Source of the DNA: Candidatus Methanomethylicaceae archaeon GD_Cm_T35_P0_bin.15
GTDB lineage: Archaea > Thermoproteota > Methanomethylicia > Methanomethylicales > Methanomethylicaceae
DNA: 64,000 bases
Direction of reading: 5' to 3'
Assembly (NCBI GenBank): GCA_038801785.1
Contig: JAULTD010000001.1
Location: 441,568 to 505,567, forward strand
The translations under genes were made by a program, and so were the position numbers. Below are positions 1-64,000 of the stretch, in pieces. The notes below the pieces were generated by a model, which was given only the letters and a program-made list of their open reading frames with translations, searched no databases and had not been told where the DNA came from. How positions within the stretch are numbered: position 1 is the stretch's first letter; each line of letters opens with the position of its first letter.

Positions 1-534
1 GTGGACGTCGTCCTGACGATGGGGGGAAGGTCGAGGGGGGCGAGGCAGCTTGAGGAGCCGCCGATGGTCTGGCACGCCAGAAGGGGGCACTACATACTCT
101 CCCCTTACCTGGACGTGCTCTCCCACTGGTTCCACGAGCCCTGGAGGGATGTTTCCGTACAGGACAGGGTGGGGATGATGGTGAAGCTCGCGGACATGCC
201 CGGCGGGAGGGTGGAGGCGGACGGGACGGTGCGCAAGTCCCTGACGAGGACGGACAGGGAGAGGCTGGACGAGGGGGCGGCCCTCGCCAGGGGGATAATG
301 GAGGGGGCGGGCGTTGAAGGCCCCTTCACCGAGGGGATGCTGAACGGCGGGCACCTGGGCGGGACCGTCCCCCTGAGGCGGGAGGACGTGGGGGCGATGC
401 GCCCGGGCTCGCTTCCCGAGGGCCTGTGGGTGGCGGACCTCTCGCTGCTGCCGTCCTCGCAGGGGATGCCCACCATGCTCGTCACCGCCGCGCTGGCGAT
501 GAGGGTAGCGAGGCGGATAATCGGTTCGGGGTGA
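1..534 (+). CDS. C-terminal fragment of a GMC-family (choline dehydrogenase-like) oxidoreductase; truncated by the window start
   Basis: ORF runs to the window edge. The C-terminal motif '[30 protein letters not shown]' resembles the GMC_oxred_C signature (vvDaSvmP...N.nat.mmiAEraAd.I). Confidence 0.4.
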
Positions 535-639
535 GGCTGGGTGGCAGGTGAGCGGACGGGTGCACTCCGGCGCGGCAGCATCGGCCTGTTATTTTTGTTT
601 TTCTCTGTTATTTAGCATCGGGGCGGGCGGCCAGTTAAA

Positions 640-1314
640 CTAAACTCGTGCGGCGGGCTGGCCGCCCGAGCCTGCCTTCCGCAGGAGGTCGATCACCTCC
701 TCGTCGGAGGTCTGCTCAAAGTTCTGGTAGAACTGGCCTATGGCGAGGAAGAACTCGGGGGTGTCCAGGACCACCACCCTGTCGGCCTCGCGCGCCAGCG
801 CCCTGACTGTGCCCGGGGGCGCGACCGGGACGGCTATGACGAGGGACCGCGGCCCCTGCCCCCTTATCGACCTGACGGCTGCCCTGATCGTCGCGCCCGT
901 GGCTATGCCGTCGTCGACGAGGATGACGGTCTTCCCAGCCAGGGACGGGTAGGGCCTGTCCCCCCGGTACTTTTTCATCCTGCGCTGTATCTCCCGGACC
1001 TGGGCCTCGGCCTCGCGCCTGATATAGTCCTGGGTCACGCCGAGCTGGCTGACCACGTCCTCGTTGAGCACGACCGTGCCGTCCTGCGCCACCGCGCCTA
1101 TGGCAAGCTCGGGGTTGTAGGGCGCGCCGAGCTTCCTCGGTATTATGAGGTCCATCGGGGCGCCGAGCGACTTTGCGACCTCGTAGGCGACGACCACGCC
1201 CCCGCGGGGGACTGCCAGTACGACGACTCCGCCCTCCACGCCCCTGCCGCCGGCCTTGTACTCTGCGAGCCTCTCGGCGAGCATCTCACCGGCCTCGGTT
1301 CTGTCCGCGAACAA
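640..1314 (-). CDS. Type I phosphoribosyltransferase-domain protein
   Basis: PRPP-binding motif 'VILVDDGIATGATIRAAV'. N-terminal 'VVLAVPRGGVVVA' matches a PRTase fold. 224 aa. Confidence 0.7.
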   Translation of the reverse strand: MFADRTEAGEMLAERLAEYKAGGRGVEGGVVVLAVPRGGVVVAYEVAKSLGAPMDLIIPRKLGAPYNPELAIGAVAQDGTVVLNEDVVSQLGVTQDYIRREAEAQVREIQRRMKKYRGDRPYPSLAGKTVILVDDGIATGATIRAAVRSIRGQGPRSLVIAVPVAPPGTVRALAREADRVVVLDTPEFFLAIGQFYQNFEQTSDEEVIDLLRKAGSGGQPAARV

Positions 1315-1329
1315 GTCCGATCACTATTA

Positions 1330-1470
1330 CTATTGCGGGACGGGTATAAAACTTGGCTCAGCCTGGCCCTTCCCCGAAGAGGGCGCAGGTAAGGCGGGGG
1401 CGGAGGGGGGCGCGGTAAAACGGAAAACGGAGGGGAAAATGGAAAAGGGAAGGAGAGAAGCCAGCGGGAT
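1330..1470 (-). terminator. Pyrimidine-rich region with several oligo-T runs downstream of rps10 (archaeal intrinsic-terminator-like)
   Basis: Minus-strand 'ttttccattttcccctccgttttccgttttacc' immediately after the S10 stop. Confidence 0.4.
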
Positions 1471-1779
1471 TCAGACTAGCTCTATCTCGATGAATACGTC
1501 GTCCGGGACCTGGATCCGCATCATCTGGCGCATGGTCCGGTCGTCCGCGTCGACGTCGATCAGCCGCTTGTGAACCCTCATCTCCCACTTGTCCCATGTC
1601 TTGGTGCCTTCGCCGCACGGGGACTTCATGGTCGGGACGAGCAGCTTCTTCGTAGGAAGCGGCACTGGTCCGGCTACCTTTACGCCGGTCTTCTCCGCGA
1701 TCTTCCTGATCTGGGAGCAGACGTCCTCGAGCTTCGGGTAGTCCGTGCTGCTGAGCATTATCCGGGCTTTTTGTGGCAT
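1471..1779 (-). CDS. rps10: 30S ribosomal protein S10
   Basis: 102 aa from the first ATG (MPQKARIML...). Conserved '[12 protein letters not shown]' and 'HKRLIDV' motifs. Lies immediately downstream of EF-1alpha, as in archaeal tuf-rps10 operons. Confidence 0.9.
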
Positions 1780-1806
1780 AAAAAACACCTTTGTAAAAAA
1801 GGGGGG

Positions 1807-3114
1807 TTACTTGGCCAGTGTGGCCTGTTTTACCTCGATCACTACGCCCGCCGCGACGGTGCGGCCCATATCCCTGAGCGCGAACCTTCCGAGAGGGGGC
1901 AGCTCAGTGTAGGGCTCGACTACCAGCGGCTTTGTGGGCTTGAAGGTGACGATCGCGCTGTCGCCCTGCTTCAGGAAGCTGGGCTTCTCCTCGATGACCG
2001 CACCGGTCTTGGGGTCGAGCTTCTTCTCGAGGTCCAGGAAGGTCGTCGCGACCGTGGCTGTATGGACATGCATGACCGGGGTGTACCCGGCAGCGATCGC
2101 CGTCGGGTGGTAGAGGACGAAGATCCTTCCCTTGAAGGTCTCGGCCACTGAGGGCGGCTTCGCCGTGTCGCCGCAGACCTCACCCCTGTGGATGTCGGTC
2201 TTGCCGACGCCCTTGACGCTGAAGCCGATGTTGTCGCCAGGCACTGCCTGTTCGATCTTCATGTGGTGGGTCTCGATCGTCTTGACATCGCCGGTCTTGT
2301 TGGCGGGCATGAAGACGACGTTCTGGTTTATCTTCATTACACCTGTCTCGACCCTGCCCACCGGGACGGTGCCGACGCCTGTAATGGTGTATACGTCCTG
2401 GATCGGTACGCGGAGCGGCTTGTCTACCGGCTTGGTCGGGGCCGTGAACGTGTCGAGCGCCTCGAAGAGGGTCGGACCCTTGTACCACGGGGTGTTGGTG
2501 CTCTGCCTTATGATGTTGTCTCCCTTCCACCCGGAGATCGGGATGGCGGTGATCTTGGAGGTGTCGTAGCCGATCATCTTCAGGAACTTGAAGAGGTTGT
2601 CCCTGACCTCGTTGTACCTGTCCTGGCTGTAGGCCACGGTCTGGTCGTCCATCTTGTTGATGGCCACCACCAGCTGGTTTACACCCAGCGTCTTGGCGAG
2701 GAAGGCGTGTTCTCTAGTCTGGCCGCCCGGGCCCATGCCGGCCTCCATCTCACCCTTCTTGGCGGAGAGGACGAGGATGGCAGCATCGGCCTGCGAGGCG
2801 CCTGTGATCATGTTCTTCACGAAGTCCCTGTGACCGGGCGCGTCAATGATCGTGAAGAAGTACTTGGGAGTCTCGAACTTCCAGAAGGAGAGGTCGATAG
2901 TCATGTCCCTCTCGCGTTCTTCCTTCAGCTTGTCACCCAGCCACGCGTACTTTGCGAACTCTTTTCCGGTCGTCTTCGCCTCTTCCTCCAGAGCGGCCAG
3001 AGTCCTGTCATCGAGGCCGCCGGCCAAGAAGAGCAGGTGCCCTACGAGCGTGCTCTTGCCGTTGTCTACGTGTCCCATCACGAGCAAGTTTAGGTGTTCC
3101 TTCTTGGATGACAT
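1807..3114 (-). CDS. tuf: Translation elongation factor EF-1 alpha (aEF1A)
   Basis: 435 aa. GTP-binding motifs GHVDNGKST, DAPGH and NKMD. Full-length similarity to archaeal EF-1alpha. Confidence 0.97.
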   Translation of the reverse strand: MSSKKEHLNLLVMGHVDNGKSTLVGHLLFLAGGLDDRTLAALEEEAKTTGKEFAKYAWLGDKLKEERERDMTIDLSFWKFETPKYFFTIIDAPGHRDFVKNMITGASQADAAILVLSAKKGEMEAGMGPGGQTREHAFLAKTLGVNQLVVAINKMDDQTVAYSQDRYNEVRDNLFKFLKMIGYDTSKITAIPISGWKGDNIIRQSTNTPWYKGPTLFEALDTFTAPTKPVDKPLRVPIQDVYTITGVGTVPVGRVETGVMKINQNVVFMPANKTGDVKTIETHHMKIEQAVPGDNIGFSVKGVGKTDIHRGEVCGDTAKPPSVAETFKGRIFVLYHPTAIAAGYTPVMHVHTATVATTFLDLEKKLDPKTGAVIEEKPSFLKQGDSAIVTFKPTKPLVVEPYTELPPLGRFALRDMGRTVAAGVVIEVKQATLAK

Positions 3115-3245
3115 ATAATCGCCTCTAAATACCTGTCACTTTGAAGCTAAGAACATTCGGTGATATATAAATTTAATCAGGAAAGGTGGCGGCGGACGGG
3201 TCGGGCGGGGAGGGCGGCGGCGAAAAAGGGGGGCAAAAGCGCGCC

Positions 3246-3395
3246 TGGGCCGGGAAAGGGAGGGGGGAGGGGGGAATCGATGGGAAAAGGGCGGATAGGG
3301 CAGGAGGGGGGAGGGAAAGAGGCGGGGGAAATAAAATGGAAGGGAAGGAAAAAGAAGAGAAGAGAAGAGAAGAGAAGAGAGGATGAAGGGCCGCT
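3246..3395. repeat. ~150-bp homopurine(+)/homopyrimidine(-) tract with G-runs and an (AGAGAA)5 microsatellite, in the rps7/tuf intergenic region
   Basis: >95% purine on the plus strand. GGG/GGGG/GGGGGG runs. 'gaagagaagagaagagaagagaagag'. Confidence 0.9.
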
Positions 3396-3397
3396 GC

Positions 3398-4150
3398 TCA
3401 TCTGGCGGATATGGCGATGCGCTCCATCTCTTCCCGCTTCTGGACAGCGTAGCTCTTCGCGTCGTGGCTGCCTGCCAGCGCGATCTCGTCCGCAAGGCAC
3501 TCCTCTATCGGCTTGTTGCTGCCGAATGCAGAGTTCCTCGCGGCGTCGGTGATGAACCTGAGCGCCAGGTCGACCCTCCTCTGCGGCGAGGAGTCGACCG
3601 ACTGCGGGTATGAGATGCCGCCGTAGCGGATCCTTGTGACCTCCTCGCGGGGCGCAGAGTTCTCTATCGCCCTGACGAGGACCTGGATCGGGTTCTCCCC
3701 GGTCTTGAGCGCGACCAGCTCGAGGGCAGCGTCAACTATGCTCAGCGCGAGGATCTTCTTACCCCCGTTCTTGCCGGGGCGCATCATGCGGTTGGCCAAC
3801 CGCTCGACTATGTTGACGTCGGCCTTGCCGAACCGCCTGTGCTCGTGCCTGCCGCTCGAGTGGGGGATAAGCTTGGGTTCCACGTCGATGTAACTCTGGA
3901 GGCCCCTGTCCCTCTTCTCTATGTTGGAGACATCCCACTTGCCGAAGAGCTTGATCGAGTCGGAGTAGGATGCGGGCGCCTCAGGCGCGGTTTCGGTTTC
4001 GGTTTCGGTTTCGGTTGCAGTTTCAGGTTGAGACTCGGGCCCGGCCCCTGCCGATTCCGGGCCCGGACCTGACCCGGCTGCTGCCGGGTCCACGGCGGGC
4101 TCGGATCTTGGTTCGGGTTGATTCTCGGGAGTCTTCTCGGACATAATCAT
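3398..4150 (-). CDS. rps7: 30S ribosomal protein S7 with a ~60-aa acidic low-complexity N-terminal extension (..[18 protein letters not shown]..)
   Basis: The C-terminal ~190 aa match archaeal S7 ([15 protein letters not shown]..., ...[13 protein letters not shown]). The extension is encoded by a (GAAACC)n microsatellite at ~3960-4030. Confidence 0.9.
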
Positions 4151-4168
4151 GATACCCCTTTGTGTGCC

Positions 4169-4612
4169 TTACCTCACCGGCTTCTGCTTCTTGCCGGTCA
4201 TCAGCGCCTGGAGGGAGACGCCGTTGATCTTCACCACCTTCCACCTGACGCCGGGCAGGTCTCCGAGCGCCTTACCCATCGGGCCCCCTATGCCCTCGAC
4301 GATTACCTCGTCGTGCTCGTCCGCAAAGTTGAGGGCCCCGTCGCCCGGCAGGAAGGCAGTAATCTGCTTGCCGTTCTTGATGAGCTGCAGCCTGGCGCAC
4401 TTCCGGACGGCGCTGTTGGGCTGCCTGCTCTCGACGCCCACCTTCTCGAGGACGATCCCCCTGGCCTGGGGCGCCCCCTCCAAGGGGTCAGCCTTGACGT
4501 CGAGCTTCAGCGCCCTCCGTTTGAACTGCCTCAGGCTCCAGCGGAACGCCTTCTTCTTCTCGGAAAGCTTCCTCCCGGCAAGCAGACCTCTAGGCGATTT
4601 TGAACCTGCCAT
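4169..4612 (-). CDS. rps12: 30S ribosomal protein S12
   Basis: 147 aa from the internal ATG ([10 protein letters not shown]...). Conserved '[28 protein letters not shown]'. The longer ORF upstream of that Met is R/P-rich and judged non-coding. Confidence 0.92.
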
Positions 4613-4774
4613 TAACCTACACCTTGATGCTTTTTTGGATAATGCTTCACCGATATTTAAGGTTCTCGCCGGGGAGGGGGCATCAATCATGGGGGCGGTC
4701 TTGGGTGGGCAGGGGCCCCTGGCCTGACTGCCCCGCAACTCCGGCAGATACTGAGTCTGGCTCACGTCGAGGCG

Positions 4775-5446
4775 TTATTTCGTGGCGCCGTAGACTGCGA
4801 AGTTATAGTACTTCCATAGTATGTCGGGGTTCTTGAACCCGCTCTCCCCGAGGCGCCGGAGGTCTTCGAGGAGGACAACAGGCCGGTCCTCGCGCCGGTA
4901 CCTTTCGTTGATTTCGCTTATCTCGCCTGCCGAGAGCGACCGGCTGAGGAAGTCGCGCCACTTCCTCAGGTACAGCTCCTGCCAAGGGGCGCTGCTCGCC
5001 AAGAAGATATCAGCGTTGAGGAATGCGCCTCCATCCCTCAGAGCGCCGTATACCTTGGCAAATAACTGCTGCCGGCCCCCTACCTCAAGGTGGTGCAGCG
5101 CCAGGGAGGATACTACCGCATCGTACTTTGCGTCGAAGCTGTATTCCGACAGGTCCTTGAGCACGTAGGAGGCCTTGCCTTCGCCGAGTTTGCTCCGGCA
5201 TATCTCCAGCATCCTTTCGGAGATGTCCAGGCAGGTAATGTTGGCGTTCGGGAATCTCTTCCTGATCATCAGCGAGAGGTTGCCGGTCCCGCTCCCGAGG
5301 TCGATGACGTCGATCCCCTGCGTGCGGGGGAATGGCACCGCCGACACCAGAGCCTCCAGCATCTCCCGATAATGCGGAATGGTTTTTGTGACCGCGGCGT
5401 CAAAGCCGCTTGCTTCCCCGTTGAAGTGGGCCCGGACGGCATTCAT
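4775..5446 (-). CDS. Class I SAM-dependent methyltransferase inserted between nusA and rps12
   Basis: Motif I 'VIDLGSGTGNLS' and motif II 'ITCLDISERML'. Start chosen at MNAVRAHFNG; an alternative start lies at 5491. The upstream part of the 294-aa ORF is low-complexity. Confidence 0.75.
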   Translation of the reverse strand: MNAVRAHFNGEASGFDAAVTKTIPHYREMLEALVSAVPFPRTQGIDVIDLGSGTGNLSLMIRKRFPNANITCLDISERMLEICRSKLGEGKASYVLKDLSEYSFDAKYDAVVSSLALHHLEVGGRQQLFAKVYGALRDGGAFLNADIFLASSAPWQELYLRKWRDFLSRSLSAGEISEINERYRREDRPVVLLEDLRRLGESGFKNPDILWKYYNFAVYGATK

Positions 5447-6094
5447 CCGTTTCTTGCTGTCAGGGTCCCGGCATGCAGCTGTCATAACCATTCTTCCATG
5501 CGGGCGGCTTATAAGGGTCGGGGGCCGCCTGCTTGCCAACAGCGTTTTTGGCGTTGGGGACGGCCGCGCGTCTCCTGTCCGGGTCGGGGTGTTTGGCATG
5601 CTCAGGACGCCCCCGCGCGCTTGCGTGCTCCCCTTTACCCGGGGCTCGATCTTCAGCATCAGCCGGCAGGGAACGGCTTCGTCCGGAGGAGGCGGACGCT
5701 GCCCTTTCCGTACCTGCAGGGCGCGAGCTCCTCCCGGAACTCGCCGGTTGCGGGGGCGCGGGGCAGAAGCAGATGTGGCTCCTGAACGCGGCGGGGCGGC
5801 AGGTCGCCGTCCAGCTTAAGGGCATCCGGTAGCTTACCGCCTCCTCCGCGCCGGGCGCCGACTCCCGGAAGGTCTGCCGTCTCTCCCCCAGTATCTCCCG
5901 GACGTCTTTGGCACCATGCTGGTTGTGTAGTGGATGGGAAAGTCCCGGAGGCAGGAGGGCATAGACGGGTACACCGCCCAGTCCCCCAGAGCCGCAGAAA
6001 ACCTGTAGTATTCGGGGCGGGCGCAGCGGCGCTGCGGCCGTTATCCGCAAATCGCAAAGCAAGCCAAGCACACTGGCTTCGGGGGAGGGCGTAT

Positions 6095-6499
6095 TCACAT
6101 GATGACTACGTTGTCGAAGTTAAAATGACGCTTCATCAGGAGGCGGGTCTTGGTGATGTTCCTGCCGCTCTTCCCGATCGCCATGCCCTTGTCGTGGGGG
6201 TCGACCGTGACCTGCGCGACCATGTGGCCGTCGGAGGTCTTGCTCACCTTTATGCCTCTGACCTTGGCGGGGGCGAGGATGTTCTTGAGAAACCCTTCGG
6301 GGCTGTCGGCGTACTCGACTATCTCGACTGTGCGGCCTATGACCTTCCTCGCACGCTCGATGTTGACGCCGTTCTTCCCTATCGCGAGGCCCATGTCGCC
6401 GGGGCGGATGACGTATATTATCCTGTTCGACTCTGCCTCCACCACGCAGTCCTTGGCTATCGCGCCGGTGAGGTTCTCCAGGAGGGCGATGTAGCGCAT
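6095..6499 (-). CDS. nusA: Archaeal NusA-like transcription termination/antitermination factor (two KH domains)
   Basis: 134 aa. Two KH-domain GXXG loops: 'GLAIGKNGVNIERA' and 'GMAIGKSGRNITK'. Sits in the conserved position downstream of L30e. Confidence 0.9.
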   Translation of the reverse strand: MRYIALLENLTGAIAKDCVVEAESNRIIYVIRPGDMGLAIGKNGVNIERARKVIGRTVEIVEYADSPEGFLKNILAPAKVRGIKVSKTSDGHMVAQVTVDPHDKGMAIGKSGRNITKTRLLMKRHFNFDNVVIM

Positions 6500-6532
6500 G
6501 TCATCCGCGGTGAACTTTATGCCGGGCGTACG

Positions 6533-6826
6533 CTATGCCTCCTGGACGCTCAGGATCGCAGACTCGCCCGGGTCTATGACGGTTATCGTCGAGACGGGGA
6601 AGGGCTTGCCGCAGAGGCCGCCGAGGTCCCAGCTCGAGCCGGGGTACCTGTAGACCGGCACGGCGTCGCCTATCGAGGCCTTCATCCTGGAGAAGAGCTC
6701 CTCGGGGGCGTTCGCCGCCATCACGACGAGCTTGCCCTTATTCTTGGCTGTCTTGAGGCCGGTCTTGAAGCCGATCTCGACCTTGCCGGTCTTGATCGCC
6801 ACCTTCAGTTCCTTCGCGAGATCCAT
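6533..6826 (-). CDS. rpl30e: 50S ribosomal protein L30e
   Basis: 97 aa. 'GKLVVMAANAPEE' and the C-terminal 'DPGESAI' are typical of L30e. Conserved position between rpoA'' and nusA. Confidence 0.9.
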   Translation of the reverse strand: MDLAKELKVAIKTGKVEIGFKTGLKTAKNKGKLVVMAANAPEELFSRMKASIGDAVPVYRYPGSSWDLGGLCGKPFPVSTITVIDPGESAILSVQEA

Positions 6827-6827
6827 A

Positions 6828-8381
6828 TCATGCGCCCTCCTTGAATCTCATGAAAAGCTCCACGATTCCGGTGCCCAGCGGGATAGGCTGTCCAACGATC
6901 ACGTTCTCAGTTACTCCTTCGAGTGCGTCCTCTTCTCCATGTGACGCCGCATCCAATAAATGCTTTACGGTCACCTCGAAGGCCGCCCTCGCCAGGACGC
7001 TCGACTTTTCGCCGCTGACCCCGTGCCTGCCAATCTGCCTTATCCTCCCCGTCGAGGTCATGAGGTCGGCCACGAGGATTACGTGGCGCACATCCACATC
7101 GAGACCCTGCTGGTCCAGCACCTGGAAGGCCTCCCTGATTATGGCAGACCTGGCCGCCTCGATGCCGAGGACCTCGGCTATCTCCGAGATGTTGTTGGTG
7201 TATATCCTCGTGAGGTCGATCCCCTTTATGGTCAGGGTGGTCGCCAAGTTCGAGCCGTCGGTGTGGAGGACGTACTCGTCGCCCTCCTTCTGGATGAGCA
7301 CCCTCTTCACCCCCTTTATCCCCTTGAGGCGGAGGTCCAGGATCCGCTCCCTGAGGCGCTTGATCTTGTCGACCGTGACGACCTCGGGGATAATCGTGAG
7401 CCGGTTCCCCTCTATCTCGACCTTCCCGACCTTGAGCTTCTCTATCGACTTGGCGATAAAGTCGGTGCTCAGCCCCTTGTCGGCGGCTATCTCCTCGTCG
7501 ACGTCCACTATGACGGAGCCGTTGACCATATCGTACTCGATGCTCCGGGCCACGTTCTCCACGGCGATCCTCTCTATCCGGGCGACGACCTCCTTCGCCT
7601 TCTCGAGGCTGTGCTTGTGCTCCTCGTCGAGGTAGATGGTCATCGTCGGGGTCGAGGGGCTCCTGCGGGCGTCGACGATCTCTATGAGGCGGGGGAGGCC
7701 GAGGGTGACGTTCAGCTCCCTGACTCCCGCATAGTGGAAGGTCCTCAGCGTCATCTGGGTGCCGGGCTCGCCGACCGACTGTGCGGCGACGGTGCCCGCG
7801 GCCTCGCCTGGCTCCACCAGCGCCTTGGTGTACGCCCTGCAGACCTCGTCGACGACGGCCCTGGTCTGCGCCTCGTCGAGTTCCATCGCGGAGAGCTTCT
7901 CCCTCAGCTGGTTGATTAGGCTCTCCGGGAGGGGCCTGTCGAGTCCGTCGAGGACGGTCTCGAGCGGGGTCTTGGCCTTGGGGGGCTCCCCGGCGGCTTC
8001 GGCTTTAGCTTTGGTCCCGGCCCCGGTCCCGGAGGCGGGGGCGGGGGCGGGGGCGGCGGAAGCAGCCTCCTTCGCCGCCCTGGTCTTGCCGCCGGCCTTA
8101 GGTTTGGGCCTCTTTGCGGCCGCAGCCGGATTGGGCTTGCCAGCCTTCGGCTTGGGCTTGACGCCCTTGGCCCCGGCGCCAGCGGATTTGGCGGCGTCGC
8201 CGGGGGGGAGCGCCTCTCCTCCCCCCTCGACCTCTTCCAGCTCCGTCTCGATCTCTTCGTCGTCTACTTCCTCGAGGTCGGCATCGCCATCAATATCGGC
8301 ATCAGCAGCGATATCGGTGTCGGTGTCGGTATCAGTATCGGTATCAGTCTCTATCTCTTTGTCTATCTCGTTGTCGCTCAT
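6828..8381 (-). CDS. rpoA2: DNA-directed RNA polymerase subunit A'' with a ~140-aa N-terminal low-complexity extension (acidic DT-repeat, then a K/P/A-rich basic stretch)
   Basis: The core from '[13 protein letters not shown]' to the C-terminus matches archaeal RpoA''. Its ATG overlaps the rpoA' stop as ATGA (8378-8381), which supports the long N-terminus being real. A (GATACC)n repeat at ~8290-8350 encodes [11 protein letters not shown]. Confidence 0.9.
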
Positions 8382-11059
8382 TGCCTCTTGCCTCCGGTCC
8401 CTGTCCCGATCCCGGTGCTCAGAACCTTCTCTATAATCTTGTCCACGTTGACCGCCTTCCCGTGGTCGCTCTTCGCCGGATCCACGCCATCGTCGCCGTA
8501 CTTGAACTGGATGATCGACCCGTCAGTCCCCCGGACGGTGCCGTCGTACTCCACGCGGACGTCCTGGAGGGCGTTGATGAGCCTCCTTTGCATATAGCCG
8601 CTCTGGCTGGTCCTGACGGCGGTGTCTACAAGCCCCTCTCTCCCTCCCATCGCGTGGAAGAAGAACTCGATGGGGTCGAGCTTGTCCTTGTAGCTGCTGT
8701 ACACGAACCCGTGCGCCTTCGCGCCTAGGTCCCTCGGCTTGAAGTGAGGGAGGGTGCGGTTCTGGTAGCCGCGCGTGATCCGCTCGCCCCGGACGGACTG
8801 CTGGCCTACGCAGGCGACCATGTGCGCCAAGTTCATGAGGCTCCCCCTTGCGCCTGTCCGAGACATGAGGAGGGCGGTATTCCCTTCTTTCAGGTACTGG
8901 CTCGCGATGTCGCCCGCCTTCTCCCTCGCCTCCTCCAGCTCCTGCATGATCTTGGTCTCGAGCGTCTCCTCGAGGGTCCTGCCAGGGAGCCTGTCGAGCA
9001 GGCCCTGGTCGTAGATCTCGATCAGCTTGGCGGTCTTGCTCTCGGCCTCGCTGATGACCGCCCTGATCTTCTCCTTCCCCTCGGCGGGGAGGTCCTCTTC
9101 GTCGAGCCCTATGGTCAGGCCCTTGCTGTCGATGTAGCCCAGGAAGAGCCTGAACGCCTTGTCGATATAGTCCCTGCCGACGTCCGTGCCGTAGTCCTTG
9201 ACGAGCCTGTGGAGGACGCTCTCCGGCTGACTGGCGCCGATCGACTTCTTGTCGAGGACGCCGCCGAGGAGCTGGCCGTCCCTGATTATGACGTAGGCGT
9301 CGTGCTCGCATTCCTCCTTCTTGCACTTGGGGCACTTCTCGCAGACATTCGACTTGAGCGAGTAGTTGAAGCCCTTCGGGAAGAAGAGGCTCGCGAGCTG
9401 CTTGCCAGTCCACCTCTCCTCCGGAGAGGTTATCGCAGGCGGCGGGAGCCCGCCGGTATAGCCGGCCTCGGTCAGGAGCTGGCAGGCCTCCTCGCGGGTG
9501 AGGGTCGTGCTCTTCCTCGTCAGCATGTAAGCGCCGGAGATATAGTCCTGGATCGCGCCCATGATGGGGCCGCCGTACCTCGGGGAGAGTATCTGCTCCT
9601 GGACGAGCATAAGGACGAGGGCCTCGGCCCTGGCCTCCTCGCTCTGAGGGACGTGGAGGTTCATCTCGTCCCCGTCAAAGTCGGCGTTGTAGGGGGGGCA
9701 GACGCAGAGGTTGAGCCTGAAGGTCTTGTACGGGAGGACCCTGACCCGGTGCGCCATTATTGACATCCTGTGGAGCGAGGGCTGCCTGTTGAACATGACG
9801 ATGTCCCCGTCCTTGACGTGCCTCTCGACGATGTAGCCCACCTCGACAGAGTCGGCTACGACCTTGCGATCCTTCGGGAACCTCAGGTCTATGCGCCTCC
9901 CGTCGGGCCGGATGATGTAGTTGGCGCCGGGGTTGATGTCAGGCCCGTTCTCTATGAGTTTCCGCATCGCCTCGATGTTGAAGTGGTTGATCCGCTCGGG
10001 GATGGTGAGGAGTTTGGCTATGTCGACGGGGACCCCCACCTCGTTCATGCTGATGAGGGGGTCTGGGGAGATGACCGTCCGCGCGGAGAAGTCGACGCGC
10101 TTGCCCGAGAGGTTCGACCTGAACCTTCCCTCCTTGCCCTTGAGGCGCTGGGCTATGGTGCGGAGCGGCCTGCCGGACCTGTGCCTCGCCGGCGGGATGC
10201 CCGAGGTCTCGTTGTCGAAGTAGGTGGTGACGTGGTACTGGAGCAGCTCCCAGAGATCCTCTATGATCAGCTGGGGCGCGCCCGCATCTATGTTCTCCTT
10301 GAGGCGCTCGTTGATCCTGATGATGTCGACGAGCTTGTGGGTGAGGTCGTCCTCCGACCTGACGCCCGACTCGAGTGTGATCGACGGCCTCACCGACGAC
10401 GGCGGGACCGGAAGGACAGTGAGGACCACCCACTCGGGCCTCGCCAGCTCGGGGTTCAGGCCGACAAGGGCGGCGTCCTCGTTGGTCACCCTCTCGAGGC
10501 GGGAGCGTATCTCGTTCGCGGCGAGCTTGACGTTCCCCTCCTCGTGCTCCTCGTAGTAGGTGGTCGGCTTCTCGAACTTGATCTTGAACTGCTTCTCCCC
10601 GCAGTAGGGGCACTCGCCGATCTTGGTGGCCTTCTTCATTATCCGCTCTGCCAGCTTGAACCTGAGCTGCGGCCACCTGTGCTTGTAGTGCTCGGTGAGA
10701 CGGGTGTACCTGTCGTGGTCCTCCTTCGAGAGGATGAGCCTGCCGCAGTTCCAGCAGGTGGCCCTGATCATGAGGTAGACGAGCTTGGCGAAGCCGGGGT
10801 GGATGACGGGGCGGGCGAGCTCGATGTGGCCGAAGTGGCCCGGGCACTGCCCGACGCGGTTCCCGCAGGTCTGGCACTTCTGCCCGGGCTCGATCGTCCC
10901 GAGGCGTCTGTCCATAAGGCCGGCGTCGATGGGCACGCCGTCCTCGTCGTATGTATCCGCCGTGATGATATTGACCACGGACATCTTCCGTATGTCATCG
11001 GGCGACAGGAGGCTGAACCTGATCGCCTTGATGGATTTGGTGATCTCTGCTAGAGACAT
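8378..11059 (-). CDS. rpoA1: DNA-directed RNA polymerase subunit A'
   Basis: 893 aa. Zinc-binding '[17 protein letters not shown]'. Catalytic '[10 protein letters not shown]' motif. Confidence 0.97.
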
Positions 11060-11119
11060 CTTTCTCTCATCTCGCTCCTTTCACTATTGTTACAGCTGCC
11101 GGTATCAGTGCCGGCACCA

Positions 11120-11215
11120 CTGCTGATGCGGGCGCAGGTGTAGGCGAAGGTGCAGGCACAGGCACATGTACAGGCATAGGTGCAGGCATAGGCATAGGTA
11201 CAGGTGCAGGTGACA
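11120..11215. repeat. Hexanucleotide (RYAGGY) tandem repeat array of ~13 units in the 161-nt rpoB-rpoA' spacer
   Basis: 'gcaggt gtaggc gaaggt gcaggc acaggc acatgt acaggc ataggt gcaggc ataggc ataggt acaggt gcaggt'. Confidence 0.9.
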
Positions 11216-11220
11216 AGGCT

Positions 11221-14200
11221 TCACACCCTCTCCGAGAGCTTCAGGCGGGGCGCTATCCCCAGGCTCATGAGCTCCTGCAGGAGGAGCTTGAAGGCGTAGG
11301 ACATGACGACGGGGGTGCTCTTCGCCTTCTCGCCGCAGACGGGGCAGACGTGCTTGTCCTTGACCCGGTCGTAGTAGGCGATGAGCCCGCAGTCCTCACA
11401 GATATTGACCACTGTCTTGTCGGACTCGTCGAGGAGCCTCTCCTTGAGGAGCATGGCCGCTCCGTGGCCGATGAGGCAGTCCCTCTCCATCTCGCCGAAC
11501 CTGAGGCCTCCCTCCCTCGCGCGGCCCTCGGTCGGCTGCCTGGTAAGGATCTGGACCGGGCCTCGGGCCCTGGCGTGCATCTTGTCGGCCACCATGTGGT
11601 GGAGCTTGAGGTAGAAGGCGACGCCTATGAAGACCTCGGCCTCGAGGAGCCTGCCGGTCCTCCCGTCGTACATCACCTCCTTCCCGTTCGACTTGAAGCC
11701 CGCCTTAGTGAGGAGGTCCCTCATCGAGGCCTCGCTGGCGCCGCAGAAGGCTGTGCCGTCGACCGGCTGCCCGGAGACGGCGTAGGCCTTGCCGCCCAGG
11801 ACCTCGAGGAGCTGCCCTATGGTCATCCTCGATGGGATGGCGTGCGGGTTGATTATCAGGTCGGGGACTATGCCGTCCTGGGTGTAGGGCATGTCGTACT
11901 GGGGGACGAGCATCCCGACGACCCCCTTCTGGCCGTGCCTCGAGGCGAACTTGTCGCCGAGCTCGGGGACCCTCTCGTTCCTTACCCTGATCTTGACGAG
12001 CTTGTTCCCGTCCGAGGTCTCGGTCATTATCACGAGGTCGACCGTCCCGTCCTCGCCGGCCCTCATCGAGACGGAGGTCTCCCTCCGTATGGGCCCGGTG
12101 GACTCGAACTCGCGGTACTCCTCCAGGAACCTGGGGGGGCTCGTCTTGCCGACGAGGACGTCCCCTCCCTGGACTATGGACTCGGGCTCGATTATGCCGT
12201 CGTCTCCGAGGAAGCGGTAGGACTCGCTGGTGCGGTAGCCCCGGACGTTCGGGGTCGGCATCTCGATCTTGTCCTCCTGGCCGCCGGGGTACCTCCGCTC
12301 CTCGGTCTCGTAGCACCTGAAGAAGGAGGACCTGCCCAGGCCGCGTTCGACGGAGGACCTGTTCATTATGAGTGCGTCTTCTATGTTGTAGCCAGAGTAC
12401 GACAGGATCGCGACGACAAAGTTCTGCCCGGCGGGGCGCCTGTCCAAGTCTAGGATCCTGGCGCTCCGGGTGTTGACGAGCGGCCTCTGGGGGTAGTGGA
12501 GGAGGTGGCCGCGGGTATCGAGGCGCTTAGTAAAGTTGGCGGCGTAAAAGCCGAGCGACTGCTTCACCATGGCGGAGCCGTAGGTGTTCCTGGGCGACTG
12601 GTTTGCCTCCAGGAAGGGTATGAGGGAGGCGCTGATCCCGAGTATCGTGGACGGGATCACCTCCATGTGCGTGTGCTCTCCGGTGAGAGAGTCGACGTCC
12701 AGCGCGATGAGGCTGTTCTCCTCCTCCTCGGCGTCGAGGTACTCGACTATGCCCTGCAGGATTAGATCGTTCCACGTCCACTCGGAGGAGAGGCGGTCGA
12801 GGTGCTCCTTGGTCAGCCTAGGCGTCCCGCCGTCGGCGATCATGAGCGAGCGCCGAACGCGGCCGGCATCGCAGTTGATGTAGACCTCGTCGATCGTCCC
12901 GTACTTGTAGTGGGCGACGTTGACCTCGTGGTTGACCCTCCCGCGCCTCCTGAGCTTCCTTATCTCGGCGACGAGGAGCTCGGGGCGCTGGTGGATGCCG
13001 ATGAGGCGGCCGTTGAGGATGACCTTCGAGCCGGCCATCCCCTTCTTCCGGGCTGACTCGATCTGTTCGGTCTCGAGTTCGTAGAGGAGCTCCTCGATCG
13101 GCTTCTCGTCGACGCCGACCGAGATGAAGGCCATGAGTGCGAGGTTCTTGACGAGGCCGCAGTTAGGCCCCTCGGGGGTCTCGGCCGGGCAGAGGCGCCC
13201 CCACTGGGTGGAGTGGAGGTCCCTGGCCTCGAAGTGGGGCTGGCTCCTGCTCAGCGGGGAGATGATCCTGCGGAGGTGGCCGAGGGTCGAGATGTAGTTC
13301 GTCCTGTCGAGGAGCTGGCTCACGCCCGCCTTGCCGCCGACCCAGTTGCCAGTCGCGAGGGCGTGCCGCATCCTCTCGGTGATGACGTCAGCCCTGACGA
13401 GGGTCGGTATCGAGACGCGCCTGGACCTGCTCTTCGCCCTCTCGAGCTGGTACTTCATGTCCCTGCAGAAGCTCTTGAAGGCGACCCTGAAGAGGCTGGC
13501 GAGGAGGTCCCCTGCCAGTTTGAGGCGCTTGTTTGCATAGTGGTCCTTGTCGTCGGGCTTTCTCCTGCCGAGGGAGAGCTCGATGAGCTTCTCCGCCATC
13601 TGGCCGAGGTAGAGCGCCTTCTTCTTCCTGTCCGGCGCCTCCAGGCCGAGGTGGGGGAGGAGGTACTTGTCGAGGATCTGCTGGGCCCGCGAGATGCGGA
13701 AGTCGCGGGTCTGGCCGATCGCGACGCGGTTGCCGATATAGTCGAGGGCGTCCTCGACGGTGTTGATCTCCATGCCGGCCTCAAGGGTCGGGATGAGCGC
13801 CTTCTGGATGTCGGGGTCGCTCGATACGAACTCTACTATCTCCTTGTCAGAGGCGGTGCCCAGGGCCCTCATGAGGATCGAGAGGGAGATCCTCCCCGGG
13901 ATCGACGGGAACGTCACCTGGAGGCTGGTGTCCTTCATCCTCTCGAGCGTGACCGGGACGCGGAAGCCAGAGGTCGCAGAGAAGACCTTCGCGACGTGGG
14001 TGACGGGCGAGGCGCCCTCCATCACATCGACGAGGATGCGGTTGACCGCCAAGTCCTCCTGTATGACGACGACGCGCTCCGATCCGTTGATGATAAAGTA
14101 ACCTCCCGGGTCCTCGGGGTCCTCGCCCGCGCGGATGAGCTCGTCCTTGCTCATCTTCGAGAGGGCGCAGTACGCAGAGCGGACCATTATGGGGAGCTTG

Positions 14201-14556
14201 CCGATGTAGACCTCTATCGGCTCCTCCTCATAGCCGTCCTCCACCGGTATGACCGTGAGGTGCATCGACGAGGCGTAGGTGAGGTTGCGCTGCCTCGCCT
14301 CCATCGGCAGGATCTCCTTCTCGGAGCCGTCCGCCTCATGGATCGTCGGCTTGGATATCGAGAGCTTGCCCAGCTTTATCTTGTAGCCGGGGAGGTCGGT
14401 CTCGATGACGCCCTGCTCGTTGACGATCTCCTGGAGCTTGTTCCGGATAAAGTCGTCGAACGAGTCGAGGTGCTGCCTCACCAGCCCCTTCTCCTTGAAG
14501 AATGATTCTATCAGGGTCCACCTTTCATCCATACAGACAGTGCTCAACAAACTCAC
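11221..14556 (-). CDS. rpoB: DNA-directed RNA polymerase subunit B (unsplit, fused B'/B'')
   Basis: 1111 aa as a single ORF. Conserved RpoB blocks 'GDKFASRHGQKG' and 'GGLRFGEMERD'. C-terminal zinc ribbon 'CEDCG...CPVCG'. Confidence 0.97.
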   Translation of the reverse strand: MSLLSTVCMDERWTLIESFFKEKGLVRQHLDSFDDFIRNKLQEIVNEQGVIETDLPGYKIKLGKLSISKPTIHEADGSEKEILPMEARQRNLTYASSMHLTVIPVEDGYEEEPIEVYIGKLPIMVRSAYCALSKMSKDELIRAGEDPEDPGGYFIINGSERVVVIQEDLAVNRILVDVMEGASPVTHVAKVFSATSGFRVPVTLERMKDTSLQVTFPSIPGRISLSILMRALGTASDKEIVEFVSSDPDIQKALIPTLEAGMEINTVEDALDYIGNRVAIGQTRDFRISRAQQILDKYLLPHLGLEAPDRKKKALYLGQMAEKLIELSLGRRKPDDKDHYANKRLKLAGDLLASLFRVAFKSFCRDMKYQLERAKSRSRRVSIPTLVRADVITERMRHALATGNWVGGKAGVSQLLDRTNYISTLGHLRRIISPLSRSQPHFEARDLHSTQWGRLCPAETPEGPNCGLVKNLALMAFISVGVDEKPIEELLYELETEQIESARKKGMAGSKVILNGRLIGIHQRPELLVAEIRKLRRRGRVNHEVNVAHYKYGTIDEVYINCDAGRVRRSLMIADGGTPRLTKEHLDRLSSEWTWNDLILQGIVEYLDAEEEENSLIALDVDSLTGEHTHMEVIPSTILGISASLIPFLEANQSPRNTYGSAMVKQSLGFYAANFTKRLDTRGHLLHYPQRPLVNTRSARILDLDRRPAGQNFVVAILSYSGYNIEDALIMNRSSVERGLGRSSFFRCYETEERRYPGGQEDKIEMPTPNVRGYRTSESYRFLGDDGIIEPESIVQGGDVLVGKTSPPRFLEEYREFESTGPIRRETSVSMRAGEDGTVDLVIMTETSDGNKLVKIRVRNERVPELGDKFASRHGQKGVVGMLVPQYDMPYTQDGIVPDLIINPHAIPSRMTIGQLLEVLGGKAYAVSGQPVDGTAFCGASEASMRDLLTKAGFKSNGKEVMYDGRTGRLLEAEVFIGVAFYLKLHHMVADKMHARARGPVQILTRQPTEGRAREGGLRFGEMERDCLIGHGAAMLLKERLLDESDKTVVNICEDCGLIAYYDRVKDKHVCPVCGEKAKSTPVVMSYAFKLLLQELMSLGIAPRLKLSERV

Positions 14557-14559
14557 ACC

Positions 14560-14650
14560 TTTTCCTTTTGCTCTTCCCTTCTCCTTTTTCCTTCTCCTTC
14601 TCCTTCCCTCTTTCCTCTTTCCTCTCCCGTCCCCCCAGCCGCCCGAACCT
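14560..14650. repeat. ~90-bp homopyrimidine(+) tract between rpoH and rpoB
   Basis: 'ccttttccttttgctcttcccttctcctttttccttctccttctccttccctctttcctctttcctctcc'. Confidence 0.9.
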
Positions 14651-14659
14651 CGCCCCCGC

Positions 14660-14911
14660 CTAGCCCGGGACGACGTACCGGTAGGCCACGGAGCTGACGG
14701 CCACCTGGCTCTTCCGCTCTATCTTCAGAACCTCGCCGGGCTTCGCCCCGATCGCCTTGCAGACCGGGTCGCTCTTCCTTATCCACGGGAGGTCTTCCTT
14801 CCGTATGCCGTACAACCTTCTGAGCTCCTCCACTTCATCCTTCGTGAGGATCGTGAAGCGGGGGACTAGTTCATGCGACAGTATATCAAACTTGACCAAG
14901 CAGGCTCCCAC
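14660..14911 (-). CDS. rpoH: DNA-directed RNA polymerase subunit H (Rpb5 homolog)
   Basis: 83 aa. 'DILSHELVPRFTILTKDEVEELRRLYGI...LPWIRKSDPV' matches RpoH. Conserved position upstream of rpoB. Confidence 0.9.
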   Translation of the reverse strand: MGACLVKFDILSHELVPRFTILTKDEVEELRRLYGIRKEDLPWIRKSDPVCKAIGAKPGEVLKIERKSQVAVSSVAYRYVVPG

Positions 14912-15034
14912 CTGTTAATATCAGACTCCGAAAAGTGAAACACGACATAACCAGCGCCGAGGCTACAAACCAAAAAATTGAGGGTATTAATAAACCTTCC
15001 TGTAGTGCTTTGATGGGGCATACTACTCATAGAG

Positions 15035-15171
15035 TGGTCCCGCCCGCCGGACTTGAACCAGCGACCACCCGGTATTTGCCAGGCTGGCCCGGGGACATGC
15101 ACCGCCGAAGGCGAATTCCCCCGGTCGACCGAAGTCTACAGCCGGGCGCTCTACCACTGAGCTAGGGCGGG
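15035..15171 (-). tRNA. tRNA-Tyr (anticodon GUA) with a ~60-nt intron 3' of the anticodon; CCA encoded
   Basis: Cloverleaf reconstructed by hand on the minus strand. Acceptor stem CCCGCCC/GGGCGGG with C1:G72 and A73, which are archaeal Tyr identity elements. D-arm GCTC-AGTGGTA-GAGC. Anticodon stem CCCGG/CCGGG with loop CTGTAG|intron|A. T-arm GCTGG-TTCAAGT-CCGGC. Confidence 0.75.
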
Positions 15172-15215
15172 CCCAGATACAATTAATAGACCGAAATTAA
15201 AAACCTTTCCCAGCC
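15172..15215 (-). promoter_or_regulatory. Candidate archaeal TATA/BRE promoter for tRNA-Tyr
   Basis: Minus-strand 'aaaggTTTTTAATTTcgg' is centred ~-29 relative to the tRNA 5' end. Confidence 0.4.
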
Positions 15216-15289
15216 GCGCGGGGAGGGGGCGCCGGCCCTCCGTCCGGGCCGCAGACCGGTCAGGGATGCCGGGCAGGCCCCCGGCGCCC

Positions 15290-16501
<1,212 letters not shown>

Positions 16502-16544
16502 ACGATCATACTGTCGGGGGCGGGTAAATAACCTGAACGCCCGG

Positions 16545-16680
16545 GGGCGCCCGGCGGCGGCTTCAGAGTCAGAGGAAGAGCCAGAGCCAGGGTCAGAGCC
16601 AAGGTCAGGGTCAGGGTCAGCGCTGGCGCCGGCGTAAGCATCAGCGGCTACGGCAGTGGCAGCGTAAGCGTCAGCGGAAG
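16545..16680. repeat. GC-rich hexamer/nonamer microsatellite (GTCAGRGCC-like) in the htrA/transporter spacer
   Basis: 'gagccagagccagggtcagagccaaggtcagggtcagggtcagcgctggcgccggcg...'. Confidence 0.8.
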
Positions 16681-18077
16681 ATCAGCATTATCCAGAGCTG
16701 ACCGACGAGCATGGGGAGGACGCTCCCGGCTATCCCGATCCAGATCCACTTCATGAAGCGCATGTGGTAGTTGAACTGCTTCTCCATCATCCCCAGCGCC
16801 ACTATGTTGGCGGTGCTGCCGACCATCGTCATGTTCCCGCCGAAGGCGCCCCCGAAGAGGAGCGCCCACCAGAGCGGCTCCGCGAAGAAGCCGAGCTCCC
16901 CGAGGCTCTGCACCACCGGCAGCAGCGCCGCGACGAGGACGACGTTGTCTAGGAAGCCTGACCCGAACCCTGAGAACCAGAGCATGAAGGTCTCGATCTG
17001 GAGCTGGGAGGTAGCAAAGCCAGCGATCGCGCTCGCGAGCACGTCGGTCAGGCCGGTGTACTTCAGTGCGCCCGCCTTTGCGAAGAGGAACATGAAGAAG
17101 AGGAGGGTCCACCAGTCGACGCCCCTCTCGACGATGTGGTGCGCCTTCCGCCTCTTCCACGCGAGGCCCACCATCGCGCCCAAGAAAACCGCAACCAGGA
17201 GGTAGGTGAACTTCTCCACGTTGAGGAGGAGCTCGAGGCGGTAGTGTATCGCGACGAAGAAGATCGTGGTGAAGAGGAGGAGCCCGCTGATCTTGACCTC
17301 CCTCATATTTACCGAGCCGGAGTCGAGGAAGTTAGAGCTCCCGCCGTTGAGCTTCCCGGAGATCTTGACCTTCGCCTCGAGGAGGAACTTCCGGTACCAG
17401 AAGGTGCATACCACCAGGAGGACGAGGAGGGACATCAGGGACACGGGGGTGGCGTACATAATAAAGTCCTCGAAGGTCAGCCCCGCCCTGAGCCCGATGA
17501 GTATCCCGATCGGGTTGCCGAGCATCGTCGCCGAGCTGCCCACGTTAGTGGCAAGGACGGTGGAGATGACGTAGGGGAGGGGGTCGAGCTCAAAGTTTCT
17601 GCAGTACTCGAAGACGATGGCAGTGATGAATATGATGGAGGTCACCTCGTCTACCATGGCAGCCATCAGGGTGGACATGGCGAGGAGGAGGAGCATAACC
17701 TTCTTCGGGTCGTACTTCGTGACCCGGAGGAGCTTGCCGAGGAGCCACGTGAAGAAGCCGCAGTCCTTCGCGATGTCGACGAGGATCATCATCGAGACGA
17801 GGAAGACTATCACGTCGATGTTCATGAAGAGGATCATGTGCTCAATGTCGAGGGTCTGGGTGGCCAGGAGGAGGCCGATCCCCGCGAACGCGACGGCGAG
17901 CCTGAAGCTCCAGAAGAAGAGGGTCCCCAGGACTGTGGCTATGAAGATGGTCCCCGCCACGGTCTGGATAAAGTTCCCCAGGAGCGACCATAGCACTACG
18001 CCCGTCGCCAAGACGAGGGCGAGGTAGATGGCAAAGTCCCGCCTGCTCCCTACCGGTCCGGATAGTTCCTCGGCCAA
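16671..18077 (-). CDS. ArsB/NhaD-superfamily (CitMHS-like) ion transporter permease
   Basis: 468 aa with ~12 predicted TM segments. Internal two-fold repeat architecture, as in COG1055 permeases. Confidence 0.55.
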   Translation of the reverse strand: MAEELSGPVGSRRDFAIYLALVLATGVVLWSLLGNFIQTVAGTIFIATVLGTLFFWSFRLAVAFAGIGLLLATQTLDIEHMILFMNIDVIVFLVSMMILVDIAKDCGFFTWLLGKLLRVTKYDPKKVMLLLLAMSTLMAAMVDEVTSIIFITAIVFEYCRNFELDPLPYVISTVLATNVGSSATMLGNPIGILIGLRAGLTFEDFIMYATPVSLMSLLVLLVVCTFWYRKFLLEAKVKISGKLNGGSSNFLDSGSVNMREVKISGLLLFTTIFFVAIHYRLELLLNVEKFTYLLVAVFLGAMVGLAWKRRKAHHIVERGVDWWTLLFFMFLFAKAGALKYTGLTDVLASAIAGFATSQLQIETFMLWFSGFGSGFLDNVVLVAALLPVVQSLGELGFFAEPLWWALLFGGAFGGNMTMVGSTANIVALGMMEKQFNYHMRFMKWIWIGIAGSVLPMLVGQLWIMLIFR

Positions 18078-18382
18078 GTCAACGACAACCCTCTATGAGA
18101 TTCGCTTTCCTACACAATTGGGCTTTCTGTAGCTAAAAAGCTTACTATCGTTGGTAGCGCAGCACCTTTTTCGGGCTAAAAAAAGGCGGCGGACGTCTAT
18201 TTTTGACACTGGCAATTCCGCGGCGCACGGCAGTCCGGCGATCCGGATTATCCCCAGGCCGCCGTCCTTCTGAGAGGGGCGCCGCGGGGGCGGTCACGGC
18301 ATCCCGGGCCCCTGCCGGCGGTGCGGGCGTCCGGCCGAAAAAGTTAAATTAAGCTGGTCAGATGGAGAGTGAGGAAAAAGAT

Positions 18383-18509
<127 letters not shown>

Positions 18510-18761
18510 CACCTCATCGTACAGCCCACAATTATTCGTCTCCGCAAGATTCACTGTTCTTTCATTGATAAGGTTTGGCAGGGGTCTATTCCATCGCAAT
18601 AATCTTGCGAGATGTCAGGTTAAACTAGTTCATAATTATCGATCCGCGATGGTTTAAAAAGGCAAACGCTATATACCAACAGTAAAAATATTTAGCGCTA
18701 CCTCGGGGCCACGGCTACGGCAGAGACAGACAATGTTTTCAAAAGCATTACCCCCGAGGAG

Positions 18762-19507
18762 TTGGAAGCTTTCAACAAGGCTTGGCCGGAAGTCTTTGAA
18801 GCTATTGGCGATTATGTTGAGAAGATCGGACGTCTCGAAAAGGATCGCCCTACCGTGTGGAAGACTTTCCAGCAAGTAGGCAACAACCCTGATAGAATAT
18901 TTGGTTTAGTGGATCAGATGCCAAAAAGGGAGCGGGGGAAGGTTTTACGAGAGAATCGGAAAGCTTCTCATCTACATGAGCATGCTTAACAGGCTGGATA
19001 AAATGAGCGCCGATGATAAAATAGCATTAGGTATGGCAGTCAAAAATTTTGCCAGAGAATCCAAGAAGGATTGGAAGCAGTATGAGCCGGCAGGCATCGT
19101 TTGGCAAAGCCGCAGTGCGCCTGGAACCATTAGGTCCGTCAACTGTATTGCATACCACCATCCCTTCCCTGACGCAGTCGCAGTTATTGCAGCTTGATAA
19201 AGATATATACGATTTGCGTGCAGAGGTAGAGAGCCTAAGGGATGAAATAGTTCTAATGCGGCGGGAGCAAGCTATGTTTAGAGGGGTGATTGAAAAGGGG
19301 ATGGCCAGGACAGGCGATGAAGAAGTGATCAATCTGAGAGTAATCCCTGTCTCGGAAGCTAAGCCGCTAGTCGAGGAATATGTCAAGAATCATCCTGATT
19401 GCTGGACGAGCGATATCGCCATCGGGCTGGGCATTGATGTCGGAGTAGTTTTGAAAAGTCTGGAGGAGCTGCAGAATGAGCGGAAAGTCAGAGGCACAGA
19501 TCCCTGA
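18762..19507 (+). pseudogene. Gene fragmented into three successive overlapping reading frames (18762-18989, 18976-19197, 19049-19507); coiled-coil plus a C-terminal wHTH-like region; probable decayed gene of an integrated element
   Basis: Three ORFs in frames 0/+1/+2 overlap end-to-start. The region has lower GC than its flanks and lies immediately 3' of tRNA-Asp. Confidence 0.35.
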
Positions 19508-20351
19508 TGTTGGATCAAAACTGAATTTTGCGGCTGCTACGGTGCATGCCAGGAAAATACATGTCCAGCCCAAGCCAATCGGGTTAACTTCGTGCCACAG
19601 AGGGCAGTGTGCAAAATGCGATTACGGGTACATCATAACCGAGAAAAAGTGGAACGTATGGCGCTGATCGGGCGCACCTTTAACCCGCTGGAACGAAAGG
19701 GGCAGCCCCGGCATTCCGTTAACGGGTCTCCTGCATCCTGCCAGACCTTCCCTCAGCGACTATCGCGATCCGCTCTCACGAGTACCGAGGCCGCTCCCTC
19801 CGGCTGAGCAGGCAAGGTTTTCAGCCAATCCGCTGACTTCTTGACAGCATCGCGTCTTTGGGTCTTCTCGCGCTCGGCTGTTGCGGACATCTCCCAACAC
19901 GTACTTATGAACGCATCCAAACTGGTTGTTGGGGAAAGACCAGAAAAACAAAGAAAAAAGGGGCTATGGGAGACTTCCCTGCGATCAGCACTATCCCCTT
20001 CACTAAAGCGCCGACGGGATCATACGAGGAGCGTCAGGTCGGTCAGGAGCAGCTGCAGCGCGAAGGTGAGGGGGCAGGCAACGTCTGATCTACCTTGACC
20101 GCGAACCGATTATGGCCCCGACTATCAGGCCTGCTGCCGCGCCGGCGGCGATATGCCACGCCTCGCCGGCGAAGGTGAAGACCATGATGCCGGCGGCAGC
20201 CCCGAATGCGATCCCCAGCCCGCTCGCCATGGATAGGAATTTTCTGCCCATAGGTATGACGGGCCTCCGCCAGCTAATAAGGCAATAAGGTATAGCCGCG
20301 CCGATCAGGCGTGCGCCTGCGCCGTGGGTACCGGGGGCTGCGGGCATGCCG

Positions 20352-21728
20352 TTATTGCTGCTGTTGCCCGACCGGATGCTTCCTCATGAGCTCCCTGACC
20401 AGCCGCGCGTCTCCGGGCCGGAGGAAGCCCGTGAGCCTGAGGAGGAGGGCTGCGAGGAGCTCGATCGACAGGAGGGTCGCGGGCCACGGGAGCGCCTGCG
20501 AGGCTGCCAGGAGGTACGAGAGGAGCCACGGCAGGGCGAAGACCAGGGCGGCCTTGCCGAGGTTGATTACGTCGCGCCGCTCGGAGAGCACCAGCGCCGA
20601 GGCTGAGGCAGCGAGGAGGTAGGCGAGGGCTGCCTCCCTCTCCTCGAGGTTGGGGGCGGCTGCCAGCATGAGGACGACGAGTATCAGGAGCTGGATGATC
20701 CCCGCCATGACGACCCGGACCTTGTCCGCGCCTATCCTCGAGACGAGGATGGAGAGGGCCGCGAACGGCACACCGGCGAGGGCGAGCACCGTGAGGGCCG
20801 TCCCGCCGGACGCGAACGTGGGGCCGAGGTAGGAGAGGAGCTCGCGGGGGAAGGCCGCAAGGGGCAGGGCTGCCAGGACGGCTACCGCCAGGGCGATGCG
20901 CATCGCCTCGTAGGTCGAGACGTCCCTCTCCGGGCGGAGGGGGATGAGCGCGAGGGCAGCAGAAGAGGCGGCGGTGCTGACCGTGAGCGCGGCCATGACT
21001 GCTATGTAGAAGGCGCCCACCTTTGACGGGTCTGCGGTGACGAGCCCGAGGACGACGACCGCGGTGCTCATGGTTATGGCGTTGAGGGTGCCGGGGTAGT
21101 TGACTATGCCGACGCGGAGGCAGGTCCTTGCAGAGGAGTACGTGGGGCGCTGGATGCCGATCTTCCACATGACGTAGGCGGTGAAGGCGAGGGTGACGAC
21201 CATCGAGGAGGCTATCAGGGAGACCGTGATCCCGAGCCCGCCGAGGCCGCGGAGGACGAGGATGACCGCGAGGGCGTAGCGGAGGGCGACGCCGAGGGCG
21301 CTGATGAAGAAGCTGAGCCGGACCTTCTTCATCACGAGGATGCTGTTCTGGGTGACGAGGGACATCGGGGAGAGGAGCGCCATGACGGCGGCTATCGCGA
21401 CGTAGAGGAGGAACGAGTCGTAGATCGAGTAGAAGGCGAGGGTGAGGGCGGAGGCGAATATCCCTACCGGGACGGCGAGGATGATAAGCGTGGAGAACGA
21501 CCCCTTCGGGTCGCAGGCGACCATCTTTAATGTGGAGACGCCGAGCCCCATGTTCATCAGGCCGGAGGAGAGGGCTGCGACAGAGAAGGCGGTGGTGGCG
21601 TAGCCTATCGCGGAGGAGGTCGAGATGTAGCCGACGAGGAGCCAGAAGAAGAGCCCGCCGAAGACTGAGAGGGCAAAGCGCGCGGCGATCCAGCCCCTCT
21701 CGCTCCCGAGGGCGTCGGTGCTGCTCAC
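20352..21728 (-). CDS. Wzx-like polysaccharide/oligosaccharide flippase (MOP/MATE superfamily membrane protein)
   Basis: 458 aa with ~12-14 TM segments. A/L/G-rich helices and duplicated 6-TM architecture, typical of COG2244. Confidence 0.55.
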   Translation of the reverse strand: MSSTDALGSERGWIAARFALSVFGGLFFWLLVGYISTSSAIGYATTAFSVAALSSGLMNMGLGVSTLKMVACDPKGSFSTLIILAVPVGIFASALTLAFYSIYDSFLLYVAIAAVMALLSPMSLVTQNSILVMKKVRLSFFISALGVALRYALAVILVLRGLGGLGITVSLIASSMVVTLAFTAYVMWKIGIQRPTYSSARTCLRVGIVNYPGTLNAITMSTAVVVLGLVTADPSKVGAFYIAVMAALTVSTAASSAALALIPLRPERDVSTYEAMRIALAVAVLAALPLAAFPRELLSYLGPTFASGGTALTVLALAGVPFAALSILVSRIGADKVRVVMAGIIQLLILVVLMLAAAPNLEEREAALAYLLAASASALVLSERRDVINLGKAALVFALPWLLSYLLAASQALPWPATLLSIELLAALLLRLTGFLRPGDARLVRELMRKHPVGQQQQ

Positions 21729-21777
21729 GGGGTTCCCTAGGTAAGATAAGTGCCGGGCGGTATAAAAGGTAAAGGGG

Positions 21778-22179
21778 CTAGAGGGGGACGACCTTCACGC
21801 CGATCCTCTCCGCGGCAGCGATCTGCCTGGCGTCCCTCGACAGCAGCTCGGCGCCCAGCTTCGCGGCCAGCGCCAGGTAGAGCGCGTCATAAAACGCCAA
21901 GTTATTCTTTGAGGCGATCTCGAAAGCGGGCTTGAGGAGGTCCCTCGGCGGATGAAGCTTCACATTCGTGCCAGTTAATTCCAGCAGAACCTCGAGCGAT
22001 CTCTGAACCAACTCTTCATCGATCAATGCGCGCCTCCGCGCGATAAACACCGCGTTGAAGCTCTCCTTGATGACGAGATCCATGCTTACGGCGCCCCTCC
22101 CGAGCAGCGCCCCGATCCGCTCGAACCCCTTCTCCTTCAGGACGTAAGACACGAGTGCAGAGGCATCAGTCACTATCAC
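21778..22179 (-). CDS. vapC: PIN-domain ribonuclease toxin VapC
   Basis: 133 aa. N-terminal 'MIVTDASALV' with the conserved Asp5. 'FYDALYLALA' and C-terminal acidic residues. Overlaps the upstream antitoxin by 14 nt. Confidence 0.85.
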   Translation of the reverse strand: MIVTDASALVSYVLKEKGFERIGALLGRGAVSMDLVIKESFNAVFIARRRALIDEELVQRSLEVLLELTGTNVKLHPPRDLLKPAFEIASKNNLAFYDALYLALAAKLGAELLSRDARQIAAAERIGVKVVPL

Positions 22180-22408
22180 GAATTTCTCTCACCAGCTTTG
22201 CTGCTGTCCCCTCAGGGTGGGTCGGCATAGTCCTGAGCAACGCCTCCACGCGCTCCATGGTCTCGTGCCTCCTAGCTTCTTCGAGCTTCTGGACTATGAA
22301 GGAGCGTATCTCGTCGGACCAGCATATACGATCGCTGAACCGCTCCATCTCCGATTTGACTTCGTCCGGGATCTTGACGCTCACTACCGCCATTCTCCCA
22401 CCAGACAT
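22166..22408 (-). CDS. vapB: VapB-type antitoxin (RHH/CopG-like)
   Basis: 80 aa. 'VVSVKIPDEVKSEMERF' is RHH-like. Overlaps vapC start/stop. Confidence 0.7.
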   Translation of the reverse strand: MSGGRMAVVSVKIPDEVKSEMERFSDRICWSDEIRSFIVQKLEEARRHETMERVEALLRTMPTHPEGTAAKLVREIRDSD

Positions 22409-22646
22409 AAGCCATAACGCCTAAAGGTACAGGTACGTCCACTTTTTTGGTTTACTTAATTAAACATATCAGTATAACGCGACAAGTTGAATCCAGTATG
22501 AACGTAGATCGACTGCTTCAGCAGCCCAAGCATTTTGGCAGTATTGGTGTAGGTCGGACCGTAACGCGTTATGTTATATACCCCGCCCTCTCTCAAAAGG
22601 CTTAAAAAGATAATAGGAGCCTTCGATAAATATACATGGGCATTAC

Positions 22647-23501
22647 GTGATAGGTATGGCCTTGAAGGAGCGCTCTGAAAGGCTCGGGCTCCCGCTATTT
22701 CTGATAGGACATGGAAATAAGGGGTTTGTGGGAAAAACAAGGCTGCAGAAGATAATATACCTCATCCAGAACGAGGCCAAGTTGGATATTTATGATTTTA
22801 GGAAGCATTACTACGGGCCATTCAGCCGCGAGCTGGACAACGACCTGCTGAGCAGTCAAGATCTTGTCGAGGTCATATCGCACCCCAAGATACTGGCCCC
22901 ACATGAAAATTATTTCGAATTCAAGCTTACTCCCGAAGGGATGCGTGTAATGGAAGAGATGAAGAAGAGTTTGAGCGAGCCGTTAAGGGCGAGAATCGAG
23001 TCGTTAATCAATAGGTACTCTGCGTTACCGCTTGGTAAGTTACTCGAGGAGGCGTATGCGACCTTCGATGCGGTTGACGATCGTCTGAGGGGTCTTGAGA
23101 GGAGCACAGACAGGCTGCGCGATAATGTCCGTGAAATATTTAATACACACTGCAACCGGCAGTCGTTGTTTATTCTGACGGTTTTGGATTACGTCAAGGA
23201 CGTCCTTGAAAAGGCTAAGGACGTACGAGACGAGGTCCAGAAAGCAGTAATTCTTAGACTAGCCGCAGAGTTGGTCGAGACCTGTGAGGAGGCCTTTCCC
23301 GAGATCGCCCCTCCAGTAGATAGCGAGAAGCTCAGACCGGTTTTCATGAATATAGCTGACGTGTGGCTAGCGCTTATCGAATACTGTGACAAAAGGCGTA
23401 TTGTGAAGAATCCATTCGAAGCCCGGTTCGATGAAATCCTTAGCGAGGATGAGGCAGTACGTCTACAAACCGCCATGCAGGCTATCGAGCTCAAAGCGTA
23501 G
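22647..23501 (+). CDS. Panacea-domain (DUF4065, SocA-like) protein with an uncharacterised ~170-aa helical C-terminal domain
   Basis: N-terminal 'GKTRLQKIIYLIQNEAKLDIYDFRKHYYGPFSRELDNDL' matches the Panacea signature (LQKLLY ... W/Y.YGPv..el). Low-GC segment. Confidence 0.6.
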   Translation: MIGMALKERSERLGLPLFLIGHGNKGFVGKTRLQKIIYLIQNEAKLDIYDFRKHYYGPFSRELDNDLLSSQDLVEVISHPKILAPHENYFEFKLTPEGMRVMEEMKKSLSEPLRARIESLINRYSALPLGKLLEEAYATFDAVDDRLRGLERSTDRLRDNVREIFNTHCNRQSLFILTVLDYVKDVLEKAKDVRDEVQKAVILRLAAELVETCEEAFPEIAPPVDSEKLRPVFMNIADVWLALIEYCDKRRIVKNPFEARFDEILSEDEAVRLQTAMQAIELKA

Positions 23502-23707
23502 CCGTCCTGGATACCAATACGTGCATCCACTATTGCACCCATGCTACGTTCTCCATCCATGGGAAAAAGTTCACGCTTCAAACTTCCTGCACGCCGCGCA
23601 TACGTCCATACATTCAATCATTAATTAATAAGAGAGGATGTCAGATTCTGATTCCGGATGTAGTCGAGCCCGAGTTCAACAAAAATATCTGGAATGTCCT
23701 CTGTGAG

Positions 23708-24085
23708 GTGGTGCCTAAATGTGGTTTGACGACCAGAGTAGTTCCTCCCTTCCTCAAGGAGACTGCCAATAATTTTAAAGCCCTGAAGAGCAAATGCTTG
23801 CCCGCAACGGCCTCGACCACATCGCTAGACAAGGTTGCGAAGTTTTATGCGGATCTCTGGAAGAGGCCGGAGATGAAGTATAAGATCGAGAAGTGGGCAA
23901 GCATAAAGCGCAAGAAACCTTCGGAAGGACCCCCTAGCGGGGCCGATCTCAAAATATTGGCAGTTGCAGTCGATAATACGCATAGTCAATCAGAGCTAGT
24001 TACATTTGATCATGATTACATTGTTTTTTCTGACGAGATCACGCGAGATCTTGGAGTTATGGTAACAAATGGCTTCCTTCTATGA
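23708..24085 (+). CDS. Hypothetical protein, possibly PIN-like. The open frame extends upstream to 23453 with no ATG/GTG/TTG start, and an ATG sits 1 nt out of frame at 23638
   Basis: The upstream in-frame translation '..GCQILIPDVVEPEF..' looks like a PIN N-terminus. An SD-like AAGAGAGGA precedes the out-of-frame ATG. Probable frameshifted gene. Confidence 0.35.
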   Translation: MVPKCGLTTRVVPPFLKETANNFKALKSKCLPATASTTSLDKVAKFYADLWKRPEMKYKIEKWASIKRKKPSEGPPSGADLKILAVAVDNTHSQSELVTFDHDYIVFSDEITRDLGVMVTNGFLL

Positions 24086-24261
24086 CCTTAGTCCGCTAGC
24101 GATCCTTATTTGACTGGGGGGCCTCAGACAACCATCGAGGTTTATCGGGAGCGTTCTAGGATATCCGTCTGCAGGTCATGTGCAGATCGTAGCAGGCTTG
24201 AAACGAATACGTGTTCTGGATGTTCCATTAATGCGGACAGTAAAAAGGGGGGTGGGAAGGG

Positions 24262-24762
24262 CTACTGTTCGCGCTTCCCTGCTACAAGCACGAACCCCTT
24301 CACTATGGTAAGCACCGGCGGGATCATGAAGAGGAGCATCAGGTTTGTCAGGCGCAGCTGCAGCGCGGCGGTGACCGAGTAGGCGGGGATCATGTTCTCG
24401 GGAACGGCGATAGTTATGGCGCCTCCCTGGAAGGCGAGGTAGACGTAGGCGAGGAACAGGATGCCGAGGCCGGCGACGAAAAAGCCGTAGAGCTTCGATC
24501 CGCGGAGGAGCACCGCTGGGAAGGTGAAGGCTGCGATTAAAAGACCTGCCAGGGGAAGCATCGGGTGGATCAGGGCGGCGACCATCGGAGCTGCCGCGGC
24601 GAAGGTCCCGCCCATCTCCGGGAGGACCCTCGCAGCGAGCGCCACAAGGTTCGCCGGGACGAAGTAGAGGAAGAGGAAGGCCGCTGCCGCGAGTACGGCG
24701 CCGAGCACGGCGCGGAACGCGAGAGAGGTGCCCGTGAGTTCCAGATCGAGCAGCTTAGGCAT
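24262..24762 (-). CDS. Hypothetical polytopic membrane protein (4-5 TM)
   Basis: Hydrophobic 166-aa ORF. Its start overlaps the stop of the upstream surface protein by 8 nt. Confidence 0.5.
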   Translation of the reverse strand: MPKLLDLELTGTSLAFRAVLGAVLAAAAFLFLYFVPANLVALAARVLPEMGGTFAAAAPMVAALIHPMLPLAGLLIAAFTFPAVLLRGSKLYGFFVAGLGILFLAYVYLAFQGGAITIAVPENMIPAYSVTAALQLRLTNLMLLFMIPPVLTIVKGFVLVAGKREQ

Positions 24763-25936
24763 TCAGCACCACCACCTTCTGGGCGGTCCCGTACTCCGTG
24801 TCGAAGGTAAGCTCAGCCGTCAGGGACGTCTCTGAGAGGGCGCTCAGGCTGACGTATGCGGTGAGGGTCTGGGAGAACGTGCCGCCCGCGGGGACGCCCA
24901 CGTTTATCAGCCCGCTCCCGCCGATGTTGCTGCCGCTGCTGTCATAAATTGTGGCGCTGAGGGTGCCCTGCACCGGGAGGAAGCCGGAGTTGTCCGTGAA
25001 GCTGACCGGCACCGTGAGGGCGAAGTGGGTAGAGTTGTAGGGCTGCTTCCCGGGTGTCCCGAGCGCGAGGTCCTTCACCGGGGCGCCCCACTCCAGGGAG
25101 ACGTCCTGGTCTTCCCCGAAGAGCTCGGCGCCGTACGCCGAGAAGGAGCCCACCACGCGGTACTCGAGGACGGCGTCCTCAGTCAGGAGGGTTGAGACGT
25201 CGGGGAGCGCCATTATGACGACGATGCCGCTGCTGTAGCTGCCCTTCGGTGCCTCCATCTCGAGGGTCCCCCCGCCGACCTTCACGCCCTGCGGGTCGTA
25301 GACCGACATCTCCGCGGTCCCGACGACGGGCAGGAGGTCCGAGAGGTTGTCAAAGCTGACCGGGACGGTGATCCGCGCATGGGAAGAGTTGAGCGGCGAG
25401 AACTGCGGGTCCCCCACGCTGAAGTTGCTGAGGGGCGGGCTCCACGGTATCGTTGCGGCTGCGGAGCCCATTACCGAGGCGAGCGGCGGCATGCTGGCGC
25501 CTATCGTGCCGGTGACCGAGAGCAGCTCCTGCTCCGTGATGAGCCGCCGGAGCGTCTCCTCCGGCAGGCCGGACAGGTCGAAGCTGACGGTGAAGTTGGT
25601 TAGGACGTTGCGGGCGCCGGCGGGTATGCTTACGGGCCCGGCTGAGCCGGTGAGGAGCGTTGCGCCGTGGCTGTCCTTGACCGACACCTGCGCGCTGACG
25701 TCCGAGAGCGTTAACTGGCCGGGGTTGGAAATTGTGACCGGCAGGGTCATGGCGAGGCTGCTCCCGCCGCCCCCGATCCCGCCCTTGCTGATCTCGGGGG
25801 AGCCCACCTCGATGGAGGGGGCCAGCGCGGCGACAGTGTAGAAGAGGGTTCCGGCTGCGGCGAAGGCTACGACGACGGTGGCAACTATGAGGAGGTTGAG
25901 CGAGAGGACTGCTAGCGAGAATTTTGATTTTGCCAA
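24755..25936 (-). CDS. Secreted or membrane-anchored surface protein with two internal ~130-aa repeat domains and many N-x-S/T sequons
   Basis: N-terminal TM/signal 'LAVLSLNLLIVATVVVAFAAAG'. Two similar modules ('..PLNSSHARITVPVSFDNLSDLLPVVGT..' and '..PYNSTHFALTVPVSFTDNSGFLPVQGT..'). Confidence 0.6.
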   Translation of the reverse strand: MAKSKFSLAVLSLNLLIVATVVVAFAAAGTLFYTVAALAPSIEVGSPEISKGGIGGGGSSLAMTLPVTISNPGQLTLSDVSAQVSVKDSHGATLLTGSAGPVSIPAGARNVLTNFTVSFDLSGLPEETLRRLITEQELLSVTGTIGASMPPLASVMGSAAATIPWSPPLSNFSVGDPQFSPLNSSHARITVPVSFDNLSDLLPVVGTAEMSVYDPQGVKVGGGTLEMEAPKGSYSSGIVVIMALPDVSTLLTEDAVLEYRVVGSFSAYGAELFGEDQDVSLEWGAPVKDLALGTPGKQPYNSTHFALTVPVSFTDNSGFLPVQGTLSATIYDSSGSNIGGSGLINVGVPAGGTFSQTLTAYVSLSALSETSLTAELTFDTEYGTAQKVVVLNA

Positions 25937-26013
25937 GCGTTAATCATCCCGCCCCCTCTCTCTTGGCGAAGCGATAAATAGCTTTGCGTGGGGGACCGGC
26001 GGCTGGTGCAACG

Positions 26014-26625
26014 CTACACCGGTGCGTCAGGCGCGGGACCGCTGGGCGGGGGAGGGCTGCGCCTGAACCGCCTCGAGAGGGCGACCAGGGACGGTTTGAG
26101 CGGGAGGAAGCCCTGGTAGCGGACCGCGAAGGAGAGGGCGATGAGGAGGAGCGAGAGGAGGAGCCCCTCGGCGGTGAAGATCTCGGCGTCGAAGGTGGTG
26201 AACGTCGTGGGGGTATACGGCTGCTGGAGGAGGGCCAGCGTGATGGAGGGGGACGGGACGCTGCCGATGTGGATCGAGGACTGGAAGACGAGCCTGTAGG
26301 CGACGGGCGCGACGGGCCAGAAGAGCGGGGTGAACGAGGAGGTGAGGTCGAGGAGGACGTGGGACGCCCAGCCGGCGGCGAGGGCGAGGACGGGGTACTT
26401 GAGCTTGCGGGCGATGCGGGGCTTGGAGTTGAGGCGGAGGGCGGCGAGGGCGAGGAGGAGGGCGATCGAGGGGAGGAGGGAGTGGTCGATTGAGCGGTGG
26501 GTGTAGAAGAATATGTCGAGGTCGGGGAGCGTGGCGACGATGCCGATGGCGAGCGCCCACCTGAGGCGGAAGCCGAGGAGGGCGGCTACGGCGAACGGGA
26601 TGGCGAAGTGGAGGACGGGCTCCAT
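26014..26625 (-). CDS. DUF457/YdjM-like membrane-bound metal-dependent hydrolase
   Basis: 'HFAIPFA', 'LPDLD', 'HRSIDHS' and 'SHVLLDLTS' motifs. 203 aa. Confidence 0.5.
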   Translation of the reverse strand: MEPVLHFAIPFAVAALLGFRLRWALAIGIVATLPDLDIFFYTHRSIDHSLLPSIALLLALAALRLNSKPRIARKLKYPVLALAAGWASHVLLDLTSSFTPLFWPVAPVAYRLVFQSSIHIGSVPSPSITLALLQQPYTPTTFTTFDAEIFTAEGLLLSLLLIALSFAVRYQGFLPLKPSLVALSRRFRRSPPPPSGPAPDAPV

Positions 26626-26741
26626 ATAATCCCCAGCGGATAAGTGCGGCGGAGGGGGCTGATAAGCTTGATGGCGGGTGCGCCCGCAGAAAGGAGGGGC
26701 GGGCTATACGAAGATTAAGACGGAGAAGAAGAGGAAAGAGA

Positions 26742-27695
26742 TCAGGAGCCCGTTGTGTCTTTACTTTGGAACCACTTTACAGTCTCCTCCAGCCCTTCCC
26801 TGAGAGAGTATTCAGGGACGTAGCCGAGATCATTTTTCGCGCGTGTGATGTCCGCCACGGAGTGGAGCACATCGCCGGGGCGCGGCGGGGCGTACTCGAT
26901 GCCAGTGTTCCTGCCCGTTGCCGAGAAGACTTCGCGGGCAAGGTCGTTTATGGAGGTGCGGACCCCCGAGGCGATATTGTAGACGCCGGTCGCGCCAGAG
27001 GCGGCGGCGAGGATGTTGGCGCGGACGACGTCCCTGACGTAGACGAAATCGCGGGTCTGGGTGCCGTCGCCGTAGATTACGAGCTTCTCGCCGGAGAGGG
27101 CGCGGGTGATGAACTTCGGGATGACGGCGGCGTACTCCGATTGGGGATCCTGGCGCGGGCCGTAGACGTTGAAGTAGCGGAGGCAGACGGTGGGGAGCCC
27201 GTAGAGCTCGGTGAAGAGGCGGCAGTAGTGCTCCCCCGCGAGCTTGGTGAGGGCGTACGGGGAGAGGGGGCTGACGGGGAGGCTTTCAGAGAGAGGGAGG
27301 GTTTGGGCGTCGCCGTAAACCGCGCAGGAGGAAGCGAAGACGAACTTTTTGATATCACTGTCGCGGGCGGCTACGAGAAGGTTAAGGGTTCCGGTGATAC
27401 CCGCATCGTTGGTGCTGGCGGGATCGGATATTGAGCGGGGAACTGAGGGGATGGCGGCTTGGTGGAAGACGTAATCCACATCTTTCAGGATGCCGTTCAG
27501 GAAGGGGATATCGGCAAGGTTATTTTTTGCGAGTTTAACTTTATGAGCCTCAAGAAGGTCGGCGATATTGCGAAGGCTGCCAGTAGACAAATTATCGAGG
27601 ATAGTAACATCATTATGCGGAGATAACGCAATGCTCAAGCAAGAACCGATAAAGCCGGCTCCGCCGGTAATGAGAACCCTTTTGTCGCGCATCAT
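26742..27695 (-). CDS. NAD-dependent NDP-sugar epimerase/dehydratase (GalE/WbpP-like). Mosaic gene: the 5' ~270 nt are AT-richer than the rest
   Basis: 'VLITGGAGFIGS' Rossmann motif. Catalytic 'YALTK'. GC shifts at ~27420 inside the gene. Confidence 0.85.
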   Translation of the reverse strand: MMRDKRVLITGGAGFIGSCLSIALSPHNDVTILDNLSTGSLRNIADLLEAHKVKLAKNNLADIPFLNGILKDVDYVFHQAAIPSVPRSISDPASTNDAGITGTLNLLVAARDSDIKKFVFASSCAVYGDAQTLPLSESLPVSPLSPYALTKLAGEHYCRLFTELYGLPTVCLRYFNVYGPRQDPQSEYAAVIPKFITRALSGEKLVIYGDGTQTRDFVYVRDVVRANILAAASGATGVYNIASGVRTSINDLAREVFSATGRNTGIEYAPPRPGDVLHSVADITRAKNDLGYVPEYSLREGLEETVKWFQSKDTTGS

Positions 27696-27813
27696 GGGGC
27701 TATCATGTGATGTTTAATCCTATAAAACTATTAGAGAATCGCCGATCAGCGCCCCCAGTTTGGAACCTGAGCGCTCCTAGGAAACTTTAAACGCTCGCCA
27801 ATAAGGCAACGGC

Positions 27814-29277
27814 TCATCTGCTATACAGAACCTCGAGTATGTATTTTGCGTAAGGGTAAAGCTGATCCAACTGTTTCCGGGACAGGAAAGCAGAAGATAC
27901 CTCGGCCAGGTCGGACTTTGACAGCAGGTTTAGCCGAGCATAAGCAAACATAGATATAGCTAGAATAACTAGTGTTCCGATAATCCAATTAATATTTAGA
28001 AAAATCATCGCGAGCGCTACTGACGAGGGGATTACTGCGAAGAGGAGAGAGGAATTCCAATCGATAGCATAGCCTATACGGCGGGCCATGAAATATACTG
28101 CGAATAATGCAACGAACAGACCTGAAATGTAGGCGAGGGCAGCACCATTATTACCATAAAGGGCAACCAAGATAGGGTAGAGGGCAATACGCGGTACATT
28201 GGTTGAGAAACCCAGCAGAGTAACGTATCGATAATGACCATATGCATAGATGAGGGAGTTGAAGCCGTAAGAGATCGGGGCGACAAGACAGCCTATCATG
28301 AGGAGCTGGAGGGTAAAGGATGCTTCGACATAAGATGCCCCGAGAAGAGAGAGGGGGACATAAGGGAAGGCAATGACCACAGCAGCCAAGGGGGCAATAA
28401 TGACGGAAGTAAGGCGGATTGACCTAGATGTAGAGCGCTTCCTCCCGTCGCGCATACCGCTCAATATAGGAAACATGAGACCTAGAAGAGACAGAGGGAG
28501 GGTGTAGACTATTTGCGATATCTGGAAGGCTATATAGTATGTGCCAGCCTGCGTTGCACCGGCTAAACCATAAACGCCGATTACGCCGAGCTGTGTGCCA
28601 GCAGTCAATACGAGGGAGGGAACCCAGGAGGGCAAACCTTGCCTGATCGATTCTTTTGCGAGGTGAAGACTAGGTTTTGTGGCTGACACCGTTCTTCGTG
28701 AGGCTAAGAGAAGTATAACGTCCTGAACCATACCTGCGATAATGAATGCTAGCATTACGCCCATAAAGCCAGTTTCAGCATATAGGAGAAGAAGCCCAAG
28801 AGCCAAGCGTGCTAATGTGGCGAGAATGGTAGAAAGCGCGATTATGTGGGTCTTCAATGTAGCATTGTAAAGCGCATTGGCGACTGGTGGAATGGAACCG
28901 AGTAGGAAGAGTGCCGTAATGAAGGGAATTGTGAATTGTGTTAAACCTATGAGAGTGCCTATTACAGATATAAATAAAGCGGCGGAGCCACTTACGGCCA
29001 AACTAGTTATGAATGCGGACGCGAAAACGGCGCTTAACCCTTTTCGATCATTGGAACCATATGCCTGACCAAACATACGTGTGGCGCCAGAGGAGATACC
29101 TAAACTGGAGATACTGGTTATGAGTGAGGCCAAGGCTATAATGGCGGCAGCATCGCCCACTATTGACGGATGCACAAATTGGGATGCAAGCAGCCAGAAA
29201 AGGTAACCTACAAAACTACTGACGATCCCGGAAATGTAGAGCCAGAAGCTGCCCCGTATTACTCGGTTAAGAGACAT
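27814..29277 (-). CDS. Wzx-like oligosaccharide flippase (MOP superfamily)
   Basis: 487 aa with ~14 TM segments. Low GC. Its 3' 320 bp are repeated at 31816-32137. Confidence 0.6.
   Translation of the reverse strand: MSLNRVIRGSFWLYISGIVSSFVGYLFWLLASQFVHPSIVGDAAAIIALASLITSISSLGISSGATRMFGQAYGSNDRKGLSAVFASAFITSLAVSGSAALFISVIGTLIGLTQFTIPFITALFLLGSIPPVANALYNATLKTHIIALSTILATLARLALGLLLLYAETGFMGVMLAFIIAGMVQDVILLLASRRTVSATKPSLHLAKESIRQGLPSWVPSLVLTAGTQLGVIGVYGLAGATQAGTYYIAFQISQIVYTLPLSLLGLMFPILSGMRDGRKRSTSRSIRLTSVIIAPLAAVVIAFPYVPLSLLGASYVEASFTLQLLMIGCLVAPISYGFNSLIYAYGHYRYVTLLGFSTNVPRIALYPILVALYGNNGAALAYISGLFVALFAVYFMARRIGYAIDWNSSLLFAVIPSSVALAMIFLNINWIIGTLVILAISMFAYARLNLLSKSDLAEVSSAFLSRKQLDQLYPYAKYILEVLYSR
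27815..28137. repeat. Copy 1 of a ~320-bp direct repeat (the 3' end of the flippase gene); copy 2 at 31816-32137. The central ~100 bp are identical
   Basis: Side-by-side alignment of the two stretches: a perfect core 'tattttgcgtaagggtaaagctgatccaactgtttccgggacaggaaagcagaagatacctcggccaggtcggactttgacagcaggtttag', with ~75% identity in the flanks. Confidence 0.9.
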
Positions 29278-29831
29278 TTACAAACGCACAGGTGTGACCT
29301 ATTCATTTAAGGGTTAATAAGATTACCATATCTAGAAACAATCCCTCGCACAGCTTTGTCGCCCTATAAAAATAAAGGGCTTCAGATCGTTTTTCGGCGT
29401 AAAGCCTTTGACAAGAACATAAGCCACTAAAATAAGCGAAAATACAACCCGTCTTAGTAGTTACATCCGCTATCAATCCAGTACCATCGACGTTAATTTT
29501 CCGCCTTCGCGTTCTCATCGTTTGTTAGAGGATCACTTTCTGGCAAATGTAGAGGGATGAAGATGATGCCTTTTTCGGCTATCCAATAGGAGCTTTTGGG
29601 GTAGACATTACAGGTTAAAGACTAATTAGTCTTAACTTTTTCTTTAGAACAGAGGGTAAAATAAGCCATAGCCGATGTAAAGCATGCGGGATTTTTAGTT
29701 TATTACTTAATATATATGGCATAAGCGCTTCTGAAGGCATGACTGCAAGAGACTTTTGTACGCGCACTTCAAGAGTTTTATTACGTTTGTGTCGGGCTTT
29801 AGTATATGAAGGGAGTACGGATTTCATTATG

Positions 29832-30287
29832 TTAAATACTAACAGATAAGTCTATGTACTTAAAGACCGGCATATGACGTCGGGCGTTATATGTTGTGCT
29901 AAGATTTCTAAAGAGTATGTAATCTGCAGGCAGTTCACCCTTGAACTCAAGATCTATCTGATGCAGACCGTCATCGTTATGAATAATGTTTGAATAACCA
30001 AAATCAAAGGCGTACCCAGACAATATCGGGATGGCCAGCTCATCCCTACGCCCAGTATCAAATCTCCTGATGAGTTCCTCATAATATTTCTTTGCAAGTC
30101 TAACACTTTGTTCAAAATAGTCTTGTTGATATAAGATTTCGATTGCGCGGTAAGCGAGTAAATCGCCTTCTATCCACTTGGACTTAAGCACAGGCTCATG
30201 TTTAATTAAGAACTCTCCAACACGGTACTCAGCCTTATTGGCAAGTTTCGCTTCCGTTTTCTTCTCCACATGAAGCTCTGGTTCCAA
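29832..30287 (-). CDS. Hypothetical protein (low-GC island)
   Basis: 151-aa ORF. Codon usage is consistent with its low-GC neighbours. No recognisable motif. Confidence 0.4.
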   Translation of the reverse strand: MEPELHVEKKTEAKLANKAEYRVGEFLIKHEPVLKSKWIEGDLLAYRAIEILYQQDYFEQSVRLAKKYYEELIRRFDTGRRDELAIPILSGYAFDFGYSNIIHNDDGLHQIDLEFKGELPADYILFRNLSTTYNARRHMPVFKYIDLSVSI

Positions 30288-30328
30288 ATATAACGTCGTG
30301 ATAGAGTGATTACTTCGTTTACGCTGAT

Positions 30329-31358
30329 TTATGAGAAATGTTTAGCGACCCATTTAGGCTCGGCGATTGATGAGGAATTAGTTCCAGCGAGTATAAGAAA
30401 TGACTTTGCAAATTCCCTAAGTAGCCCGGCATGAGACAGAGTTTTAACAGCAAGAGCTTCATTAAATAAATACTTCCTAGTTAAATCTCCGGAGAACGGA
30501 GTAGAAATCCAGTTATGTAAATAGTAATTTTCACCTTCATCAACATCACTAAATAGAGTAGTAGCAAATCTGTAATCCGGGAAACAATAGTAATGTTGTA
30601 ATTTGGAAAAACCGGCTAATTTCAGTTTCAAGTCTAATTCCCTTTTGCTAAAAGTGATTATCCCGGGTTTACTTGGGGATCCTTCGATACCATTAAAGAA
30701 CTTCCCAGTGAGATCTTCAGTGTAGCCACACCAGTATTTAATGCCCAGCCTATCTTCAATAGCGAGAACAAGAATCCCGTCAGGCCTTAGCGCGGTTTTT
30801 GCGTGTTTCAATACCAATAAAGCAGATCTCTCGGGCTCTGCAATATCAACAATTTTAGGTGAATACTCCAATACGCCGACTAATACCACAAGATCATACT
30901 CGGGCTTAAAACAAATGCGCATAAAATCAGAGTTATAAATTGTAACATTCTGTAAATCTCTGCACCTTTCACGAGCGATTTTTGATCGGATAAAAGACCC
31001 TTCTACACCTACCACATTACGAAAGTTTTCACCCAAATATCGAGTGATGGCCCCACATCCAGAGCCTAATTCCAGAACATTTAGCGCTTTAGGTAAATCA
31101 AGAGCTTAGTATATTTGAGCGCCCCATGCCGAGGTGACATCGAGTCGGCCAATCGCAAGTTTTCCTTTCGAGCTCTTCCGAATTATCTCGCAAATCACTA
31201 GCATTTTTTAATATGGCATATATTTGATTTTCAGTAAATGCACCATCGGAATATGTGAAAGAACGTTTATCATCAGTTAGAACATAAATACCGCTCTCCC
31301 AATCATAGGTAAAATCGTCAAGGGCATAACTGCCGTTAGTTTTCACCGAAGACACCAC
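30329..31358 (-). pseudogene. Class I SAM-dependent methyltransferase split by a frameshift near 31098-31110 (N-terminal 86-aa ORF 31098-31358 plus C-terminal 235-aa ORF 30329-31036)
   Basis: SAM motif I 'VLELGSGCGAITRYLG' lies in-frame with the downstream ORF but directly after a stop codon and before any start codon. The upstream ORF ends 1 nt out of frame. Confidence 0.55.
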
Positions 31359-31764
31359 ATAACACCTTATACTAAGCTAGATTTATTGGAACTTTAGCAT
31401 TTATAAAAAGAGGGGGTAATCCCGCATATTTTAAAAATACGCCTCACAAACGGATTAAAACACTAAGATCCTCATCGCGCGATTAAGAGCATATCCAACA
31501 TAGTGATTGGACCATCACTATCGATCAAACACGGCGAGTATTGAGTGAAGCGAAGGGTTCCGCAATTTAATTCGTGAAGTGAGCATCAGAAAAGATGAGT
31601 CGGCCAAGCGACAGGCTAACAATCAGAACATCCGCAGACACGGGGGTAAGAAAGATTAGTCCGCAGATACTGATGCGATCATCACGTTAGAATCAAACGT
31701 TCTCAATCATATATTTTGCAGATCATGCGCGACCTGAGGATAGAACTTTTGGAAGTTTAGTGTC

Positions 31765-32266
31765 TTAAACCGTTACTCTCCCCTCGAAGGGCAGAAGGCG
31801 GATCAAACCACAATTCATCTGCCGTACAGAACCTCTATAATATATTTTGCGTAAGGGTAAAGCTGATCCAACTGTTTCCGGGACAGGAAAGCAGAAGATA
31901 CCTCGGCCAGGTCGGACTTTGACAGCAGGTTTAGTCGAGCATAAGCAAACAGAGACGGCCAGAATAACCAACGTTCCAATAATCCAATTAATGTGTAGAA
32001 ACACCATCATGAGCACTACTGATGAAGGGATTGCTGCAAGGATAAGGGAGGAGGCCCGACAGGCAGTATAGCCTATGCGGCGGATCATGAAGTATACCAC
32101 GAACAACGCAACGAATAGACCTGAGATGTAGGTGAGGTTGCGGATCCTCCCGGTGGAGAGGCCGTCAAGGACGGCGACCTCGTTGGAAAGGGAGAGCGCG
32201 CGGGCTAGGCAGGAGCCGATGAAGCCTGCCCCGCTGGTGAGGAGGATCCTTTTTGCTGCGTATCAT
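31765..32266 (-). pseudogene. Chimeric remnant: epimerase 5' fragment (32110-32266, frameshifted at an A5 run) fused to a flippase 3' fragment (31765-32106). Both are diverged duplicates of the genes at 26742-27695 and 27814-29277
   Basis: The translation 'MIRSKK(I)LLTSGAGFIGSCL..' matches 'MMRDKRVLITGGAGFIGSCL..'. '..VYFMIRRIGY..IPSSVVLMMVFLHINWIIGTLVILA' matches the flippase C-terminus. ~100 bp are identical at the nucleotide level. Confidence 0.7.
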
Positions 32267-32329
32267 AAGGTCACCTCAGACATTAATGGTGTAAAAGTAT
32301 TAAAAAGAACCTATGCTTGGATCTGAGCG

Positions 32330-32405
32330 GGGCAGAAAGCGAAGGGCGCTTGAGAACGGGATGGCGAATCGAAGGACGGGCTCAATATAATCCCCACCTA
32401 GTCAT
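32330..32405 (-). pseudogene. Remnant of the 5' end and upstream region of a DUF457 hydrolase gene (duplicate of 26560-26640)
   Basis: 'gaacgggatggcgaa.tcgaaggacgggctcaatataatcccc' matches 'gaacgggatggcgaagtggaggacgggctccatataatcccc' at 26585-26630. Confidence 0.55.
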
Positions 32406-32529
32406 TGCGGCGGTGGAGCCGATAAGCTGTGAGGTGGCAGGGCACCTTCAGTGGGGGCTACCCAAGATATTGAGTTGCTCCTTTTTAGTCTCAGGGCATC
32501 AGTGAGGATACGCAGTGTGCACGTCAACC

Positions 32530-33483
32530 TTATTTAATAATTTGTTTCCTAAATGCGCGTATTCTGCATATGGCAGCATATAAAAACCCAGCGAACCCGC
32601 TTGCATAAACTATAAACTCATCTAGGTTATCGAACTTATCGCCAGCATGAATTCTTTTCAGTTTGAGCGGATGAGTATCATGTGTATTAAACCCAAAATC
32701 GACAGTTAGACCAAAGTCATATCCCGCAGCCATACACAATTGAACCTCTCTATCAGAATAGTCGCCGTTTGGATATGCGATTGCGTTTATGATCAGACCA
32801 TACTCTTTTTCGAGTATGCGTTTCGAGGCAAATATTTCATCGTATGCTTCGTCAGTATTGCATTGCGTTAAGCAAGGATGAAATAAAGTATGAGACTGAA
32901 AGTTTACGTAGGGCAACATTTCGTAAATTTGCTTTTTTGACAAAGCGTGTGGAGTGTCATAGCCTTTTTCATTTTCGAACCCAATCTTCTTCAGGATTTG
33001 GAGTCGTTTATTATTTGAAACTTTTTTCAGTTGCTCAGTTGTAAGCGGCAGATATGCTTCGTTAGATTGTGCTTCTTTGAACCAAAAGTGTCTGTTAGTA
33101 TTTGCAATACCAGAACATAGGAATATTGTTATTGGAACACCATACTTTTTAAATATCGGAAGTAGATCGTAGTTGCTCTTATGCCCGTCATCGAAGGTGA
33201 TCACAAGTGATTTTTTGGGGAAGCGTTCTTTTCTTCTGTATAAATCGAAAAATTCGTTTAAGCTTATTATCTGGTAATTATTCACCAAGTATCTAAACGT
33301 TTTTTCTGCATTCTTAGGATCAATTTCATGAAAGAAGAGTATAGTAACTCTATTTTTTTGAAGGGTCTCCCTAAATATAAAAGGCAACCCCGAGAACCTA
33401 AGGCATAGATATATAAGGCGTCTGATCCGAATATTTTGCCTCGCATAAACCAGCAACTTGGTTAACACCTCTGAAATCGACAT
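32530..33483 (-). CDS. Polysaccharide deacetylase (NodB-homology, CE4 family)
   Basis: NodB motif 'VITFDDGHKSNYD'. Conserved His/Asp pattern ('HTLFHP'). Low GC (~35%). Confidence 0.8.
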   Translation of the reverse strand: MSISEVLTKLLVYARQNIRIRRLIYLCLRFSGLPFIFRETLQKNRVTILFFHEIDPKNAEKTFRYLVNNYQIISLNEFFDLYRRKERFPKKSLVITFDDGHKSNYDLLPIFKKYGVPITIFLCSGIANTNRHFWFKEAQSNEAYLPLTTEQLKKVSNNKRLQILKKIGFENEKGYDTPHALSKKQIYEMLPYVNFQSHTLFHPCLTQCNTDEAYDEIFASKRILEKEYGLIINAIAYPNGDYSDREVQLCMAAGYDFGLTVDFGFNTHDTHPLKLKRIHAGDKFDNLDEFIVYASGFAGFLYAAICRIRAFRKQIIK

Positions 33484-33504
33484 AGTTTGATCGCTAGTCG
33501 CGCT

Positions 33505-34593
33505 TCACCACACGTCTGACTGAAAAAGAGACCAACTCTCACTAAATCTCGTGTCAACTCCACCAACGAAATATGCACTGTCGTTGAAATTAGAAGAGAT
33601 GGGCTTGATTAATAGGCCAGGGAGTTTGCTTTTACCGACTAATTTCATCGCTTTTAATAATCGTACCATTCTATCGCCAGAATATTTAAAACCACTTTTC
33701 CGAAAGTTCAATAACTCCCCCTGATTACGAGTAAAGACAGGCACCAGTATACTGGGGACCAATACTTTTTCAGATATTCCTTTGATTAGACGTATAAAGT
33801 GGTCCGACTTTAAGTATGCATATTCCATCAATGAATAATATTTATTGCTAGTTTTTTGCAATGCAAGATAGCCAGTAGTTTTACCTCCTTCTCTACTATA
33901 TGCATAAACATGTTCGTAAGGACTCCCCCCGAATCGCCAAGTATAAAATTCTTTGTCTCTGATATTGCGAATCTTACTCTTTTCCGTGAATGATTGCATT
34001 AAACTATATATCTCACTAATTTTTAATTCATTTGTAATCTCAAACATTACATTGTTTCGTTCAGACCTGATTTTAGCATCTGAATCACTCTCATAAATAA
34101 GCTTTTTCAAGCCATTTACTGGATAAAAAGAGTACATGTATTCCCGTTCACCCACAGAAATGAAGCCACACTTTAGGTAACCAGCGGTAGATGCTTCATT
34201 TGACGAAAGGCTTAGTAAAAATCGAATATTCGAATTTTCACGCATATCTTCGAAAGCATAGTTAGTAAGGCTGGAAAAAAGTCCTTGCCGCCTAAAATCT
34301 GGATGAACGATTGTGTCAGCTGAAATTCCGACCAAGAATTCGTCACTATTGCAGGTAAGCTTCTGAATTACAAAAGAACGCTGAGCGATAATACGATCCC
34401 CATAGAGAACGAGATATCTAAACGGTCTTTTAGTGTAGGGGTTGCTTTCATAAATCCACTCAACTAACTTTTTCCTCTCATTGAAATTTTTATTTCGCCA
34501 TTGAAGGCCTAGAAATTCAACTAGTTGATCTTTTAAACTAGAATCGTACCTACAGATGCGGACTTTAGGCATATCTTGCATTCCCCTTAGCAA
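33505..34593 (-). CDS. GNAT-fold acyltransferase, two-lobed (FemAB/CelD-like) family
   Basis: 'HPDFRRQGLFSSL' GNAT motif A. 362 aa. Very low GC. Confidence 0.5.
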   Translation of the reverse strand: MLRGMQDMPKVRICRYDSSLKDQLVEFLGLQWRNKNFNERKKLVEWIYESNPYTKRPFRYLVLYGDRIIAQRSFVIQKLTCNSDEFLVGISADTIVHPDFRRQGLFSSLTNYAFEDMRENSNIRFLLSLSSNEASTAGYLKCGFISVGEREYMYSFYPVNGLKKLIYESDSDAKIRSERNNVMFEITNELKISEIYSLMQSFTEKSKIRNIRDKEFYTWRFGGSPYEHVYAYSREGGKTTGYLALQKTSNKYYSLMEYAYLKSDHFIRLIKGISEKVLVPSILVPVFTRNQGELLNFRKSGFKYSGDRMVRLLKAMKLVGKSKLPGLLIKPISSNFNDSAYFVGGVDTRFSESWSLFQSDVW

Positions 34594-34854
34594 GTCTTAA
34601 CCATCAAAGCATCAACAGATAAATAAAAGATCTAAATTGTTCTCCACCTATCTTTTGTGGTAAATCATTGATAGTTTTAGCCGAGACTTCATTTTACTCG
34701 ACTATGTTTTATGTCTTTGCATTTGTATAATCTCCCCGTTTTTTCAACAGGAGTTTTGTTACGCCAAGCCAGCCCTCGACTCTATACGATGCTGTAGAAA
34801 CATCAGATATGAGTTTATTAGGTGTTTTATGTTCGCAAGCTATGCTAGTCAAAT

Positions 34855-35949
34855 CTAAAGATTTTCTATGACGGAGTTAATCTTATTAGATATTTTTTTC
34901 CAATCAAACAAGTCAACTGCCAATTTGCGAGATTGCTCAGACATTTTACAAAGCTCTTCATCGGATAACGCCTTAAGATATCGAAAGCCTTCAATAAGAT
35001 CGACGCACTTGTTAGAACGAGCTACAAAACCACAGCGATATTGTCTTGTTAAAAAGGATGCGTCACCGACATCAGTTACTAAAACGGGCTTTCCCATTGC
35101 CACATATTCAGCGAATTTTGTAGGAGCGGCTACGGCAGTTGCTACGTTAATTGGTCTTGGCAAAACCAAGACGTCGCAAGCCGCATAATACTTGGGAATC
35201 GCCTCTCTCGACATGCTTGGCAGCTTAATAATATCGCGCTTCCTCCAAACAGAATTACCACCGACTATAAGAAAAGCAAACCGTTCATCGTTTGTTGCAT
35301 GTGCAGCGTTAATAAATTCTTCAACTCCTTGCCAAGGTTGCATACCACCAATGTAACCTATCACGAATTTCTTATCAATACCAAGCCTAGTACGTGTTGG
35401 TTGGGCTCCATCGCCAATAGGTTTGAATCTCTCCAAATCGACGCCATTAGTTATATATTCCATTTTATCATAACTAGTGTCATATCTGATTCGATTATAT
35501 TGCATCATAGTTTTAGAAACACAAAAAACTTTATCAGACGTCTCCAAGGCAATTTTCTCCATTAAAAGAGCGGTGTTTGACAATATGTTTTTTTTCCAAT
35601 AGTCATTAGAGAGCAATAGTTCATCCCGAGCATAACCATGCATATCAAATATTTGTGGTACGCGTTTAACGCGTAAGCAAGAAAGGAAAGCAGGCAAACA
35701 CCTGTTTGCAAAAATCAGTTGGGGCGAGTGTTTGCGTATCAAAGCGTTTATTTTTACTGCTGCATCTAGTCTAAATCTAGAAACAGCCATAGTTTCATCA
35801 AAGTTATTATCGGTTGTTCGCCTGGTGCTTAAATTAATTAACTTAACATCATGGTTAAATGATTTAAGCATCTGCGTAATCTTTAATATGCGTATCCACA
35901 TCGAGTCTTGGGGATCACATGGGCCTATACAAATTGAAAGAATTTTCAA
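34855..35949 (-). CDS. Glycosyltransferase family 4 (GT-B, retaining)
   Basis: C-terminal 'FAEYVAMGKPVLVTDVG' (E-x7-E-like) and 'IGGMQPWQG' are typical of GT4. Confidence 0.8.
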   Translation of the reverse strand: MKILSICIGPCDPQDSMWIRILKITQMLKSFNHDVKLINLSTRRTTDNNFDETMAVSRFRLDAAVKINALIRKHSPQLIFANRCLPAFLSCLRVKRVPQIFDMHGYARDELLLSNDYWKKNILSNTALLMEKIALETSDKVFCVSKTMMQYNRIRYDTSYDKMEYITNGVDLERFKPIGDGAQPTRTRLGIDKKFVIGYIGGMQPWQGVEEFINAAHATNDERFAFLIVGGNSVWRKRDIIKLPSMSREAIPKYYAACDVLVLPRPINVATAVAAPTKFAEYVAMGKPVLVTDVGDASFLTRQYRCGFVARSNKCVDLIEGFRYLKALSDEELCKMSEQSRKLAVDLFDWKKISNKINSVIENL

Positions 35950-36255
35950 TTTTAATACTTTAATTAAGTTTTTTAAATATACGATATATCAAGATAAAGT
36001 TATCGTGGGTCTCCGGCATATATTGCATGTAATGAGGCGTTATGCAGAATAACCCTTCTTATGCAGCTCATAGTAGTAACACTAGACACGCGTACAGATT
36101 AGTTACAAATACAGGCACGAAAACGGAGGGTCTTTCTGCCAATAGAACGGCGCTCTCGACCCAATATCTATAAGATTAGAATTGCTAAACTAAAGAGATA
36201 GTTATAAAGGAGGGCATCATCTATAAATTTAGAGGCATAATTTAAATAAAAACAG

Positions 36256-38430
36256 TTATCCCCATATTTCGGAATATCCATTATCGTATAACTTATTTTC
36301 GACCTCTAGTCGATCAAGATAAACATTAAGCGGAAAGGCGACGGCTGTCGAATCTACACCTAATTTTTCAATAACGTTATAATACCTAAGGAAGACATGA
36401 CCAACTGTGCCGTCTTGTTCAAAAAAAGTTATGATATGACGGATGCTCGCAGGAGGGATGCCCCCCTGACTTATTAATCGAGAAGCACTGCCAGAATCAC
36501 AATAAATTATTGTTCCTTCAACCATCTGATTGCTTAACCAACTACTAGCACGAGATTCACCAGCATGGACATACCTTAAATGATAATCAGCGCCTGTGGA
36601 ACTCAACTGTACAGTACTAGGTTGGTTAAACAATTGATAGTGAAGACCACTAGTTACGGCAAAATAGGGAATTAAAACGAGAAGTATGATAAAGACGGCC
36701 CTCTTCATTTGGAATAATTTCGCTATTCGTATACCACCGAGAACGAAAAAAATAGATAGAACAGGCGTCATCATGAAAAAGAGACGGCCCATATCGTATA
36801 CTTTGAGACATAAAGGCACTACCACAGATACCATCAATATTGCAGAACAAACGCAAGATAAGATGAAAAAGCTAAAATCAAGTTTGGATTTTAGAAAAGG
36901 AGATTCAGATTTATGAGAAATAGGTAATGGATAACGCTTTATTAAAATACTAATTATACCTACCCCAATAAAGGCGATTGCCGCCCAAGAGGAGATGCCC
37001 TCTATCACGTACGGAATGCCTTTCGTAAATTTGGCGCCAAAAAGAGATGTCGCACCGCCGCGCGAACTAACATTAAAGAACTCATCGAAGCCCGTCAGAA
37101 TGCTATAAAAAGCGTGTGTGCCAACCTCAAGAGGGGCATAAGTAACATAACTGTACCAAATAAAGGCGATCACGGAACAACTGGCGATTACTTTTATTGA
37201 GATGGGATTTCCTGCATATTTTAGTGGGTTTGAGTCACGATCATCTAATTTACATGAGAGATCTAAGTTTGCTTTTCTAAAATTGTAAATAAGATTAACC
37301 GCTATCCACATAAATATAAGAATACCGAGGAAAATATAGGCGCTAGTATAATGCGACACAACGCAAGAAAAGGCAAAAATAACTAACAAAATGTTTTTTT
37401 TAAAGGTATGTATTTTATCATTAAATAGAACCAGAATAAAAATAGCAAAAAAGAGTATTGCAATATTAGTCCGGGCGCTAGCAGCGGTATTGAAATAAGC
37501 ATATTGTGAGATAAAAAAGAATGCGGCTAAATAAGAGTAAAAGTTTGTCAAGTATCTTCTCGATATGCTATACACCGCCAAGGGCGAAATTGAAAAGAGG
37601 AGGGGATACAATATTTTGAAAAGCGATTCGCTTTCCAGATTCAGAAACTCTAGGTAAACCGTGGGGAGCAGAGTAACGCTCAAGCAGGCATTTAGAATAT
37701 TGTTTTCGAACATTTCCCAGTGTTGAGCTTGGAAAGTTTTACGGAAGAAGTAGTATTCCCGATGTGTATCAATGCCGATTATAAAATCTGACCTTAAACT
37801 CAGCAATATCATAACAGAGATGCCTATGAGGAGCAGACTTAAGGGATAAACTCTGTCGGAAATCGATTTACGCCATACAGACATTGAGATTAAATAAAAA
37901 CATATAAGTAGTAGAAGGGCGATGGACATAACGTTATTATTATGTGTATTAAACACATAACTTCCAAAAACTCCGAGCAATGGAAATATACCAGCCACAA
38001 GTAAAGCGAATTTATCATTCATAGAAATGACTGGGTTAGGATAAGGCATACGATCTGCACCACGGTTTCGCAAATAAGAGAGAACCAGCAACACGATAAC
38101 AACCACATTAAATGGACCGAGGAGAGAGGATATAGCTAAAGGCGTGTTTGAAAATAAGGATCCTATCGAATTCATAATTAATCCAAAACATATCGAGAAA
38201 GCTATGCTTAGAGCTACGCTTAAGACGATTTTTTCAGTCACTGTAAGAGCGGGGATTTTTAGCCTAGAAAGAATAAGGGCGCCAGGGAGAATGGTTAAAA
38301 GAATAAAACCTGAGACCTGCCTAATAATTGGGATGTCAAAAATAATGCTGGCATTCGAAACTACTAAAAAGTTTAGTATAACTATTAAGTACATGCACGA
38401 TTTCGATTTCCAGCCTAATTTCAGCTTCAT
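36256..38430 (-). CDS. Large polytopic membrane protein (>=14 TM) with a C-terminal ~170-aa extracytoplasmic domain; candidate glycan polymerase or ligase
   Basis: 724 aa. Hydrophobic throughout the first ~550 aa. Located inside the glycan cluster. No WWDYG motif, so it is not called AglB. Confidence 0.45.
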   Translation of the reverse strand: MKLKLGWKSKSCMYLIVILNFLVVSNASIIFDIPIIRQVSGFILLTILPGALILSRLKIPALTVTEKIVLSVALSIAFSICFGLIMNSIGSLFSNTPLAISSLLGPFNVVVIVLLVLSYLRNRGADRMPYPNPVISMNDKFALLVAGIFPLLGVFGSYVFNTHNNNVMSIALLLLICFYLISMSVWRKSISDRVYPLSLLLIGISVMILLSLRSDFIIGIDTHREYYFFRKTFQAQHWEMFENNILNACLSVTLLPTVYLEFLNLESESLFKILYPLLFSISPLAVYSISRRYLTNFYSYLAAFFFISQYAYFNTAASARTNIAILFFAIFILVLFNDKIHTFKKNILLVIFAFSCVVSHYTSAYIFLGILIFMWIAVNLIYNFRKANLDLSCKLDDRDSNPLKYAGNPISIKVIASCSVIAFIWYSYVTYAPLEVGTHAFYSILTGFDEFFNVSSRGGATSLFGAKFTKGIPYVIEGISSWAAIAFIGVGIISILIKRYPLPISHKSESPFLKSKLDFSFFILSCVCSAILMVSVVVPLCLKVYDMGRLFFMMTPVLSIFFVLGGIRIAKLFQMKRAVFIILLVLIPYFAVTSGLHYQLFNQPSTVQLSSTGADYHLRYVHAGESRASSWLSNQMVEGTIIYCDSGSASRLISQGGIPPASIRHIITFFEQDGTVGHVFLRYYNVIEKLGVDSTAVAFPLNVYLDRLEVENKLYDNGYSEIWG

Positions 38431-38460
38431 GTTTGTAGATTAAATAAGTTTTCCCACCGT

Positions 38461-39642
38461 CTAACCATGTTCAACTATAACCGCTCGATACAGTTCTTCG
38501 ATCTCATTAAGAACGCTATTGAGAGAAAATTTAGAGCCCACCATGCTTCTTGAACGTTCCCCCATAATGCTACATTGTTCAGGATTACTTAGGAGATATG
38601 TCATTTGTGTACACAACTCGGAGACGCTACCATCTTTAAAAATTAACCCTGTTATGCCATCTTGTACAAGGTCTTGCATGGATTCTACATCTGACGCGAT
38701 AACAGGTCTAGAACAAGCATTAGACTCTAGCACCACCATAGGAAAAGCCTCATATCTGGAAGGCAACACTACAAACTCGGAATCAACGTATGCTTCGAGC
38801 TTTTCTCGACCATACAGAGGACCTGTCAACAATATAAAGCGATCCAACCCTAGGTAGTTGATTAAACCCTCGATTTCTGCACGATAGCCATCATCAGGAC
38901 CTGCAATCACAAGCCGAATATTTGTCAATCCTGTACGATTAATCAGTTGTGCGTAGGCCTTAATGAGAATATCAACACCTTTAATCCGATGAAGGCGGCC
39001 TATAAACAACACAATTCGTGCATCATTAGATAGACCTAATTTTCGCTTAAAGAAGTTCTTGGGAGGGAGTTCACCGTATGTCGAAAGATCGACGACATTA
39101 GGAATAATAGCTATTTTTTCTTTGGGCACCCCTATTTGCATATATTGCATTGCCTCAGAAGTTGTTAATGCAATACATCTCGAAGCCGATTTCATTATTC
39201 GATAACCGACTGAATAATCATAGATGGCTTTGAGCCATCCTTTCCCCATCATTCGTGGGAGCGATCCATGAGCCTGAAAGAGGAAGGGGATGCTATATTT
39301 CTTAGCGTAAAAAGCTATGAGATTCTGGAATGTCGGGTGTCCGTGCAAGTGAATCAAATCAAATCGCTCTGACCTGAAAGATGTGACCAACTCAGGGGTT
39401 ATGAAAAGATTCAAGTTTTTTACGAGCGCCATTGACAAATTACGCATGTACCGTACCTTCACTCCATCTATATTTTTTTTATTTTCAGGAATTCTAGTAA
39501 CGCGATCCTTGGCGTCAGAGGTAAAAACAGTTACATCATGCCCTCTTTGGCGTAATCCTTTAGAAATCAGATAGGCACTTGTCGCCACTCCTCCAAAGGA
39601 ATGAGCGGGAACAAAAAACGGTGCTACGTGAAGGATGCGCAT
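38461..39642 (-). CDS. Glycosyltransferase family 4
   Basis: 'EAFPMVVLESNACSRPVIASD' E-x7-E motif. GT-B N-terminal 'MRILHVAPFFVP'. Confidence 0.88.
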   Translation of the reverse strand: MRILHVAPFFVPAHSFGGVATSAYLISKGLRQRGHDVTVFTSDAKDRVTRIPENKKNIDGVKVRYMRNLSMALVKNLNLFITPELVTSFRSERFDLIHLHGHPTFQNLIAFYAKKYSIPFLFQAHGSLPRMMGKGWLKAIYDYSVGYRIMKSASRCIALTTSEAMQYMQIGVPKEKIAIIPNVVDLSTYGELPPKNFFKRKLGLSNDARIVLFIGRLHRIKGVDILIKAYAQLINRTGLTNIRLVIAGPDDGYRAEIEGLINYLGLDRFILLTGPLYGREKLEAYVDSEFVVLPSRYEAFPMVVLESNACSRPVIASDVESMQDLVQDGITGLIFKDGSVSELCTQMTYLLSNPEQCSIMGERSRSMVGSKFSLNSVLNEIEELYRAVIVEHG

Positions 39643-39689
39643 CCCTAGAACGATCTGACTCGATCGGCTCTAGTCATGACCTCGGCGCT

Positions 39690-39900
39690 AAACATCTACA
39701 CTAGTCCAGTAGTCCACATTCCATTGGGGCACACTGCCCACCACGGAGTAGGTTTCCTGCGGGGATGTGAAGGCATACTGAACGCTGACCCAAGAATCAG
39801 CAATAGTCGCATCGACTGAAGATTCGCTCGGTACTGCAGGGACGGCTCCAAGTGAGGCAATTACTGCAAGTATTAGTAAAAAAGAATACTCGCCTCAAAT
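39690..39900 (-). pseudogene. Decayed 5' fragment of a DUF1616-family gene (paralog of 45266-46294); start codon mutated ATG->ATT
   Basis: The translation '..LILAVIASLGAVPAVPSESSVDATIADSWVSVQYAFTSPQETYSVVGSVPQ' matches 'LALAVIASLGAVSAVQGAPADATIAGSWASVQDAFVSLQDAYAVAGSVPQ'. Nucleotide alignment confirms it. Confidence 0.65.
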
Positions 39901-39997
39901 TCAATCTACATTAGTAAGCGTACGTTTTTGAGCATAACCTTCAACAAAAAGATTTCTCAAGAAGGTCTTTTATCAATAGGGGCACCAAACTATAGTT

Positions 39998-41002
39998 TCA
40001 GGTTTTTAGGAGATTAACTAAAGAGCATTTTATCCAAGAAAGAGGTCTAATAGCCAAATGATCAAATAAGTAAGTGGGCAAATTTACGCCTGTACACAGC
40101 TTAGTTATTCTATCCATTTCATCTGCGTTCAGGATGATATTAGGCGCCTCAGCGTTTGCAGCAACCTGATCCTCTGTCAGTGCTGCGGGTATTGGGGTAA
40201 ACCCCTTGTTAATAATGTAGGCTAACGCTAGTTGAGCGATACTCACCCCTCTTTCCTCAGATAGATTGCCTAGAAACTCAAACAAGGGAGTCGCTTTTTT
40301 AAGAAGAGATTGACGATTTACAAAATTAAAGGCCCTCGCCCTATCTTTTGCTAAGCGTTTGGCGTCATATTTGCCAGTCAATATCTCTCCTGCCAAGGGG
40401 CTGTAGCTAATTATTTCAATAGAATGTTTCTTGCAGTAGGGAATTATCTGTTGCTCTGCTCGTCTTGATAGAAGATTATATTCTATCTCATTAGCTATAA
40501 TTTCGCAGGAGGTTAAGTTCTCCTGAGCCCGTTCTAAGAGATAGCTACAGAAATTACTCACTCCAATATATCTAATCTTACCTTTTTTAACTAAGTATTC
40601 TAGAGTGCGAAAGGTTTCCTGGAATCTTATGAGGGGATTGGGATAATGTATAAGATATAAATCAATGTAATTTATACCTAATCGCCTCAGGCTACCATCA
40701 ACGGCTTTCACAATGTTATGCGATCTTAAATTCCATGGAGCGACCTTTGATACAATAACATAATCTTCCCTTTTGTAAGGTTTTAAGGCGTTGCCAAGCA
40801 ATTCTTCTGCTTTACCATTGCCATATGTTTCAGCAGTATCAAAGAAGTTGATGCCCTCATCCATACAACGACGAACAACTCGAACAATGGTATCATCAGA
40901 ATAGCGAATGCCGTGACCCCAAGCGCTGCAACCAAACTGACCTGATCCTTGACCCACTAAAGAGGTTTTTAAATCACTCTTACCAAATTTGCGATATTTC
41001 AT
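39998..41002 (-). CDS. Aldo/keto reductase family oxidoreductase
   Basis: 'FFDTAETYGNGKAEELLG' and 'IRYIGVSNF' are AKR signatures. Confidence 0.88.
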   Translation of the reverse strand: MKYRKFGKSDLKTSLVGQGSGQFGCSAWGHGIRYSDDTIVRVVRRCMDEGINFFDTAETYGNGKAEELLGNALKPYKREDYVIVSKVAPWNLRSHNIVKAVDGSLRRLGINYIDLYLIHYPNPLIRFQETFRTLEYLVKKGKIRYIGVSNFCSYLLERAQENLTSCEIIANEIEYNLLSRRAEQQIIPYCKKHSIEIISYSPLAGEILTGKYDAKRLAKDRARAFNFVNRQSLLKKATPLFEFLGNLSEERGVSIAQLALAYIINKGFTPIPAALTEDQVAANAEAPNIILNADEMDRITKLCTGVNLPTYLFDHLAIRPLSWIKCSLVNLLKT

Positions 41003-41050
41003 GGTTATACGATTGTAGACGCGATATTACTTAAGCACGAAATGATCGTT

Positions 41051-42325
41051 TTACCGTCTTTGTATAGGAGTTCTTGAAGCTTTAGAGCGACTGTGACGCA
41101 GATTGTCTAATTCTTTTTCAAACATTTCAACGAGGACGCTCCAATCATTACTTTCGATAGCCCTGCGAGCTTTCTCGCCCTCTTGTGTAATTAATTTGCC
41201 TTTAAGAGCGTATGCCTTTTCCACGACTTCTTCTGGATGATCAATATAGACAATACCGCTGCTCTCCCCAAATTCTTTTTGTATGCCAGGCAGCCTTGTG
41301 GCAATCACGGGCTTACTAGCGGCCATATACTCATACATTTTAATAGGAACAATATTTTGCATTACTACTTCATCAAGATATGCAGGTAAAAGACAAATAT
41401 CTGATGCAGACAGATAATCAAGAATCAAGTCAAACGGTTGCTTTCCAACAAGGATTAAGCGGTCTGCAAGATCATAAATATCACGAATTTTACAGAGATC
41501 AAAATAAGCTTCCCCCTCTCCGACGATCAGCATTTTCAAATGGCTTTTTGAGCGTTTAGTGTTAGCTAGACTTAAGGCAACTTCTTTTAATCCAGAAAAG
41601 CTATAGAGCCACCCCATAAAAAAGAGGACGATGTCGGCATCATCGATCTTGTATTTTACTCTTATTTCAGCTCGTTTTTCTGGATTTGGTCTATAGCGGC
41701 TCAGATCCACACCGCCAGGGATAATGACGACTTTAGCTGGATCTGCGCCCATCAATCTTACATAATCTACAAGACCTTTGTTTATTACAATAATTCTGTC
41801 CGACCTTTTTAGCACTGTACTCTCAATCGCTTTAGCGAGCGGTTGCCCTATTTTCTGGGGCACCAATGTATGCAAATGGTCTATCAGATAGTAAACGAAC
41901 GGGATACTCTTTTTCTTACACATATGTGACGCCAAATATGCATTAAGTATACCAAACGAGACGACTACATCAGGTCTAAATTCGTTAATCTGTTTTTCAA
42001 GCTCCAAGCGATGACTAAGTACCAGTGAGATGTACTCCAATAGGGGTAGTTGCACTATTGCAGGTCTGATCAAATCGATCTTTCCTTGTGGGACTACTTT
42101 CCAGCATCCATTGAATACCTCGCGTTTCTTTAAAAAGCGGTATTTTTTGTTTCTCCATAGTATGTCATAATCAATAACACGGATGTAATGGCCTCTCTCA
42201 GATAATCTCTCCATAAGGTGATGTTGTTGATGGGGGCCTCTCTCGATCCAATTCGATTCTTGCAGAACGAGTATGCGCATCTCAGAATTCGCAGGAGCGT
42301 TGGATCTCTGTCCAGTTATTAGCAA
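41051..42325 (-). CDS. Glycosyltransferase family 4
   Basis: GT-B fold. 'YEYMAASKPVIATRLPG' C-terminal motif. 424 aa. Confidence 0.75.
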   Translation of the reverse strand: MLITGQRSNAPANSEMRILVLQESNWIERGPHQQHHLMERLSERGHYIRVIDYDILWRNKKYRFLKKREVFNGCWKVVPQGKIDLIRPAIVQLPLLEYISLVLSHRLELEKQINEFRPDVVVSFGILNAYLASHMCKKKSIPFVYYLIDHLHTLVPQKIGQPLAKAIESTVLKRSDRIIVINKGLVDYVRLMGADPAKVVIIPGGVDLSRYRPNPEKRAEIRVKYKIDDADIVLFFMGWLYSFSGLKEVALSLANTKRSKSHLKMLIVGEGEAYFDLCKIRDIYDLADRLILVGKQPFDLILDYLSASDICLLPAYLDEVVMQNIVPIKMYEYMAASKPVIATRLPGIQKEFGESSGIVYIDHPEEVVEKAYALKGKLITQEGEKARRAIESNDWSVLVEMFEKELDNLRHSRSKASRTPIQRR

Positions 42326-43292
42326 ACCAGCGGTAAGTCTTGTTCAAGCCCACTTTAAACTCAGTTGTAGGATTATAATGCAATATCTTCTTTGCTTTCT
42401 CTATAGAGGCTAGCAACCTGAACTTCTGATCCCAGTCTCTTCTCTCCCTATATATAATTCCAGCATGATTTCCAGTAATCTCGTTTACCCAAGCAGCTAG
42501 ATCGTTTATCTTTATTTCGCGATTTGTGCCGAGATTGATTGCTTCACCAATAGCATCCTCGTAATAGGCCATTGCCAACAAGCCGTTTACGATATCACCC
42601 ACGTAAGTGAAATCACGAGTTTCTTCTCCAGTCCCTGTAATAGGCAAAGGTTGCCGATTCATGGCCCAATAGAAAAAGTTCGGGATTACATTACGATATT
42701 TGCCTGGAACCTCTCCCGGACCATAAGAGTTGAAGAATCTAGCGTTCACTATAGGCAGATCGTACAAGTTATAGTAACAATTAGTGTAGAGCTCACCTAA
42801 CATCTTAGTGACTTGATATGGCGTATACAATTTCATGGAAACATCGTGCTCTTCGAAGGGCATCTTTGAATCCGAACCGTAAATACCGCAACCGGAGGAA
42901 GAGTATATGAAACGCTCCACTCCAACAAGATGTGAGTATTCGAGCATCCTCAAAATCCCCATTCCGTTGACCATTAAATCTGTCTCAGGATTATCGACCG
43001 AATTCTGATTGGCAAAATGGGCCGCCAGATGGTATACGATTTCAGGTTTTCTTTTGAACGCCCGTCTGAGGTACTCTTCGTCCAATACACTGCCTTTAAT
43101 AAACCGTATCTTTTGTCCACGGGGAACATTCCACTCGTATGAGGAAGAAAGGTCATCCAAAATGATGACTTCTTTTGTATCCAAGGTGTTGAGTGTTCTG
43201 ACCAAATTTCCTCCTATAGCACCTGCTCCGCCTGTTACCAGAACAGTCTTTCCTTTAAAGGAGTTTTTTACTTCTTCCATGTTAATCACCAA
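42282..43292 (-). CDS. NAD-dependent NDP-sugar epimerase/dehydratase (extended SDR)
   Basis: 'VLVTGGAGAIGGNLV'. Catalytic 'YQVTK'. Confidence 0.85.
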   Translation of the reverse strand: MVINMEEVKNSFKGKTVLVTGGAGAIGGNLVRTLNTLDTKEVIILDDLSSSYEWNVPRGQKIRFIKGSVLDEEYLRRAFKRKPEIVYHLAAHFANQNSVDNPETDLMVNGMGILRMLEYSHLVGVERFIYSSSGCGIYGSDSKMPFEEHDVSMKLYTPYQVTKMLGELYTNCYYNLYDLPIVNARFFNSYGPGEVPGKYRNVIPNFFYWAMNRQPLPITGTGEETRDFTYVGDIVNGLLAMAYYEDAIGEAINLGTNREIKINDLAAWVNEITGNHAGIIYRERRDWDQKFRLLASIEKAKKILHYNPTTEFKVGLNKTYRWFANNWTEIQRSCEF

Positions 43293-44226
43293 TCCTGTAG
43301 TACCATCTCATCCAATCTACAGTTCTTCGAATGCCTTCCTCAGGAGGCACAGTAGGATTGTGTTTCAAATCACGTATTGCTTTCGAACAGTCAATGGTCT
43401 TTACCTTCGTAGTAAAGGGCTCACTCTCATTATACGAAACAAGCGAGTCATCCCTGCCAACAATCTTTAGCACTATGTCAGAATAGTCCTCAATACTCCG
43501 CTCCCATTCAGGTTTGCCTGCCACATTGTAGACTTCACCGGGTATGAAATTATTAATGATGTTTGCAAAAGTCATGCAGGAATCTTCGACATAATCTATA
43601 ATTCTCTTATGACCTTTGAAGACAACATACGGCTTGTTAAATAACGCGTGGTATATGAACTTGGGTATAAACCCCCTATAAGGAGTGTAATGCTCGCCAG
43701 GCCCATAGCAGTTCACAGGACGAACTCTTACAATCTCGGTTCCAAACATGCTGGCAGAGTTCATGCACATCAACTCGCCCGCCCATTTGGTAATGGCATA
43801 ATCATTCATCTGATAAGTTTCCTTGATTGGCTTGCACTCCATTATATCTTCGGTCATTACATCGTTATAATCGCCGTAAACCTCTGCTGAAGAAAAGAAG
43901 ATCATCCTAAACCTGAGTTTTTCCTGCAATCTAAGCATATTCTTTGTACCAATAACGTTGGTCTCCCAGAGATTTTCATAATAATCTTCGCCATTCCATC
44001 GACCGTACTCGGCTGCCAAGTGATAGACGTAATCAAACCGGTCTTTTTCAAAGACTTTTTCAATTTGTCGAAAATTACGTACATCTGCGCGTATGTAGTT
44101 ATCGCGATCATTATTGAAAAGATCGAGTGCGATAACACTATGACCGCGCTTTCTTAACTCATTTACTAAATTTGTACCAATAAAGCCTGCTCCACCGGTA
44201 ACGAGTATCCGTTGAGTATCCATCAT
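43282..44226 (-). CDS. NAD-dependent NDP-sugar epimerase/dehydratase (extended SDR)
   Basis: 'ILVTGGAGFIGTNLV'. Catalytic 'YAITK'. Overlaps the downstream epimerase by 11 nt. Confidence 0.85.
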   Translation of the reverse strand: MMDTQRILVTGGAGFIGTNLVNELRKRGHSVIALDLFNNDRDNYIRADVRNFRQIEKVFEKDRFDYVYHLAAEYGRWNGEDYYENLWETNVIGTKNMLRLQEKLRFRMIFFSSAEVYGDYNDVMTEDIMECKPIKETYQMNDYAITKWAGELMCMNSASMFGTEIVRVRPVNCYGPGEHYTPYRGFIPKFIYHALFNKPYVVFKGHKRIIDYVEDSCMTFANIINNFIPGEVYNVAGKPEWERSIEDYSDIVLKIVGRDDSLVSYNESEPFTTKVKTIDCSKAIRDLKHNPTVPPEEGIRRTVDWMRWYYRIGD

Positions 44227-44236
44227 ACGAACCTCC

Positions 44237-45214
44237 TTAACCTTTATTTTCCTTGTTGTTCTTGATACTGTATAATATAAGAGAGGTCATCGCCAGAAAC
44301 ATGCCCCCAATTGTCACACCTAAACAGACTATCGCCAAAGGTATACTGAAATACCGCGTCTGATTGAAGATTAGCAGTAAATAGCCTCCAAGTATGAGGC
44401 CTGCGGAAAACAAGGAGATCCCGGGGACGCCTAGGACTAACAAAGGACGCCGATGAACGGTCAGCTTCGCGATCGTATCGATAAGCTCGAGTCCATGTCT
44501 TAAAGGGCTCTTTTTCGAGGTTTGTGCCAGCCCATCATAAAGTACGGTTACAGGCACTTCCTTAATCTTCAGATTGTGCTCCTTAGCTATAGCCAGCTGT
44601 TCGGACTCAGTGCCGTAGCCCTCCACTTCACAGGACAGCATCGCCTCAAGGGCCCTCTTGGAATAGGCGCGGTAGCCGCTCTGGGTATCCTTAACAGTAC
44701 CTCCCCCGCTTAACGCATTGATTATGCGCAGCCCAAACCTGCGGTAGAGGGGCGCATCGGTCCAAGCGCCGTCAACGTAGCGAGAGCCCAGCGCGATATC
44801 GGCCTCGCCGTTCAGTACGGGCTCAATCAATAGCGGGATCTCATTCGGATCGTGCTGGCCGTCAGAGTCCAGCGTCACGGTCACGTCGGCCCCTATGTTC
44901 AAGGCGTGCTGGAACAGGTGCTTCAGGGCTACGCCTTTCCCCTGGTTCTTCTTGCTCGATATCACGTAGGCTTTCAGGGCCGAGGCTACCTCGCTGGTCA
45001 TATCTTCAGAGCCATCATCGTAGACCAGCACCTCGTCGACGTACTTCTGGGCTTTGATTATGACGCTGGGGAGAGTCCTGTCCTCGTTGTAGGCGGGTAT
45101 GCACGCAACGATCAGCTTGTGCTCGCTTACTGGAAGGGTGCGCTCCAGCATATCGCCCGTAACTCCCCGGCTACAAGTAACGCTTTTTGCCCTTACGTGC
45201 TCTTTACTTATCAT
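44237..45214 (-). CDS. GT2 dolichyl-phosphate sugar synthase-like glycosyltransferase (Dpm1/AglJ-like) with C-terminal TM helices. Mosaic GC: high at the 5' end, low at the 3' end
   Basis: 'IPAYNEDRTL', 'DDGSEDMT' and 'LDSDGQHDP' (DXD). Two C-terminal TM segments. Confidence 0.85.
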   Translation of the reverse strand: MISKEHVRAKSVTCSRGVTGDMLERTLPVSEHKLIVACIPAYNEDRTLPSVIIKAQKYVDEVLVYDDGSEDMTSEVASALKAYVISSKKNQGKGVALKHLFQHALNIGADVTVTLDSDGQHDPNEIPLLIEPVLNGEADIALGSRYVDGAWTDAPLYRRFGLRIINALSGGGTVKDTQSGYRAYSKRALEAMLSCEVEGYGTESEQLAIAKEHNLKIKEVPVTVLYDGLAQTSKKSPLRHGLELIDTIAKLTVHRRPLLVLGVPGISLFSAGLILGGYLLLIFNQTRYFSIPLAIVCLGVTIGGMFLAMTSLILYSIKNNKENKG

Positions 45215-45265
45215 AGTTTTAGTGCATAAGCGCTATAAAGGGATTGTGCAACGCCATCCGCATTC

Positions 45266-46294
45266 TCAGAAGGGCGGCGACGTCACATTTACCCACAGGT
45301 GAGTCCACAGCCCGGTATAATCGAGCCTCTTTGTTGTGCTGTTGAAGGACCACAGCTCGAAGATTATCCGCTGGCTCGGGCCGGTCTTGGAAAGGGTCAG
45401 CTCCAAGGGATAAGTCCCGCTGCCGTTGTTGGTCAGAACCTTATCGAGCCGGAGCACCGTACTTGCGGGGGAAGGGTCCATCTCAGTCGAGTTATCCCCC
45501 ACTTTCACCAGGACCGAGTACCACATCGGCTCACCTACATGGTTCCCAACATAAGCGTACAGGTCGATGGTCTGGCCGGATACCACCTCCTTCGGGTAGT
45601 CGCTCAGCTTCTGGCCGGGACCCAGTATGCCGAGTTCCGAGAAGGACTCCCCGGTCCTCCCCGCGGCAACAGCAAGTGAGGCGGGCACCAGCGCAACGAC
45701 CAGGAGCACGGCGACAATCGCAAGGGCAGCATGCTCCATCGTAAATATCGTGGATTCCTCGCCGTCATCGCCAGCGCCCTCCCCTTTCCGGACCTTGGGC
45801 TTCGCTGTCTCTCCGTTTACCCTCACAACGCTGCCTCCCCTGACCCTCAGCCACGCCTTCCAGAGCCCGCCAGCACCGAACCTGAAGACCAGCCCGGCGG
45901 CGATAACCGCCCCGGCGGTGGCCGCGATCATGGCGACCGTCCCGTTCTGGTTCTGCCTTTCGCCTGCCTCCTTGACTGCCGCCATATCCCGCATGACCTC
46001 TTGAGCGATGGAGCTCGCCTCCTGCGCCAGCGTTGCAGAGCCGGCCGGGTCAGAACCAGCCATGGCCTCGGCGCGCAGCATCTTCTCTATCGCCTGGTTC
46101 AATAATTCTACATCCCTCTGCGGCACGCTGCCCGCCACGGCGTAGGCGTCCTGCAGCGACACGAACGCGTCCTGGACGCTGGCCCAGGAGCCGGCAATGG
46201 TCGCATCGGCCGGAGCGCCCTGCACTGCGGAGACGGCGCCAAGCGAGGCGATCACCGCCAGCGCCAATGAGAAGACGGGCAACCTCAGGTTCAT
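45266..46294 (-). CDS. DUF1616-family archaeal membrane protein (signal/TM N-terminus, extracytoplasmic C-terminal domain)
   Basis: C-terminal '..FSELGILGPGQKLSDYPKEVVSGQTIDLYAYVGNHVGEPMWYSVLVKV..' fits the DUF1616 pattern recalled from memory. High GC. Confidence 0.5.
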   Translation of the reverse strand: MNLRLPVFSLALAVIASLGAVSAVQGAPADATIAGSWASVQDAFVSLQDAYAVAGSVPQRDVELLNQAIEKMLRAEAMAGSDPAGSATLAQEASSIAQEVMRDMAAVKEAGERQNQNGTVAMIAATAGAVIAAGLVFRFGAGGLWKAWLRVRGGSVVRVNGETAKPKVRKGEGAGDDGEESTIFTMEHAALAIVAVLLVVALVPASLAVAAGRTGESFSELGILGPGQKLSDYPKEVVSGQTIDLYAYVGNHVGEPMWYSVLVKVGDNSTEMDPSPASTVLRLDKVLTNNGSGTYPLELTLSKTGPSQRIIFELWSFNSTTKRLDYTGLWTHLWVNVTSPPF

Positions 46295-46298
46295 CTCA

Positions 46299-47858
46299 TC
46301 AGTAAGCGTGCCTCTTCGGCCCCGCCACCACGATCCTGTACCCTTTCTCAGCCATGGCCCTCAGGCTTATAGACAGTTCTTCCGCATCATGCGAAGACAC
46401 CACAACGATCGCGGCAGGGGGCCCCACCTTCTCCGCCACCCTCTTCAGGGCGCTGCTTGCCGGCGCGTCCTTCGCTGCTTCCTGCACCGCCCGGTTTTCC
46501 AGGTCCAGCACGCTGCCCAGCCCGCTCCCCTGCTCACCGGCGCCAACAAGGTGGATGTCCCGCCTCAGGCGTAGGGGGTCCACCGGCTGCAGCACCCTCC
46601 CGGCGGGCGGCGCCACGGCGATGCGCTTGGTCAGCACCATCGATCTTATCAGGGCTTCCCGGGGGCTCGCCAGCCCGGCAGACTCGACCACCCCGCCAGA
46701 GTCGAAGGCGGCCATTGCGACAGGCACGCCCTCCCTCGCCAGGGTAAGCGCAGAGGTTATCAGGCTGTAGGCAAGCTCGTCGGCGTCCTCCGCGTCCTTA
46801 GCCGTCAGATCAGCCACAATGATCGCGGGCTGGACCTGCCCTCCCGCGAACTCCTTCACCACGAGCTCCTGGAGCCTGAACGTGTGCCTCCAGTCCACGT
46901 CCTTGACCCTGTCCCCCGGCTGGTACTCCCGGCTGCCGTAGTAGTCCACGCCGCGCCTCGAGGGCTTCTGAACCCTTATCGGGGGGGTAGCCATCGACGG
47001 ATAATAACCGGCGGCAGCCTGCTCCAGGTACTTCTCGGCGAGCCATTCCGCGTACCGCGCCTTCGGGATGACGTGCACGTCCAGGGGGTACAGCACCTGC
47101 CCCACGGAGACGAAGCCCCACGGATCCGTCACGGTCGCGTTAATCGCCACGTCGGACGGCGCGGCCAAGGGGGGCGTCACCGTCAAACTCCCCTCGTATC
47201 CCCCTCCCGCCTCCAGTGCGAGGGCGTCCGCGGAGACGGAGACCCACGGCTGCGCAGGCTCCATCTGCAGCGTCACCGGGATCTGCGCGCCTGTCCTGAG
47301 GCTGAGGGGGGCGCTCACCGTCTCCCTGACGAGGACGCGCCTCTGCGCCGTGGCGACGGAGATCGGCGCCCTCGGGATGTTCATGACGGAGTGGGCAAGT
47401 ATTCCTATCAAATATGCTCCACATAACATGCACGCCAGGATCAGCTCGGCCCTTGCCAGCACCAGCGATGTCAGGGACAGCAACGCCAAAGCGGTGAGCA
47501 GGGTCCGCGGCAAGGGGGCGATGCTCCTCCCCGCCCTGAACTTCCCCCCGGTCTGGGCCGCGCCCGCCGATTTAAGGCACGGCTCCATCCTCAGCAGGAG
47601 GGGCGCGGCAGCCGCTGCGGCTGCGTATGGCCCCGTAATAGGTGCAAGCAGCAGGGGCACAATGAACAGCGTCGCGAAGAGGAGCGCGAGCGCCTGCCCT
47701 GCACCCCTTATTTTTATCCGGTACATCCTAAAGGCGTGGGCGGCGAGCAGCAGCACTGCGAACGCTGACCCTGGCAGCCCGGCGGCGATGGACGAGGCTG
47801 CGAGCACGATCATTATGTATGCGTCCAGCGCCTTCCGCACCACAGGCCGCTCTCTCAT
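46299..47858 (-). CDS. DUF58-domain protein (MoxR partner, vWA-like fold) with N-terminal TM segments
   Basis: 519 aa. Its start overlaps the MoxR stop by 4 nt. 'DVDWRHTFRLQELVVKEF' is DUF58-like. Confidence 0.6.
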   Translation of the reverse strand: MRERPVVRKALDAYIMIVLAASSIAAGLPGSAFAVLLLAAHAFRMYRIKIRGAGQALALLFATLFIVPLLLAPITGPYAAAAAAAPLLLRMEPCLKSAGAAQTGGKFRAGRSIAPLPRTLLTALALLSLTSLVLARAELILACMLCGAYLIGILAHSVMNIPRAPISVATAQRRVLVRETVSAPLSLRTGAQIPVTLQMEPAQPWVSVSADALALEAGGGYEGSLTVTPPLAAPSDVAINATVTDPWGFVSVGQVLYPLDVHVIPKARYAEWLAEKYLEQAAAGYYPSMATPPIRVQKPSRRGVDYYGSREYQPGDRVKDVDWRHTFRLQELVVKEFAGGQVQPAIIVADLTAKDAEDADELAYSLITSALTLAREGVPVAMAAFDSGGVVESAGLASPREALIRSMVLTKRIAVAPPAGRVLQPVDPLRLRRDIHLVGAGEQGSGLGSVLDLENRAVQEAAKDAPASSALKRVAEKVGPPAAIVVVSSHDAEELSISLRAMAEKGYRIVVAGPKRHAY

Positions 47859-48793
47859 TCCGCCTTCGGGACGGGCGCCTCCTTCATCACGCCGTCGATG
47901 ATCGATCTGGGGGTCACGCCGTCGATCTCGGCCTCGGCCTTGACCCGTATCCTGTGCTCCAGCACCGGGAGAGCCAGCTGCTTCACGTCGTCCGGTATAA
48001 CGTAGTCCCTCCCCCTCATGAATGCCATGGCTCGGGAGCCCTTGTAGAGCGAGGTCGTGGCCCTCGAGCTCGGCGCCACCAGCACGTCGGGGTTCCTCCT
48101 TATCCTGTCAGCCAGGTCCGTGATGTAGCCGCGTATCCCGTCGGAGACGTAGACCCGCTTCACCGCCTCCCTAACCTTCACGATATCGCCGAGCGAGGCG
48201 GCCACCCTCACGTCCGGGCTGTCGATATAGTCGATCCTCTCCAGCACCCTTGCCTCCGCCTCCTTGTCGAGGTAGCCGCTCCAGATCCTGAACATGAACC
48301 TGTCCGCCTGCACCTCCGTAAGCTGGGACGTGCCCTCAAAGCCGTACGGGATCTGCGTGGCGATGACCATGAAAGGCTGCGGCACGGCGTGCGTCCGTCC
48401 TTCCACGGTGACCTGCCCCTCCTGCATCACTTCTAGGAGGGCGGACTGGGTCCGGGCTGTGGTCCGGTTGAGCTCGTCCGTCAGCACGATGTTCCCGAAG
48501 ACTGGCCCCGGTATGAACCTCGACTTGCCGTCCGGCGTGTAGAAGTAAAATCCGGTCACGTCAGAGGGCAGCATGTCAGGCGTGAACTGGATCCTCCTGA
48601 ACTCGCCGCCGATCGCCCTGGCGAAGGTCTTTGCGACAAGCGTCTTCGCGGTGCCCGGGAGGCCCTCAATGAGCACGTGCCCCCCGCTGAATAGTGCCGC
48701 CAGCATGACCTCCTTCACGTCGTCCTTCCCCAGGACCACTTTCGAGACTTCGTCTATGATCCTCCTCGGTACCTCGAGCAGCTCGGATGCCAT
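47855..48793 (-). CDS. MoxR-family AAA+ ATPase
   Basis: Walker A 'GLPGTAKT'. Walker B 'VLTDELNR'. 312 aa is the typical MoxR length. Confidence 0.92.
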   Translation of the reverse strand: MASELLEVPRRIIDEVSKVVLGKDDVKEVMLAALFSGGHVLIEGLPGTAKTLVAKTFARAIGGEFRRIQFTPDMLPSDVTGFYFYTPDGKSRFIPGPVFGNIVLTDELNRTTARTQSALLEVMQEGQVTVEGRTHAVPQPFMVIATQIPYGFEGTSQLTEVQADRFMFRIWSGYLDKEAEARVLERIDYIDSPDVRVAASLGDIVKVREAVKRVYVSDGIRGYITDLADRIRRNPDVLVAPSSRATTSLYKGSRAMAFMRGRDYVIPDDVKQLALPVLEHRIRVKAEAEIDGVTPRSIIDGVMKEAPVPKAE

Positions 48794-48799
48794 CTCAGT

Positions 48800-49735
48800 T
48801 CAGCTCCTCCGCCACAGTGGTAATGTTGTAAGTGTGGCAATCAGTGTTATTAAGGCTAGTGAGCCGGCCTGCGTCGACGCCGCGGCGTGGAGTACGGCGA
48901 GCACCAGCTTTGCGTCATCGAGCGGCGCCCTCGGCAGGTGCGACTGGTCGATAATCACCTGCCTGCTCCCGTCGAGATTAACCAGCCTCCCGGCTGCTAG
49001 GGAGTTGCCGTCCACGCCGGCCATGCTGTTTATGATTATGCTGGGGTCTGCAACCGCTATCACGCAGCCGTCCCCCAGCTTCTGGTACCCTGCCACCGGC
49101 AGCGGGCCGCTCGGGTCGCCGGCAGACCTTGCAGAGTTCCCGTCCGTGTCGAGGAAGCTGAACTCCGATGACCTTACGATGACGCTTACGGAGCCCCCGC
49201 TGACTGTGAGTGACGTCGCATGGTTGAGGGCGATGTCCCCGGTCCCGTTCAGGGGGTATGAGAGGTCGCTGGCCCTCGGGAACATCGCGTTCCGGTAGTT
49301 GAATATGGGGTCCATCAGGCGCTCGCCGGTGAACCGCATCTCCGCCCCCAGATATTCGAGCACCTGGTTCCCGTAGCCATAGTCGTCCATAATCAAAAGG
49401 ACGCCCCCCTGCACGACGAACTGCCTGATCGCGGATAGGTCGCTCCCGTTCAGCGGGACGTACGGGATCACTATGAGGGTCGAGTTGCCCGGATCCGCCG
49501 GCAGGTCTGCCAAGGAGGTTATGCCCGCAGCGTTGTTCCGTTCCCTGAAGTCGGTCAGCCCGTTCCAGAACGGGTTGTCAATGCGGAAGTCGCCCGTGGG
49601 GGGGAAGTACCAGACGAGCAGGGCTAGCGACATCACTACAGCAAGCGTGAGGGCGGGTAAGAGCTTACGAGCCTCCAATTCCAAGGCGCTCCGCCACATA
49701 CCTTGCGTAATCGTCCGCCGCTGAGAGGTCATCAA
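48800..49735 (-). CDS. DUF4350-like domain protein with N-terminal TM anchor; start uncertain (the 49735 start overlaps the upstream gene by 71 nt)
   Basis: 'LIVIPYVPLNGSDLSAIRQFVVQGGVLLIMDDYGYGNQVL' resembles DUF4350/GldG-like. Frequently found with MoxR-DUF58. Confidence 0.5.
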   Translation of the reverse strand: MMTSQRRTITQGMWRSALELEARKLLPALTLAVVMSLALLVWYFPPTGDFRIDNPFWNGLTDFRERNNAAGITSLADLPADPGNSTLIVIPYVPLNGSDLSAIRQFVVQGGVLLIMDDYGYGNQVLEYLGAEMRFTGERLMDPIFNYRNAMFPRASDLSYPLNGTGDIALNHATSLTVSGGSVSVIVRSSEFSFLDTDGNSARSAGDPSGPLPVAGYQKLGDGCVIAVADPSIIINSMAGVDGNSLAAGRLVNLDGSRQVIIDQSHLPRAPLDDAKLVLAVLHAAASTQAGSLALITLIATLTTLPLWRRS

Positions 49736-51755
49736 CGTTGGGCGCCTCGCAGGAGTAGAGGGACTTTTCGGCCAGGTACGTCAGGTTCCTGAAAGCAAGC
49801 GCGGTCCCGTTCAGCTTGGGCTCGGCGGCGCGCAGGAACTCGTTCAGGGTCATGTCCGGGGACATCTGGACCCCGGCGAACGAGCTTACGGACCGGACGG
49901 CAGAGAGGTACGATGCAATTACCTTCTGGCGCCCCTGGCTCAGCCCGGACGCCCTGACGGCGTTAGCCATGCTCACCGCGGGGATGTGCGCCATGATCTG
50001 GCCCATGCCTTCTGGCGCGGAACCGTCGGCCGGAGCCTGGGACACCACGGGACCGGCTGGGGAGCCGGAGTCAGAGCCGGCGCCAGAGCCAGAGTCGTTC
50101 TCCCCGCCCAAGCGCCTGACCCTCCTAAAGAAGAGCAGGCCTGCGAAGGCAAGCACGGCAGTACCTGCAGCAACGACCGGGTTCACTATGAATATGGTTG
50201 CTTTGGCATCGCCGTCGGCGTACCATGGCTCCGCAGGATATACGGAGACGGATACCGTATGGTAGCCCGCGATCCAGAGGGAGGGGGGCAGCTCAAAGCC
50301 CACGGAGAACGAGCCGTTCTCCGCCAGGAGGGTCCTGGAGCCGCCGGTCATATTGACGGTCACGGTCGCGTTGGTCAGGGGTGCGGTGCCGGCATAGGCG
50401 CTCCCCGATATCACCACCGTCGACGGGATGAGGGCGAAGGGAGGGCACGAGAGGGAGACGTTGACGGGCACCCTCTCCACCCTCAGGGTTCTGGAGGCGC
50501 TTCCGCCGGCATAGACGCCGCTGGGGCTCACCTCCGCGTAAAGATAATGGCTGCCCGTGGCCGCCGAGGGATCGATCGTGAAGGTCGTCACGAACGAGCC
50601 GTCGGGGCCGCTTGCAGGGGCGTCCAGGAGCGAGCCGTCCAGGTATATGCGGATAGACCTCCCCTCCTGCGGCATCCCTCCAGAAGTCACCTTCCCCGTT
50701 ACTGTAACGTCTTTCCCGGGATAGGATACGGGCGGCGATACCAGCTCAACGGAGGTATTGTTGAAGAGGAGCGTGAGCACCAGCGGCTCGCTCATGGAGG
50801 AGCGGTACAAGCTGCCGTCGTCTGCCGACGGGATGTAGAGGGCGAAGAGGTATGCCGGGCTCTCGTAGAGGAACGGGATGGCGAGGAGGCAGGTGTAGGA
50901 GCCGTCCGGGCCGGTCACCGCGGATACGGCGCTCTCGCCGTTGAACAGGACCGTTATGCCCTTCCCGCCGAGACCGGTGCCGTTGCAGGTAAGGGAGCCG
51001 GATAGCTGGACAGAGCCTCCAACCCAGACCTCGCTGGCGTTCGAGGTGAGCGTGAGGGAGGTCGGAGACGCGTAGGTCGGGTTGGTTCCATTGATCCCGC
51101 CAGAGCCGTTAGTACCATTAGTCCCGCCAGGCACGGTACCGTTCTGCCCGCTAATCCCGCTCAGCCTCTCGCGGTAAGCCAGGAACAGCCGCAGGTAATA
51201 GTCGATAAGATCTTCAACGCTCTGGACGCTGCCCTCCAGCTCGGCGTAGGCCATCCTCGCAGGGCTGCCTTCCGGCGTCTTGGGCACGCCCAGGCTGTTG
51301 CCGATGGAGACGGTCGTGGACTTTACGTCCTTCAGCTGGATCTTCGCCTTCGCGATGGCGATGGCGGCGTCGTGCAGGGTCTGGTTGGCGCCCTGTGCGT
51401 TGTTCTGGTCCAGCAGGCGCGAGGTCTCGTCCGCCAGCCTCTCGATCTCCTCCACCTCGTCGCTCACCCTGGAAGTCTGCTCGGTATACTGCCCGAAGAG
51501 GGAGCGCACGTTCGAGGGGAGGGAGATCAGGTTGTACCTGGCGAGCAGCTCCCGGATATGGTCGTAATCGCTCTCGGGTATCAGCCTGAAGATGTCCGCA
51601 TAATAGGAGAGGAGCGAGTAGGCGTCCATTATGTTCGGGGCGGTGGACGGCTCCTCGTGGGGGGTAAAGTCGAGCTGGGCCCTGACGGGCGCCTGCAGAC
51701 CGGTCAGCAGCATGAGCATCAGCGGGGCTACCAGGAAGGGGTATCTCGCAGTCAA
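49665..51755 (-). CDS. Large cell-surface protein: signal peptide, coiled-coil region, Asn/Gly/Thr-rich linker, Ig-like beta repeats, TM anchor and a short cytoplasmic DUF4129-like tail
   Basis: N-terminal 'MTARYPFLVAPLMLMLLTGLQAPVRAQ'. 'GTNGTNGSGGINGTNPT' linker. C-terminal TM 'VVAAGTAVLAFAGLLFF'. 696 aa. Confidence 0.6.
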   Translation of the reverse strand: MTARYPFLVAPLMLMLLTGLQAPVRAQLDFTPHEEPSTAPNIMDAYSLLSYYADIFRLIPESDYDHIRELLARYNLISLPSNVRSLFGQYTEQTSRVSDEVEEIERLADETSRLLDQNNAQGANQTLHDAAIAIAKAKIQLKDVKSTTVSIGNSLGVPKTPEGSPARMAYAELEGSVQSVEDLIDYYLRLFLAYRERLSGISGQNGTVPGGTNGTNGSGGINGTNPTYASPTSLTLTSNASEVWVGGSVQLSGSLTCNGTGLGGKGITVLFNGESAVSAVTGPDGSYTCLLAIPFLYESPAYLFALYIPSADDGSLYRSSMSEPLVLTLLFNNTSVELVSPPVSYPGKDVTVTGKVTSGGMPQEGRSIRIYLDGSLLDAPASGPDGSFVTTFTIDPSAATGSHYLYAEVSPSGVYAGGSASRTLRVERVPVNVSLSCPPFALIPSTVVISGSAYAGTAPLTNATVTVNMTGGSRTLLAENGSFSVGFELPPSLWIAGYHTVSVSVYPAEPWYADGDAKATIFIVNPVVAAGTAVLAFAGLLFFRRVRRLGGENDSGSGAGSDSGSPAGPVVSQAPADGSAPEGMGQIMAHIPAVSMANAVRASGLSQGRQKVIASYLSAVRSVSSFAGVQMSPDMTLNEFLRAAEPKLNGTALAFRNLTYLAEKSLYSCEAPNVDDLSAADDYARYVAERLGIGGS

Positions 51756-52096
51756 AGGATCCTGAAGCCGAAGAGGATCTCCGTCACCCTCGAGGCGACT
51801 ATCACCAGGAAGACCGCGAAGAGCGCGTACCCCGTCAGGTCGAGCACCCGGTTGGTCTTCGGCTTGAGCGGGGAGTGGAGCAGGGTCATGATGAAGTACT
51901 CGATTATGTAGAGCGATACGTAGAGGTCCAGGCGCGTCTCGTTGAACAGGGACAGGACGAGGGTAGTGATGGCGTACGCCGCCCCTGTCGAGAGGAGGTA
52001 ACGCTCATTGAGCCTCAATTGGTGGGATCGCGGCTTCGGCTTGTGTTGGGGGCGCCGACTGTTCTGCAGCCTCGGCTGTGGTTTTTTCGCCTGCAC
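51752..52096 (-). CDS. Small membrane protein (2-3 TM); its 5' part overlaps the upstream ORF in another frame, so the true start is probably further downstream
   Basis: The hydrophobic C-terminal 80 aa are preceded by a basic low-complexity N-terminus. Overlaps the following gene by 4 nt. Confidence 0.35.
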   Translation of the reverse strand: MQAKKPQPRLQNSRRPQHKPKPRSHQLRLNERYLLSTGAAYAITTLVLSLFNETRLDLYVSLYIIEYFIMTLLHSPLKPKTNRVLDLTGYALFAVFLVIVASRVTEILFGFRIL

Positions 52097-52841
52097 CTGC
52101 GCCTGTGCCAGCCTTCACGCTGAGCCTTACGATGTGCTTGCCGCCGCCGGCCTCCTCTCCGGTGATCGTGACGGGGGAGCCGGTGCACTCGGCAACGACT
52201 GACGCCACCACCGAGGCTATGGGGCTCCCGATGTTCTCGAAGATCTTCATCCGCCTGTGGTCGAGCTTCGGGCCCCTCACCTCCACGTTCACGGCGGGGC
52301 CCTCCTGCACCACGCGGACCCCCTCAGCCAGATCGGTCGAGCCGGTCATCACCGATGATAGTGAGCCTTCGATGTCCGTGCCCTCGAGCCCAAGGTGGGC
52401 GAACCTCCTCACGGCAGCCGTCCCCAGCGTGGTCACTAGGATGCCCATCTCGTCCGGTCTCCTGCCGTAGCGGACGATGAGCCGGTTCGGCAGCGCCCTC
52501 TCGATCCGCGGGCTGTCGCGGGGCGAGACGGCGAGGAACGCGCGAGGGCTGCCGCCTGTGAGCGGCGAGGGCAGGTAGACCGCCTTCGAGCCGATCCCGA
52601 GCTCCTCTATCAGGGCCGCAGTGTTGTCGAGCCCGGCTTCCAGGAGCATGCTGCTGATCTCCGGCGGGACCCTCGGCTGCCCCCTCGCCAGCGCGAAGGA
52701 GATGGCCGCCAGGATAATCGTGGAGATGCCCAGCGCGGTGAAGGGCACGAAGCTCAGTACGAAGTGCGACGTAAGCGCGAGGAATGCCCCCGACACCAGG
52801 AGGCATATCCCCAGGATGTGGAAGGACGAGCGGTGCGCCAT
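52005..52841 (-). CDS. Hypothetical membrane-anchored protein (2 N-terminal TM, then a soluble domain, then an A/E/T-rich tail)
   Basis: 278 aa. Directly abuts the upstream gene (52841/52842). No recognised motif. Confidence 0.45.
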   Translation of the reverse strand: MAHRSSFHILGICLLVSGAFLALTSHFVLSFVPFTALGISTIILAAISFALARGQPRVPPEISSMLLEAGLDNTAALIEELGIGSKAVYLPSPLTGGSPRAFLAVSPRDSPRIERALPNRLIVRYGRRPDEMGILVTTLGTAAVRRFAHLGLEGTDIEGSLSSVMTGSTDLAEGVRVVQEGPAVNVEVRGPKLDHRRMKIFENIGSPIASVVASVVAECTGSPVTITGEEAGGGKHIVRLSVKAGTGAGAGEKTTAEAAEQSAPPTQAEAAIPPIEAQ

Positions 52842-53495
52842 TTATGCGGTCCTCCGCCCCATCTTTCCTGCACCTGCGCCTGCAAGCCTGTCAAGGGAGC
52901 CGTCCTTTCCAACGAGCCCCAGGCGGAAGTACCTGTACTTGCGGACGGAGGCTGCGACCGCCATGGCTTCGGTGAAGAGCGCGAGCGAGAACGTGACGGG
53001 CTCCAGGCGGATGCCCCACGGCGTGTAGTTCAGCACCAGCCCGATCAGGGGGACGACCGCCAGGCTCAGCCCCACCGAGAGCGCGAGCCTCTCAAGCCCT
53101 TCCAGATCGCCCGCCTTGGAGTAGAGCGCCTCGACCAGCATCGACCCGGGCAGGAAGAGGATGAAGAACGCCCCCAGCACATACCTCGCGTAGATGAGGG
53201 GCGGCCCGGTGACATACAAAACAAGGGGTACGGTCGCCGCGACGAGGGCGGTGACGCCCCAGAACCAGAGGCTCCTGAAGTTGAGCATGTAGCCGGCGAG
53301 GCTGCCGGGCGGGGACTCGTCCACAAGGTCCAGCTGCCCCCGCTTCCACATGACGTAGACTGCCCTGGCCGCGTCGTTGAACTTTACGCCCCTCTCCCTT
53401 ACGAGAGCGTCTACCAGGTCGGGCAGCCTGGGACTGTGCATCCTCCTGGCGGTATCGGCGATGGCTGGGAACAGCTCTGTATCGTCCTTTGCCAA
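52842..53495 (-). CDS. Membrane protein with an N-terminal cytoplasmic helical (wHTH-like) domain and 4 TM helices
   Basis: 217 aa. 'LVLYVTGPPLIYARYVLGAFFILFLPGSMLV' is a TM region. Confidence 0.45.
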   Translation of the reverse strand: MAKDDTELFPAIADTARRMHSPRLPDLVDALVRERGVKFNDAARAVYVMWKRGQLDLVDESPPGSLAGYMLNFRSLWFWGVTALVAATVPLVLYVTGPPLIYARYVLGAFFILFLPGSMLVEALYSKAGDLEGLERLALSVGLSLAVVPLIGLVLNYTPWGIRLEPVTFSLALFTEAMAVAASVRKYRYFRLGLVGKDGSLDRLAGAGAGKMGRRTA

Positions 53496-53498
53496 CGT

Positions 53499-54569
53499 TC
53501 AGCTCGAGCTTATTATCTCGGTTATCCTCTCGCCGCTCTTCCCGTCGCCGAACGGGTTGACCCACGAGCGGTCCCTGTCAAGCATCATCCCGGCGCACTC
53601 CAGAATCTTCTCAGGGCTGGTGCCGGCGAGCATGTTCGCGCCGGCCTCAACGGTCTCCGGCCTCTCCGTGTTGTACCGCAGCGTGACGCACGGCACCTTC
53701 AGGATGCAGGCCTCCTCCTGCACTCCCCCCGAGTCGGTGAATATGAGCCCGGCGCCGCACTCCAGCCTCAGGAACGAGAGGTAGTCGACGGGCTCGGTGA
53801 TCGCTATGTTGCCGGTCTTTACCGTTATGCCGAACTCCCGGAGCCTCTTCCGCGTCCGGGGGTGCATCGGATAGATAATCTTCTTCCCGAACTTCCCGGA
53901 GACGAGGTCCAGCCCCTTCAGTATGCTGGCGAGCCGCTCGGGGTTGTCGACGTTCTCCTGCCGGTGCATCGTCATAAGGAAGTACCCCTCGGGGTCCATC
54001 AGCCCGGCTCCCGCGCCGCTCTCCTCCGCCAGCCTGAGGTTCTGCCGGACGGCATCGACGACCGTGTTCCCGGTCACGAAGACGCCCTTCTCGATCCCTT
54101 CCCTGGCAAGGTTGGCGCGGGCGGTCTCGGTGGGCGCAAACAGCAGGTCGGAGACGTGGTCTGCCGTCACCCGGTTTATCTCCTCAGGCATGGTCCGGTC
54201 GTAGCTCCTCAGCCCCGCCTCGACGTGCCCGAGCCGGATGCCGAGCTTGACCGCCGCGAGGGCCCCGGCCAGGACCGTATTCGTGTCGCCCTGCACCAGC
54301 GCGATGTCCGGCTTCTCCTCCTTCAGGGGCTTCTCCATGCCGATCAGCATCCTGCCGGTCTCCTCCGCGTGGCTCCCCGAGCCGACGTTGAGGTTGTACC
54401 TCGCCCCGGGCAGCCTGAGCTGGGAGAAGAAGACCGCGTCCATGTTGTATGAGTAGTGCTGCCCGGTGTGGAGGATGAAATAGTCCAGACCGGCGCGTTC
54501 GCAGGCCCTGATCACGGGGGACATCTTTATTATCTCGGGCCTGGTCCCGAGGATGATCGCGACCTTCAT
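53499..54569 (-). CDS. wecB: UDP-N-acetylglucosamine 2-epimerase (non-hydrolysing)
   Basis: 'MKVAIILGTRPEIIKMSPVIRA' and 'HTGQHYSYNMD' match the WecB/MnaA signature. 356 aa. Confidence 0.92.
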   Translation of the reverse strand: MKVAIILGTRPEIIKMSPVIRACERAGLDYFILHTGQHYSYNMDAVFFSQLRLPGARYNLNVGSGSHAEETGRMLIGMEKPLKEEKPDIALVQGDTNTVLAGALAAVKLGIRLGHVEAGLRSYDRTMPEEINRVTADHVSDLLFAPTETARANLAREGIEKGVFVTGNTVVDAVRQNLRLAEESGAGAGLMDPEGYFLMTMHRQENVDNPERLASILKGLDLVSGKFGKKIIYPMHPRTRKRLREFGITVKTGNIAITEPVDYLSFLRLECGAGLIFTDSGGVQEEACILKVPCVTLRYNTERPETVEAGANMLAGTSPEKILECAGMMLDRDRSWVNPFGDGKSGERITEIISSS

Positions 54570-54636
54570 GTTGCCCCGTGGGAGGCATGGCCGGGCATAT
54601 TCTCGCGGGCTGGGCCGGCGGCGGTGGCGCCCATGC

Positions 54637-55131
54637 CTATATGGCGCCTTCCTCGGGGGTCAGGATGTTCACCCTCAGCGCCACGGTCTCGTCGGTGCAG
54701 AGACGCTCGAAGAGCTCGTCATATTCTTTCCTCACGGACTTCGTCTCGAAGTACCGGTTGTATTCGATGACCCGGTCCCGGCACCCGATACCCGAGTCGT
54801 TGAAGAAGTCGCGGGTGATGGGCAGTATCTTGTCAGGGCGGTTGCACGGGATGAGGAAGAACTCCTCGACTATCCGGTCGGTCTCGAGGACCCTGTAGCA
54901 GATGATGACGCCTTTCTTGGCGTAGATGCCGCCGTTGCCGTTACCGCTGCAGTTGCCGTTACCGCTGCAGTTGCCGTTACCGCTGCAGTTGCCGTTACCG
55001 CTGCAGTTGCCGTTACCGCTGCCGTTGACTCTGCCGCTGTTGGCGCTACACCCCAAAGAGTTGCCGTTTCCACTCGGGCAGTTGCTCTCAACCTCGGTCA
55101 TTTCCCTCTCACCTTGCTCCTGTTGCTCCAA
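54637..55131 (-). CDS. Hypothetical protein with an N-terminal Cys/Asn/Gly hexapeptide tandem repeat (NGNCSG x4-5) and a ~100-aa C-terminal domain of unknown function
   Basis: An 18-nt perfect tandem repeat at 54937-55026 encodes the repeat. An (AATCC)n pentamer repeat sits immediately upstream (55143-55185). Confidence 0.45.
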   Translation of the reverse strand: MEQQEQGEREMTEVESNCPSGNGNSLGCSANSGRVNGSGNGNCSGNGNCSGNGNCSGNGNCSGNGNGGIYAKKGVIICYRVLETDRIVEEFFLIPCNRPDKILPITRDFFNDSGIGCRDRVIEYNRYFETKSVRKEYDELFERLCTDETVALRVNILTPEEGAI

Positions 55132-55176
55132 TTCCTTGGTTTAATCCAATCCAATCCAGTCCAATCCAGATTCAAT

Positions 55177-55545
55177 TCAGTTCGTTATGACGAATACCCA
55201 CCTGCTCATGCGGGAGAGCATGTCGGTCCCGAGCCAGAAGATGTATTGGTCGCTGTTGATCCACTTCCTCACTGCAGGGAACACCCTCGCTGTCGCGTTC
55301 CTGAGCATACCCAGCGCCCTCTCCATCCCTCTGCGGAATATCTTCTGGCCTATGGTCAGTCCAATTCGCTCAGCTACGCTGCCGATCATCTCGACGAGCC
55401 TCTGGTTCACTATCTGTCCCCGCAGCCTCGCATATGATAGAGCAGCCCTAAAGAGGCCCCGCTGGACAGGAGGGAGCCTGCGCACGGTTCCGTTCCGCGA
55501 TCCCCGTCTCCAGAGTGATAGTATTGCAGCGTAGCTGATAGTCAA
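55177..55545 (-). CDS. Hypothetical protein
   Basis: 122-aa ORF in operon context. No motif recognised. Confidence 0.3.
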   Translation of the reverse strand: MTISYAAILSLWRRGSRNGTVRRLPPVQRGLFRAALSYARLRGQIVNQRLVEMIGSVAERIGLTIGQKIFRRGMERALGMLRNATARVFPAVRKWINSDQYIFWLGTDMLSRMSRWVFVITN

Positions 55546-55764
55546 CCTGGTGCATCTCGACTTTTTGTTATGGATTGCTCAGAATTTAAAAGCCTTGTGA
55601 AGGGCACTTTTGTTCCACACTAACCTGCATGACTTTCTTTGAACGATCGTTAAACTGTAGAATTTTTGTGTGTATTGCTACGGAGGCAGTAAAAAAGAGC
55701 GTCCGCGCTTCCGGGCAGACGTGGAAAGGGGGGCAGTATTTAATATTGACTGGAGACTATCTGA

Positions 55765-56508
55765 CTACCTCTTGACCACTCTTTTATAGATCCCCAAGAG
55801 TAGCCCGGCGACTGATTCTGGCATATGCTCTCTAGGGAGGCTCTCCAACACAGTTCCATCGTACCGAACTACCTTGCATCCGGATGCCAAAGCTTCAAGT
55901 GCGGCCTTGCTGGTATCATTTATCAGCCTGCCGCCAATTGATTTCACGTCAATGTAGTACTCGTACTCTGAGAAGATCTGAGGGAGGCGGGAGTGGGGTA
56001 TCGGCGATGCAAACCGGTCATGGAGCGTCAGGCTGAGACCAAGTTCTTTTGCGTACTGCCGGGCTAGATCATCAGCCCCGTAGGAGAAAGAGAAGGCGGT
56101 TGCCGGCACATGCTGCCGCCTATCGTAGAAGAGCCAAGTCTCTATCGGGATTGGAAGATAGATCGTACCTTCAGGGGCCCCTTCTAATAGATCCCGCGTG
56201 GAGACGAGGATAGCATCGGCATCGCGGTGATATGCGCGCTTCTCTCCCCACATGCCGCGGATGTCCGACCCGTGGTAGTGAAAAACAACAGGCTTACTAG
56301 GGGCTAGGGATTTAATTGCGCGGCCGATGCCTTCACAGGAATGTATGTGAGTTATATCATAGAAGGGGGCCAGGAGGAGGGATGCGATGCGGAAGAGTGT
56401 TAAAGAGGGAAGACAGAGGGATCCCTGATCATCCCAAGGAGGTTTCTTAGAGGCTAGAACAGTAGATTCGACCGAGCCCTTGAGAATGCGCGAAAAGATC
56501 GAGGCCAC
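55765..56508 (-). CDS. Glycosyltransferase-like protein (GT-B C-terminal half-like)
   Basis: 'SKAALEALASGCKVV' resembles the GT1/GT4 C-terminal nucleotide-sugar binding region. 247 aa. Confidence 0.4.
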   Translation of the reverse strand: MASIFSRILKGSVESTVLASKKPPWDDQGSLCLPSLTLFRIASLLLAPFYDITHIHSCEGIGRAIKSLAPSKPVVFHYHGSDIRGMWGEKRAYHRDADAILVSTRDLLEGAPEGTIYLPIPIETWLFYDRRQHVPATAFSFSYGADDLARQYAKELGLSLTLHDRFASPIPHSRLPQIFSEYEYYIDVKSIGGRLINDTSKAALEALASGCKVVRYDGTVLESLPREHMPESVAGLLLGIYKRVVKR

Positions 56509-56537
56509 CCCTGCGGTATCGCCGACGTGAAGGATCC

Positions 56538-57131
56538 TTAAACCGAAACCCTCCTTTGGATTATGTGGAGCGCCCTAGGTTCGACTTTGGGTTTACTGCC
56601 AACCGATGTGAGTTCTGGTCCTTCCTCTTCTAGGAGGTGTACACCTCTACTGAAGCATTTGGAACGCTGAAAAAGATCGTCTGAATCGGTCTTAGGGGGG
56701 CGGTTCTCCCAAGCATAAGCCACCTCTGTCCAGCCAGCCAAGTTTTCGAGGATCGCGTTGTAGGCGGTATCGCCGAGGATATGGGAGGGCAGATCGAGGC
56801 AGAGCACTGCTTCGGTCTCGATGCATGTGGGTTTGACGGCGCCTTGGCATATGAGTTCCCCTTCCTTGAGCTTGGCACGGTTGCGCTCGATTATTGTCGG
56901 TGATATGTCGATGCCAACATATCTCCTGCAGGCGGGGGAATCGCTGAAGCGGAAGGTGAGGTCCCCATAATTGACATCCGAGATTTCCTCGGGAGTACGG
57001 TCAAGGATACAGGACCTCTTCCTCAAGCCGATAGTGCCGTGGGAGCCTTGACCGGAGTTGCCGCCTTCACGGTAGCGCTTTTCCCAATAGCTCGTTTTTC
57101 TCCCACCATCAATTTGGGCATACCTCTGCAA
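56538..57131 (-). CDS. Probable SAM-dependent methyltransferase
   Basis: N-terminal 'SYWEKRYREGG' and 'YVGIDISPTIIERNRAKL' (post-motif-I block). Confidence 0.4.
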   Translation of the reverse strand: MQRYAQIDGGRKTSYWEKRYREGGNSGQGSHGTIGLRKRSCILDRTPEEISDVNYGDLTFRFSDSPACRRYVGIDISPTIIERNRAKLKEGELICQGAVKPTCIETEAVLCLDLPSHILGDTAYNAILENLAGWTEVAYAWENRPPKTDSDDLFQRSKCFSRGVHLLEEEGPELTSVGSKPKVEPRALHIIQRRVSV

Positions 57132-57438
57132 GCAATCCGATTATAACCATTTTTGTTTCTGGTTTAAGGTGCAATCAGATCAGGATTACAAAAATAATAT
57201 ACTCAACCTCATTTTTCATGCCGTATCCAAAAAGCAATCGCCAAGCTAGGGAGTGTGAAGACTGATGATGGCCTTTACTGTGGGCTTAGGACCTCTAATA
57301 CCTTCCGATCGCTCGATACCAGCGGCAGAATGAGGTCAGTTCAGTTTATGGAAAAGATCACATCTTCGCATCTCCTTTTCTTCAATCAGAAACCTGAATC
57401 GTGCTTAGATCGCAGGCGCAACCTACCCGGCGGACGCT

Positions 57439-59163
57439 TCACTCCTCAGCGCCGCCGCCCGCCAGCCGGGCCTCCACCTCGGGGGCATACATCTTGGGAC
57501 CGTCCCGGATCAGCTTCAGCTCGTACGCCATAACCGGCTTCACCACGGTCTTCAGGAGTCCGGACTTTCCAAGCATCAGGTCGGCGTTCTCCAGATCGAC
57601 GCCCCTCACCGCGCCGACGATGGGCGCCACGGTGAGGAAGATGGCCAGGAAGGACACTGCCCCCACGGCGAGGTTGAGCACATTCCCCAGCTGGACGAAG
57701 AGGTGGACGGCCACCACCGGGGCGGTCGCTATCCCTGAGGCAACGTATATCCTCCAGATCTTCCCCATGTTCAGGCCCAGCCCGTACCTGTTCCCCGCAA
57801 GGTAGAGGCCGTACACGGTATAGGCGAGGCTCGCCAGCAGGTAGATTATGATCGTCCCGGTAACGCCGATGAGCTGGGTCGCCAGCGGGGCGAGGGGGAT
57901 GAAGAGACCTGCGCGGAGCGCGTGCATCCTCAGGGTGAGCCTCGTGGCCCCTATCCCGTTGAACATGCTCTCGAGGACGGAGTAGCCGATCCCGGTGAAG
58001 AGGAAGAGGACGGTGTAGAGCGAGAAGTAGAAGGGCGCGAGGGTGTAGCTCGCCCCGTACAGGATATACACCAGCTCGTCGGAGAATATTATAGCCATGG
58101 TGGAGACGGGGACGAGGATGAGCGAGCCGTACCTGACCGTGAGGTCGAAGAACTTCTGAAGCTCCGAACGTTCCTTTGAAGGGTCTATCCTCGAGAAGGC
58201 GGGCACGAGCGCAAGCGCGATCGCATAGTTGAACATGGTCAGGATCGCGGAGAGGCTGATGGTCGCGTTGTAGTTGCCGATATCGAAGTTGGAGACGAAG
58301 AACGCGAGGAGGAGGAACTGGTACTGGTTGACCAGCATGATCAGGATCTGGCAGAAGTAGAGCGGGAACCCGTAGATGATCATCGGCTTGAGGTCGCAGA
58401 GGCCGTAGTGGAAGCGGGCGCGGAAGCCATAGCCGCCCTTAGGCGGCGGGTCCTGCGCCTCTGCCTGCAGGCTGCCGGGCGGAGACGCCTTGAGGGTCCT
58501 GAGGTACCGATCCACCCAGTAGAGGAGGGTCAGCCCGACGATCGCCCCGGCCAGGTAGCCCAGCACGTGGCCCGCGACCGCGCCTGCGACCCCGAAGCCC
58601 AGCAGTATGAGGAGGGGCGCCGTGACGACTTTGGTTATTGACATGAAGAGGTTGATGAGGACGCTCCTGCCCATCATGTTCAGCCCCATCAGTGCGTAGA
58701 CCCCGGGGGAGGTGATGGACTGGAGGAGGATTGTGATAGAGGCGATGCTGACGAGGAAGCTCATGTCGGGGCGGTTCAGGAGGTAGGTGGCGAAGAACCA
58801 GGAGAAGGTGAAGACTAGGAGGAAGACGAGAACCCCTATGAGGAACCTGAGCCCCATGCCGGCGCGGATGGTCCGGGCGATAAGGCTCTCGCGGCCGTCC
58901 GACCGCAGCTTCGCGGGGAACCTTATGAGCGCCTGGTCCAGGCCGAGCCCCATCAGGTAGTTCATTATGAGGGGTACGGTCAGCGCCAGGGTGTAGAGGC
59001 CGTAGCCGTCGGGGTCGAGGAGCCTGGCGATCAGGATGGAGGCGATGGCGGCGAGGACGTTGGTGGCGGCGTCCCCGATCATGAGGGCGAAGGCCCCCCT
59101 CGCAGAGTCTTCCGCTATGGAGGTAAGCTTCGTGCTGATGCCGTTGATCGCCGGCTTTGCCAT
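57439..59163 (-). CDS. Wzx-like oligosaccharide flippase (MOP superfamily)
   Basis: Start set at the internal ATG (MAKPAINGIST...). The 82 codons upstream are R/P-rich. ~14 TM segments. Confidence 0.6.
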   Translation of the reverse strand: MAKPAINGISTKLTSIAEDSARGAFALMIGDAATNVLAAIASILIARLLDPDGYGLYTLALTVPLIMNYLMGLGLDQALIRFPAKLRSDGRESLIARTIRAGMGLRFLIGVLVFLLVFTFSWFFATYLLNRPDMSFLVSIASITILLQSITSPGVYALMGLNMMGRSVLINLFMSITKVVTAPLLILLGFGVAGAVAGHVLGYLAGAIVGLTLLYWVDRYLRTLKASPPGSLQAEAQDPPPKGGYGFRARFHYGLCDLKPMIIYGFPLYFCQILIMLVNQYQFLLLAFFVSNFDIGNYNATISLSAILTMFNYAIALALVPAFSRIDPSKERSELQKFFDLTVRYGSLILVPVSTMAIIFSDELVYILYGASYTLAPFYFSLYTVLFLFTGIGYSVLESMFNGIGATRLTLRMHALRAGLFIPLAPLATQLIGVTGTIIIYLLASLAYTVYGLYLAGNRYGLGLNMGKIWRIYVASGIATAPVVAVHLFVQLGNVLNLAVGAVSFLAIFLTVAPIVGAVRGVDLENADLMLGKSGLLKTVVKPVMAYELKLIRDGPKMYAPEVEARLAGGGAEE

Positions 59164-59237
59164 GGCCCCTTGCGCCTGCCGACGTTGATCCTCCGGGCTC
59201 TGCTGCCCCGGATCCTCAGGCCGCGGTTTCATAGCAA

Positions 59238-59450
59238 TCATGCGGCCCCGAAAGACGTCACTATGAGGTATGACCTCAGGAGGGCGGCGGCGACGAACAG
59301 GAGGGCAACGGCGATCGCGATCATCCTGAGCCGCCCCCTGTCGATGCAGATGCTGGAGCCGTACTCTGACACTATCTCGTATGTGGCGAGGAGGATCAGC
59401 GCAGTCCATGTGAGCAGGAGGTTCGCGTCGAAGGGGGTAAGGGGGATCAT
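59238..59450 (-). CDS. Small 2-TM membrane protein preceded by a GGAGG Shine-Dalgarno sequence and an ~85-nt polypurine leader
   Basis: 70 aa. 'ggaggcaagg ATG'. Hydrophobic helices. Confidence 0.4.
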   Translation of the reverse strand: MIPLTPFDANLLLTWTALILLATYEIVSEYGSSICIDRGRLRMIAIAVALLFVAAALLRSYLIVTSFGAA

Positions 59451-59576
59451 CCTTGCCTCCTCTCTCCTTTCCCTTTCCCTCTCCCTCTCCCTCTCCCTTC
59501 CCCTCTCCCTTCCCCGTCTTCTTCCTCTTTCTCTTCCCCCTTCCTGTTGGCGTTCATATCGTATCCCGGATCGGGG

Positions 59577-60038
59577 TTAGACCTCGAGCGCTGCGGGGCT
59601 CCTGCGGCTCCGGCGGAGCATGTACCCCTGCCGCGGCTGGGGCGGCGCGCCCCGTATCCTGCTCTCCACGACGGCCCTGAAGGCGCGGACGAGGTCGTTG
59701 ACGATCTCGCTGTTGCGGTTGACCCTGATCATCTTGGCCCAGCTCCTCTCGGTCCTGTAGTTGATCTCGGTGAGTATCCCTTCGTCTATCAGCTTCCTGC
59801 AGTTCGAGATGAGTGACGACTCGGAGATCCTGAGGACCTTGGCGAGCTCGCTGATGGGCATGACGGCGTCCTCTTCCTGCATTATGAGGTACTCGAGGAC
59901 GATGAGGCTGTTCCTGGTGAAGAGCCTGCTGAGAGTGCCCCTCCCCGCCCGCGCGGCCGTTCCTGCGCCTCCGCTGCAGACTGCCCGGTCCCGGGCCTGA
60001 GCGCCCCTGACCGCTGCCCTGCCCTCAGGCTCGATCAT
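59577..60038 (-). CDS. Winged-helix (TrmB/ArsR-like) transcriptional regulator
   Basis: HTH 'MPISELAKVLRISESSLISNCRKLIDEGIL'. Start chosen at the internal ATG. Overlaps the upstream membrane protein stop by 4 nt. Confidence 0.55.
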   Translation of the reverse strand: MIEPEGRAAVRGAQARDRAVCSGGAGTAARAGRGTLSRLFTRNSLIVLEYLIMQEEDAVMPISELAKVLRISESSLISNCRKLIDEGILTEINYRTERSWAKMIRVNRNSEIVNDLVRAFRAVVESRIRGAPPQPRQGYMLRRSRRSPAALEV

Positions 60039-61069
60039 GGCGCACCTGCAGGCCTGAACATCCGGAACGTTGCCACTATAGTCTTGCCGTCGGGCAGCAG
60101 ACCGCTCCTCTCTATGGATACGTGCTCCCCGGAGGACCTGGCCAGGGCGAGGGCGATCGAGCTGCAGAGGGGGCATCCCAGCGATCCGCAGATGTAGGGC
60201 AGGCTGCACGCCTCCCTGCAGAGGCCGCTGTATACCGATTTTTTGAGACGCACGGTCGCCGTCCCGCCGCTAATCGTCATACGGGTATCCCCGGCGATCT
60301 CTAGGTCCCTGAATAGCTCCTCCAGCCTCCCGGGGAGGGCGGCCAGTTTCGTCTGGGAGAAGGGCGCCCCCATCTCGTCCTCCAGGAGGTTGGCGAGGGC
60401 GAGCCCCGGCGGGGCCAGACAGATACCGGGGGGGTCCCCGGCCACCGAACTCCCGCCGGCGGCCTTTGCAGGGGGGGCGGGCGAGGCGGGGACGAAGACG
60501 GTCCCGCCGCGGATGTCCCGCGCGTGGGCCGGCGGGAGGTAGACGGCGGTTCCGTTGAGATTAAGGTCTGCCAGCATCCGGTCTATGTCCACCAGAAGGG
60601 GGAGCGTGCTGGCGTCGAGCAGGATGGCCTTGGCGTATCTCCCCGGCATCACTAGGAGGAGGACCGCCCCCCAGAAGACGAGGCCCAGTCCGATCATCGC
60701 ATGGAGCGAGGAGGCGGTCAGCGTGGAGATGGCGAGGGCAGTGGCGCCTGCTAGGATGAGGATCGCCGCGGCGGCCCGTGAGGGCCTGCGCCTCGACTTG
60801 CGGAGGGCGAGCTTCAGGGCGGACCTCTCCCTCTCCAAGCGGTCTATCCGCTCCTGCAGGCTGGCTGTGGCAGCCGATGTGTGGGCGTACTCGTGGTCTG
60901 CGACCCGGGGGCCGCCAGCGAGCCGGGGCCGTGATTGCGTTGATGGCGGCGGTGTTGGTGTTGTTGGTGATGGTGATGGTGATGGTGATGTTTGTGGTGA
61001 TGGCGGTGTTGGTGTTGTTGGTGATGGTGGCTGCTGCCCTCTTGTCTCCGGACCCGGTTCCGCAGTCAT
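60035..61069 (-). CDS. Membrane protein with a Pro/Thr/Ser-rich N-terminal repeat, a coiled-coil, one TM and a C-terminal Cys-cluster domain
   Basis: 'TTPTPPSPQTSPSPSPSPTTPTPPPS' is encoded by a (GGTGDT)n repeat at ~60940-61030. C-terminal 'CREACSLPYICGSLGCPLCSS'. Confidence 0.5.
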   Translation of the reverse strand: MTAEPGPETRGQQPPSPTTPTPPSPQTSPSPSPSPTTPTPPPSTQSRPRLAGGPRVADHEYAHTSAATASLQERIDRLERERSALKLALRKSRRRPSRAAAAILILAGATALAISTLTASSLHAMIGLGLVFWGAVLLLVMPGRYAKAILLDASTLPLLVDIDRMLADLNLNGTAVYLPPAHARDIRGGTVFVPASPAPPAKAAGGSSVAGDPPGICLAPPGLALANLLEDEMGAPFSQTKLAALPGRLEELFRDLEIAGDTRMTISGGTATVRLKKSVYSGLCREACSLPYICGSLGCPLCSSIALALARSSGEHVSIERSGLLPDGKTIVATFRMFRPAGAP

Positions 61070-61082
61070 GCCGCCAACCTGC

Positions 61083-62300
61083 CTACGCCCCCCTGCCGTA
61101 AAGCCTGAAGTAGAGCGAGTAGAGCCTGTTGACCAAAGGGTTGTCCTTGGAGCACCGGAACTTCCATGTCGCCCAGTCGCAGGCGGCGCTGAGGAGGCCC
61201 CTGCGGACCAGCCTCGCCTCGCGGTTTATCTCGTATTTGGAGGTCCACTGGAACTTGTATGGCTCGTTCCCCCGCAGCAGGTCGTATGTCTCGAAGCCCC
61301 TCCTTATGTACCTGTCAAGGGTCATCAGGACGGTCACGTTCCCTACGGCGTAGCGGGAGAACGCCGGGTCGAACCCGCTCAGGTAGGACGATGCCCTCCG
61401 GCCCATCTCAAAGTTGTACTCTGCCGAGACGGGGATCCCGTCCGCGGTCAGGAAGTACAGCCCGAGCTGGTCCTTCTCGGCAAAGCGCCTCGCGACGTCG
61501 AGGTGGAACTCCCGGAAGCTCGCCTCCTTGAACTCGCCCGGCATGCCCTTCCCGATCCACCGCATCTGGTGGAGCTTTATGAAGGCGTCCATCGCCTCGG
61601 TCAAGGACATGTCCATCTCGTCGTACCTCTTCAGCTCGACGGCATGGTCGTTCCTGATCCGCCTCGAGAACCTGTTGAGGTTGTGCCTCCACCTCCCGTC
61701 CAGCCCTTTCATCAGGGCGTCAAAAGAGCGAGGGAGGGGGATGTAGGGGCAGACGTTGCATACGCGCTCCCTGAGGCTCAGCCTGCCGGAGAGGTCCGAG
61801 CCAAGCGACCTGATGGAATCGAGCGTCGTGGAGGAATCCGGCAGCTCGTTCAGCTCGATCCAGTCGCAGTCCTCAAAGTTGTCGAGGAGGTAGCCAACTA
61901 TCGAGCGGAGGCACCTGTACTCGTCCCGGACTATGATGAAGTTGTGGTAGTCGGAGATGGGCGACCCCAAGAACTGTATCTTCCTGATCCTGCCCAGCCC
62001 CGGAAGGCGGTACCGCGTCTTCATCATGGGCGCCAGGGCCAGGGGCTTCCCGTCCTCCTGGACCATGAGGACGACCATCTTATTGCCGGAGCCGTAGTGC
62101 CTCCACCATGCGTCCACCCAGTCCCAGGTCAGGAATATGTTGTCGCGGAGGGGGCTGGCCGCGAGCAGCGACGGCCACGTCCCCTCGAGGGAGGCGAGGT
62201 CGTTGAACTCGGTGACCCGCAGGCCTGAGGGCTTGCTCACAACGCCCTGCTCGGTGGTCATCTCAGAAAGCCCGGGTGATCGCCCCGGTCCTGCGGGCAC
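61083..62300 (-). CDS. GNAT-fold acyltransferase, CelD/BioF2-like (Acetyltransf_6) family
   Basis: 405 aa. The two-lobed FemAB-like architecture resembles the cellulose-biosynthesis CelD-like proteins found in polysaccharide loci. Confidence 0.5.
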   Translation of the reverse strand: MPAGPGRSPGLSEMTTEQGVVSKPSGLRVTEFNDLASLEGTWPSLLAASPLRDNIFLTWDWVDAWWRHYGSGNKMVVLMVQEDGKPLALAPMMKTRYRLPGLGRIRKIQFLGSPISDYHNFIIVRDEYRCLRSIVGYLLDNFEDCDWIELNELPDSSTTLDSIRSLGSDLSGRLSLRERVCNVCPYIPLPRSFDALMKGLDGRWRHNLNRFSRRIRNDHAVELKRYDEMDMSLTEAMDAFIKLHQMRWIGKGMPGEFKEASFREFHLDVARRFAEKDQLGLYFLTADGIPVSAEYNFEMGRRASSYLSGFDPAFSRYAVGNVTVLMTLDRYIRRGFETYDLLRGNEPYKFQWTSKYEINREARLVRRGLLSAACDWATWKFRCSKDNPLVNRLYSLYFRLYGRGA

Positions 62301-62354
62301 GGCAGATGCGGCGCTGCCGCCCCGGCTGTGCGCCCGGTGCCATCCCCTGCATGC

Positions 62355-63152
62355 TCAGTCTAGGCATGGCTTCCCGCCCCCCCCGCCCTCCATCAGCCGG
62401 ACGAGGGAGAGGTACTTCTCCTTGGGGCACCTGAAGAACGCCTCGCAGTACTCGACATTGCTCCCGGCACCCATGGAGCGGTAGAGGTTCAGCCCGCGTA
62501 TCTTGGACGGGTAGTCTATGACGCAGACCTGGCTCCTGTGCTCTCCTATGGCGCGCACCTTTATGTCCATCAAGCCGCTTATGTCCACCAGCACGTTGGG
62601 GAGGAGCGGTGACCAGACCTCGTACCCGTAGTAGTCAGCGTCCCCTTCCCACCTCCCCAGGGCCTCAGCCACTATCCTGATCGTCGCCATGTGGTCGGGG
62701 TGGTTGTCTATGAAGAAGGGCGCGTAGACCGACCTCGGACGGTACTCGTCGAGGACCCTGAGGACGGCGCCGACTGACGAGCTGTCGCACCTGAGCGAGG
62801 CGTCGGGAAACCCTAGGAAGGTGGCCTCTTCGCTGCCGATGCCCAGGACGCGGAGCGCCGAGAGGGCCTCTTCCCGCCTTATCCCCGCTAGCTCGTCGGG
62901 CCTGAACGCATCGTTCCCCATCCCCCCGTCCGTCATGTAGACGACCCTGACCCGGGACCCGCTCCTAGCGTACCTGTGCATCGTTCCCCCGCAGCCTATG
63001 ACGTCGTCGTCCGGGTGGGGGGAGACGACGAGCACTCTGCCGCGATCCGAGTCGGGGTCCTCCAGCCTCGCGACGGTGGTCTGCCCGCGGACGGCTGAGA
63101 GGAGGGCGATGATGCCGGCCTTCGTCCTTGCGAGCCGGTCTATGCCAAACAT
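62355..63152 (-). CDS. PIG-L/LmbE-family N-acetylglucosaminyl deacetylase
   Basis: 'VVSPHPDDDVIGCGGT' zinc-binding signature. 'DNHPDHMA'. Confidence 0.88.
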   Translation of the reverse strand: MFGIDRLARTKAGIIALLSAVRGQTTVARLEDPDSDRGRVLVVSPHPDDDVIGCGGTMHRYARSGSRVRVVYMTDGGMGNDAFRPDELAGIRREEALSALRVLGIGSEEATFLGFPDASLRCDSSSVGAVLRVLDEYRPRSVYAPFFIDNHPDHMATIRIVAEALGRWEGDADYYGYEVWSPLLPNVLVDISGLMDIKVRAIGEHRSQVCVIDYPSKIRGLNLYRSMGAGSNVEYCEAFFRCPKEKYLSLVRLMEGGGGGKPCLD

Positions 63153-63821
63153 GATCAGATGATCAGCCCCCTGGCCGGTCGGCGGCTGCCGTCTTGCTCA
63201 TTGCTCATTACGCAATACTCATCCCTCATCCTTCATCGCTCATCCCTCATCCCTCATCCTCATCCTCATCCTTATCCTTATCCTCATCCTCATCCTCATC
63301 GCTCATTGGGCAGCCCGCGCCGGCCGGCTCCCCTGCGGCGGATGGAGGGCGCCCGTATCGCTGAGCACTCTGCCGCGAACGACGCGATCCGCCAGCTCAG
63401 GGTAGCAGATCCCGTCCGGTTGTACCCGCCGGTGCGATCGCCTTCCCCATGCGCCCTTCTGCTCCCCCCGCCATCCATCCCCGTCGACCCCGCGGATGCT
63501 GGCGGAGCCGGCGTCGGGGGCGATGTCAAGGGTGATGCGGGTGCCGGCATACGTTCTGATGCGGATGATGACACGGGCAGGGGCAGGGGCGCAGACGCGG
63601 ATCCCGGCGGCAGTACTGGCGATGCCGGCACAGCTACGGGTACCTGCGATTCCCTTCCGTTCTCTGATGCCGTCACCGGCTTTCCTTCCTGCGCCTCCGC
63701 CGGCGCCCCCCTCAGGGTCCCAGGCACTGCCCCTGCTCCCTCCGCCGCGACCCCTCCCGGCTCTGCCCCCTGCGGACCCTTCCCAGCCCGCCGGGGCGCC
63801 GTCATATGTGTGCGGTTTTCA

Positions 63822-64000
63822 CCCATAGCTGAAGAGGATCGCCCTCGAGTTGTCGTAGATGCGGTTCAGGCTTGGGCTCTCCAGGAGCCGGGAGACCTCG
63901 GTCTCGTTGAATACCTGCGGTTCCCCCCTGCCGGTGGCGAAGTGGAGGTACTGGGGGCCGTACGAGAGGTAGAGGTAGTAGTCGGTCCTCCCGAGCTCCA
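63822..64000 (-). CDS. 3' end of an unidentified gene (C-terminal 59 aa); truncated by the window end
   Basis: Clean coding frame '..YYLYLSYGPQYLHFATGRGEPQVFNETEVSRLLESPSLNRIYDNSRAILFSYG*'. Stop codon at 63819-63821. Confidence 0.5.

Follow-up and report, generated by a model that had tools for sequence, protein, structure and literature searches.

Dead gene fragments beside conserved junction genes in a surface-glycan island that varies between strains of an uncultured Thermoproteota archaeon

The analysed window, 64,000 nucleotides of contig JAULTD010000001.1 from Candidatus Methanomethylicaceae archaeon GD_Cm_T35_P0_bin.15, harbors a surface-glycan synthesis island of about 17.6 kb. The GC content is low, 36-43% across 29-44 kb compared with 60-68% in the flanks, and all genes discussed here lie on the minus strand (Table 1). 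Pfam assigned to the live part of the island a polysaccharide deacetylase, a GNAT acetyltransferase, three GT4 glycosyltransferases, a DUF2206 membrane protein, an aldo/keto reductase and two epimerases, but no flippase on its open reading frames. A GT2 glycosyltransferase gene forms the far edge. Debris occupies the hydrolase-proximal end, next to an intact flippase gene, an intact epimerase gene and the first core-genome gene beside the island, a YdjM-family membrane hydrolase, whose exact protein is also present on the Logan contig L003. The flippase scored 39.9 bits against PF01943 (gathering cutoff 28.2) and has full-length homologues, consistent with a Wzx/Polysacc_synt protein. These homologues have 487 aa and are named, where the source gives a name, oligosaccharide flippase (NCBI MAG records) or O-antigen/teichoic acid export membrane protein (JGI). 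An AglB gene was not identified in the window by Pfam on island ORFs. The sole tRNA gene is located at 15038-15171, with none within about 10 kb. Pfam detected no integrase or transposase domain in 20 scanned ORFs between 24.2 and 46.3 kb, and no inverted-repeat site was found at the cassette junctions; both results speak against an integron-like or site-specific cassette system.

Table 1. Features of the island and its hydrolase-side edge (positions in the window).
Feature	Position	Strand	Basis and remarks
YdjM-family (PF04307) membrane hydrolase, intact	26014-26625	-	Pfam E 2e-11
Island/core boundary	26669		44 nt upstream of the hydrolase ATG; identity to L006/L004 changes from 99.7% to unalignable exactly here
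NAD-dependent sugar epimerase/dehydratase, intact	26742-27695	-	PF01370, E 5e-65
Wzx-type oligosaccharide flippase, intact	27814-29277	-	PF01943, E 4e-10; its 3'-terminal 325 nt (27814-28138) form repeat copy 1
Exact repeat core, 92 nt	27842-27933 = 31843-31934		longest exact stretch common to both copies
Pseudogene of a ~570-aa methyltransferase-domain protein	29615-31358	-	four reading-frame pieces (86-, 235-, 151- and 70-aa ORFs)
Flippase 3' stub (repeat copy 2)	31815-32137	-	residues ~381-487; 2-nt deletion near 31956
Epimerase 5' stub, codons 1-44	32138-32266	-	26/40 aa identical (65%) to residues 5-44 of the intact epimerase, E 8e-16
Hydrolase stub	32354-32434	-	44-50 nt of upstream (promoter/RBS) sequence and 11 codons
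Live part of the island	32530-44257	-	Pfam and composition; GC 36-43%
GT2 glycosyltransferase, far island edge	44237-45214	-	PF00535

The 3' end of the flippase gene occurs twice. A blastn comparison of 31300-32700 with the whole window aligned the two copies at 84.0% identity over 325 bp with one gap (E 6e-98). Pairwise alignment confirmed the direct repeat claimed in the initial annotation as ordinary coding sequence, not low complexity. The same repeat was also recovered as families D1 and D2 in a repeat search. The near-identical core and diverged flanks described before are likewise real: besides the exact stretch, a core of 114 nt contains three differing columns, while 43 of 183 positions differ in the 5' flank (76.5% identity) and identity in the 3' flank amounts to 79%. 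In the second copy, the 2-nt deletion shifts the reading frame ahead of the conserved flippase tail, and tblastn found 73% and 93% amino acid identity in two frames.

The second copy is joined in frame, at 32137/32138, to a 5' stub of the epimerase gene, which reads KRILLTSGAGFIGSCLARALSLSNEVAVLDGLSTGRIRNL after frame correction. An extra A in a run at ~32250-32254 puts this stub out of frame with its own ATG. The frameshifted 5' fragment had been annotated at 32110-32266; its nature stands, while its start was corrected to 32138. A promoter-like stretch may extend it to ~32315. The pentanucleotide TCGCC is present at the junction with the flippase stub in both present-day parent genes or alleles, which need not be the true parental sequences. 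The stub has a GC content of 63.6% versus 46.9% in the equivalent stretch of the intact gene, whose first 215 nt have 46.5% and the remainder 61-63%. A search for an intact relative of the GC-rich stub returned none.

Next follows a stub of the hydrolase gene, 81.6% identical to 26593-26668 (blastn, E 2e-14) and 81.7% identical to positions 14229-14310 of L004. The start and upstream fragment recognized before is real, with its extent revised from 32330-32405 to that of Table 1. Its start codon is changed from ATG to ATT at 32384-32386, with the translation IEPVLRFAIPF at the beginning, and the junction with the epimerase promoter was placed to about 32320-32353. The homology begins at 32434, equivalent to the island boundary at 26669; a single conserved junction is therefore bordered by three upstream contexts that differ from one another. 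On the coding strand, the order hydrolase 5', epimerase 5' and flippase 3' is scrambled relative to the intact locus, exactly as had been reported. The decay of the fragments was also borne out: each stub is inactivated and none represents an intact small gene.

The 2.5 kb between the repeats contain a methyltransferase-domain gene with at least three frameshifts, which the initial annotation had missed. In tblastn with homologues of 519-606 aa, approximately residues 12-89 matched 31322-31101, residues 84-347 matched 31105-30332 and residues 345-490 matched 30341-29901 in alternating frames. The fourth piece (residues 507-565, 29851-29666) was covered by a single weak HSP (31 bits), obtained with P0046 only. 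The homologues matching the 151-aa ORF have mostly 520-620 aa and align with it in their residues ~380-490. The first usable start codon comes only after SAM motif I. With three stubs inactivated and this gene frameshifted, the segment 29.3-32.5 kb is therefore pseudogene debris, about 3.2 kb of dead gene fragments in a strain-variable island. The stubs have no function of their own.

The locus exchanges cassettes, as had been supposed. The conspecific metagenome contig L006 is 99.7% identical to the window from 26669 down to 16018 (10.6 kb) and carries a different island on the other side of 26669. At the far edge, the GT2 gene is 91% identical to L004 (44832-44257 versus 1-576), and this match ends at 44257. 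The two islands share the same chromosomal position between conserved flanks, as covered by the right flank (99.7%) and the left GT2 gene (91%). Between 44257 and 29291, there is no nucleotide similarity to the L004/L006 island. Both encode GT4 and GT2 glycosyltransferases, a deacetylase, a flippase and an epimerase; however, the glycosyltransferases of the conspecific island are different ones, and its flippase and epimerase are only 85% and 75% identical to the resident genes. The corresponding values for L005, an allele from another assembly, are 83% and about 83-90%. The conspecific island holds a hydrolase relic of its own, nt +37 to about +170 with about 92% identity, between its flippase and epimerase.

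Relative to the resident genes, the stubs have diverged by 16% (flippase), about 30% in nucleotides and 35% in amino acids (epimerase) and 18% (hydrolase), compared with 0.3% in the core flank of the strains. The flippase stub represents a fourth allele of the same clade (amino acid identity 84% to P0003, 83% to P0001 and 79% to P0002) and is closer to L005 (88% nucleotide identity) than to the resident gene (84%). With such divergence and the nearest allele in another genome, the stubs are therefore remnants of imported or older cassettes and not of a recent local duplication. The initial annotation had interpreted them as relics of a second, diverged copy of the locus. In such a scenario, the flippase-epimerase-hydrolase unit would have been copied in place, the second copy mostly deleted and the core homogenized by gene conversion. 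The copies of the direct repeat are only 4 kb apart, and their cores are more alike (three differences in 114 nt) than in any between-genome pair (6-11). However, the adjacent flank differs by 23.5%, more than in every between-genome pair but one, the GC contents of the epimerase stub and the resident 5' end disagree, and the scrambled order requires at least three copies instead of deletions in one collinear duplicate. A local origin is improbable on these grounds. A recent tandem segmental duplication in particular was rejected on the scrambled order, a flank identity below that of most between-genome pairs and the affinity of the stub to L005.

The recent gene conversion proposed for the core is weakly supported. 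The three differences stand against about 11 expected from the core/flank ratio of the other pairs (P about 0.006, a post-hoc Poisson estimate), and hint at some additional homogenization within the genome. On the other hand, the core is 90-95% conserved between genomes and codes for a C-terminal tail whose amino acid sequence is conserved even in homologues with 50-60% identity. Across the four alleles, it is 90-97% identical, while the adjacent 183 nt of the gene differ by 14-24%. This contrast would also suit dedicated sites for recombination or regulation in the flippase core and the hydrolase promoter stub. The 4-kb flippase segment between the repeats could then be excised reversibly, or the flippase operon could be transcribed from the stub promoter. 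The hydrolase stub retains precisely the promoter/RBS part, and two island versions contain relics of this gene. Such a function is nevertheless very improbable: the core encodes a conserved protein tail, the 20 ORFs scanned with Pfam include no recombinase, the region has no Rfam match, and excision would remove the only flippase.

The repeat also affects the assembly. Three independent Logan unitigs from SRR25293830 (L007, L008 and L003) all stop within the core, and the graph also permits a direct connection of L007 to L003 with L008 elsewhere or circular. Two strain variants might thus have been collapsed or chained through the 92-nt core into a tandem layout that exists in no single cell. 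However, the junctions of the epimerase stub with both the hydrolase stub and the flippase stub lie within the single unitig L007, and both pseudogene ends lie within L008; the scars themselves are therefore not artefacts. L007-L008-L003 is the sole linear path using every unitig once, and an island without L008 would be devoid of a flippase. A repeat of 92 nt is shorter than usual read lengths and can be spanned by reads. Continuity across the core rests on the source assembly, as the Logan unitigs break there. A chimeric layout is accordingly considered quite improbable.

Most probably, the debris at 29.3-32.5 kb arose from successive cassettes added at conserved junction genes, whose redundant copies then decayed by deletion. 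Island versions would circulate in the population, and recombination would swap or add them between the GT2 gene and the promoter of the YdjM hydrolase. An incoming foreign version would recombine via genes common to all versions, namely at the 3' end of the flippase gene, the 5' end of the epimerase gene and the promoter/5' end of the hydrolase gene. Occasional illegitimate joining at one end would leave a stub of a junction gene of the donor or the former resident, and redundant genes would subsequently be lost by microhomology deletions and frameshifts. In the present island, the block 44.2-32.5 kb may initially have arrived with the first ~80 nt of the hydrolase transcription unit of the donor. 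An older module, starting with an epimerase and ending with a flippase and the methyltransferase, would then have lost its middle by a deletion joining codon 44 of the epimerase gene to codon ~381 of the flippase gene. Finally, the live flippase-epimerase module would have become the source of the only flippase. Both this sequence of steps and the mechanism of one-sided homology are inferred. Alternatively, the stubs could already have been relics in the donor and have been imported as one block. No intermediate arrangement occurs in the two other recovered island versions.

A more specific proposal takes the promoter/5' end of the hydrolase gene and the ~115-nt core at the flippase 3' end as fixed, integrase-free junctions at which this archaeal lineage would repeatedly add and exchange glycan cassettes, the 92-nt repeat allowing a reversible loss of the 4-kb flippase segment. 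It builds on the hydrolase 5' relics in two island versions, the three contexts at the -44 boundary and the unusual nucleotide conservation of the core. Fixed junctions would provide a modular, recombinase-independent generation of surface variants, yet they appear unlikely.

Flexible islands that encode exposed glycans, of both the replacement and the additive type, are an established phenomenon, and the O-chain, EPS and flagellar-glycosylation islands of Alteromonas are replacement-type flexible genomic islands (PMC3698932). The archaeal island resembles them in its constant chromosomal site with conserved flanks and wholly different genes in near-identical strains, its atypical GC content, glycosyltransferases and Wzx flippase, the lack of an integrase or tRNA gene and the sharp drop of similarity at the flank. 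In contrast to Alteromonas, the host is an uncultured member of the Thermoproteota, growth was additive with junction-gene stubs and a dead cassette kept inside, and the hydrolase-side flank shows no gradient of divergence. A model of sequential displacement, in which homology-facilitated illegitimate recombination leaves orphan gene ends, has been proposed for the T6SS and for Rhs loci (PMC5361080). The effector-immunity arrays of the V. cholerae T6SS and the C-terminal displacement of Rhs share with the present locus modules anchored on a conserved gene segment, orphan gene ends retained beside the live gene and relic arrays from repeated events. However, the orphaned 3' end of the flippase gene is located upstream and not downstream of the live copy, the relics are frameshifted debris, and the mechanism is inferred only. 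Toxin/immunity pairs are missing, and there is therefore no selection to retain orphans. A C-terminal displacement array of the Rhs/CDI/T6SS type was rejected: the stub lies upstream of the live flippase and is followed by the methyltransferase-domain pseudogene instead of a cognate immunity gene. Strain-variable glycosylation (agl) clusters are known in Haloferax, with Haloquadratum cited in the same source (PMC5867893). As in these haloarchaeal N-glycosylation clusters and glycosyltransferase islands, surface-glycan genes vary between close strains and are exchanged by recombination; the phylum differs, and the cited studies describe no junction-gene stubs of this kind.

In many prokaryotes, the loci for cell-surface glycans are the principal regions that vary within a species, and virus pressure is thought to drive them. 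Enterobacteria and pneumococci have comparable replacement-type loci for O-antigen and capsule. The present locus shows the same island turnover in an uncultured Thermoproteota archaeon, including recombination scars at the conserved junction genes, and two strains have unrelated islands beside flanks that are 99.7% identical. The process is familiar for surface-glycan loci; it is new only for this archaeal lineage and constitutes no new mechanism. The practical value is modest: the segment 29.3-32.5 kb should not be annotated as genes, the island boundary is fixed to the nucleotide given in Table 1, and the repeat is flagged as breaking short-read assemblies.

All genes of this part of the window are located on the minus strand, along which the intact genes follow in the 5' to 3' order flippase, epimerase and hydrolase. 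The window has a GC content of 60-68%, except for a block of 36-43% from ~29 to 44.5 kb. This low-GC block, a glycan-synthesis island, encodes a polysaccharide deacetylase, a GNAT acetyltransferase, three GT4 glycosyltransferases, a DUF2206 membrane protein, an aldo/keto reductase and two further epimerases, and ends on its far edge with a GT2 gene. The block encodes no second flippase. The named flippase homologues belong to Candidatus Methanomethylicus and Methanosuratincola MAGs (46-55% identity). Among the matches listed in a search of reference genome contigs, two hydrolase relatives occur in other Thermoproteota (45% identity). Assignment at class level is accordingly tentative. Exact-protein look-ups of the flippase and of the deacetylase returned no record.

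Intact genes and methyltransferase gene remains, in window positions
Feature	Coordinates	Strand	Pfam	Remarks
Wzx-type flippase	29277-27814	minus	PF01943	intact
NAD-dependent sugar epimerase	27695-26742	minus	PF01370	intact
YdjM-family membrane hydrolase	26625-26014	minus	PF04307	intact
Methyltransferase-domain gene remains (~570 aa)	31358-29615	minus		ORFs of 86, 235, 151 and 70 aa; at least 3 frameshifts

The initial annotation had described a direct repeat of the flippase 3' end, accompanied by decayed epimerase and hydrolase fragments. The repeat is real. It was recovered by a repeat finder and in a blastn comparison of 31300-32700 with the whole window, where 31815-32137 pairs with 27814-28138 (84.0% over 325 bp, E 6e-98). 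The longest exact match covers 92 nt (27842-27933 = 31843-31934), and a core of 114 nt differs in 3 columns. Identity falls to 76.5% in the 5' flank of 183 nt (43/183 differ) and to 79% in the 28-nt 3' flank, and similarity ends two bases past the flippase stop codon. In the second copy, a flippase stub, a 2-nt deletion near 31956 places the conserved tail in a different frame. A TTG-initiated ORF of 113 aa (31765-32106) without Pfam match is a by-product of the stub frameshifts. The nearest allele to the stub (88% nt) is that of L005, a locus in another NCBI assembly with the order DUF2206, methyltransferase, flippase, spacer, epimerase. L005 is collinear with the intact flippase-epimerase module of the window (83%) and free of stubs. 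By sequence comparison, the flippase stub is a fourth allele of the same flippase clade.

An epimerase N-terminus lies directly upstream of the flippase stub on the coding strand. Its corrected frame, 32253-32134, reads KRILLTSGAGFIGSCLARALSLSNEVAVLDGLSTGRIRNL and agrees in 26/40 positions with the intact epimerase at residues 5-44 (E 8e-16; also matched in tblastn). An extra A in a run at ~32250-32254 causes its own ATG to read another frame. At the junction 32137/32138 the stub is joined in frame to flippase codon ~381 (GRIRNL followed by TYISGLF), and both present-day parent genes carry the motif TCGCC at this site. The stub is of the type found in the window and L005, not of the type of the JGI contig L006 nor of the other epimerases of the island. 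Its GC content is 63.6% versus 46.9% in the corresponding part of the resident gene. A word-index search with the 44-aa stub, in which the index itself was limiting, yielded no candidate. The intact epimerase shows a GC step of its own at ~27480 (window 27441-27500): its first 215 nt have ~46% GC, the remainder 61-63%. The L005 allele has the same step, which could either be an old recombination breakpoint common to the two lineages or belong to the gene as such. A chimeric origin of the intact epimerase, with the stub as its native 5' end, is speculative; the GC step is real but present in L005 too, hence not genome-specific.

The hydrolase stub at 32434-32354 matches 26668-26593 (blastn, 81.6%, E 2e-14) and comprises the 44 nt upstream of the ATG and the first 11 codons. 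ATT replaces the ATG, and a stop follows after 28 codons. An extension past +33 was not significant, its score being attained in 72/1000 shuffles. Both fragments exist and are decayed, as the initial annotation had claimed, but the start of the epimerase fragment had to be corrected to 32138 and the hydrolase fragment to 32354-32434. With an ATT start, an extra A and a 2-nt deletion respectively, the hydrolase, epimerase and flippase stubs are not intact small genes.

Between the repeats the DNA is largely dead as well, and 29278-32529 contains no evidently intact gene. The four methyltransferase ORFs are pieces of one gene, because full-length homologues map across them in alternating frames. 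The 151-aa ORF, used as query in an exhaustive profile-free search, retrieved homologues mostly of 520-620 aa, aligned at their residues ~380-490. In tblastn with eight such homologues, the approximate residues 12-89 map to 31322-31101, 84-347 to 31105-30332 and 345-490 to 30341-29901. For the fourth piece (aa 507-565, 29851-29666) a single weak HSP of 31 bits was obtained, from the homologue P0046 alone. The 235-aa ORF has its first usable start codon only downstream of the S-adenosylmethionine-binding motif I. A single TAA nonsense mutation, considered at first as the lesion, gave way to frameshifts once the full-length homologues had been mapped. Non-coding DNA of ~450 nt and ~340 nt borders the pseudogene. 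The 235-aa and 151-aa pieces are listed as separate proteins in the protein collection, from NCBI and Logan sources. In tblastx, 29278-31814 had no match in the other loci or the rest of the window, and the sole methyltransferase homologue from the word search, L009, has unrelated helicase-nuclease surroundings.

Three Logan unitigs from the single run SRR25293830 are 100% identical to the window: L003 covers 27871-16014, L007 43456-31905 and L008 31872-27904. They confirm all stub junctions and the pseudogene; each terminates within the 92-nt core, and the link across it is not independently confirmed by these unitigs. L006 (223 kb) and L004, of the same sequence type, match the window at 99.7% identity between 26669 and 16018, and therefore represent the same species. 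Beyond 26669 they carry another island, with the order glycosyltransferases, a flippase (85%), a 131-nt hydrolase fragment, an epimerase (75%), UDP-glucose dehydrogenase and hydrolase. Position 26669, 44 nt before the hydrolase ATG, is thus the boundary of island and core. Homology of the hydrolase stub starts at this point too, as L004 aligns with the stub from 14229 and with the resident copy from 14234. One conserved promoter-plus-hydrolase unit is adjoined by three different upstream neighbours, epimerase, UDP-glucose dehydrogenase and deacetylase, which makes the stub resemble a right-hand flank from a different version of the island.

The fragment at L006:7222-7352 (= L004:11499-11629), annotated in the source as a 65-aa ORF, lies between flippase and epimerase. 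It starts at a TAG common to the hydrolase sequence, 34 nt past the flippase stop codon, and corresponds to nt +37 to ~+170 with ~92% identity to the intact copy 2.8 kb downstream. The hydrolase edge is a recurrent recombination end-point, because the unrelated island of the conspecific strain holds this independent relic of the hydrolase 5' region. The spacer between flippase and epimerase, in the window and in L005, was rejected as a similar decayed hydrolase relic, as 430 and 751 of 1000 shuffles scored at least as high in local alignment.

The GT2 gene, at the opposite edge of the island, is only 91% identical to the conspecific contig over 44257-44832, versus 99.7% on the hydrolase side. 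These values suggest a divergence gradient, and hence homologous crossovers, on the GT2 side only. L004 ends within the GT2 gene, and a return to core identity lies beyond the reach of that contig.

Divergence of the stubs from their resident counterparts amounts to 18% (hydrolase), ~30% nt and 35% aa (epimerase) and 16% overall or 23.5% in the flank (flippase). They are too diverged for a recent local duplication, given that the two strains differ by 0.3% in the core genome beside the island. On the coding strand the fragments follow as hydrolase 5', epimerase 5', flippase 3'. No set of deletions in one collinear duplicate yields this order; a minimum of two separate joins, made between different modules, is required. 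Tandem duplication was ruled out as the identity of the locus. The cassette shuffling proposed initially is partly right: repeat and relics are real, while a recent local duplicate is contradicted by stub divergence and scrambled order.

The identical repeat core had been attributed to recent gene conversion. Between alleles of different genomes the core is 90-95% identical and the adjoining flank 78-86%; the core is not peculiar to this genome. The core encodes a C-terminal tail (YARL.L...D..E..SAFLS...L...YPY.KY.L..LYG) kept in homologues of 50-60% identity. Of all pairs, the within-genome one nonetheless has the fewest differences in the core (3/114) yet the highest number in the flank (43/183). 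From the core/flank ratio of ~0.4 in the other five pairs, ~11 core differences are predicted (post-hoc Poisson P ~0.006, own arithmetic on pairwise difference counts). The core may contain a conversion tract or a crossover, but neither needs to be invoked.

The data show that the junctions exist and the fragments are inactive, that islands are swapped at this locus between near-identical strains, and that the stubs represent foreign or old alleles. The scars would most simply reflect serial cassette acquisition followed by decay. Homology within a shared junction gene may have anchored the imported segments at one end, with an illegitimate join at the other. The fusion of the epimerase 5' end with the flippase 3' end may stem from a later internal deletion at a short motif present in both. 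Replacement-type flexible genomic islands for exposed glycans are a known class (PMC3698932), with which the locus agrees in the features tested, carrying in addition an additive element of its own. Strain-variable glycosylation clusters of haloarchaea are a parallel (PMC5867893). An Rhs-type displacement array was rejected, since the orphan is on the wrong side and immunity genes are absent, as was an integron-like system, for which no integrase was found in Pfam scans of 20 ORFs from 24.2 to 46.3 kb. As a recombination scar in a glycan island the locus is ordinary and novel solely in its host lineage, and its main practical consequences concern annotation and assembly.

Rfam and tRNA scans detected nothing in the stub/repeat region. 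Elsewhere, Rfam reported a tRNA at 15038-15171 (minus, 52.6 bits) spanning 134 nt and presumably intron-bearing, unlike ARAGORN, which reported zero tRNAs across the whole window. A 458-aa ORF in the core flank (20352-21728, minus), beside a PIN-domain gene, has weak flippase similarity (23% over 320 aa, E 0.002) and is possibly another MATE/Wzx-superfamily transporter. A second direct repeat (19974-20069 / 24274-24374, 81% over ~100 bp) flanks ~4.2 kb with a PIN-domain gene and a patch of 49-50% GC. Its second copy is the 3' end of a 166-aa membrane-protein gene (24262-24762, minus). The repeat is older than the split of the two strains, because the arrangement is identical in the conspecific L006, and it looks like an insertion scar of the same kind as the flippase repeat.

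Follow-up and report, generated by a model that had tools for sequence, protein, structure and literature searches.

A disabled fragment of a DUF1616-type gene was found on the minus strand at positions 39672-39921 of the window, i.e. of the whole 64,000-nt stretch of archaeal DNA analysed here, within a strain-variable island of surface-glycan genes. The observed outcome is a displaced stub of an anchor gene, the edge of which falls 11 nt inside the preceding gene (DUF58). We regard it as probable, at odds of about three in four, that this stub is the relic of a second DUF58/DUF1616 junction, a fossil flank that additive, one-sided recombination and then deletion left behind in a low-GC island exchanged between strains.

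The window has a GC content of about 0.63 and contains a block of 0.36-0.47 from ~27.4 to 44.5 kb. This low-GC (~0.40) glycosylation island (27400-44500), recognised by its composition and by the unrelated content at the same place in another strain (L070/L080, see below), encodes GT2, three GT4, epimerases, a flippase, a deacetylase, GNAT and DUF2206. All flanking and island genes given here with coordinates are read in minus-strand order. The right flank consists of the genes for a MoxR ATPase (47855-48793) and, downstream of it, DUF58 (46299-47858), whose 3' end is represented in the stub, followed by the intact resident DUF1616 gene (45266-46294, 342 aa), which borders the island and served as comparator, and by a GT2 gene (44237-45214). 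The resident DUF1616 protein matches PF07760 with residues 186-336 (E=2.6e-16) and carries N-X-S/T sequons. Within the island, module R holds epimerase, epimerase, GT4 and, as its last gene, an aldo/keto reductase (AKR, 39998-41002); module M holds GT4 (38461-39642), DUF2206, GT4, GNAT and a polysaccharide deacetylase; and module L holds a methyltransferase, a 151-aa ORF and the flippase (27814-29277). A second intergenic gap, at 31.8-32.5 kb, separates modules M and L, and the left flank continues with an epimerase (26742-27695) and then YdjM (26014-26625). The public gene calls start short for the GT4 (38461-39642, 328 aa) and the AKR (39998-41002, 288 aa); homologs span 97-100% of the longer ORFs of 393 and 334 aa, and the AKR gene is thus complete. 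A tRNA-targeted, site-specific integrative element was rejected as an explanation for the island, since the window lacks a tRNA, the borders of the modules show no att-like direct repeats, and none of the island ORFs scanned belongs to an integrase or transposase family.

The stub matches positions 46058-46309 with ~70% identity, a segment in which the final 11 nt of DUF58 and a spacer of 4 nt precede DUF1616 codons 1-79; the same composition was assigned to the stub by local alignment, blastn and a three-way alignment with the related locus L001. A self-blastn of the window aligned 39672-39870 with 46058-46261 in the same orientation (71% over 207 bp, E=2.3e-21), and the optimal local alignment ran from 39921 to 39672 against 46309 to 46058, beginning 15 nt 5' of the start codon and scoring 121 as compared to 19±2 for 500 dinucleotide shuffles (z=48). 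The protein-level comparison by tblastn covered residues 8-63 with 63% identity (E=3e-13). In the homologous frame the stub reads ..EYSFLLILAVIASLGAVPAVPSESSVDATIADSWVSVQYAFTSPQETYSVVGSVPQWNVDYW.., and the resident DUF1616 protein reads MNLRLPVFSLALAVIASLGAVSAVQGAPADATIAGSWASVQDAFVSLQDAYAVAGSVPQRDVELL. The alignment with the 5' end of the resident gene that a first-pass annotation of this DNA had reported, at both nucleotide and protein level, was thus reproduced, and its span of 39690-39900 proved real but slightly too short, as the homology extends to 39672-39921 and takes in a relic of the DUF58 stop. That annotation had named similarity of no more than a signal-peptide-like composition as the outcome that would speak against it. 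Scored alone, the portion past the signal peptide reached z=34 and the signal-peptide portion z=11.6, and chance or compositional similarity was rejected as the source of the match.

The relic of the last DUF58 codons and stop lies at 39911-39921 (minus strand), with GCT TAC TAA at 39919-39911 against GCT TAC TGA in the resident gene. This segment is a contiguous part of the optimal alignment, and scored alone it is not significant (z=3.9); 5' of 39921, local alignment into DUF58 gave no significant homology past 13-15 nt. Because the DUF58 stop and the spacer lie within the alignment, the source of the stub was the same DUF58/DUF1616 two-gene junction. On the 3' side the homology ends at codon 79 of 342 (39672), 30 nt short of the ATG of the GT4 gene. 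The stub has a GC content of 0.50 as compared to 0.665 in the gene, and a GC3 of 0.51 as compared to 0.84.

The reading frame of the stub is disrupted by several lesions. The start codon has changed from ATG to ATTG (39902-39905, minus strand) with a TAG directly upstream (39906-39908), which bears out the mutated start and the upstream stop noted before; ATTG is readable as ATG->ATT plus G or, equally possible, as a TTG start with a frameshift after it. The homologous frame is closed on the 5' side by a TGA at 39895-39897 and shifted by indels at codons 4-12. A further cluster of lesions, identified by alignment at 39696-39716 (minus strand), consists of a 1-nt deletion at codon 62 (~39716), a 7-nt deletion at codons 67-69 (~39704) and an AAG->TAG change at codon 71 (39696-39698), and there is no ORF of at least 40 aa in the homologous frame. 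With significant homology on the one hand and disabling lesions and truncation on the other, the stub is a pseudogene fragment of a DUF1616-type gene, stranded, as had been described, between the GT4 (38461-39642) and AKR (39998-41002) genes. The PF07760 profile spans only residues 186-336 of the intact protein, and neither the repaired stub peptide nor the overlapping small ORFs matched Pfam at E<=1; the stub is a relative of the DUF1616 gene and not an instance of the Pfam domain.

We also considered that the stub could be functional today: it might serve GT4 and DUF2206 as a promoter or leader, encode a small secreted peptide or form a structured RNA. It fills the sole long (355 bp) intergenic gap in a tightly packed row of genes, and an AT-rich run, TTCTTTTTTACTAATAC, loosely resembles an archaeal TATA element by eye, which makes it a putative element at most. 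These features are outweighed by a homologous frame that lacks a start codon and carries stops and frameshifts, by a TTG-started frame that yields only 35 unrelated codons, and by the lack of a second occurrence of the stub in the compared loci or in the metagenome scan. The small ORF reading was rejected, and so was the structured RNA reading, as the stub has no Rfam match at E<=1 and an ordinary folding energy (z=-1.1). A present function is very unlikely on these grounds. The stub is dead, without any sign of function, and is today merely part of the 355-bp spacer between AKR and GT4. Annotators should not take the 355-bp gap for a missing gene.

With regard to its origin, a simple explanation would be that the 5' end of the resident high-GC DUF1616 gene was duplicated locally and that the copy decayed in place by AT-biased mutation. 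The stub lies only 6.4 kb from the resident gene in the same orientation, the changes on its branch are strongly biased (41 GC>AT vs 7 AT>GC), and their distribution over the codon positions (18:11:27) fits GC-targeted neutral decay. However, in a three-way nucleotide alignment the stub was no nearer to the resident gene (68.7% identity) than to L001 (67.9%), whereas these two were 85.8% identical to each other. Sites that the stub shares with only one of the two numbered 16 and 14, and one codon common to the stub and L001 has been lost in the resident gene. This equal distance together with the codon shared with L001 argues for an outgroup ortholog and not for a recent copy. The pattern of substitutions also disagrees with simple decay. 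In the cleanly aligned codons 8-61, 22 of the 38 changes were synonymous when 14±2.5 were expected from a simulation with the same mutation spectrum (P=0.002), although a comparison of three taxa places the root no more precisely than on the long stub branch, and some of these changes may have arisen on the stem shared by the resident gene and L001. The amino acid was kept in 38 of 53 codons (P=0.007). By this synonymous excess, some of the divergence, and with it some of the GC3 loss, arose between functional genes. Moreover, a near-identical strain (L070) carries a different island at this place, and the whole island is therefore younger in this genome than the divergence of the stub. Taken together, we consider a local duplication unlikely.

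The stub thus descends from a diverged ortholog that is an outgroup to the resident gene and its 75%-identical relative at L001, and its low GC content is only in part the result of drift after inactivation. Two statements of the first-pass annotation are modified by this. The fragment had been described as a decayed DUF1616 gene, and its homology to such a gene holds, but it derives from the DUF58/DUF1616 junction of a diverged ortholog and is not a copy of the present high-GC gene, and the Pfam domain is absent from it. The AT drift described is evident from the GC content, but it did not follow inactivation alone.

Searches for the source of the stub returned few related sequences, and no genome in the searched collections contained an intact match. 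A search of 5.8 billion proteins yielded 17 homologs of the resident DUF1616 protein, and its N-terminus was common only to the resident strain group and P0002 (75% identical; locus L001). A scan of GTDB species gave nothing closer than 40% identity, and a metagenome scan with an alignment of the N-terminus as query gave only the sister strain L070. We also looked for a donor by way of the genes next to the stub, for which the best homologs were 51% (GT4) and 58% (AKR) identical; in the contexts of two GT4 homologs, DUF1616 genes were present within glycan clusters and did not adjoin the GT4 gene. No DUF1616 stubs were found in the compared portions of L001, L002 and L070.

The island content of the closest relatives shows that this region is exchanged between strains. 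L070, a metagenome contig of a strain also represented by L080, matches the window from 56294 to ~44500 with 36 differences in 11.8 kb (99.7% identity). Seventeen of these lie in the last 1.5 kb, so that SNP density climbs toward the island, and homology fades over the 3'-terminal ~250 bp of GT2 (window 44257-44500). Beyond GT2 follows a wholly different low-GC island (12039-20246 in L070, 8100-17070 in L080) with genes for ATP-grasp, a deacetylase, PHP, three GT4, a 549-aa protein and a GT2 on the opposite strand. L070 also contains a perfect 46-bp inverted repeat (14013-14058 and 15076-15121), by which part of the 3' end of the deacetylase gene is copied into the spacer before the next GT4, a small relic within that island. 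To find where the L070-type island ends on the left, exact-protein look-ups were made with YdjM, the epimerase, the 166-aa protein and PIN; all hits came from the strain of the window itself (Logan) or from a 5-kb contig that ends before the island. In L001, DUF58-DUF1616 is present at 82% nucleotide identity and is followed by yet another low-GC island, which has a DUF2206 gene and proteins only 23-30% identical to those of the window. With its conserved flanks, unrelated content, atypical GC and glycan genes, the region is a strain-variable glycosylation island of the replacement type.

Gene order on the right-hand side is conserved by comparison. The succession DUF58-DUF1616-GT2...GT4...DUF2206 is retained in both L001 and L002, MoxR being upstream in L002, and DUF1616 borders the glycosyltransferase block (MoxR-DUF58-DUF1616-GT2) in every relative with usable context, i.e. 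L001, L002 and L070/L080. This agrees with the earlier suggestion that a DUF1616 gene stood next to the glycosyltransferase block in the ancestral arrangement. The nearest reference context was that of a Methanomethyliaceae MAG, with a MoxR 75% identical. As the order is conserved and the islands are swapped, DUF58-DUF1616(-GT2) forms a long-standing right boundary of a replaceable glycan island. In numerous MAGs of Bathyarchaeia and other TACK archaea (GTDB loci L002-L047), MoxR and DUF58 genes were also found only a few kb away from DUF1616, often ~5 kb upstream on the opposite strand and, as in the window, directly upstream in L002, L003 and L039, which hints at a functional association of MoxR, DUF58 and DUF1616. 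One assembly, GCA_041890195.1, holds both a locus 99.6% identical to the left flank of the window (L082, window 25945-20941) and L001, in which DUF58-DUF1616 are only 82% identical; it either mixes two related organisms or represents one genome with a strongly divergent right flank.

The source of our sequence is metagenome-derived, and contigs of an independent assembly break at a 325-bp flippase repeat, which raises the concern that island variants of different strains were joined into an assembly chimera. Yet an independent Logan assembly (L079) was 100% identical over 17.5 kb from 49447 to 31905, i.e. from MoxR to the deacetylase and including AKR, stub and GT4; the order of these three is therefore not peculiar to one assembly. 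In addition, a chimeric join needs near-identical sequence, and the stub is 30% diverged from its sole homolog and its surroundings are unique. An assembly chimera is accordingly hardly credible.

The stub is one of several relics of flank genes, which supports its description as an internal recombination scar of the island, the others being located at 31815-32428. A tblastn comparison of all flank proteins with the island revealed four stubs and no others. The YdjM relic (32345-32428, minus strand) consists of 43 nt of the upstream region and the first ~14 codons and was identified by tblastn and by blastn (82% over 76 bp) with the resident copy at 26014-26625. The epimerase relic (32134-32253, minus strand) covers the first ~44 codons with 65% amino-acid identity and has a GC content of ~0.6, as compared to 0.45 at the 5' end of the left-flank gene (26742-27695). 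The flippase relic (31815-32137, minus strand) represents the last ~107 codons of the resident copy at 27814-29277, with 84% identity (94% over the last 141 nt) and a frameshift. A 113-aa ORF at 31765-32106 belongs to this flippase relic. Module M therefore lies between two flank relics, the DUF1616 stub and the YdjM stub, and the epimerase and flippase stubs adjoin the latter. The three left-hand stubs stand in a permuted order (YdjM 5', epimerase 5', flippase 3'); more than one event was therefore needed, and the history must be more complicated than the outline given below.

The left flank carries further irregularities. The epimerase gene at 26742-27695 is a mosaic in GC content (first ~300 bp ~0.45, rest ~0.67), which suggests a crossover inside this gene. 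Farther out, the last ~30 codons of the gene for a 166-aa protein (24262-24762) recur 4.3 kb away with a frameshift (19974-20069 vs 24274-24374, 81%). The two copies bracket a segment of patchy GC that contains a gene for a PIN-domain protein and several ORFs that match no family, and the stretch from 19974 to 24374 may be a second small variable region.

One could imagine that the island stubs (DUF58/DUF1616, YdjM, epimerase and flippase) act as internal homology anchors by which incoming DNA of relatives replaces a single module (R, M or L). If true, this would amount to a modular cassette system for surface-glycan variation in this archaeal lineage, a notion we rate as quite improbable.

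According to the preferred reading of the stub as a relic of a second junction, an older and smaller island corresponding to module M would once have been located directly between the DUF58-DUF1616 pair and YdjM. DNA of a relative would then have recombined homologously within or upstream of DUF58, while its far end, after AKR, would have been joined illegitimately ~11 nt before the old DUF58 stop, i.e. by homology-facilitated illegitimate recombination. Such an event would have added the block DUF1616-GT2-epimerase-epimerase-GT4-AKR and pushed the old DUF1616 gene downstream. Being redundant, the displaced gene would have suffered a deletion that reached from codon 80 almost to the GT4 start, and would have acquired indels and a nonsense codon. 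One or more comparable events on the other side would have added module L together with a new flippase, the 5' part of the epimerase and the YdjM side. Later, the composite island would have been passed from strain to strain by ordinary homologous recombination in its flanks, the right crossover falling in GT2. Neither a donor nor an ancestral genome carrying the sequence of the stub in intact form turned up in the searches; both the order of events and the illegitimate joint are therefore what we infer from the outcome.

Strain-variable surface loci of this general type are well known. Bacterial O-antigen and capsule loci vary between strains and are replaced by recombination in their conserved flanks, low-GC glycosylation islands occur in haloarchaea, and the O-chain clusters of Pelagibacterales are reportedly strain-variable surface-polysaccharide islands as well. 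The island described here shares with O-antigen and capsule-type islands a GC content below the genome average, a content of glycosyltransferases, epimerases and a flippase, and conserved flanks that enclose unrelated genes in near-identical strains, with SNP density rising toward the island. It differs from them in the identity of the flanks, which are MoxR-DUF58-DUF1616-GT2 and epimerase-YdjM, and in its host lineage, an uncultivated TACK-type archaeon (the window encodes an unsplit RpoB of 1111 aa). As a scar of recombination within a variable polysaccharide locus, the stub is of a known and ordinary kind; what is new is the lineage.

A parallel for the additive step is provided by the orphan immunity-gene arrays of the Vibrio cholerae T6SS and the orphan 3' ends of Rhs/CDI loci, for which sequential additive displacement by homology-facilitated illegitimate recombination was proposed (PMC5361080). 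As in these arrays, a conserved anchor gene adjoins a variable block, the incoming DNA would have been added and not swapped so that the older copy was displaced downstream as a fragment, and the composite would later have moved as a unit by ordinary homologous recombination. Unlike in these arrays, the relic consists of the 5' end of the anchor gene and the end of the preceding gene and not of an orphan 3' end or immunity gene, there is no apparent selective benefit in keeping the stub, and the host is an archaeon; the mechanism there is itself a proposal, and its transfer to the present locus would be by analogy. A DUF1616 (PF07760) membrane protein of Haloferax volcanii, HVO_2173, is an AglB-dependent N-glycoprotein (PMC8241124). 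The intact resident gene resembles it in its match to PF07760 and its N-X-S/T sequons, whereas the stub is confined to the lineage-specific N-terminal region, which is recognisable just in this strain group and L001.

The stub is useful as a dated marker, which shows that the glycan island of a little-known archaeal lineage was built in layers. It further shows that the DUF58-DUF1616 pair is a long-standing recombination boundary and that the DNA came in from a relative that belongs to neither of the two lineages sampled. Along with the L070-type strain, the stub documents the switching of surface glycans at the strain level in an uncultivated TACK-type archaeon.

Follow-up and report, generated by a model that had tools for sequence, protein, structure and literature searches.

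We report that an eight-gene operon of Candidatus Methanomethylicaceae archaeon GD_Cm_T35_P0_bin.15, lying within a window of 64,000 nucleotides (the whole stretch of DNA analysed), belongs to the arCOG01314/arCOG02884 system as a member of bathyarchaeal type. This kind of system is already known: it was predicted by comparative genomics in 2015 by Makarova, Galperin and Koonin (Biochimie), who published a matching list of components as a 'putative novel secretion or membrane-remodelling system' (PMC5898192). We propose, with a probability of about 0.55, that the operon specifies a multi-subunit complex spanning the cytoplasmic membrane, in which MoxR and DUF58 remodel or assemble an external structure from inside. 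A preliminary description of this DNA had the general idea that MoxR and DUF58 drive a system directed at some component of the cell envelope, which is in keeping with that prediction (PMC5898192).

The interval 53495..45266 is occupied by eight co-directional minus-strand genes (g1 to g8), coding in order for the N-half of DUF1616, DUF7982, DUF8044, a 696-aa Ig-repeat protein, DUF4350, MoxR, DUF58 and the C-half of DUF1616, with the names DUF7982 (PF25939) and DUF8044 (PF26161) taken from precomputed Pfam annotation. The genes named in the preliminary description are all present where it had placed them on the minus strand, but its list of five missed g2 and g3. Reading of the sequence shows that g1 and g2 abut, g2/g3 and g4/g5 overlap by 14 nt, g3/g4 and g6/g7 overlap by 4 nt (TTGA and ATGA, respectively), and gaps of 6 nt and 4 nt separate g5 from g6 and g7 from g8. 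The tight coupling noted earlier is hence borne out (junctions of -14 to +6 nt), but its characterization as 4-nt overlaps applies to only two of the seven junctions. The eight genes constitute a genuine, tightly packed archaeal operon. Upstream, a gene for a 356-aa wecB-like UDP-GlcNAc 2-epimerase (53499..54569, minus strand; PF02350 Epimerase_2, identical contig) terminates 3 nt before g1 and is, therefore, possibly co-transcribed with the operon. It is a context gene outside the conserved core, adjoining the operon only in the closest relatives (loci L001-L004), with a gap of ~250 nt in L003.

Almost all of ~85 related loci, drawn from Bathyarchaeia, other archaea and many bacteria of the Dehalococcoidia, keep the six genes from DUF7982 to DUF58 colinear as a core. 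The loci include one on a complete Dehalococcoidales chromosome and one on a contig that continues directly downstream with nusA-infB-rbfA-truB; g2 and g3 are individually colinear in 66 and 69 loci. An order kept in ~85 loci across two domains of life goes far beyond what chance would produce. Outside archaea, the core is almost never accompanied by the split DUF1616 pair. Conservation of the neighborhood had been named beforehand as a test, and the domain calls of the preliminary description likewise stood up, with DUF58, DUF4350 and DUF1616 above their Pfam cut-offs and DUF4129 backed at the family level. Thus, neither unsupported domains nor a neighborhood confined to one genome, the two outcomes held to be fatal to that description, was encountered.

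In ~14 archaeal loci, nearly all from Bathyarchaeia, the system is adjoined by most or all of an ABC module (FtsX/MacB_PCD/537-aa/ABC_tran), which in ~11 of these, including L011, lies directly 3' of the DUF1616 C-half on the same strand. This linkage, the relationship of DUF4350 to GldG, an ABC-transporter accessory protein, and the published prediction itself (PMC5898192) speak for the original Makarova model of a true protein secretion system, which would provide an export route for separate substrates, with the Ig proteins as parts of the conduit and a MacB-type ABC transporter as a possible partner. We nevertheless regard this model as unlikely: the window and its closest relatives, L003 and L007, yielded no such module, and the Dehalococcoidia loci nothing beyond weak generic ABC_tran matches in L058 and L062; conservation extends to no obvious channel-forming subunit and to no candidate substrate gene; and the sole large external protein, g4, is membrane-anchored and constant.

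Based on its AF2 model, Foldseek searches and Pfam searches of its orthologues, g4 (696 aa; 49665..51755, minus strand) is predicted to be a type I membrane glycoprotein. On that strand are encoded, in succession, an N-terminal signal peptide, a distal helical bundle (aa 45-204, nt 51623-51144), an NGT-rich linker, three beta-sandwich (Ig/MG-like) domains (aa 230-524, nt 51068-50184), a TM helix (aa 526-549, nt 50180-50109), a disordered linker, and a predicted cytoplasmic, three-helix DUF4129-like tail (aa 607-693, nt 49937-49677). The AF2 model is confident (pLDDT 85.5), and its Foldseek matches comprise the MG domains of C3/C4, the adhesin 6xi3 and the archaeal S-layer protein 7ptp. In Pfam searches DUF4129 is sub-threshold in the g4 of the window (E 0.09) and recurs in 4/4 orthologues (best E 9e-5); CarboxypepD_reg is matched among the orthologues (E 1.9e-8), and Transglut_core in neither g4 nor its orthologues. 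Conservation in the family (828 representatives) extends over the full length, and its alignment shows Y616, E639, E663 and Y667 of the tail to be invariant. Rather than the neighboring surface protein and client that it had been taken for, g4 is a constant, colinear core subunit.

The architecture of g4, in which an Ig stalk bears a helical head at its distal end and a single TM helix leads to a conserved cytoplasmic tail, together with a vWA-like neighbor, would also fit an integrin-like adhesion or signaling receptor, whose ectodomain binds a ligand while MoxR/DUF58 acting on the tail switches its affinity or relays a signal. The Bifidobacterium PFNA cluster, in which MoxR and DUF58 are paired with an FN3 surface protein, has been discussed as a sensing system (PMC8430577). 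However, the related loci share no conserved kinase, response regulator or transcription factor, and the conservation of five further membrane proteins better fits a structural assembly; a receptor hence appears very improbable.

The product of g6 (312 aa; 47855..48793, minus strand) is a MoxR-proper AAA+ ATPase (AAA_3 E 9.6e-52, AAA_lid_2 6.6e-20; PDB 2R44 E 4.3e-72), whose translation displays Walker A (GLPGTAKT) and Walker B (VLTDE) motifs and no TM segment, and it is predicted to be soluble and cytoplasmic. Its partner g7 (519 aa; 46299..47858, minus strand) matches PF01882 with 30.5 bits against a GA of 23.4, but only over profile positions 2-48; DUF58 was matched in 22/22 of its orthologues. 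It comprises three TM hairpins (aa 9-158) followed by an Ig-like and then a vWA-like domain, with K/R-rich loops and the conserved motif REYxPGDxxxxIDW. Residues 340-519 are predicted to adopt the vWA fold; no match was obtained when PDB sequences were searched by profile. At the MIDAS position, (N/D)-L-(S/T)-x-x stands in place of DxSxS, so that ligands may not be bound in the classical vWA manner.

This degeneracy renders the metal insertion entertained in the preliminary description unlikely. MoxR/vWA pairs such as NorQD do insert metals (PMC9976466), and g6 has a weak Pfam match to bpMoxR (8.3e-9), which could be taken to indicate either a chelatase-like chaperone for metal-cofactor insertion or a MoxR-vWA conflict (defence) system. 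Yet metalloenzyme genes are not conserved in the vicinity, PADLOC yielded no relevant match, a beta-propeller or effector partner is absent, and AAA_3 scores far above bpMoxR, so that we give such roles hardly any credence.

The DUF1616 halves g1 (217 aa; 52842..53495, minus strand; TTG start) and g8 (342 aa; 45266..46294, minus strand) match positions 3-119 (E 2.4e-28) and 150-307 (E 2.6e-16), respectively, of the 307-position profile PF07760, with the same partial coverage in their orthologues. An unassigned, predicted cytoplasmic N-terminal domain of ~75 aa in g1 precedes four TM helices and a K/R-rich C-tail, and the predicted order in g8 is a signal peptide, an external helical segment, a TM helix, a cytoplasmic loop, a second TM helix and an external Ig-like domain. 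The DUF7982 protein g2 (278 aa; 52005..52841, minus strand) combines a TM hairpin (residues 6-54) with a predicted cytoplasmic alpha/beta domain; its AF2 model (pLDDT 86.6) resembles known folds only weakly (YslB, E 0.011; BcsD; TRAPP Bet3; H-NOX). The small DUF8044 protein g3 (88 aa; 51752..52018, minus strand) starts at a TTG within its overlap with g2 and, from its hydrophobic blocks and loop charges, has ~3 TM helices. The arCOG01314-type, GldG/GIFT-like DUF4350 protein g5 (292 aa; 48800..49678, minus strand), with 414 homologues, exceeds the Pfam gathering score (PF14258 E 4.9e-13), also matches ABC_transp_aux (E 1.2e-3) and, at the profile level, weakly resembles the GIFT domain of IFT52 (E 0.35); its TM blocks define an N-terminal signal/anchor, a predicted external domain and a C-terminal TM helix.

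Topology was assigned from simple hydropathy and charge counts, with a positive-inside analysis of 20-84 orthologues per protein; the g4 tail, for instance, has 5.0 K/R within the first 15 residues past the TM helix. From the charge distribution together with the sequon statistics, MoxR, the DUF58 Ig-plus-vWA-like domain, the DUF7982 domain and the g4 tail would be cytoplasmic, whereas g4 would expose its helical head and its stalk of three Ig domains outside the cell, where the domain of DUF4350 and the Ig-like one of g8 would also lie. Sequon enrichment is limited to the g4 ectodomain (1.94 versus 1.05 expected) and the g8 C-domain (3.58 per 100 aa versus 1.07 expected) of archaeal orthologues, and g4 of the window has 16 sequons; both regions are probably N-glycosylated in archaea, and a DUF1616 protein of Haloferax volcanii is an experimentally shown AglB-dependent N-glycoprotein (PMC8241124). 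Orthologue counts revealed no enrichment in the DUF58 and DUF7982 domains; its absence from the DUF4350 domain, despite the predicted external position of the latter, indicates that this statistic is not decisive.

These sequons, the glycan-synthesis genes flanking the operon on both sides in the window and the 3-nt spacing of the wecB-like gene are in line with the preliminary description's view of a dedicated chaperone or maturation system for a neighboring surface glycoprotein, tied to a glycosylation island. However, glycan genes are detectable within 10 kb of only 7/20 archaeal and 0/20 Dehalococcoidia loci, a 99% identical strain carries a different island, the low-GC island having been swapped, and bacterial orthologues retain the whole core without sequon enrichment. 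The link to the island holds only in the present lineage and the island is not part of the system, and such a maturation role is rather improbable.

The predicted topology suggests ATP-driven, inside-out remodeling of a surface assembly, consistent with a membrane-spanning complex. By analogy to NorQ/NorD, and under the general coupling model for MoxR/vWA pairs (PMC9976466), a MoxR hexamer might be coupled to the cytoplasmic tail of g4 via DUF58 as an adaptor, with the DUF58 domain held at the membrane through its TM hairpins. ATP hydrolysis would then drive, from inside, the remodeling or assembly of the external Ig-stalk/DUF4350/DUF1616 structure, which, in an envelope of a single membrane and a protein layer, might serve as a cell-surface scaffold or export platform. 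MoxR-DUF58 operons with other membrane proteins are known from TgpA (PMC3507681) and the Bifidobacterium FN3/transglutaminase cluster (PMC8430577). In NorQ/NorD and similar pairs, our mechanistic template, a MoxR hexamer and a vWA-type adaptor remodel a membrane-protein target, but NorD has an intact MIDAS and a metalloenzyme client (PMC9976466), as against the degenerate MIDAS and the proposed client, the cytoplasmic tail of a surface protein, in our system.

Among bacterial counterparts, the six-TM transglutaminase TgpA, which, going by its Pfam annotation, presumably terminates in a DUF4129 domain, differs from g4 with its one TM helix, Ig repeats and lack of Transglut_core, and its operon is without DUF4350, DUF7982, DUF8044 and DUF1616. 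Mycobacterial Rv3690 presumably carries DUF4129 too, and its cluster has SpoIIM-like and RDD partners in place of DUF7982, DUF8044 and DUF1616. The likenesses lie in the co-transcribed MoxR and DUF58 genes of Pseudomonas aeruginosa PA2875-PA2874-PA2873 beside inner-membrane TgpA, with its large external domain and further TM helix (PMC3507681), and in the order DUF4350 (Rv3691), MoxR2 (Rv3692) and DUF58 (Rv3693), flanked by membrane proteins including SpoIIM-like Rv3694c and RDD Rv3695, of the Rv3689-Rv3695 cluster, which is co-regulated in M. chelonae and for which no Ig-repeat stalk protein is reported (PMC8191103). The Bifidobacterium PFNA cluster (pkb2-fn3-MoxR-DUF58-tgm) likewise has a gene for a beta-sandwich-repeat surface glycoprotein immediately 5' of MoxR and DUF58, but possesses a Ser/Thr kinase and a transglutaminase and lacks DUF4350 and DUF1616 (PMC8430577).

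The closest match remains the arCOG01314/arCOG02884 system, with which the operon shares a signal-peptide-bearing DUF4350 protein that ends in a C-terminal TM helix, the MoxR COG0714 ATPase, the DUF58 Ig+vWA protein, Ig-like cell-surface protein(s), small 2-5 TM proteins, and pfam07760/COG4743 membrane proteins with an Ig-like ectodomain (PMC5898192). The Bathyarchaeia-type subfamily differs in the splitting of DUF1616 over two genes, in the DUF4129-like tail of the Ig protein, absent from the published description, and in the predicted cytoplasmic location of the DUF58/vWA domain, placed extracellularly by Makarova et al. (PMC5898192). Moreover, while the published set was drawn from the euryarchaeal and crenarchaeal genomes available in 2014 (PMC5898192), the six-gene core is also abundant in Dehalococcoidia.

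The region at 45266-53495 of the window is filled by eight co-directional ORFs on the minus strand, which we number g1 to g8 in the order of transcription. They code for the N-terminal half of a DUF1616 protein (g1, 53495..52842, 217 aa), a DUF7982 protein (g2, 52841..52005, 278 aa), a DUF8044 protein (g3, 52018..51752, 88 aa), an Ig-repeat protein with a DUF4129-like tail (g4, 51755..49665, 696 aa), a DUF4350 protein (g5, 49678..48800, 292 aa), a MoxR protein (g6, 48793..47855, 312 aa), a DUF58 protein (g7, 47858..46299, 519 aa), and the C-terminal half of a DUF1616 protein (g8, 46294..45266, 342 aa). The names of g2 (PF25939) and g3 (PF26161) are those in the precomputed annotation of an identical metagenome contig; NCBIfam yielded no specific names. 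The preliminary description of a chaperone-like operon here is correct on the sequence, but its gene count is too low, and the 4-nt overlaps it reported hold for two of the seven junctions (g3/g4 and g6/g7) but not for the other five: g1 and g2 abut, g2/g3 and g4/g5 overlap by 14 nt each, and gaps of 6 nt and 4 nt separate g5/g6 and g7/g8, respectively. On the same strand, only 3 nt separate the end of a wecB-like epimerase gene (54569..53499) from g1, and a 51-nt spacer with a TTTATA element lies between g8 and the downstream GT2 gene.

A scan with one genome per species recovered 263 relatives, the closest being a MAG labelled Methanomethyliaceae (48%), and 80 of these loci were fetched. They derive from Bathyarchaeia, Baldrarchaeum, a Methanocella-labelled MAG, and many Dehalococcoidia; of two near-identical contigs, L001 is 100% identical to the window over 17.1 kb and L002 is 99% identical. 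Using the eight proteins of the window as phmmer queries against six-frame ORFs from every locus, we found the order g2-g3-g4-g5-g6-g7, hereafter the six-gene core, in essentially every long-enough locus of both archaea and bacteria, and the conservation of the neighborhood in other genomes is thereby confirmed. The consecutive DUF4350, MoxR and DUF58 genes (g5-g6-g7) likewise keep their order in almost every related locus of sufficient length. Apparent gaps at g4 in L058 and L064 are masked N runs, with a g4 protein bearing the TLREF...ERLLYS tail present in both, and only L081 has no g4 gene between g3 and g5.

The Dehalococcoidia loci with the core (L020, L025-L027, L029-L033, L035, L037, L039-L042, L044-L048, L050-L053, L055-L076 and L078-L087, which are all the loci fetched apart from those listed as archaeal) include the complete 2.3-Mb chromosome CP070842.1 (L026) and single-cell genomes, and their DUF4350 proteins show 39-44% identity. 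The assignment of the core to bacteria is sound, because nusA-ylxR-infB-rbfA-truB lies directly downstream of the DUF58 gene on one Dehalococcoidales contig. In a neighbor-joining tree from five concatenated core proteins (g2, g4, g5, g6 and g7) the archaea form a single clade, with the Dehalococcoidia in two groups around it. This implies a putative inter-domain transfer of the core between two lineages sharing habitats, for which a single event would suffice to account for the tree.

The two ends of the operon carry complementary parts of DUF1616 (PF07760): g1 matches positions 3-119 of the 307-position profile (E 2.4e-28) and g8 positions 150-307 (E 2.6e-16), and the window operon has no single polypeptide spanning the profile with both its TM part and its Ig-like part. 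Nearly all archaeal loci have the pair together with the core, and where both genes are present it is almost always split in the same manner (e.g. L005:5348-6978), the N-part covering about 2-119 and the C-part about 150-300 of the profile. The gene for the C-part is divergent and upstream of g1 in most Bathyarchaeia, and stands at the 3' end in the window and in L003, L007 and L011. We considered whether the partial genes might represent one gene broken by insertion of a MoxR cassette, and reject this because the split pair, in several arrangements, is kept in nearly all archaeal loci. In four Dehalococcoidia loci (L027, L030, L064 and L075) one gene within 10 kb codes for the full-length DUF1616, and another locus (L074) has a C-part fragment. 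The N-terminal 73 residues of g1 gave nothing significant in a Pfam scan. In Haloferax volcanii the DUF1616 protein HVO_2173 was shown by experiment to be glycosylated in an AglB-dependent manner (PMC8241124).

In the window the operon sits among glycan-synthesis genes. Upstream lie those for a flippase, a GT4 fragment, a FemAB-like acetyltransferase and a PIG-L deacetylase; downstream, at about 28-45 kb (28000-45200), is an island coding for GT2, GT4, an epimerase, an aldo-keto reductase, DUF2206, a deacetylase and a flippase, with a GC content of 37-45% vs 60-66%. The preliminary description had tied this glycosylation island to the operon, an association that does not hold as a property of the system: phmmer searches with 14 window glycan-pathway proteins found a match within 10 kb in 7/20 long archaeal loci and 0/20 long Dehalococcoidia loci, counts that are lower bounds because at least one GT2 detected by Pfam in L005 was missed by phmmer. 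The island is also strain-variable, since L002, which is 99% identical to the window over 52335-44257, diverges completely beyond 44257, just past the GT2 gene, and there carries different genes (ATP-grasp, deacetylase, PHP and three GT4).

A more frequent neighbor in Bathyarchaeia is a four-gene MacB-type ABC module (FtsX, MacB_PCD, a protein of about 537 aa with nothing significant in a Pfam scan, and ABC_tran). Roughly 14 of the archaeal relatives have most or all of it beside the system; they are almost all from Bathyarchaeia and lie among L005-L028 plus L077 (e.g. L005:678-5215 and L011:6026-12143). In about 11 of these it is directly 3' of the gene for the DUF1616 C-half on the same strand. 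L011 has g8 at the 3' end, as in the window, with the module directly after it; in the window, L003 and L007 phmmer did not find the module, and glycan genes occupy that position.

Three further features of the window were recorded. A 247-aa ORF at 55765-56508 (-) has a partial match to Glyco_transf_4 (profile 55-143) below the gathering score, and is possibly what remains of a truncated glycosyltransferase. A 164-aa ORF (54637-55131, -), located immediately upstream of wecB, contains a perfect-looking 18-nt tandem repeat (54934-55027, 5.2 copies, 98% match) that encodes (GNGNCS)n. A tRNA of 134 nt at 15038-15171 (-) is detected by Rfam (52.6 bits) and not reported by ARAGORN; its length suggests an intron-containing archaeal tRNA.

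Pfam profiles support the calls of DUF58 and DUF4350 made in the preliminary description. The DUF58 profile (PF01882) matches g7 with 30.5 bits against a cut-off of 23.4, over profile positions 2-48 only, and is matched by 22/22 orthologues tested; the hallmark REYxPGDxxxxIDW is invariant or nearly so. In 66 orthologues the site equivalent to the DxSxS of the MIDAS motif takes the form (N/D)-L-(S/T)-x-x (47 with N and 17 with D at position 350, 31 with S and 26 with T at position 352, and no conservation at 354), and hence the motif is degenerate relative to the DxSxS...T...D signature of a functional MIDAS. Sequence searches of the PDB with the DUF58 protein, as a single sequence or as a 22-sequence profile, returned no match. 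The adjoining g6 has the AAA_3 core (E 9.6e-52), the AAA_lid_2 domain (E 6.6e-20), intact Walker A (GLPGTAKT) and Walker B (VLTDE) motifs, and similarity to the MoxR-proper (MRP) structure 2R44 (E 4.3e-72), features by which its sequence is that of a MoxR-proper protein.

The predicted structure of g4 (mean pLDDT 85.5, from a 46-sequence alignment) starts with a signal peptide, and residues 45-204 form a bundle of long helices. An NGT-rich, disordered linker leads to three beta-sandwich domains at 230-524; these are followed by a TM helix at 526-549, a second disordered linker (551-601) and, at 607-693, a three-helix unit modelled with confidence. In Foldseek searches of the PDB the beta-sandwich part resembles the macroglobulin domains of complement C3/C4, and also matches the bacterial adhesin repeat 6xi3 and the Haloferax S-layer protein 7ptp; CarboxypepD_reg is matched by 3/4 orthologues (best E 1.9e-8). 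The helical head gave nothing significant in a Pfam scan. In the window protein DUF4129 (PF13559) scores 13.3 bits (E 0.09), below the gathering cut-off of 24.8; it matches over the three-helix tail in 4/4 orthologues tested (best E 9e-5), and Y616, E639, E663 and Y667 of the tail are invariant among 46 family members. An exhaustive HMMER search recovered 828 cluster representatives related to g4 (256 at E<=1e-30), mostly about 640-660 aa in length and aligned over their full length, whereas a k-mer-seeded search returned g4 only, its list of candidates having probably been filled by low-complexity words. A PHE(D/E)P motif just after the predicted signal-peptide cleavage site is near-invariant across the family; in the window it reads PHEEP (residues 33-37, nt 51659-51644), with H33 and P36 at >=90% across the family.

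Among the other components, g5 matches DUF4350 (PF14258, E 4.9e-13) and ABC_transp_aux (E 1.2e-3), and has hydrophobic blocks at residues 4-25 and 269-287 (84 orthologues). A profile of its homologues weakly touches the IFT52 GIFT domain (E 0.35), and this and the ABC_transp_aux match are consistent with the sequence relationship to GldG reported for this family (PMC5898192). A word-seeded search with g5 gave 414 homologues, the best non-self match being 53% identical. For g2 a TM hairpin and an alpha/beta domain are predicted (pLDDT 86.6), with weak structural neighbors in YslB (E 0.011), BcsD, TRAPP Bet3/TPC6 and H-NOX; a literature search found no functional study of DUF7982 or DUF8044.

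We predicted topology from hydropathy and K/R counts averaged over orthologue alignments of 20-84 sequences per protein. In g7 there are three hydrophobic blocks, each of hairpin length, and the N-terminus (1.4), the connecting loops (2.0 and 4.2) and the segment after the last block (2.8) are K/R-rich; by the positive-inside rule its Ig+vWA-like domain is predicted to be cytoplasmic. The same side is predicted for the tail of g4, which has 5.0 K/R in its first 15 residues, and for the domain of g2, which the hairpin puts on the K/R side. The N-half protein g1 is likely to span the membrane four times with both ends inside, and the predicted order of g8 is signal peptide, external helical segment, TM, K/R-rich loop, TM and external C-domain.

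N-glycosylation sequons in archaeal orthologues, set against the number expected from composition, served as an independent check. They are enriched in the g4 ectodomain (1.94 per 100 aa vs 1.05 expected; 2.61 vs 0.80 in the window protein) and the g8 C-domain (3.58 vs 1.07), and not in the g7 C-domain (0.44 vs 0.42) or the g2 domain (0.52 vs 0.52); the g4 ectodomain of Dehalococcoidia has 0.54 vs 0.56. As a caveat on this check, g5, predicted to be external, has no enrichment (1.17 vs 1.21). From the sequences, then, we infer that the MoxR protein, its vWA-like partner, the DUF7982 domain and the DUF4129-like tail share one side of the membrane, with the Ig stalk and helical head, the GldG-like domain and the DUF1616 Ig domain probably on the outside.

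As a hypothesis, we propose a mechanism by analogy with the NorQ/NorD pair, where the MoxR ring is plugged by a vWA protein that also presents the client (PMC9976466): DUF58 would couple MoxR to the g4 tail, and ATP hydrolysis would then drive remodeling or assembly of the external structure. More tentatively, with a probability of about one in four, the core may constitute a single ancient ATP-driven machine, in which a cytoplasmic MoxR hexamer and a membrane-tethered DUF58 adaptor would grip the DUF4129-like tail of g4 and transmit force through the membrane so that the surface layer is assembled or remodeled. Such a machine would be specific to prokaryotes enclosed by a single membrane and a protein layer, namely archaea and Dehalococcoidia, and DUF4129 would be a general cytoplasmic 'handle' for MoxR-DUF58 pairs that would serve bacterial TgpA-like proteins as well. 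Cultured Dehalococcoidia are not known to possess peptidoglycan and carry a protein layer at the surface, which makes the abundance of the core in that lineage suggestive.

Few prokaryotic AAA+ systems that still lack a known client are as widespread as the MoxR/DUF58 modules, and the candidate client here is unusually clean: the DUF4129-like tail of a surface Ig-stalk protein, which is conserved and predicted to be cytoplasmic. The gene for this protein lies two genes upstream of MoxR and keeps that place in both archaea and bacteria. Were the proposed inside-out coupling correct, it would offer a testable mechanism for the mycobacterial DUF4350-MoxR-DUF58 clusters and possibly, if TgpA carries a DUF4129 tail, for the Pseudomonas TgpA-MoxR-DUF58 operon. 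It would also point to a new machine for envelope biogenesis in Bathyarchaeia and Dehalococcoidia, which rank among the most abundant lineages of the subsurface.

Related bacterial arrangements are known in the PA2875-PA2874-tgpA operon of P. aeruginosa (PMC3507681), the mycobacterial cluster of Rv3691 (DUF4350), Rv3692 (MoxR) and Rv3693 (DUF58) with SpoIIM-like and RDD proteins (PMC8191103), and the fn3-MoxR-duf58-tgm cluster of Bifidobacterium (PMC8430577). The present operon is not a TgpA system, since Pfam finds no Transglut_core in its eight proteins or in the g4 orthologues. Neither is it of the Bat (Bacteroides aerotolerance) type, in which the TM-anchored canonical vWA proteins BatA/BatB and the TPR protein BatC stand beside MoxR and DUF58, because no VWA or TPR match was found by Pfam among the eight proteins. 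In GldAFG a GldG-like protein has ABC-2 permease and ATPase partners, whereas the module of the related Bathyarchaeia loci is of the MacB/FtsX type and phmmer with that module found no ABC genes in the window; the lack of an ABC-2 partner sets the operon apart from that system. A role in defense or conflict was also considered and rejected, as PADLOC finds nothing relevant.

By domain content, the operon agrees component by component with the arCOG01314/arCOG02884 system, for which Makarova, Galperin and Koonin in 2015 proposed a novel secretion or membrane-remodeling complex on the basis of neighborhood analysis (PMC5898192). Both have a DUF4350 (pfam14258) protein with an N-terminal signal or anchor and a single C-terminal TM helix (g5), adjoining MoxR (COG0714) and DUF58/vWA genes, an Ig-like surface protein (g4) and pfam07760 membrane proteins (g1 and g8). 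A full-text literature search found no later functional or experimental study of arCOG01314, DUF1616 or DUF4350. The kind of system is thus not new, and the operon confirms and extends that computational prediction. To it are added the precise six-gene core, the stable two-gene split of DUF1616, the abundance of the core in Dehalococcoidia, the DUF4129-like cytoplasmic tail on the Ig-stalk subunit, and a predicted cytoplasmic location of the DUF58 domain, the opposite of the published annotation.

Follow-up and report, generated by a model that had tools for sequence, protein, structure and literature searches.

A putative orphan gene with an in-frame 18-nt minisatellite beside wecB in a Methanomethylicaceae archaeon

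A short reading frame beside wecB in the genome of Candidatus Methanomethylicaceae archaeon GD_Cm_T35_P0_bin.15 contains a perfect 18-nt tandem repeat, and a run of pentamers lies just upstream of it. A first-pass annotation had read both arrays as possible slipped-strand switches at the head of a glycan cluster. The locus raises two questions: whether the frame is a gene, and whether its repeats switch anything. We analyzed a 64,000-nt piece of contig JAULTD010000001.1 (the window), to which all coordinates refer. The window is archaeal chromosome, with EF-1alpha, the RNA polymerase A′ and A″ subunits, an unsplit B subunit and an intron-bearing tRNA.

The letters of 54200-55500 were inspected directly, and the gene call involves three features.

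54637..55101, minus strand: the orphan gene, 154 amino acids from an ATG at 55101, with the stop codon at 54637-54639 (from the ORF list)
55131, minus strand: an alternative TTG start of the same ORF, which then spans 54637..55131 and encodes 164 amino acids
55109..55113, minus strand: a Shine-Dalgarno-like GGTGA, 7 nt ahead of the ATG (read off the sequence)

The ATG at 55101 is more likely the start than the TTG at 55131. An independent JGI gene call on a near-identical contig (L082, below) chose the same ATG, and many genes in the window have GGAGG or GGTGA at comparable distances before the start.

Codon usage was scored with a log-odds model trained on 15 Pfam-supported native genes of the window, with the orphan ORF left out. 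The 154-aa ORF scored 0.645 per codon, while the native genes had a mean of 0.648 (sd 0.144). The 96 C-terminal codons outside the repeat scored 0.83, with a GC3 of 0.89. GC at the first, second and third codon positions was 0.47, 0.46 and 0.86 in the orphan ORF and 0.59, 0.43 and 0.91 in wecB. Shadow ORFs (n = 40) had a mean score of -0.33, and the single one that reached the level of the orphan ORF (0.66) was antisense to a transporter gene. All frames antisense to the orphan ORF itself scored 0.10 or less. A 294-aa ORF on the plus strand over the same DNA was rejected as coding, with a score of -0.47 and no family, as were further ORFs overlapping the orphan gene, which were without family and had non-coding codon scores. 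Judged from these features, 54637..55101 is very probably a genuine gene for a protein, its codon usage adapted to the host, because its codon score and GC3 are native-like, GGTGA precedes its ATG and its C-terminal 96 amino acids are modeled as an alpha/beta domain (below). The ORF was unbroken in both haplotypes available for comparison.

The repeat lies in the 5′ part of this gene.

54928..55071, minus strand: an in-frame 18-nt minisatellite, eight units in register
54946-55017, minus strand: four perfect GGTAACGGCAACTGCAGC units, each encoding GNGNCS (from a pattern search)

Tandem Repeats Finder reported an 18-nt array at 54934-55027, with 5.2 copies and 98% matches. A fifth copy of the unit, with 2 mismatches (16/18), was found at 54928-54945 on the minus strand. 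By chance, 0.02 matches to the unit were expected, and none of 100 shuffled sequences reached 5. The perfectly 18-periodic tract is 54934-55022, 89 nt or 4.9 perfect copies. Thus the perfect tandem repeat with degenerate copies that the first-pass annotation had described was confirmed by both methods, in a gene on the minus strand, and its NGNCSG hexapeptide is (GNGNCS)4 in another register.

Read in register from 55071 down to 54928, the units encode GNGNSL-GCSANS-GRVNGS-(GNGNCS)x4-GNGNGG, with 12, 9, 13, 18, 18, 18, 18 and 16 of 18 nucleotides identical to the unit, in that order. As background for this register, only 0.2% of in-frame 18-mers from native genes scored at least 12/18. The first perfect unit begins at codon 29 in phase 0. 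Three decayed copies (12, 9 and 13/18) therefore lie on the N-terminal side of the perfect core, and the 16/18 copy follows it. The four central copies may have been expanded or homogenised recently, because they are still identical.

No second site of the 18-mer was found in the window by pattern search. A role at the DNA level, as in CRISPR arrays, iterons or a replication origin, was rejected, since the array is confined to this site, lacks spacers and keeps phase with a coding frame that is itself well supported. The predicted RNA structure of the repeat region was like that of shuffled sequences (z = -1.4). Because 18 is a multiple of 3 and the reading frame is kept, the 18-nt unit cannot turn the gene off.

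The repeat gives the protein a strongly biased N-terminal tail. Residues 1-58 include 17 Gly, 15 Asn, 10 Ser and 6 Cys (10% Cys). The tail Cys are at residues 8, 18, 33, 39, 45 and 51, and those in the repeat have a C-x5-C spacing, that is, a step of 6. The whole protein has 10 Cys in 154 amino acids, 4 of them in the folded part. There are six N-x-S sequons (N26, N32, N38, N44, N50 and N101). When AlphaFold2 was run without an alignment, residues 1-62 were predicted to be disordered, with a pLDDT of about 27 (25-31 in the tail). The remainder was predicted to fold.

54640..54927, minus strand: a C-terminal 96-aa orphan domain, predicted alpha/beta (long beta-hairpin, beta, alpha, beta, alpha, beta)

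Modeled alone from the single sequence, these 96 amino acids had a pLDDT of 65.8 and a pTM of 0.55, a moderately confident model.

The earlier reading that the protein has no signal peptide held. The N-terminus is acidic and hydrophilic, the first 25 amino acids have a mean hydropathy of -0.5, and the maximum 19-residue Kyte-Doolittle window is 0.9, so no hydrophobic segment is present. A TM segment, Tat motif, pilin-type signal and C-terminal sorting signal were also absent from the 154-aa protein. The product is predicted to be cytoplasmic. Archaeal N-glycosylation takes place on the outer face of the membrane, once the lipid-linked glycan has been flipped (PMC8241124). The N-x-S sequons are thus unlikely to be used, because the protein has neither signal peptide nor TM segment and glycan transfer is extracellular.

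We searched widely for relatives. The sole Pfam profile match was TrAA12-like (PF22807; residues 19-80 against profile positions 383-446, E = 9.8e-6). Membership in this family was rejected: the 24.6 bits are below the 30.9-bit gathering cut-off, and the match falls on the low-complexity tail and is regarded as a compositional artefact. The C-terminal domain alone matched nothing in Pfam even at E up to 10, and the protein had no match in NCBIfam, PADLOC or PHROGs. Two PDB matches were discarded, one to a ‘lysis protein’ through an engineered (GS)n linker and one to kinesin through an N-rich low-complexity stretch. Neither the C-terminal domain nor the repeat-bearing N-terminus had a match in a word-indexed search of 5.8 billion clusters. 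An exhaustive phmmer search of 1.84 billion representatives gave two matches with E of about 1e-4, both to giant internally repetitive proteins, which were rejected as relatives.

Foldseek found no fold relative of the C-terminal domain model. Scans of genomes and viral contigs with the protein gave no match, and a metagenome scan returned nothing but the same locus (L083, below). Exact-sequence look-up of the 154-aa and 164-aa products returned no record, and neither the window nor any of the retrieved loci contained a paralog. The protein is therefore a true orphan, unique to its lineage and with no detectable sequence or fold relatives. The first-pass annotation had likewise recognized nothing in the C-terminal 100 or so residues, and here both sequence and fold searches of that part were empty.

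The gene lies among genes for surface and glycan functions. Genes from about 26 kb to 63 kb are nearly all on the minus strand, and the nearest landmarks are the following.

59409..57439, minus strand: flippase, upstream of the orphan ORF
57131..55177, minus strand: a low-GC patch of three ORFs (GC3 0.58-0.72), with only a weak match to a GT4 N-domain
53499..54569, minus strand: wecB (UDP-GlcNAc 2-epimerase; Pfam Epimerase_2, 375.5 bits over residues 23-353, above cut-off)

The orphan gene borders this low-GC patch of apparently decaying ORFs (55.2-57.4 kb) and could itself be a remnant. wecB lies 67 nt downstream of the orphan ORF in the same orientation and is followed by tightly packed genes for DUF1616, DUF7982, DUF8044, a 696-aa protein, DUF4350, MoxR and DUF58. 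Beyond DUF58 are a second DUF1616 with a GT2 gene and then a low-GC3 glycan island at about 27.8-44.2 kb. At the junction between the orphan ORF and wecB, we found no oligo-T run and no unusual predicted structure (z = -0.2). The two genes are probably co-transcribed, and the orphan ORF may either open the wecB operon or lie within a longer unit. The description of this gene as the head of a glycan cluster thus stands in part. The gene adjoins wecB and may head an operon running from wecB and DUF1616 to MoxR and DUF58, yet it lies inside about 35 kb of co-directional surface and glycan genes, among them the flippase upstream of it and glycosyltransferases downstream.

For wecB in other loci, the closest relatives were 59-69% identical and came from Methanosarcinales, Bathyarchaeia, Chloroflexota and others. 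In 65 wecB loci of other archaea and bacteria, no comparable upstream ORF was present and none of the upstream ORFs was N/G/C-rich. The upstream gene in these loci was usually a GT2-type glycosyltransferase.

The second array lies upstream of the gene.

55143..55167, minus strand: an imperfect pentamer run, GGATT GGACT GGATT GGATT GGATT on the coding strand, or (AATCC)n on the plus strand
55140..55145, minus strand: ATTAAA, at about -45 to -40, overlapping the last pentamer unit; no other TATA-like A/T hexamer precedes the ATG

Tandem Repeats Finder reported this 5-nt array at 55143-55168, with 5.2 copies and 90% matches. The (AATCC)n array noted earlier is thus present, but only 3 of its units are perfect and contiguous according to the pattern search and the register table. 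Degenerate GAATT/GAATC units prolong the run to about 55181. The run lies 42-66 nt upstream of the ATG, within the 75 nt that separate the ATG from the stop of the ORF before it (55177). In an upstream-region comparison, heads of transcription units in the window often had TTTATA-like boxes 28-45 nt before the start codon. No canonical TTTATA box was found upstream of the orphan ORF. The ATTAAA resembles the local TTTATA consensus only weakly and is a plausible, though weak, candidate promoter element. Both this hexamer and the Shine-Dalgarno-like motif lie downstream of the pentamer run, which does not separate promoter elements.

Similar tracts occur in other intergenic regions of the window. 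An (AGAAG)5.6 array lies at 3353-3380, rpoB is preceded by a polypurine tract at 14558-14627 and the flippase gene by another at 59458-59539, and a PIG-L gene has ~14 units of a (GATGAG)-type tract before it, at 63218-63306. From their distribution, such tracts look like a general tendency of this genome, with no dedicated device at the orphan gene.

We then compared the arrays among assemblies. An identical wecB protein was present on two public contigs, L081 and L082, and a third, L083, was reached through the scan with the ORF protein. L081 (Logan, SRR25293830) was 100% identical to the window over 9465 nt and ended inside the 18-nt array; it is uninformative on copy number because of this break. 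Such a break is expected of small-k assembly across an 89-nt periodic tract. L082 (JGI 3300001095) was 99.85% identical to the window, and L083 (Ga0067045_1027364, a 223-kb contig) was 99.80% identical. Because L082 and L083 carry the same SNPs, only two haplotypes are represented.

Both arrays had equal copy numbers in the window, L082 and L083, a comparison of low power among consensus assemblies of two haplotypes 0.15-0.2% apart. The sole SNP in the ORF was 54795 A>C, a non-synonymous change (S103A) that turns NDS into NDA, so that the other haplotype lacks the folded-domain sequon. The sole indel over 12.4 kb was one of 3 nt in a G-rich tract at 60475.

These results bear on the two switches that the first-pass annotation had proposed. 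A repeat-number switch by the 18-nt array is not borne out: the unit is in frame and its copy number was constant in the three assemblies that span it. A slipped-strand switch by the pentamer fares no better, since this run is short, imperfect, upstream of the TATA-like element and constant in copy number, and similar tracts are common in the window. An invariant repeat number in all strains, together with a well-characterised homolog accounting for the repeat, had been named as the outcome that would speak against the idea. Copy number was invariant in the few strains compared, and no well-characterised homolog exists.

The explanation that we favor, and hold to be probable, is a genuine lineage-restricted orphan gene for a small cytoplasmic protein that carries a young in-frame minisatellite tail and is accessory to an envelope operon. 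The protein would consist of a disordered N/G/S/C-rich tail of ~58 residues and a compact 96-residue alpha/beta domain. The tail may have been built as the 18-nt unit was duplicated in frame several times in succession, either by slippage during replication or because neighboring direct repeats recombined unequally. The oldest three copies, on the N-terminal side, would have decayed, and the central four would have been expanded or homogenised recently. Gain or loss of units would shift the tail length in 6-residue steps. The (GGATT)n run would be a short imperfect microsatellite in the intergenic or promoter region, one of several in the genome. The gene would be transcribed with wecB and the downstream DUF1616/MoxR/DUF58 genes, and its product would be an accessory cytoplasmic factor of this cell-envelope operon, a role that follows from the likely co-transcription. 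Its composition suggests that the tail could be a flexible thiol-bearing linker or a low-affinity binding segment.

Other readings of the locus have to be weighed against this one. The Cys content suggests a thiolate metal-binding or metallochaperone tail, in which a soft metal or an Fe-S cluster would be bound by the six tail Cys, possibly together with the four in the domain. The 10 Cys, with six regularly spaced in a flexible Gly/Asn context, are consistent with such a tail, and an anaerobic archaeal cytoplasm keeps thiols reduced. However, the tail has no C-x-C or C-x-x-C motifs and no His or acidic residues, its Cys density is only 10%, no metal-binding family was matched in Pfam, NCBIfam or PDB, and no metal-related genes are nearby. 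We consider this function unlikely. The ORF might instead be non-functional, either what is left of a decaying gene or a frame open by chance in GC-rich DNA, and its minisatellite would then be neutral. It had no homologs in any search, it adjoins a compositionally foreign and apparently degraded patch, its sole SNP is non-synonymous, and long ORFs arise spuriously in GC-rich genomes, the antisense ORF of 294 amino acids being one example. Yet the native-like codon signature appears in exactly one frame and extends to the 96 non-repeat C-terminal codons, a Shine-Dalgarno-like motif stands at the start, the model suggests a foldable domain, and the ORF is intact in both haplotypes. A non-functional ORF is accordingly quite unlikely.

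In a contingency locus, slipped-strand change in the 18-nt array, the pentamer run or both would vary the protein or the expression of the ORF and wecB and thereby diversify a surface glycan. A perfectly periodic tract of 89 nt is by its nature prone to slippage, the only TATA-like element is directly next to the pentamer run, the gene heads cell-envelope genes, which are the usual class of bacterial phase-variable loci (PMC11868660), and SSR indel variability is greater near protein termini (PMC3315296). Against this, the unit of 18 nt allows no frameshift between on and off. The pentamer run has only 3 perfect contiguous units, and mutability climbs steeply only in long tracts (PMC3315296). 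In addition, the run precedes the putative TATA element instead of separating promoter elements, the window, L082 and L083 agreed in copy number, and the similar or longer tracts before rpoB, the flippase gene and the PIG-L gene point to a genome-wide tendency. Variation of this kind is very unlikely. We give the least credence to an exported N-glycosylation acceptor, a disulfide-laddered beta-helix or a RiPP-like precursor, although six N-x-S sequons, a strict 6-residue Cys periodicity and nearby glycan genes could be taken to hint at one of them. Insect antifreeze proteins, for example, have Cys every 6 residues in a disulfide-laddered beta-helix. The tail here, however, is predicted to be disordered, and no RiPP-modifying enzymes are nearby. 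For an exported glycoprotein, the signal peptide and the TM, Tat, pilin-type and sorting signals are lacking while archaeal N-glycosylation is extracellular (PMC8241124), and the folded-domain sequon is lost through S103A in the other haplotype.

As a lineage-specific orphan with a young minisatellite tail, the gene belongs to a well-known kind: coding minisatellites and low-complexity tails in such proteins have been described (PMC6821194, PMC3315296), and the protein and repeat themselves are new but unremarkable. The locus is a clean small example of in-frame minisatellites adding disordered sequence to new proteins. It also illustrates that assemblers with small k break at such arrays, as in the Logan contig that ends inside this one. 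It would have larger importance only if heterogeneous copy numbers among reads were tied to how the wecB operon is expressed, since phase variation through repeats is practically undocumented in archaea, a gap noted in PMC11868660. That slippage in (GGATT)n, the 18-nt array or both makes the gene at the start of the wecB operon vary heritably and reversibly is highly improbable here. Were it true, this archaeal contingency locus would be among the first SSR-driven systems of phase or length variation described in Archaea, and it would act through a protein of unseen fold with a Cys-periodic repeat.

Three kinds of known system resemble the locus to different extents. Like metallothioneins and Cys-rich metal-binding tails, the orphan tail has multiple Cys in a flexible Gly-rich stretch. 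It differs from metallothioneins in its C-x5-C spacing, its low Cys density, its lack of a family match and its lack of a metal-related context.

The SSR contingency loci of Neisseria and Haemophilus surface and LPS genes (PMC11868660, PMC5084427) are similar in that repeats occupy the 5′ part of the coding sequence as well as the intergenic DNA ahead of it, at the head of envelope or glycan genes. In contrast to those loci, the orphan gene has a frame-neutral coding unit and a short, imperfect pentamer run, its copy numbers did not differ among the assemblies compared, and its host is an archaeon.

The third kind is the prokaryotic coding minisatellites and low-complexity regions (PMC6821194, PMC3315296). 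The orphan protein is unlike these in being without a family, and the N-terminal query containing GNGNCS matched no other protein. The likeness lies in the repeat itself, with a multiple-of-three unit near a terminus, a biased disordered segment, and perfect young copies beside decayed older ones.

The nearest relatives of wecB, the UDP-GlcNAc 2-epimerase gene directly downstream of the orphan 154-aa ORF (54637..55101, minus strand), shared merely 59-69% identity with it and were spread across Methanosarcinales, Bathyarchaeia, Thermoproteota, Chloroflexota and Clostridia (loci L001-L080). Judged from these sequences, such low identity and scatter are consistent with frequent horizontal transfer. 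In these loci, the most frequent gene upstream of wecB encoded a GT2 dolichyl-phosphate-type glycosyltransferase with the motif '..IPAYNEE..'.

Directly upstream of the ORF lies a low-GC patch (55177-57400; 45-56% GC), with a GC3 of 0.58-0.72. Three ORFs are located there, 122, 247 and 197 aa long, for which the JGI gene calls are shorter (70, 162 and 162 aa). No family could be assigned to these three ORFs beyond a weak partial match to a GT4 N-domain; by eye, the 197-aa ORF carries 'VGIDISP', a degenerate methyltransferase-like motif. The ORFs of this patch look like foreign genes in decay. A glycan-biosynthesis island at ~27800-44230 had a GC3 of 0.35-0.48, versus 0.8-0.9 for native genes of the genome, and was probably gained by horizontal transfer. 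Besides two GT4 genes, the island has genes for a flippase, an aldo-keto reductase, a polysaccharide deacetylase and two NAD-dependent epimerases/dehydratases; a third epimerase/dehydratase gene lies just beyond it (26742-27695).

L081, a k-mer based Logan contig from SRR25293830, stops within the 18-nt array of the ORF (L081:1-30 corresponds to 54934-54963). We rejected this end as a sign of copy-number heterogeneity and attributed the break to small-k assembly fragmentation; it shows how such arrays break up assemblies of this kind. The sole indel between the two haplotypes (the window and L082 + L083) was a 3-nt insertion at 60475, within a G-rich tract, and the SNPs at 60964 and 60966 were located in a repeat with a 27-nt period (60941-61031).

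The window has other intergenic repeat tracts:

14558-14627, long (GGGAGA/GGAAAG)n tract of polypurine type, immediately upstream of the gene for the RNA polymerase B subunit
59458-59539, long (GGGAGA/GGAAAG)n tract of polypurine type, immediately upstream of the Polysacc_synt flippase gene
63218-63306, tract of ~14 hexamer/heptamer units, with the minus strand reading (GATGAG)/(GGATGAG)

The flippase-gene tract did not differ between the window and the second haplotype. The third tract, known from the window sequence alone, separates an upstream ORF from a PIG-L-family deacetylase gene (62355..63152) and is longer as a microsatellite than the pentamer run upstream of the 154-aa ORF.

Two further genes were noted:

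15038-15171, minus strand, tRNA of 134 nt (Rfam, 52.6 bits)
11221-14556, minus strand, RNA polymerase B subunit of 1111 aa

ARAGORN reported zero tRNA over the window despite the Rfam match; this tRNA presumably carries an intron. The B subunit is one polypeptide with no B'/B'' split, which we take to speak against Methanomicrobia and Halobacteria lineages.
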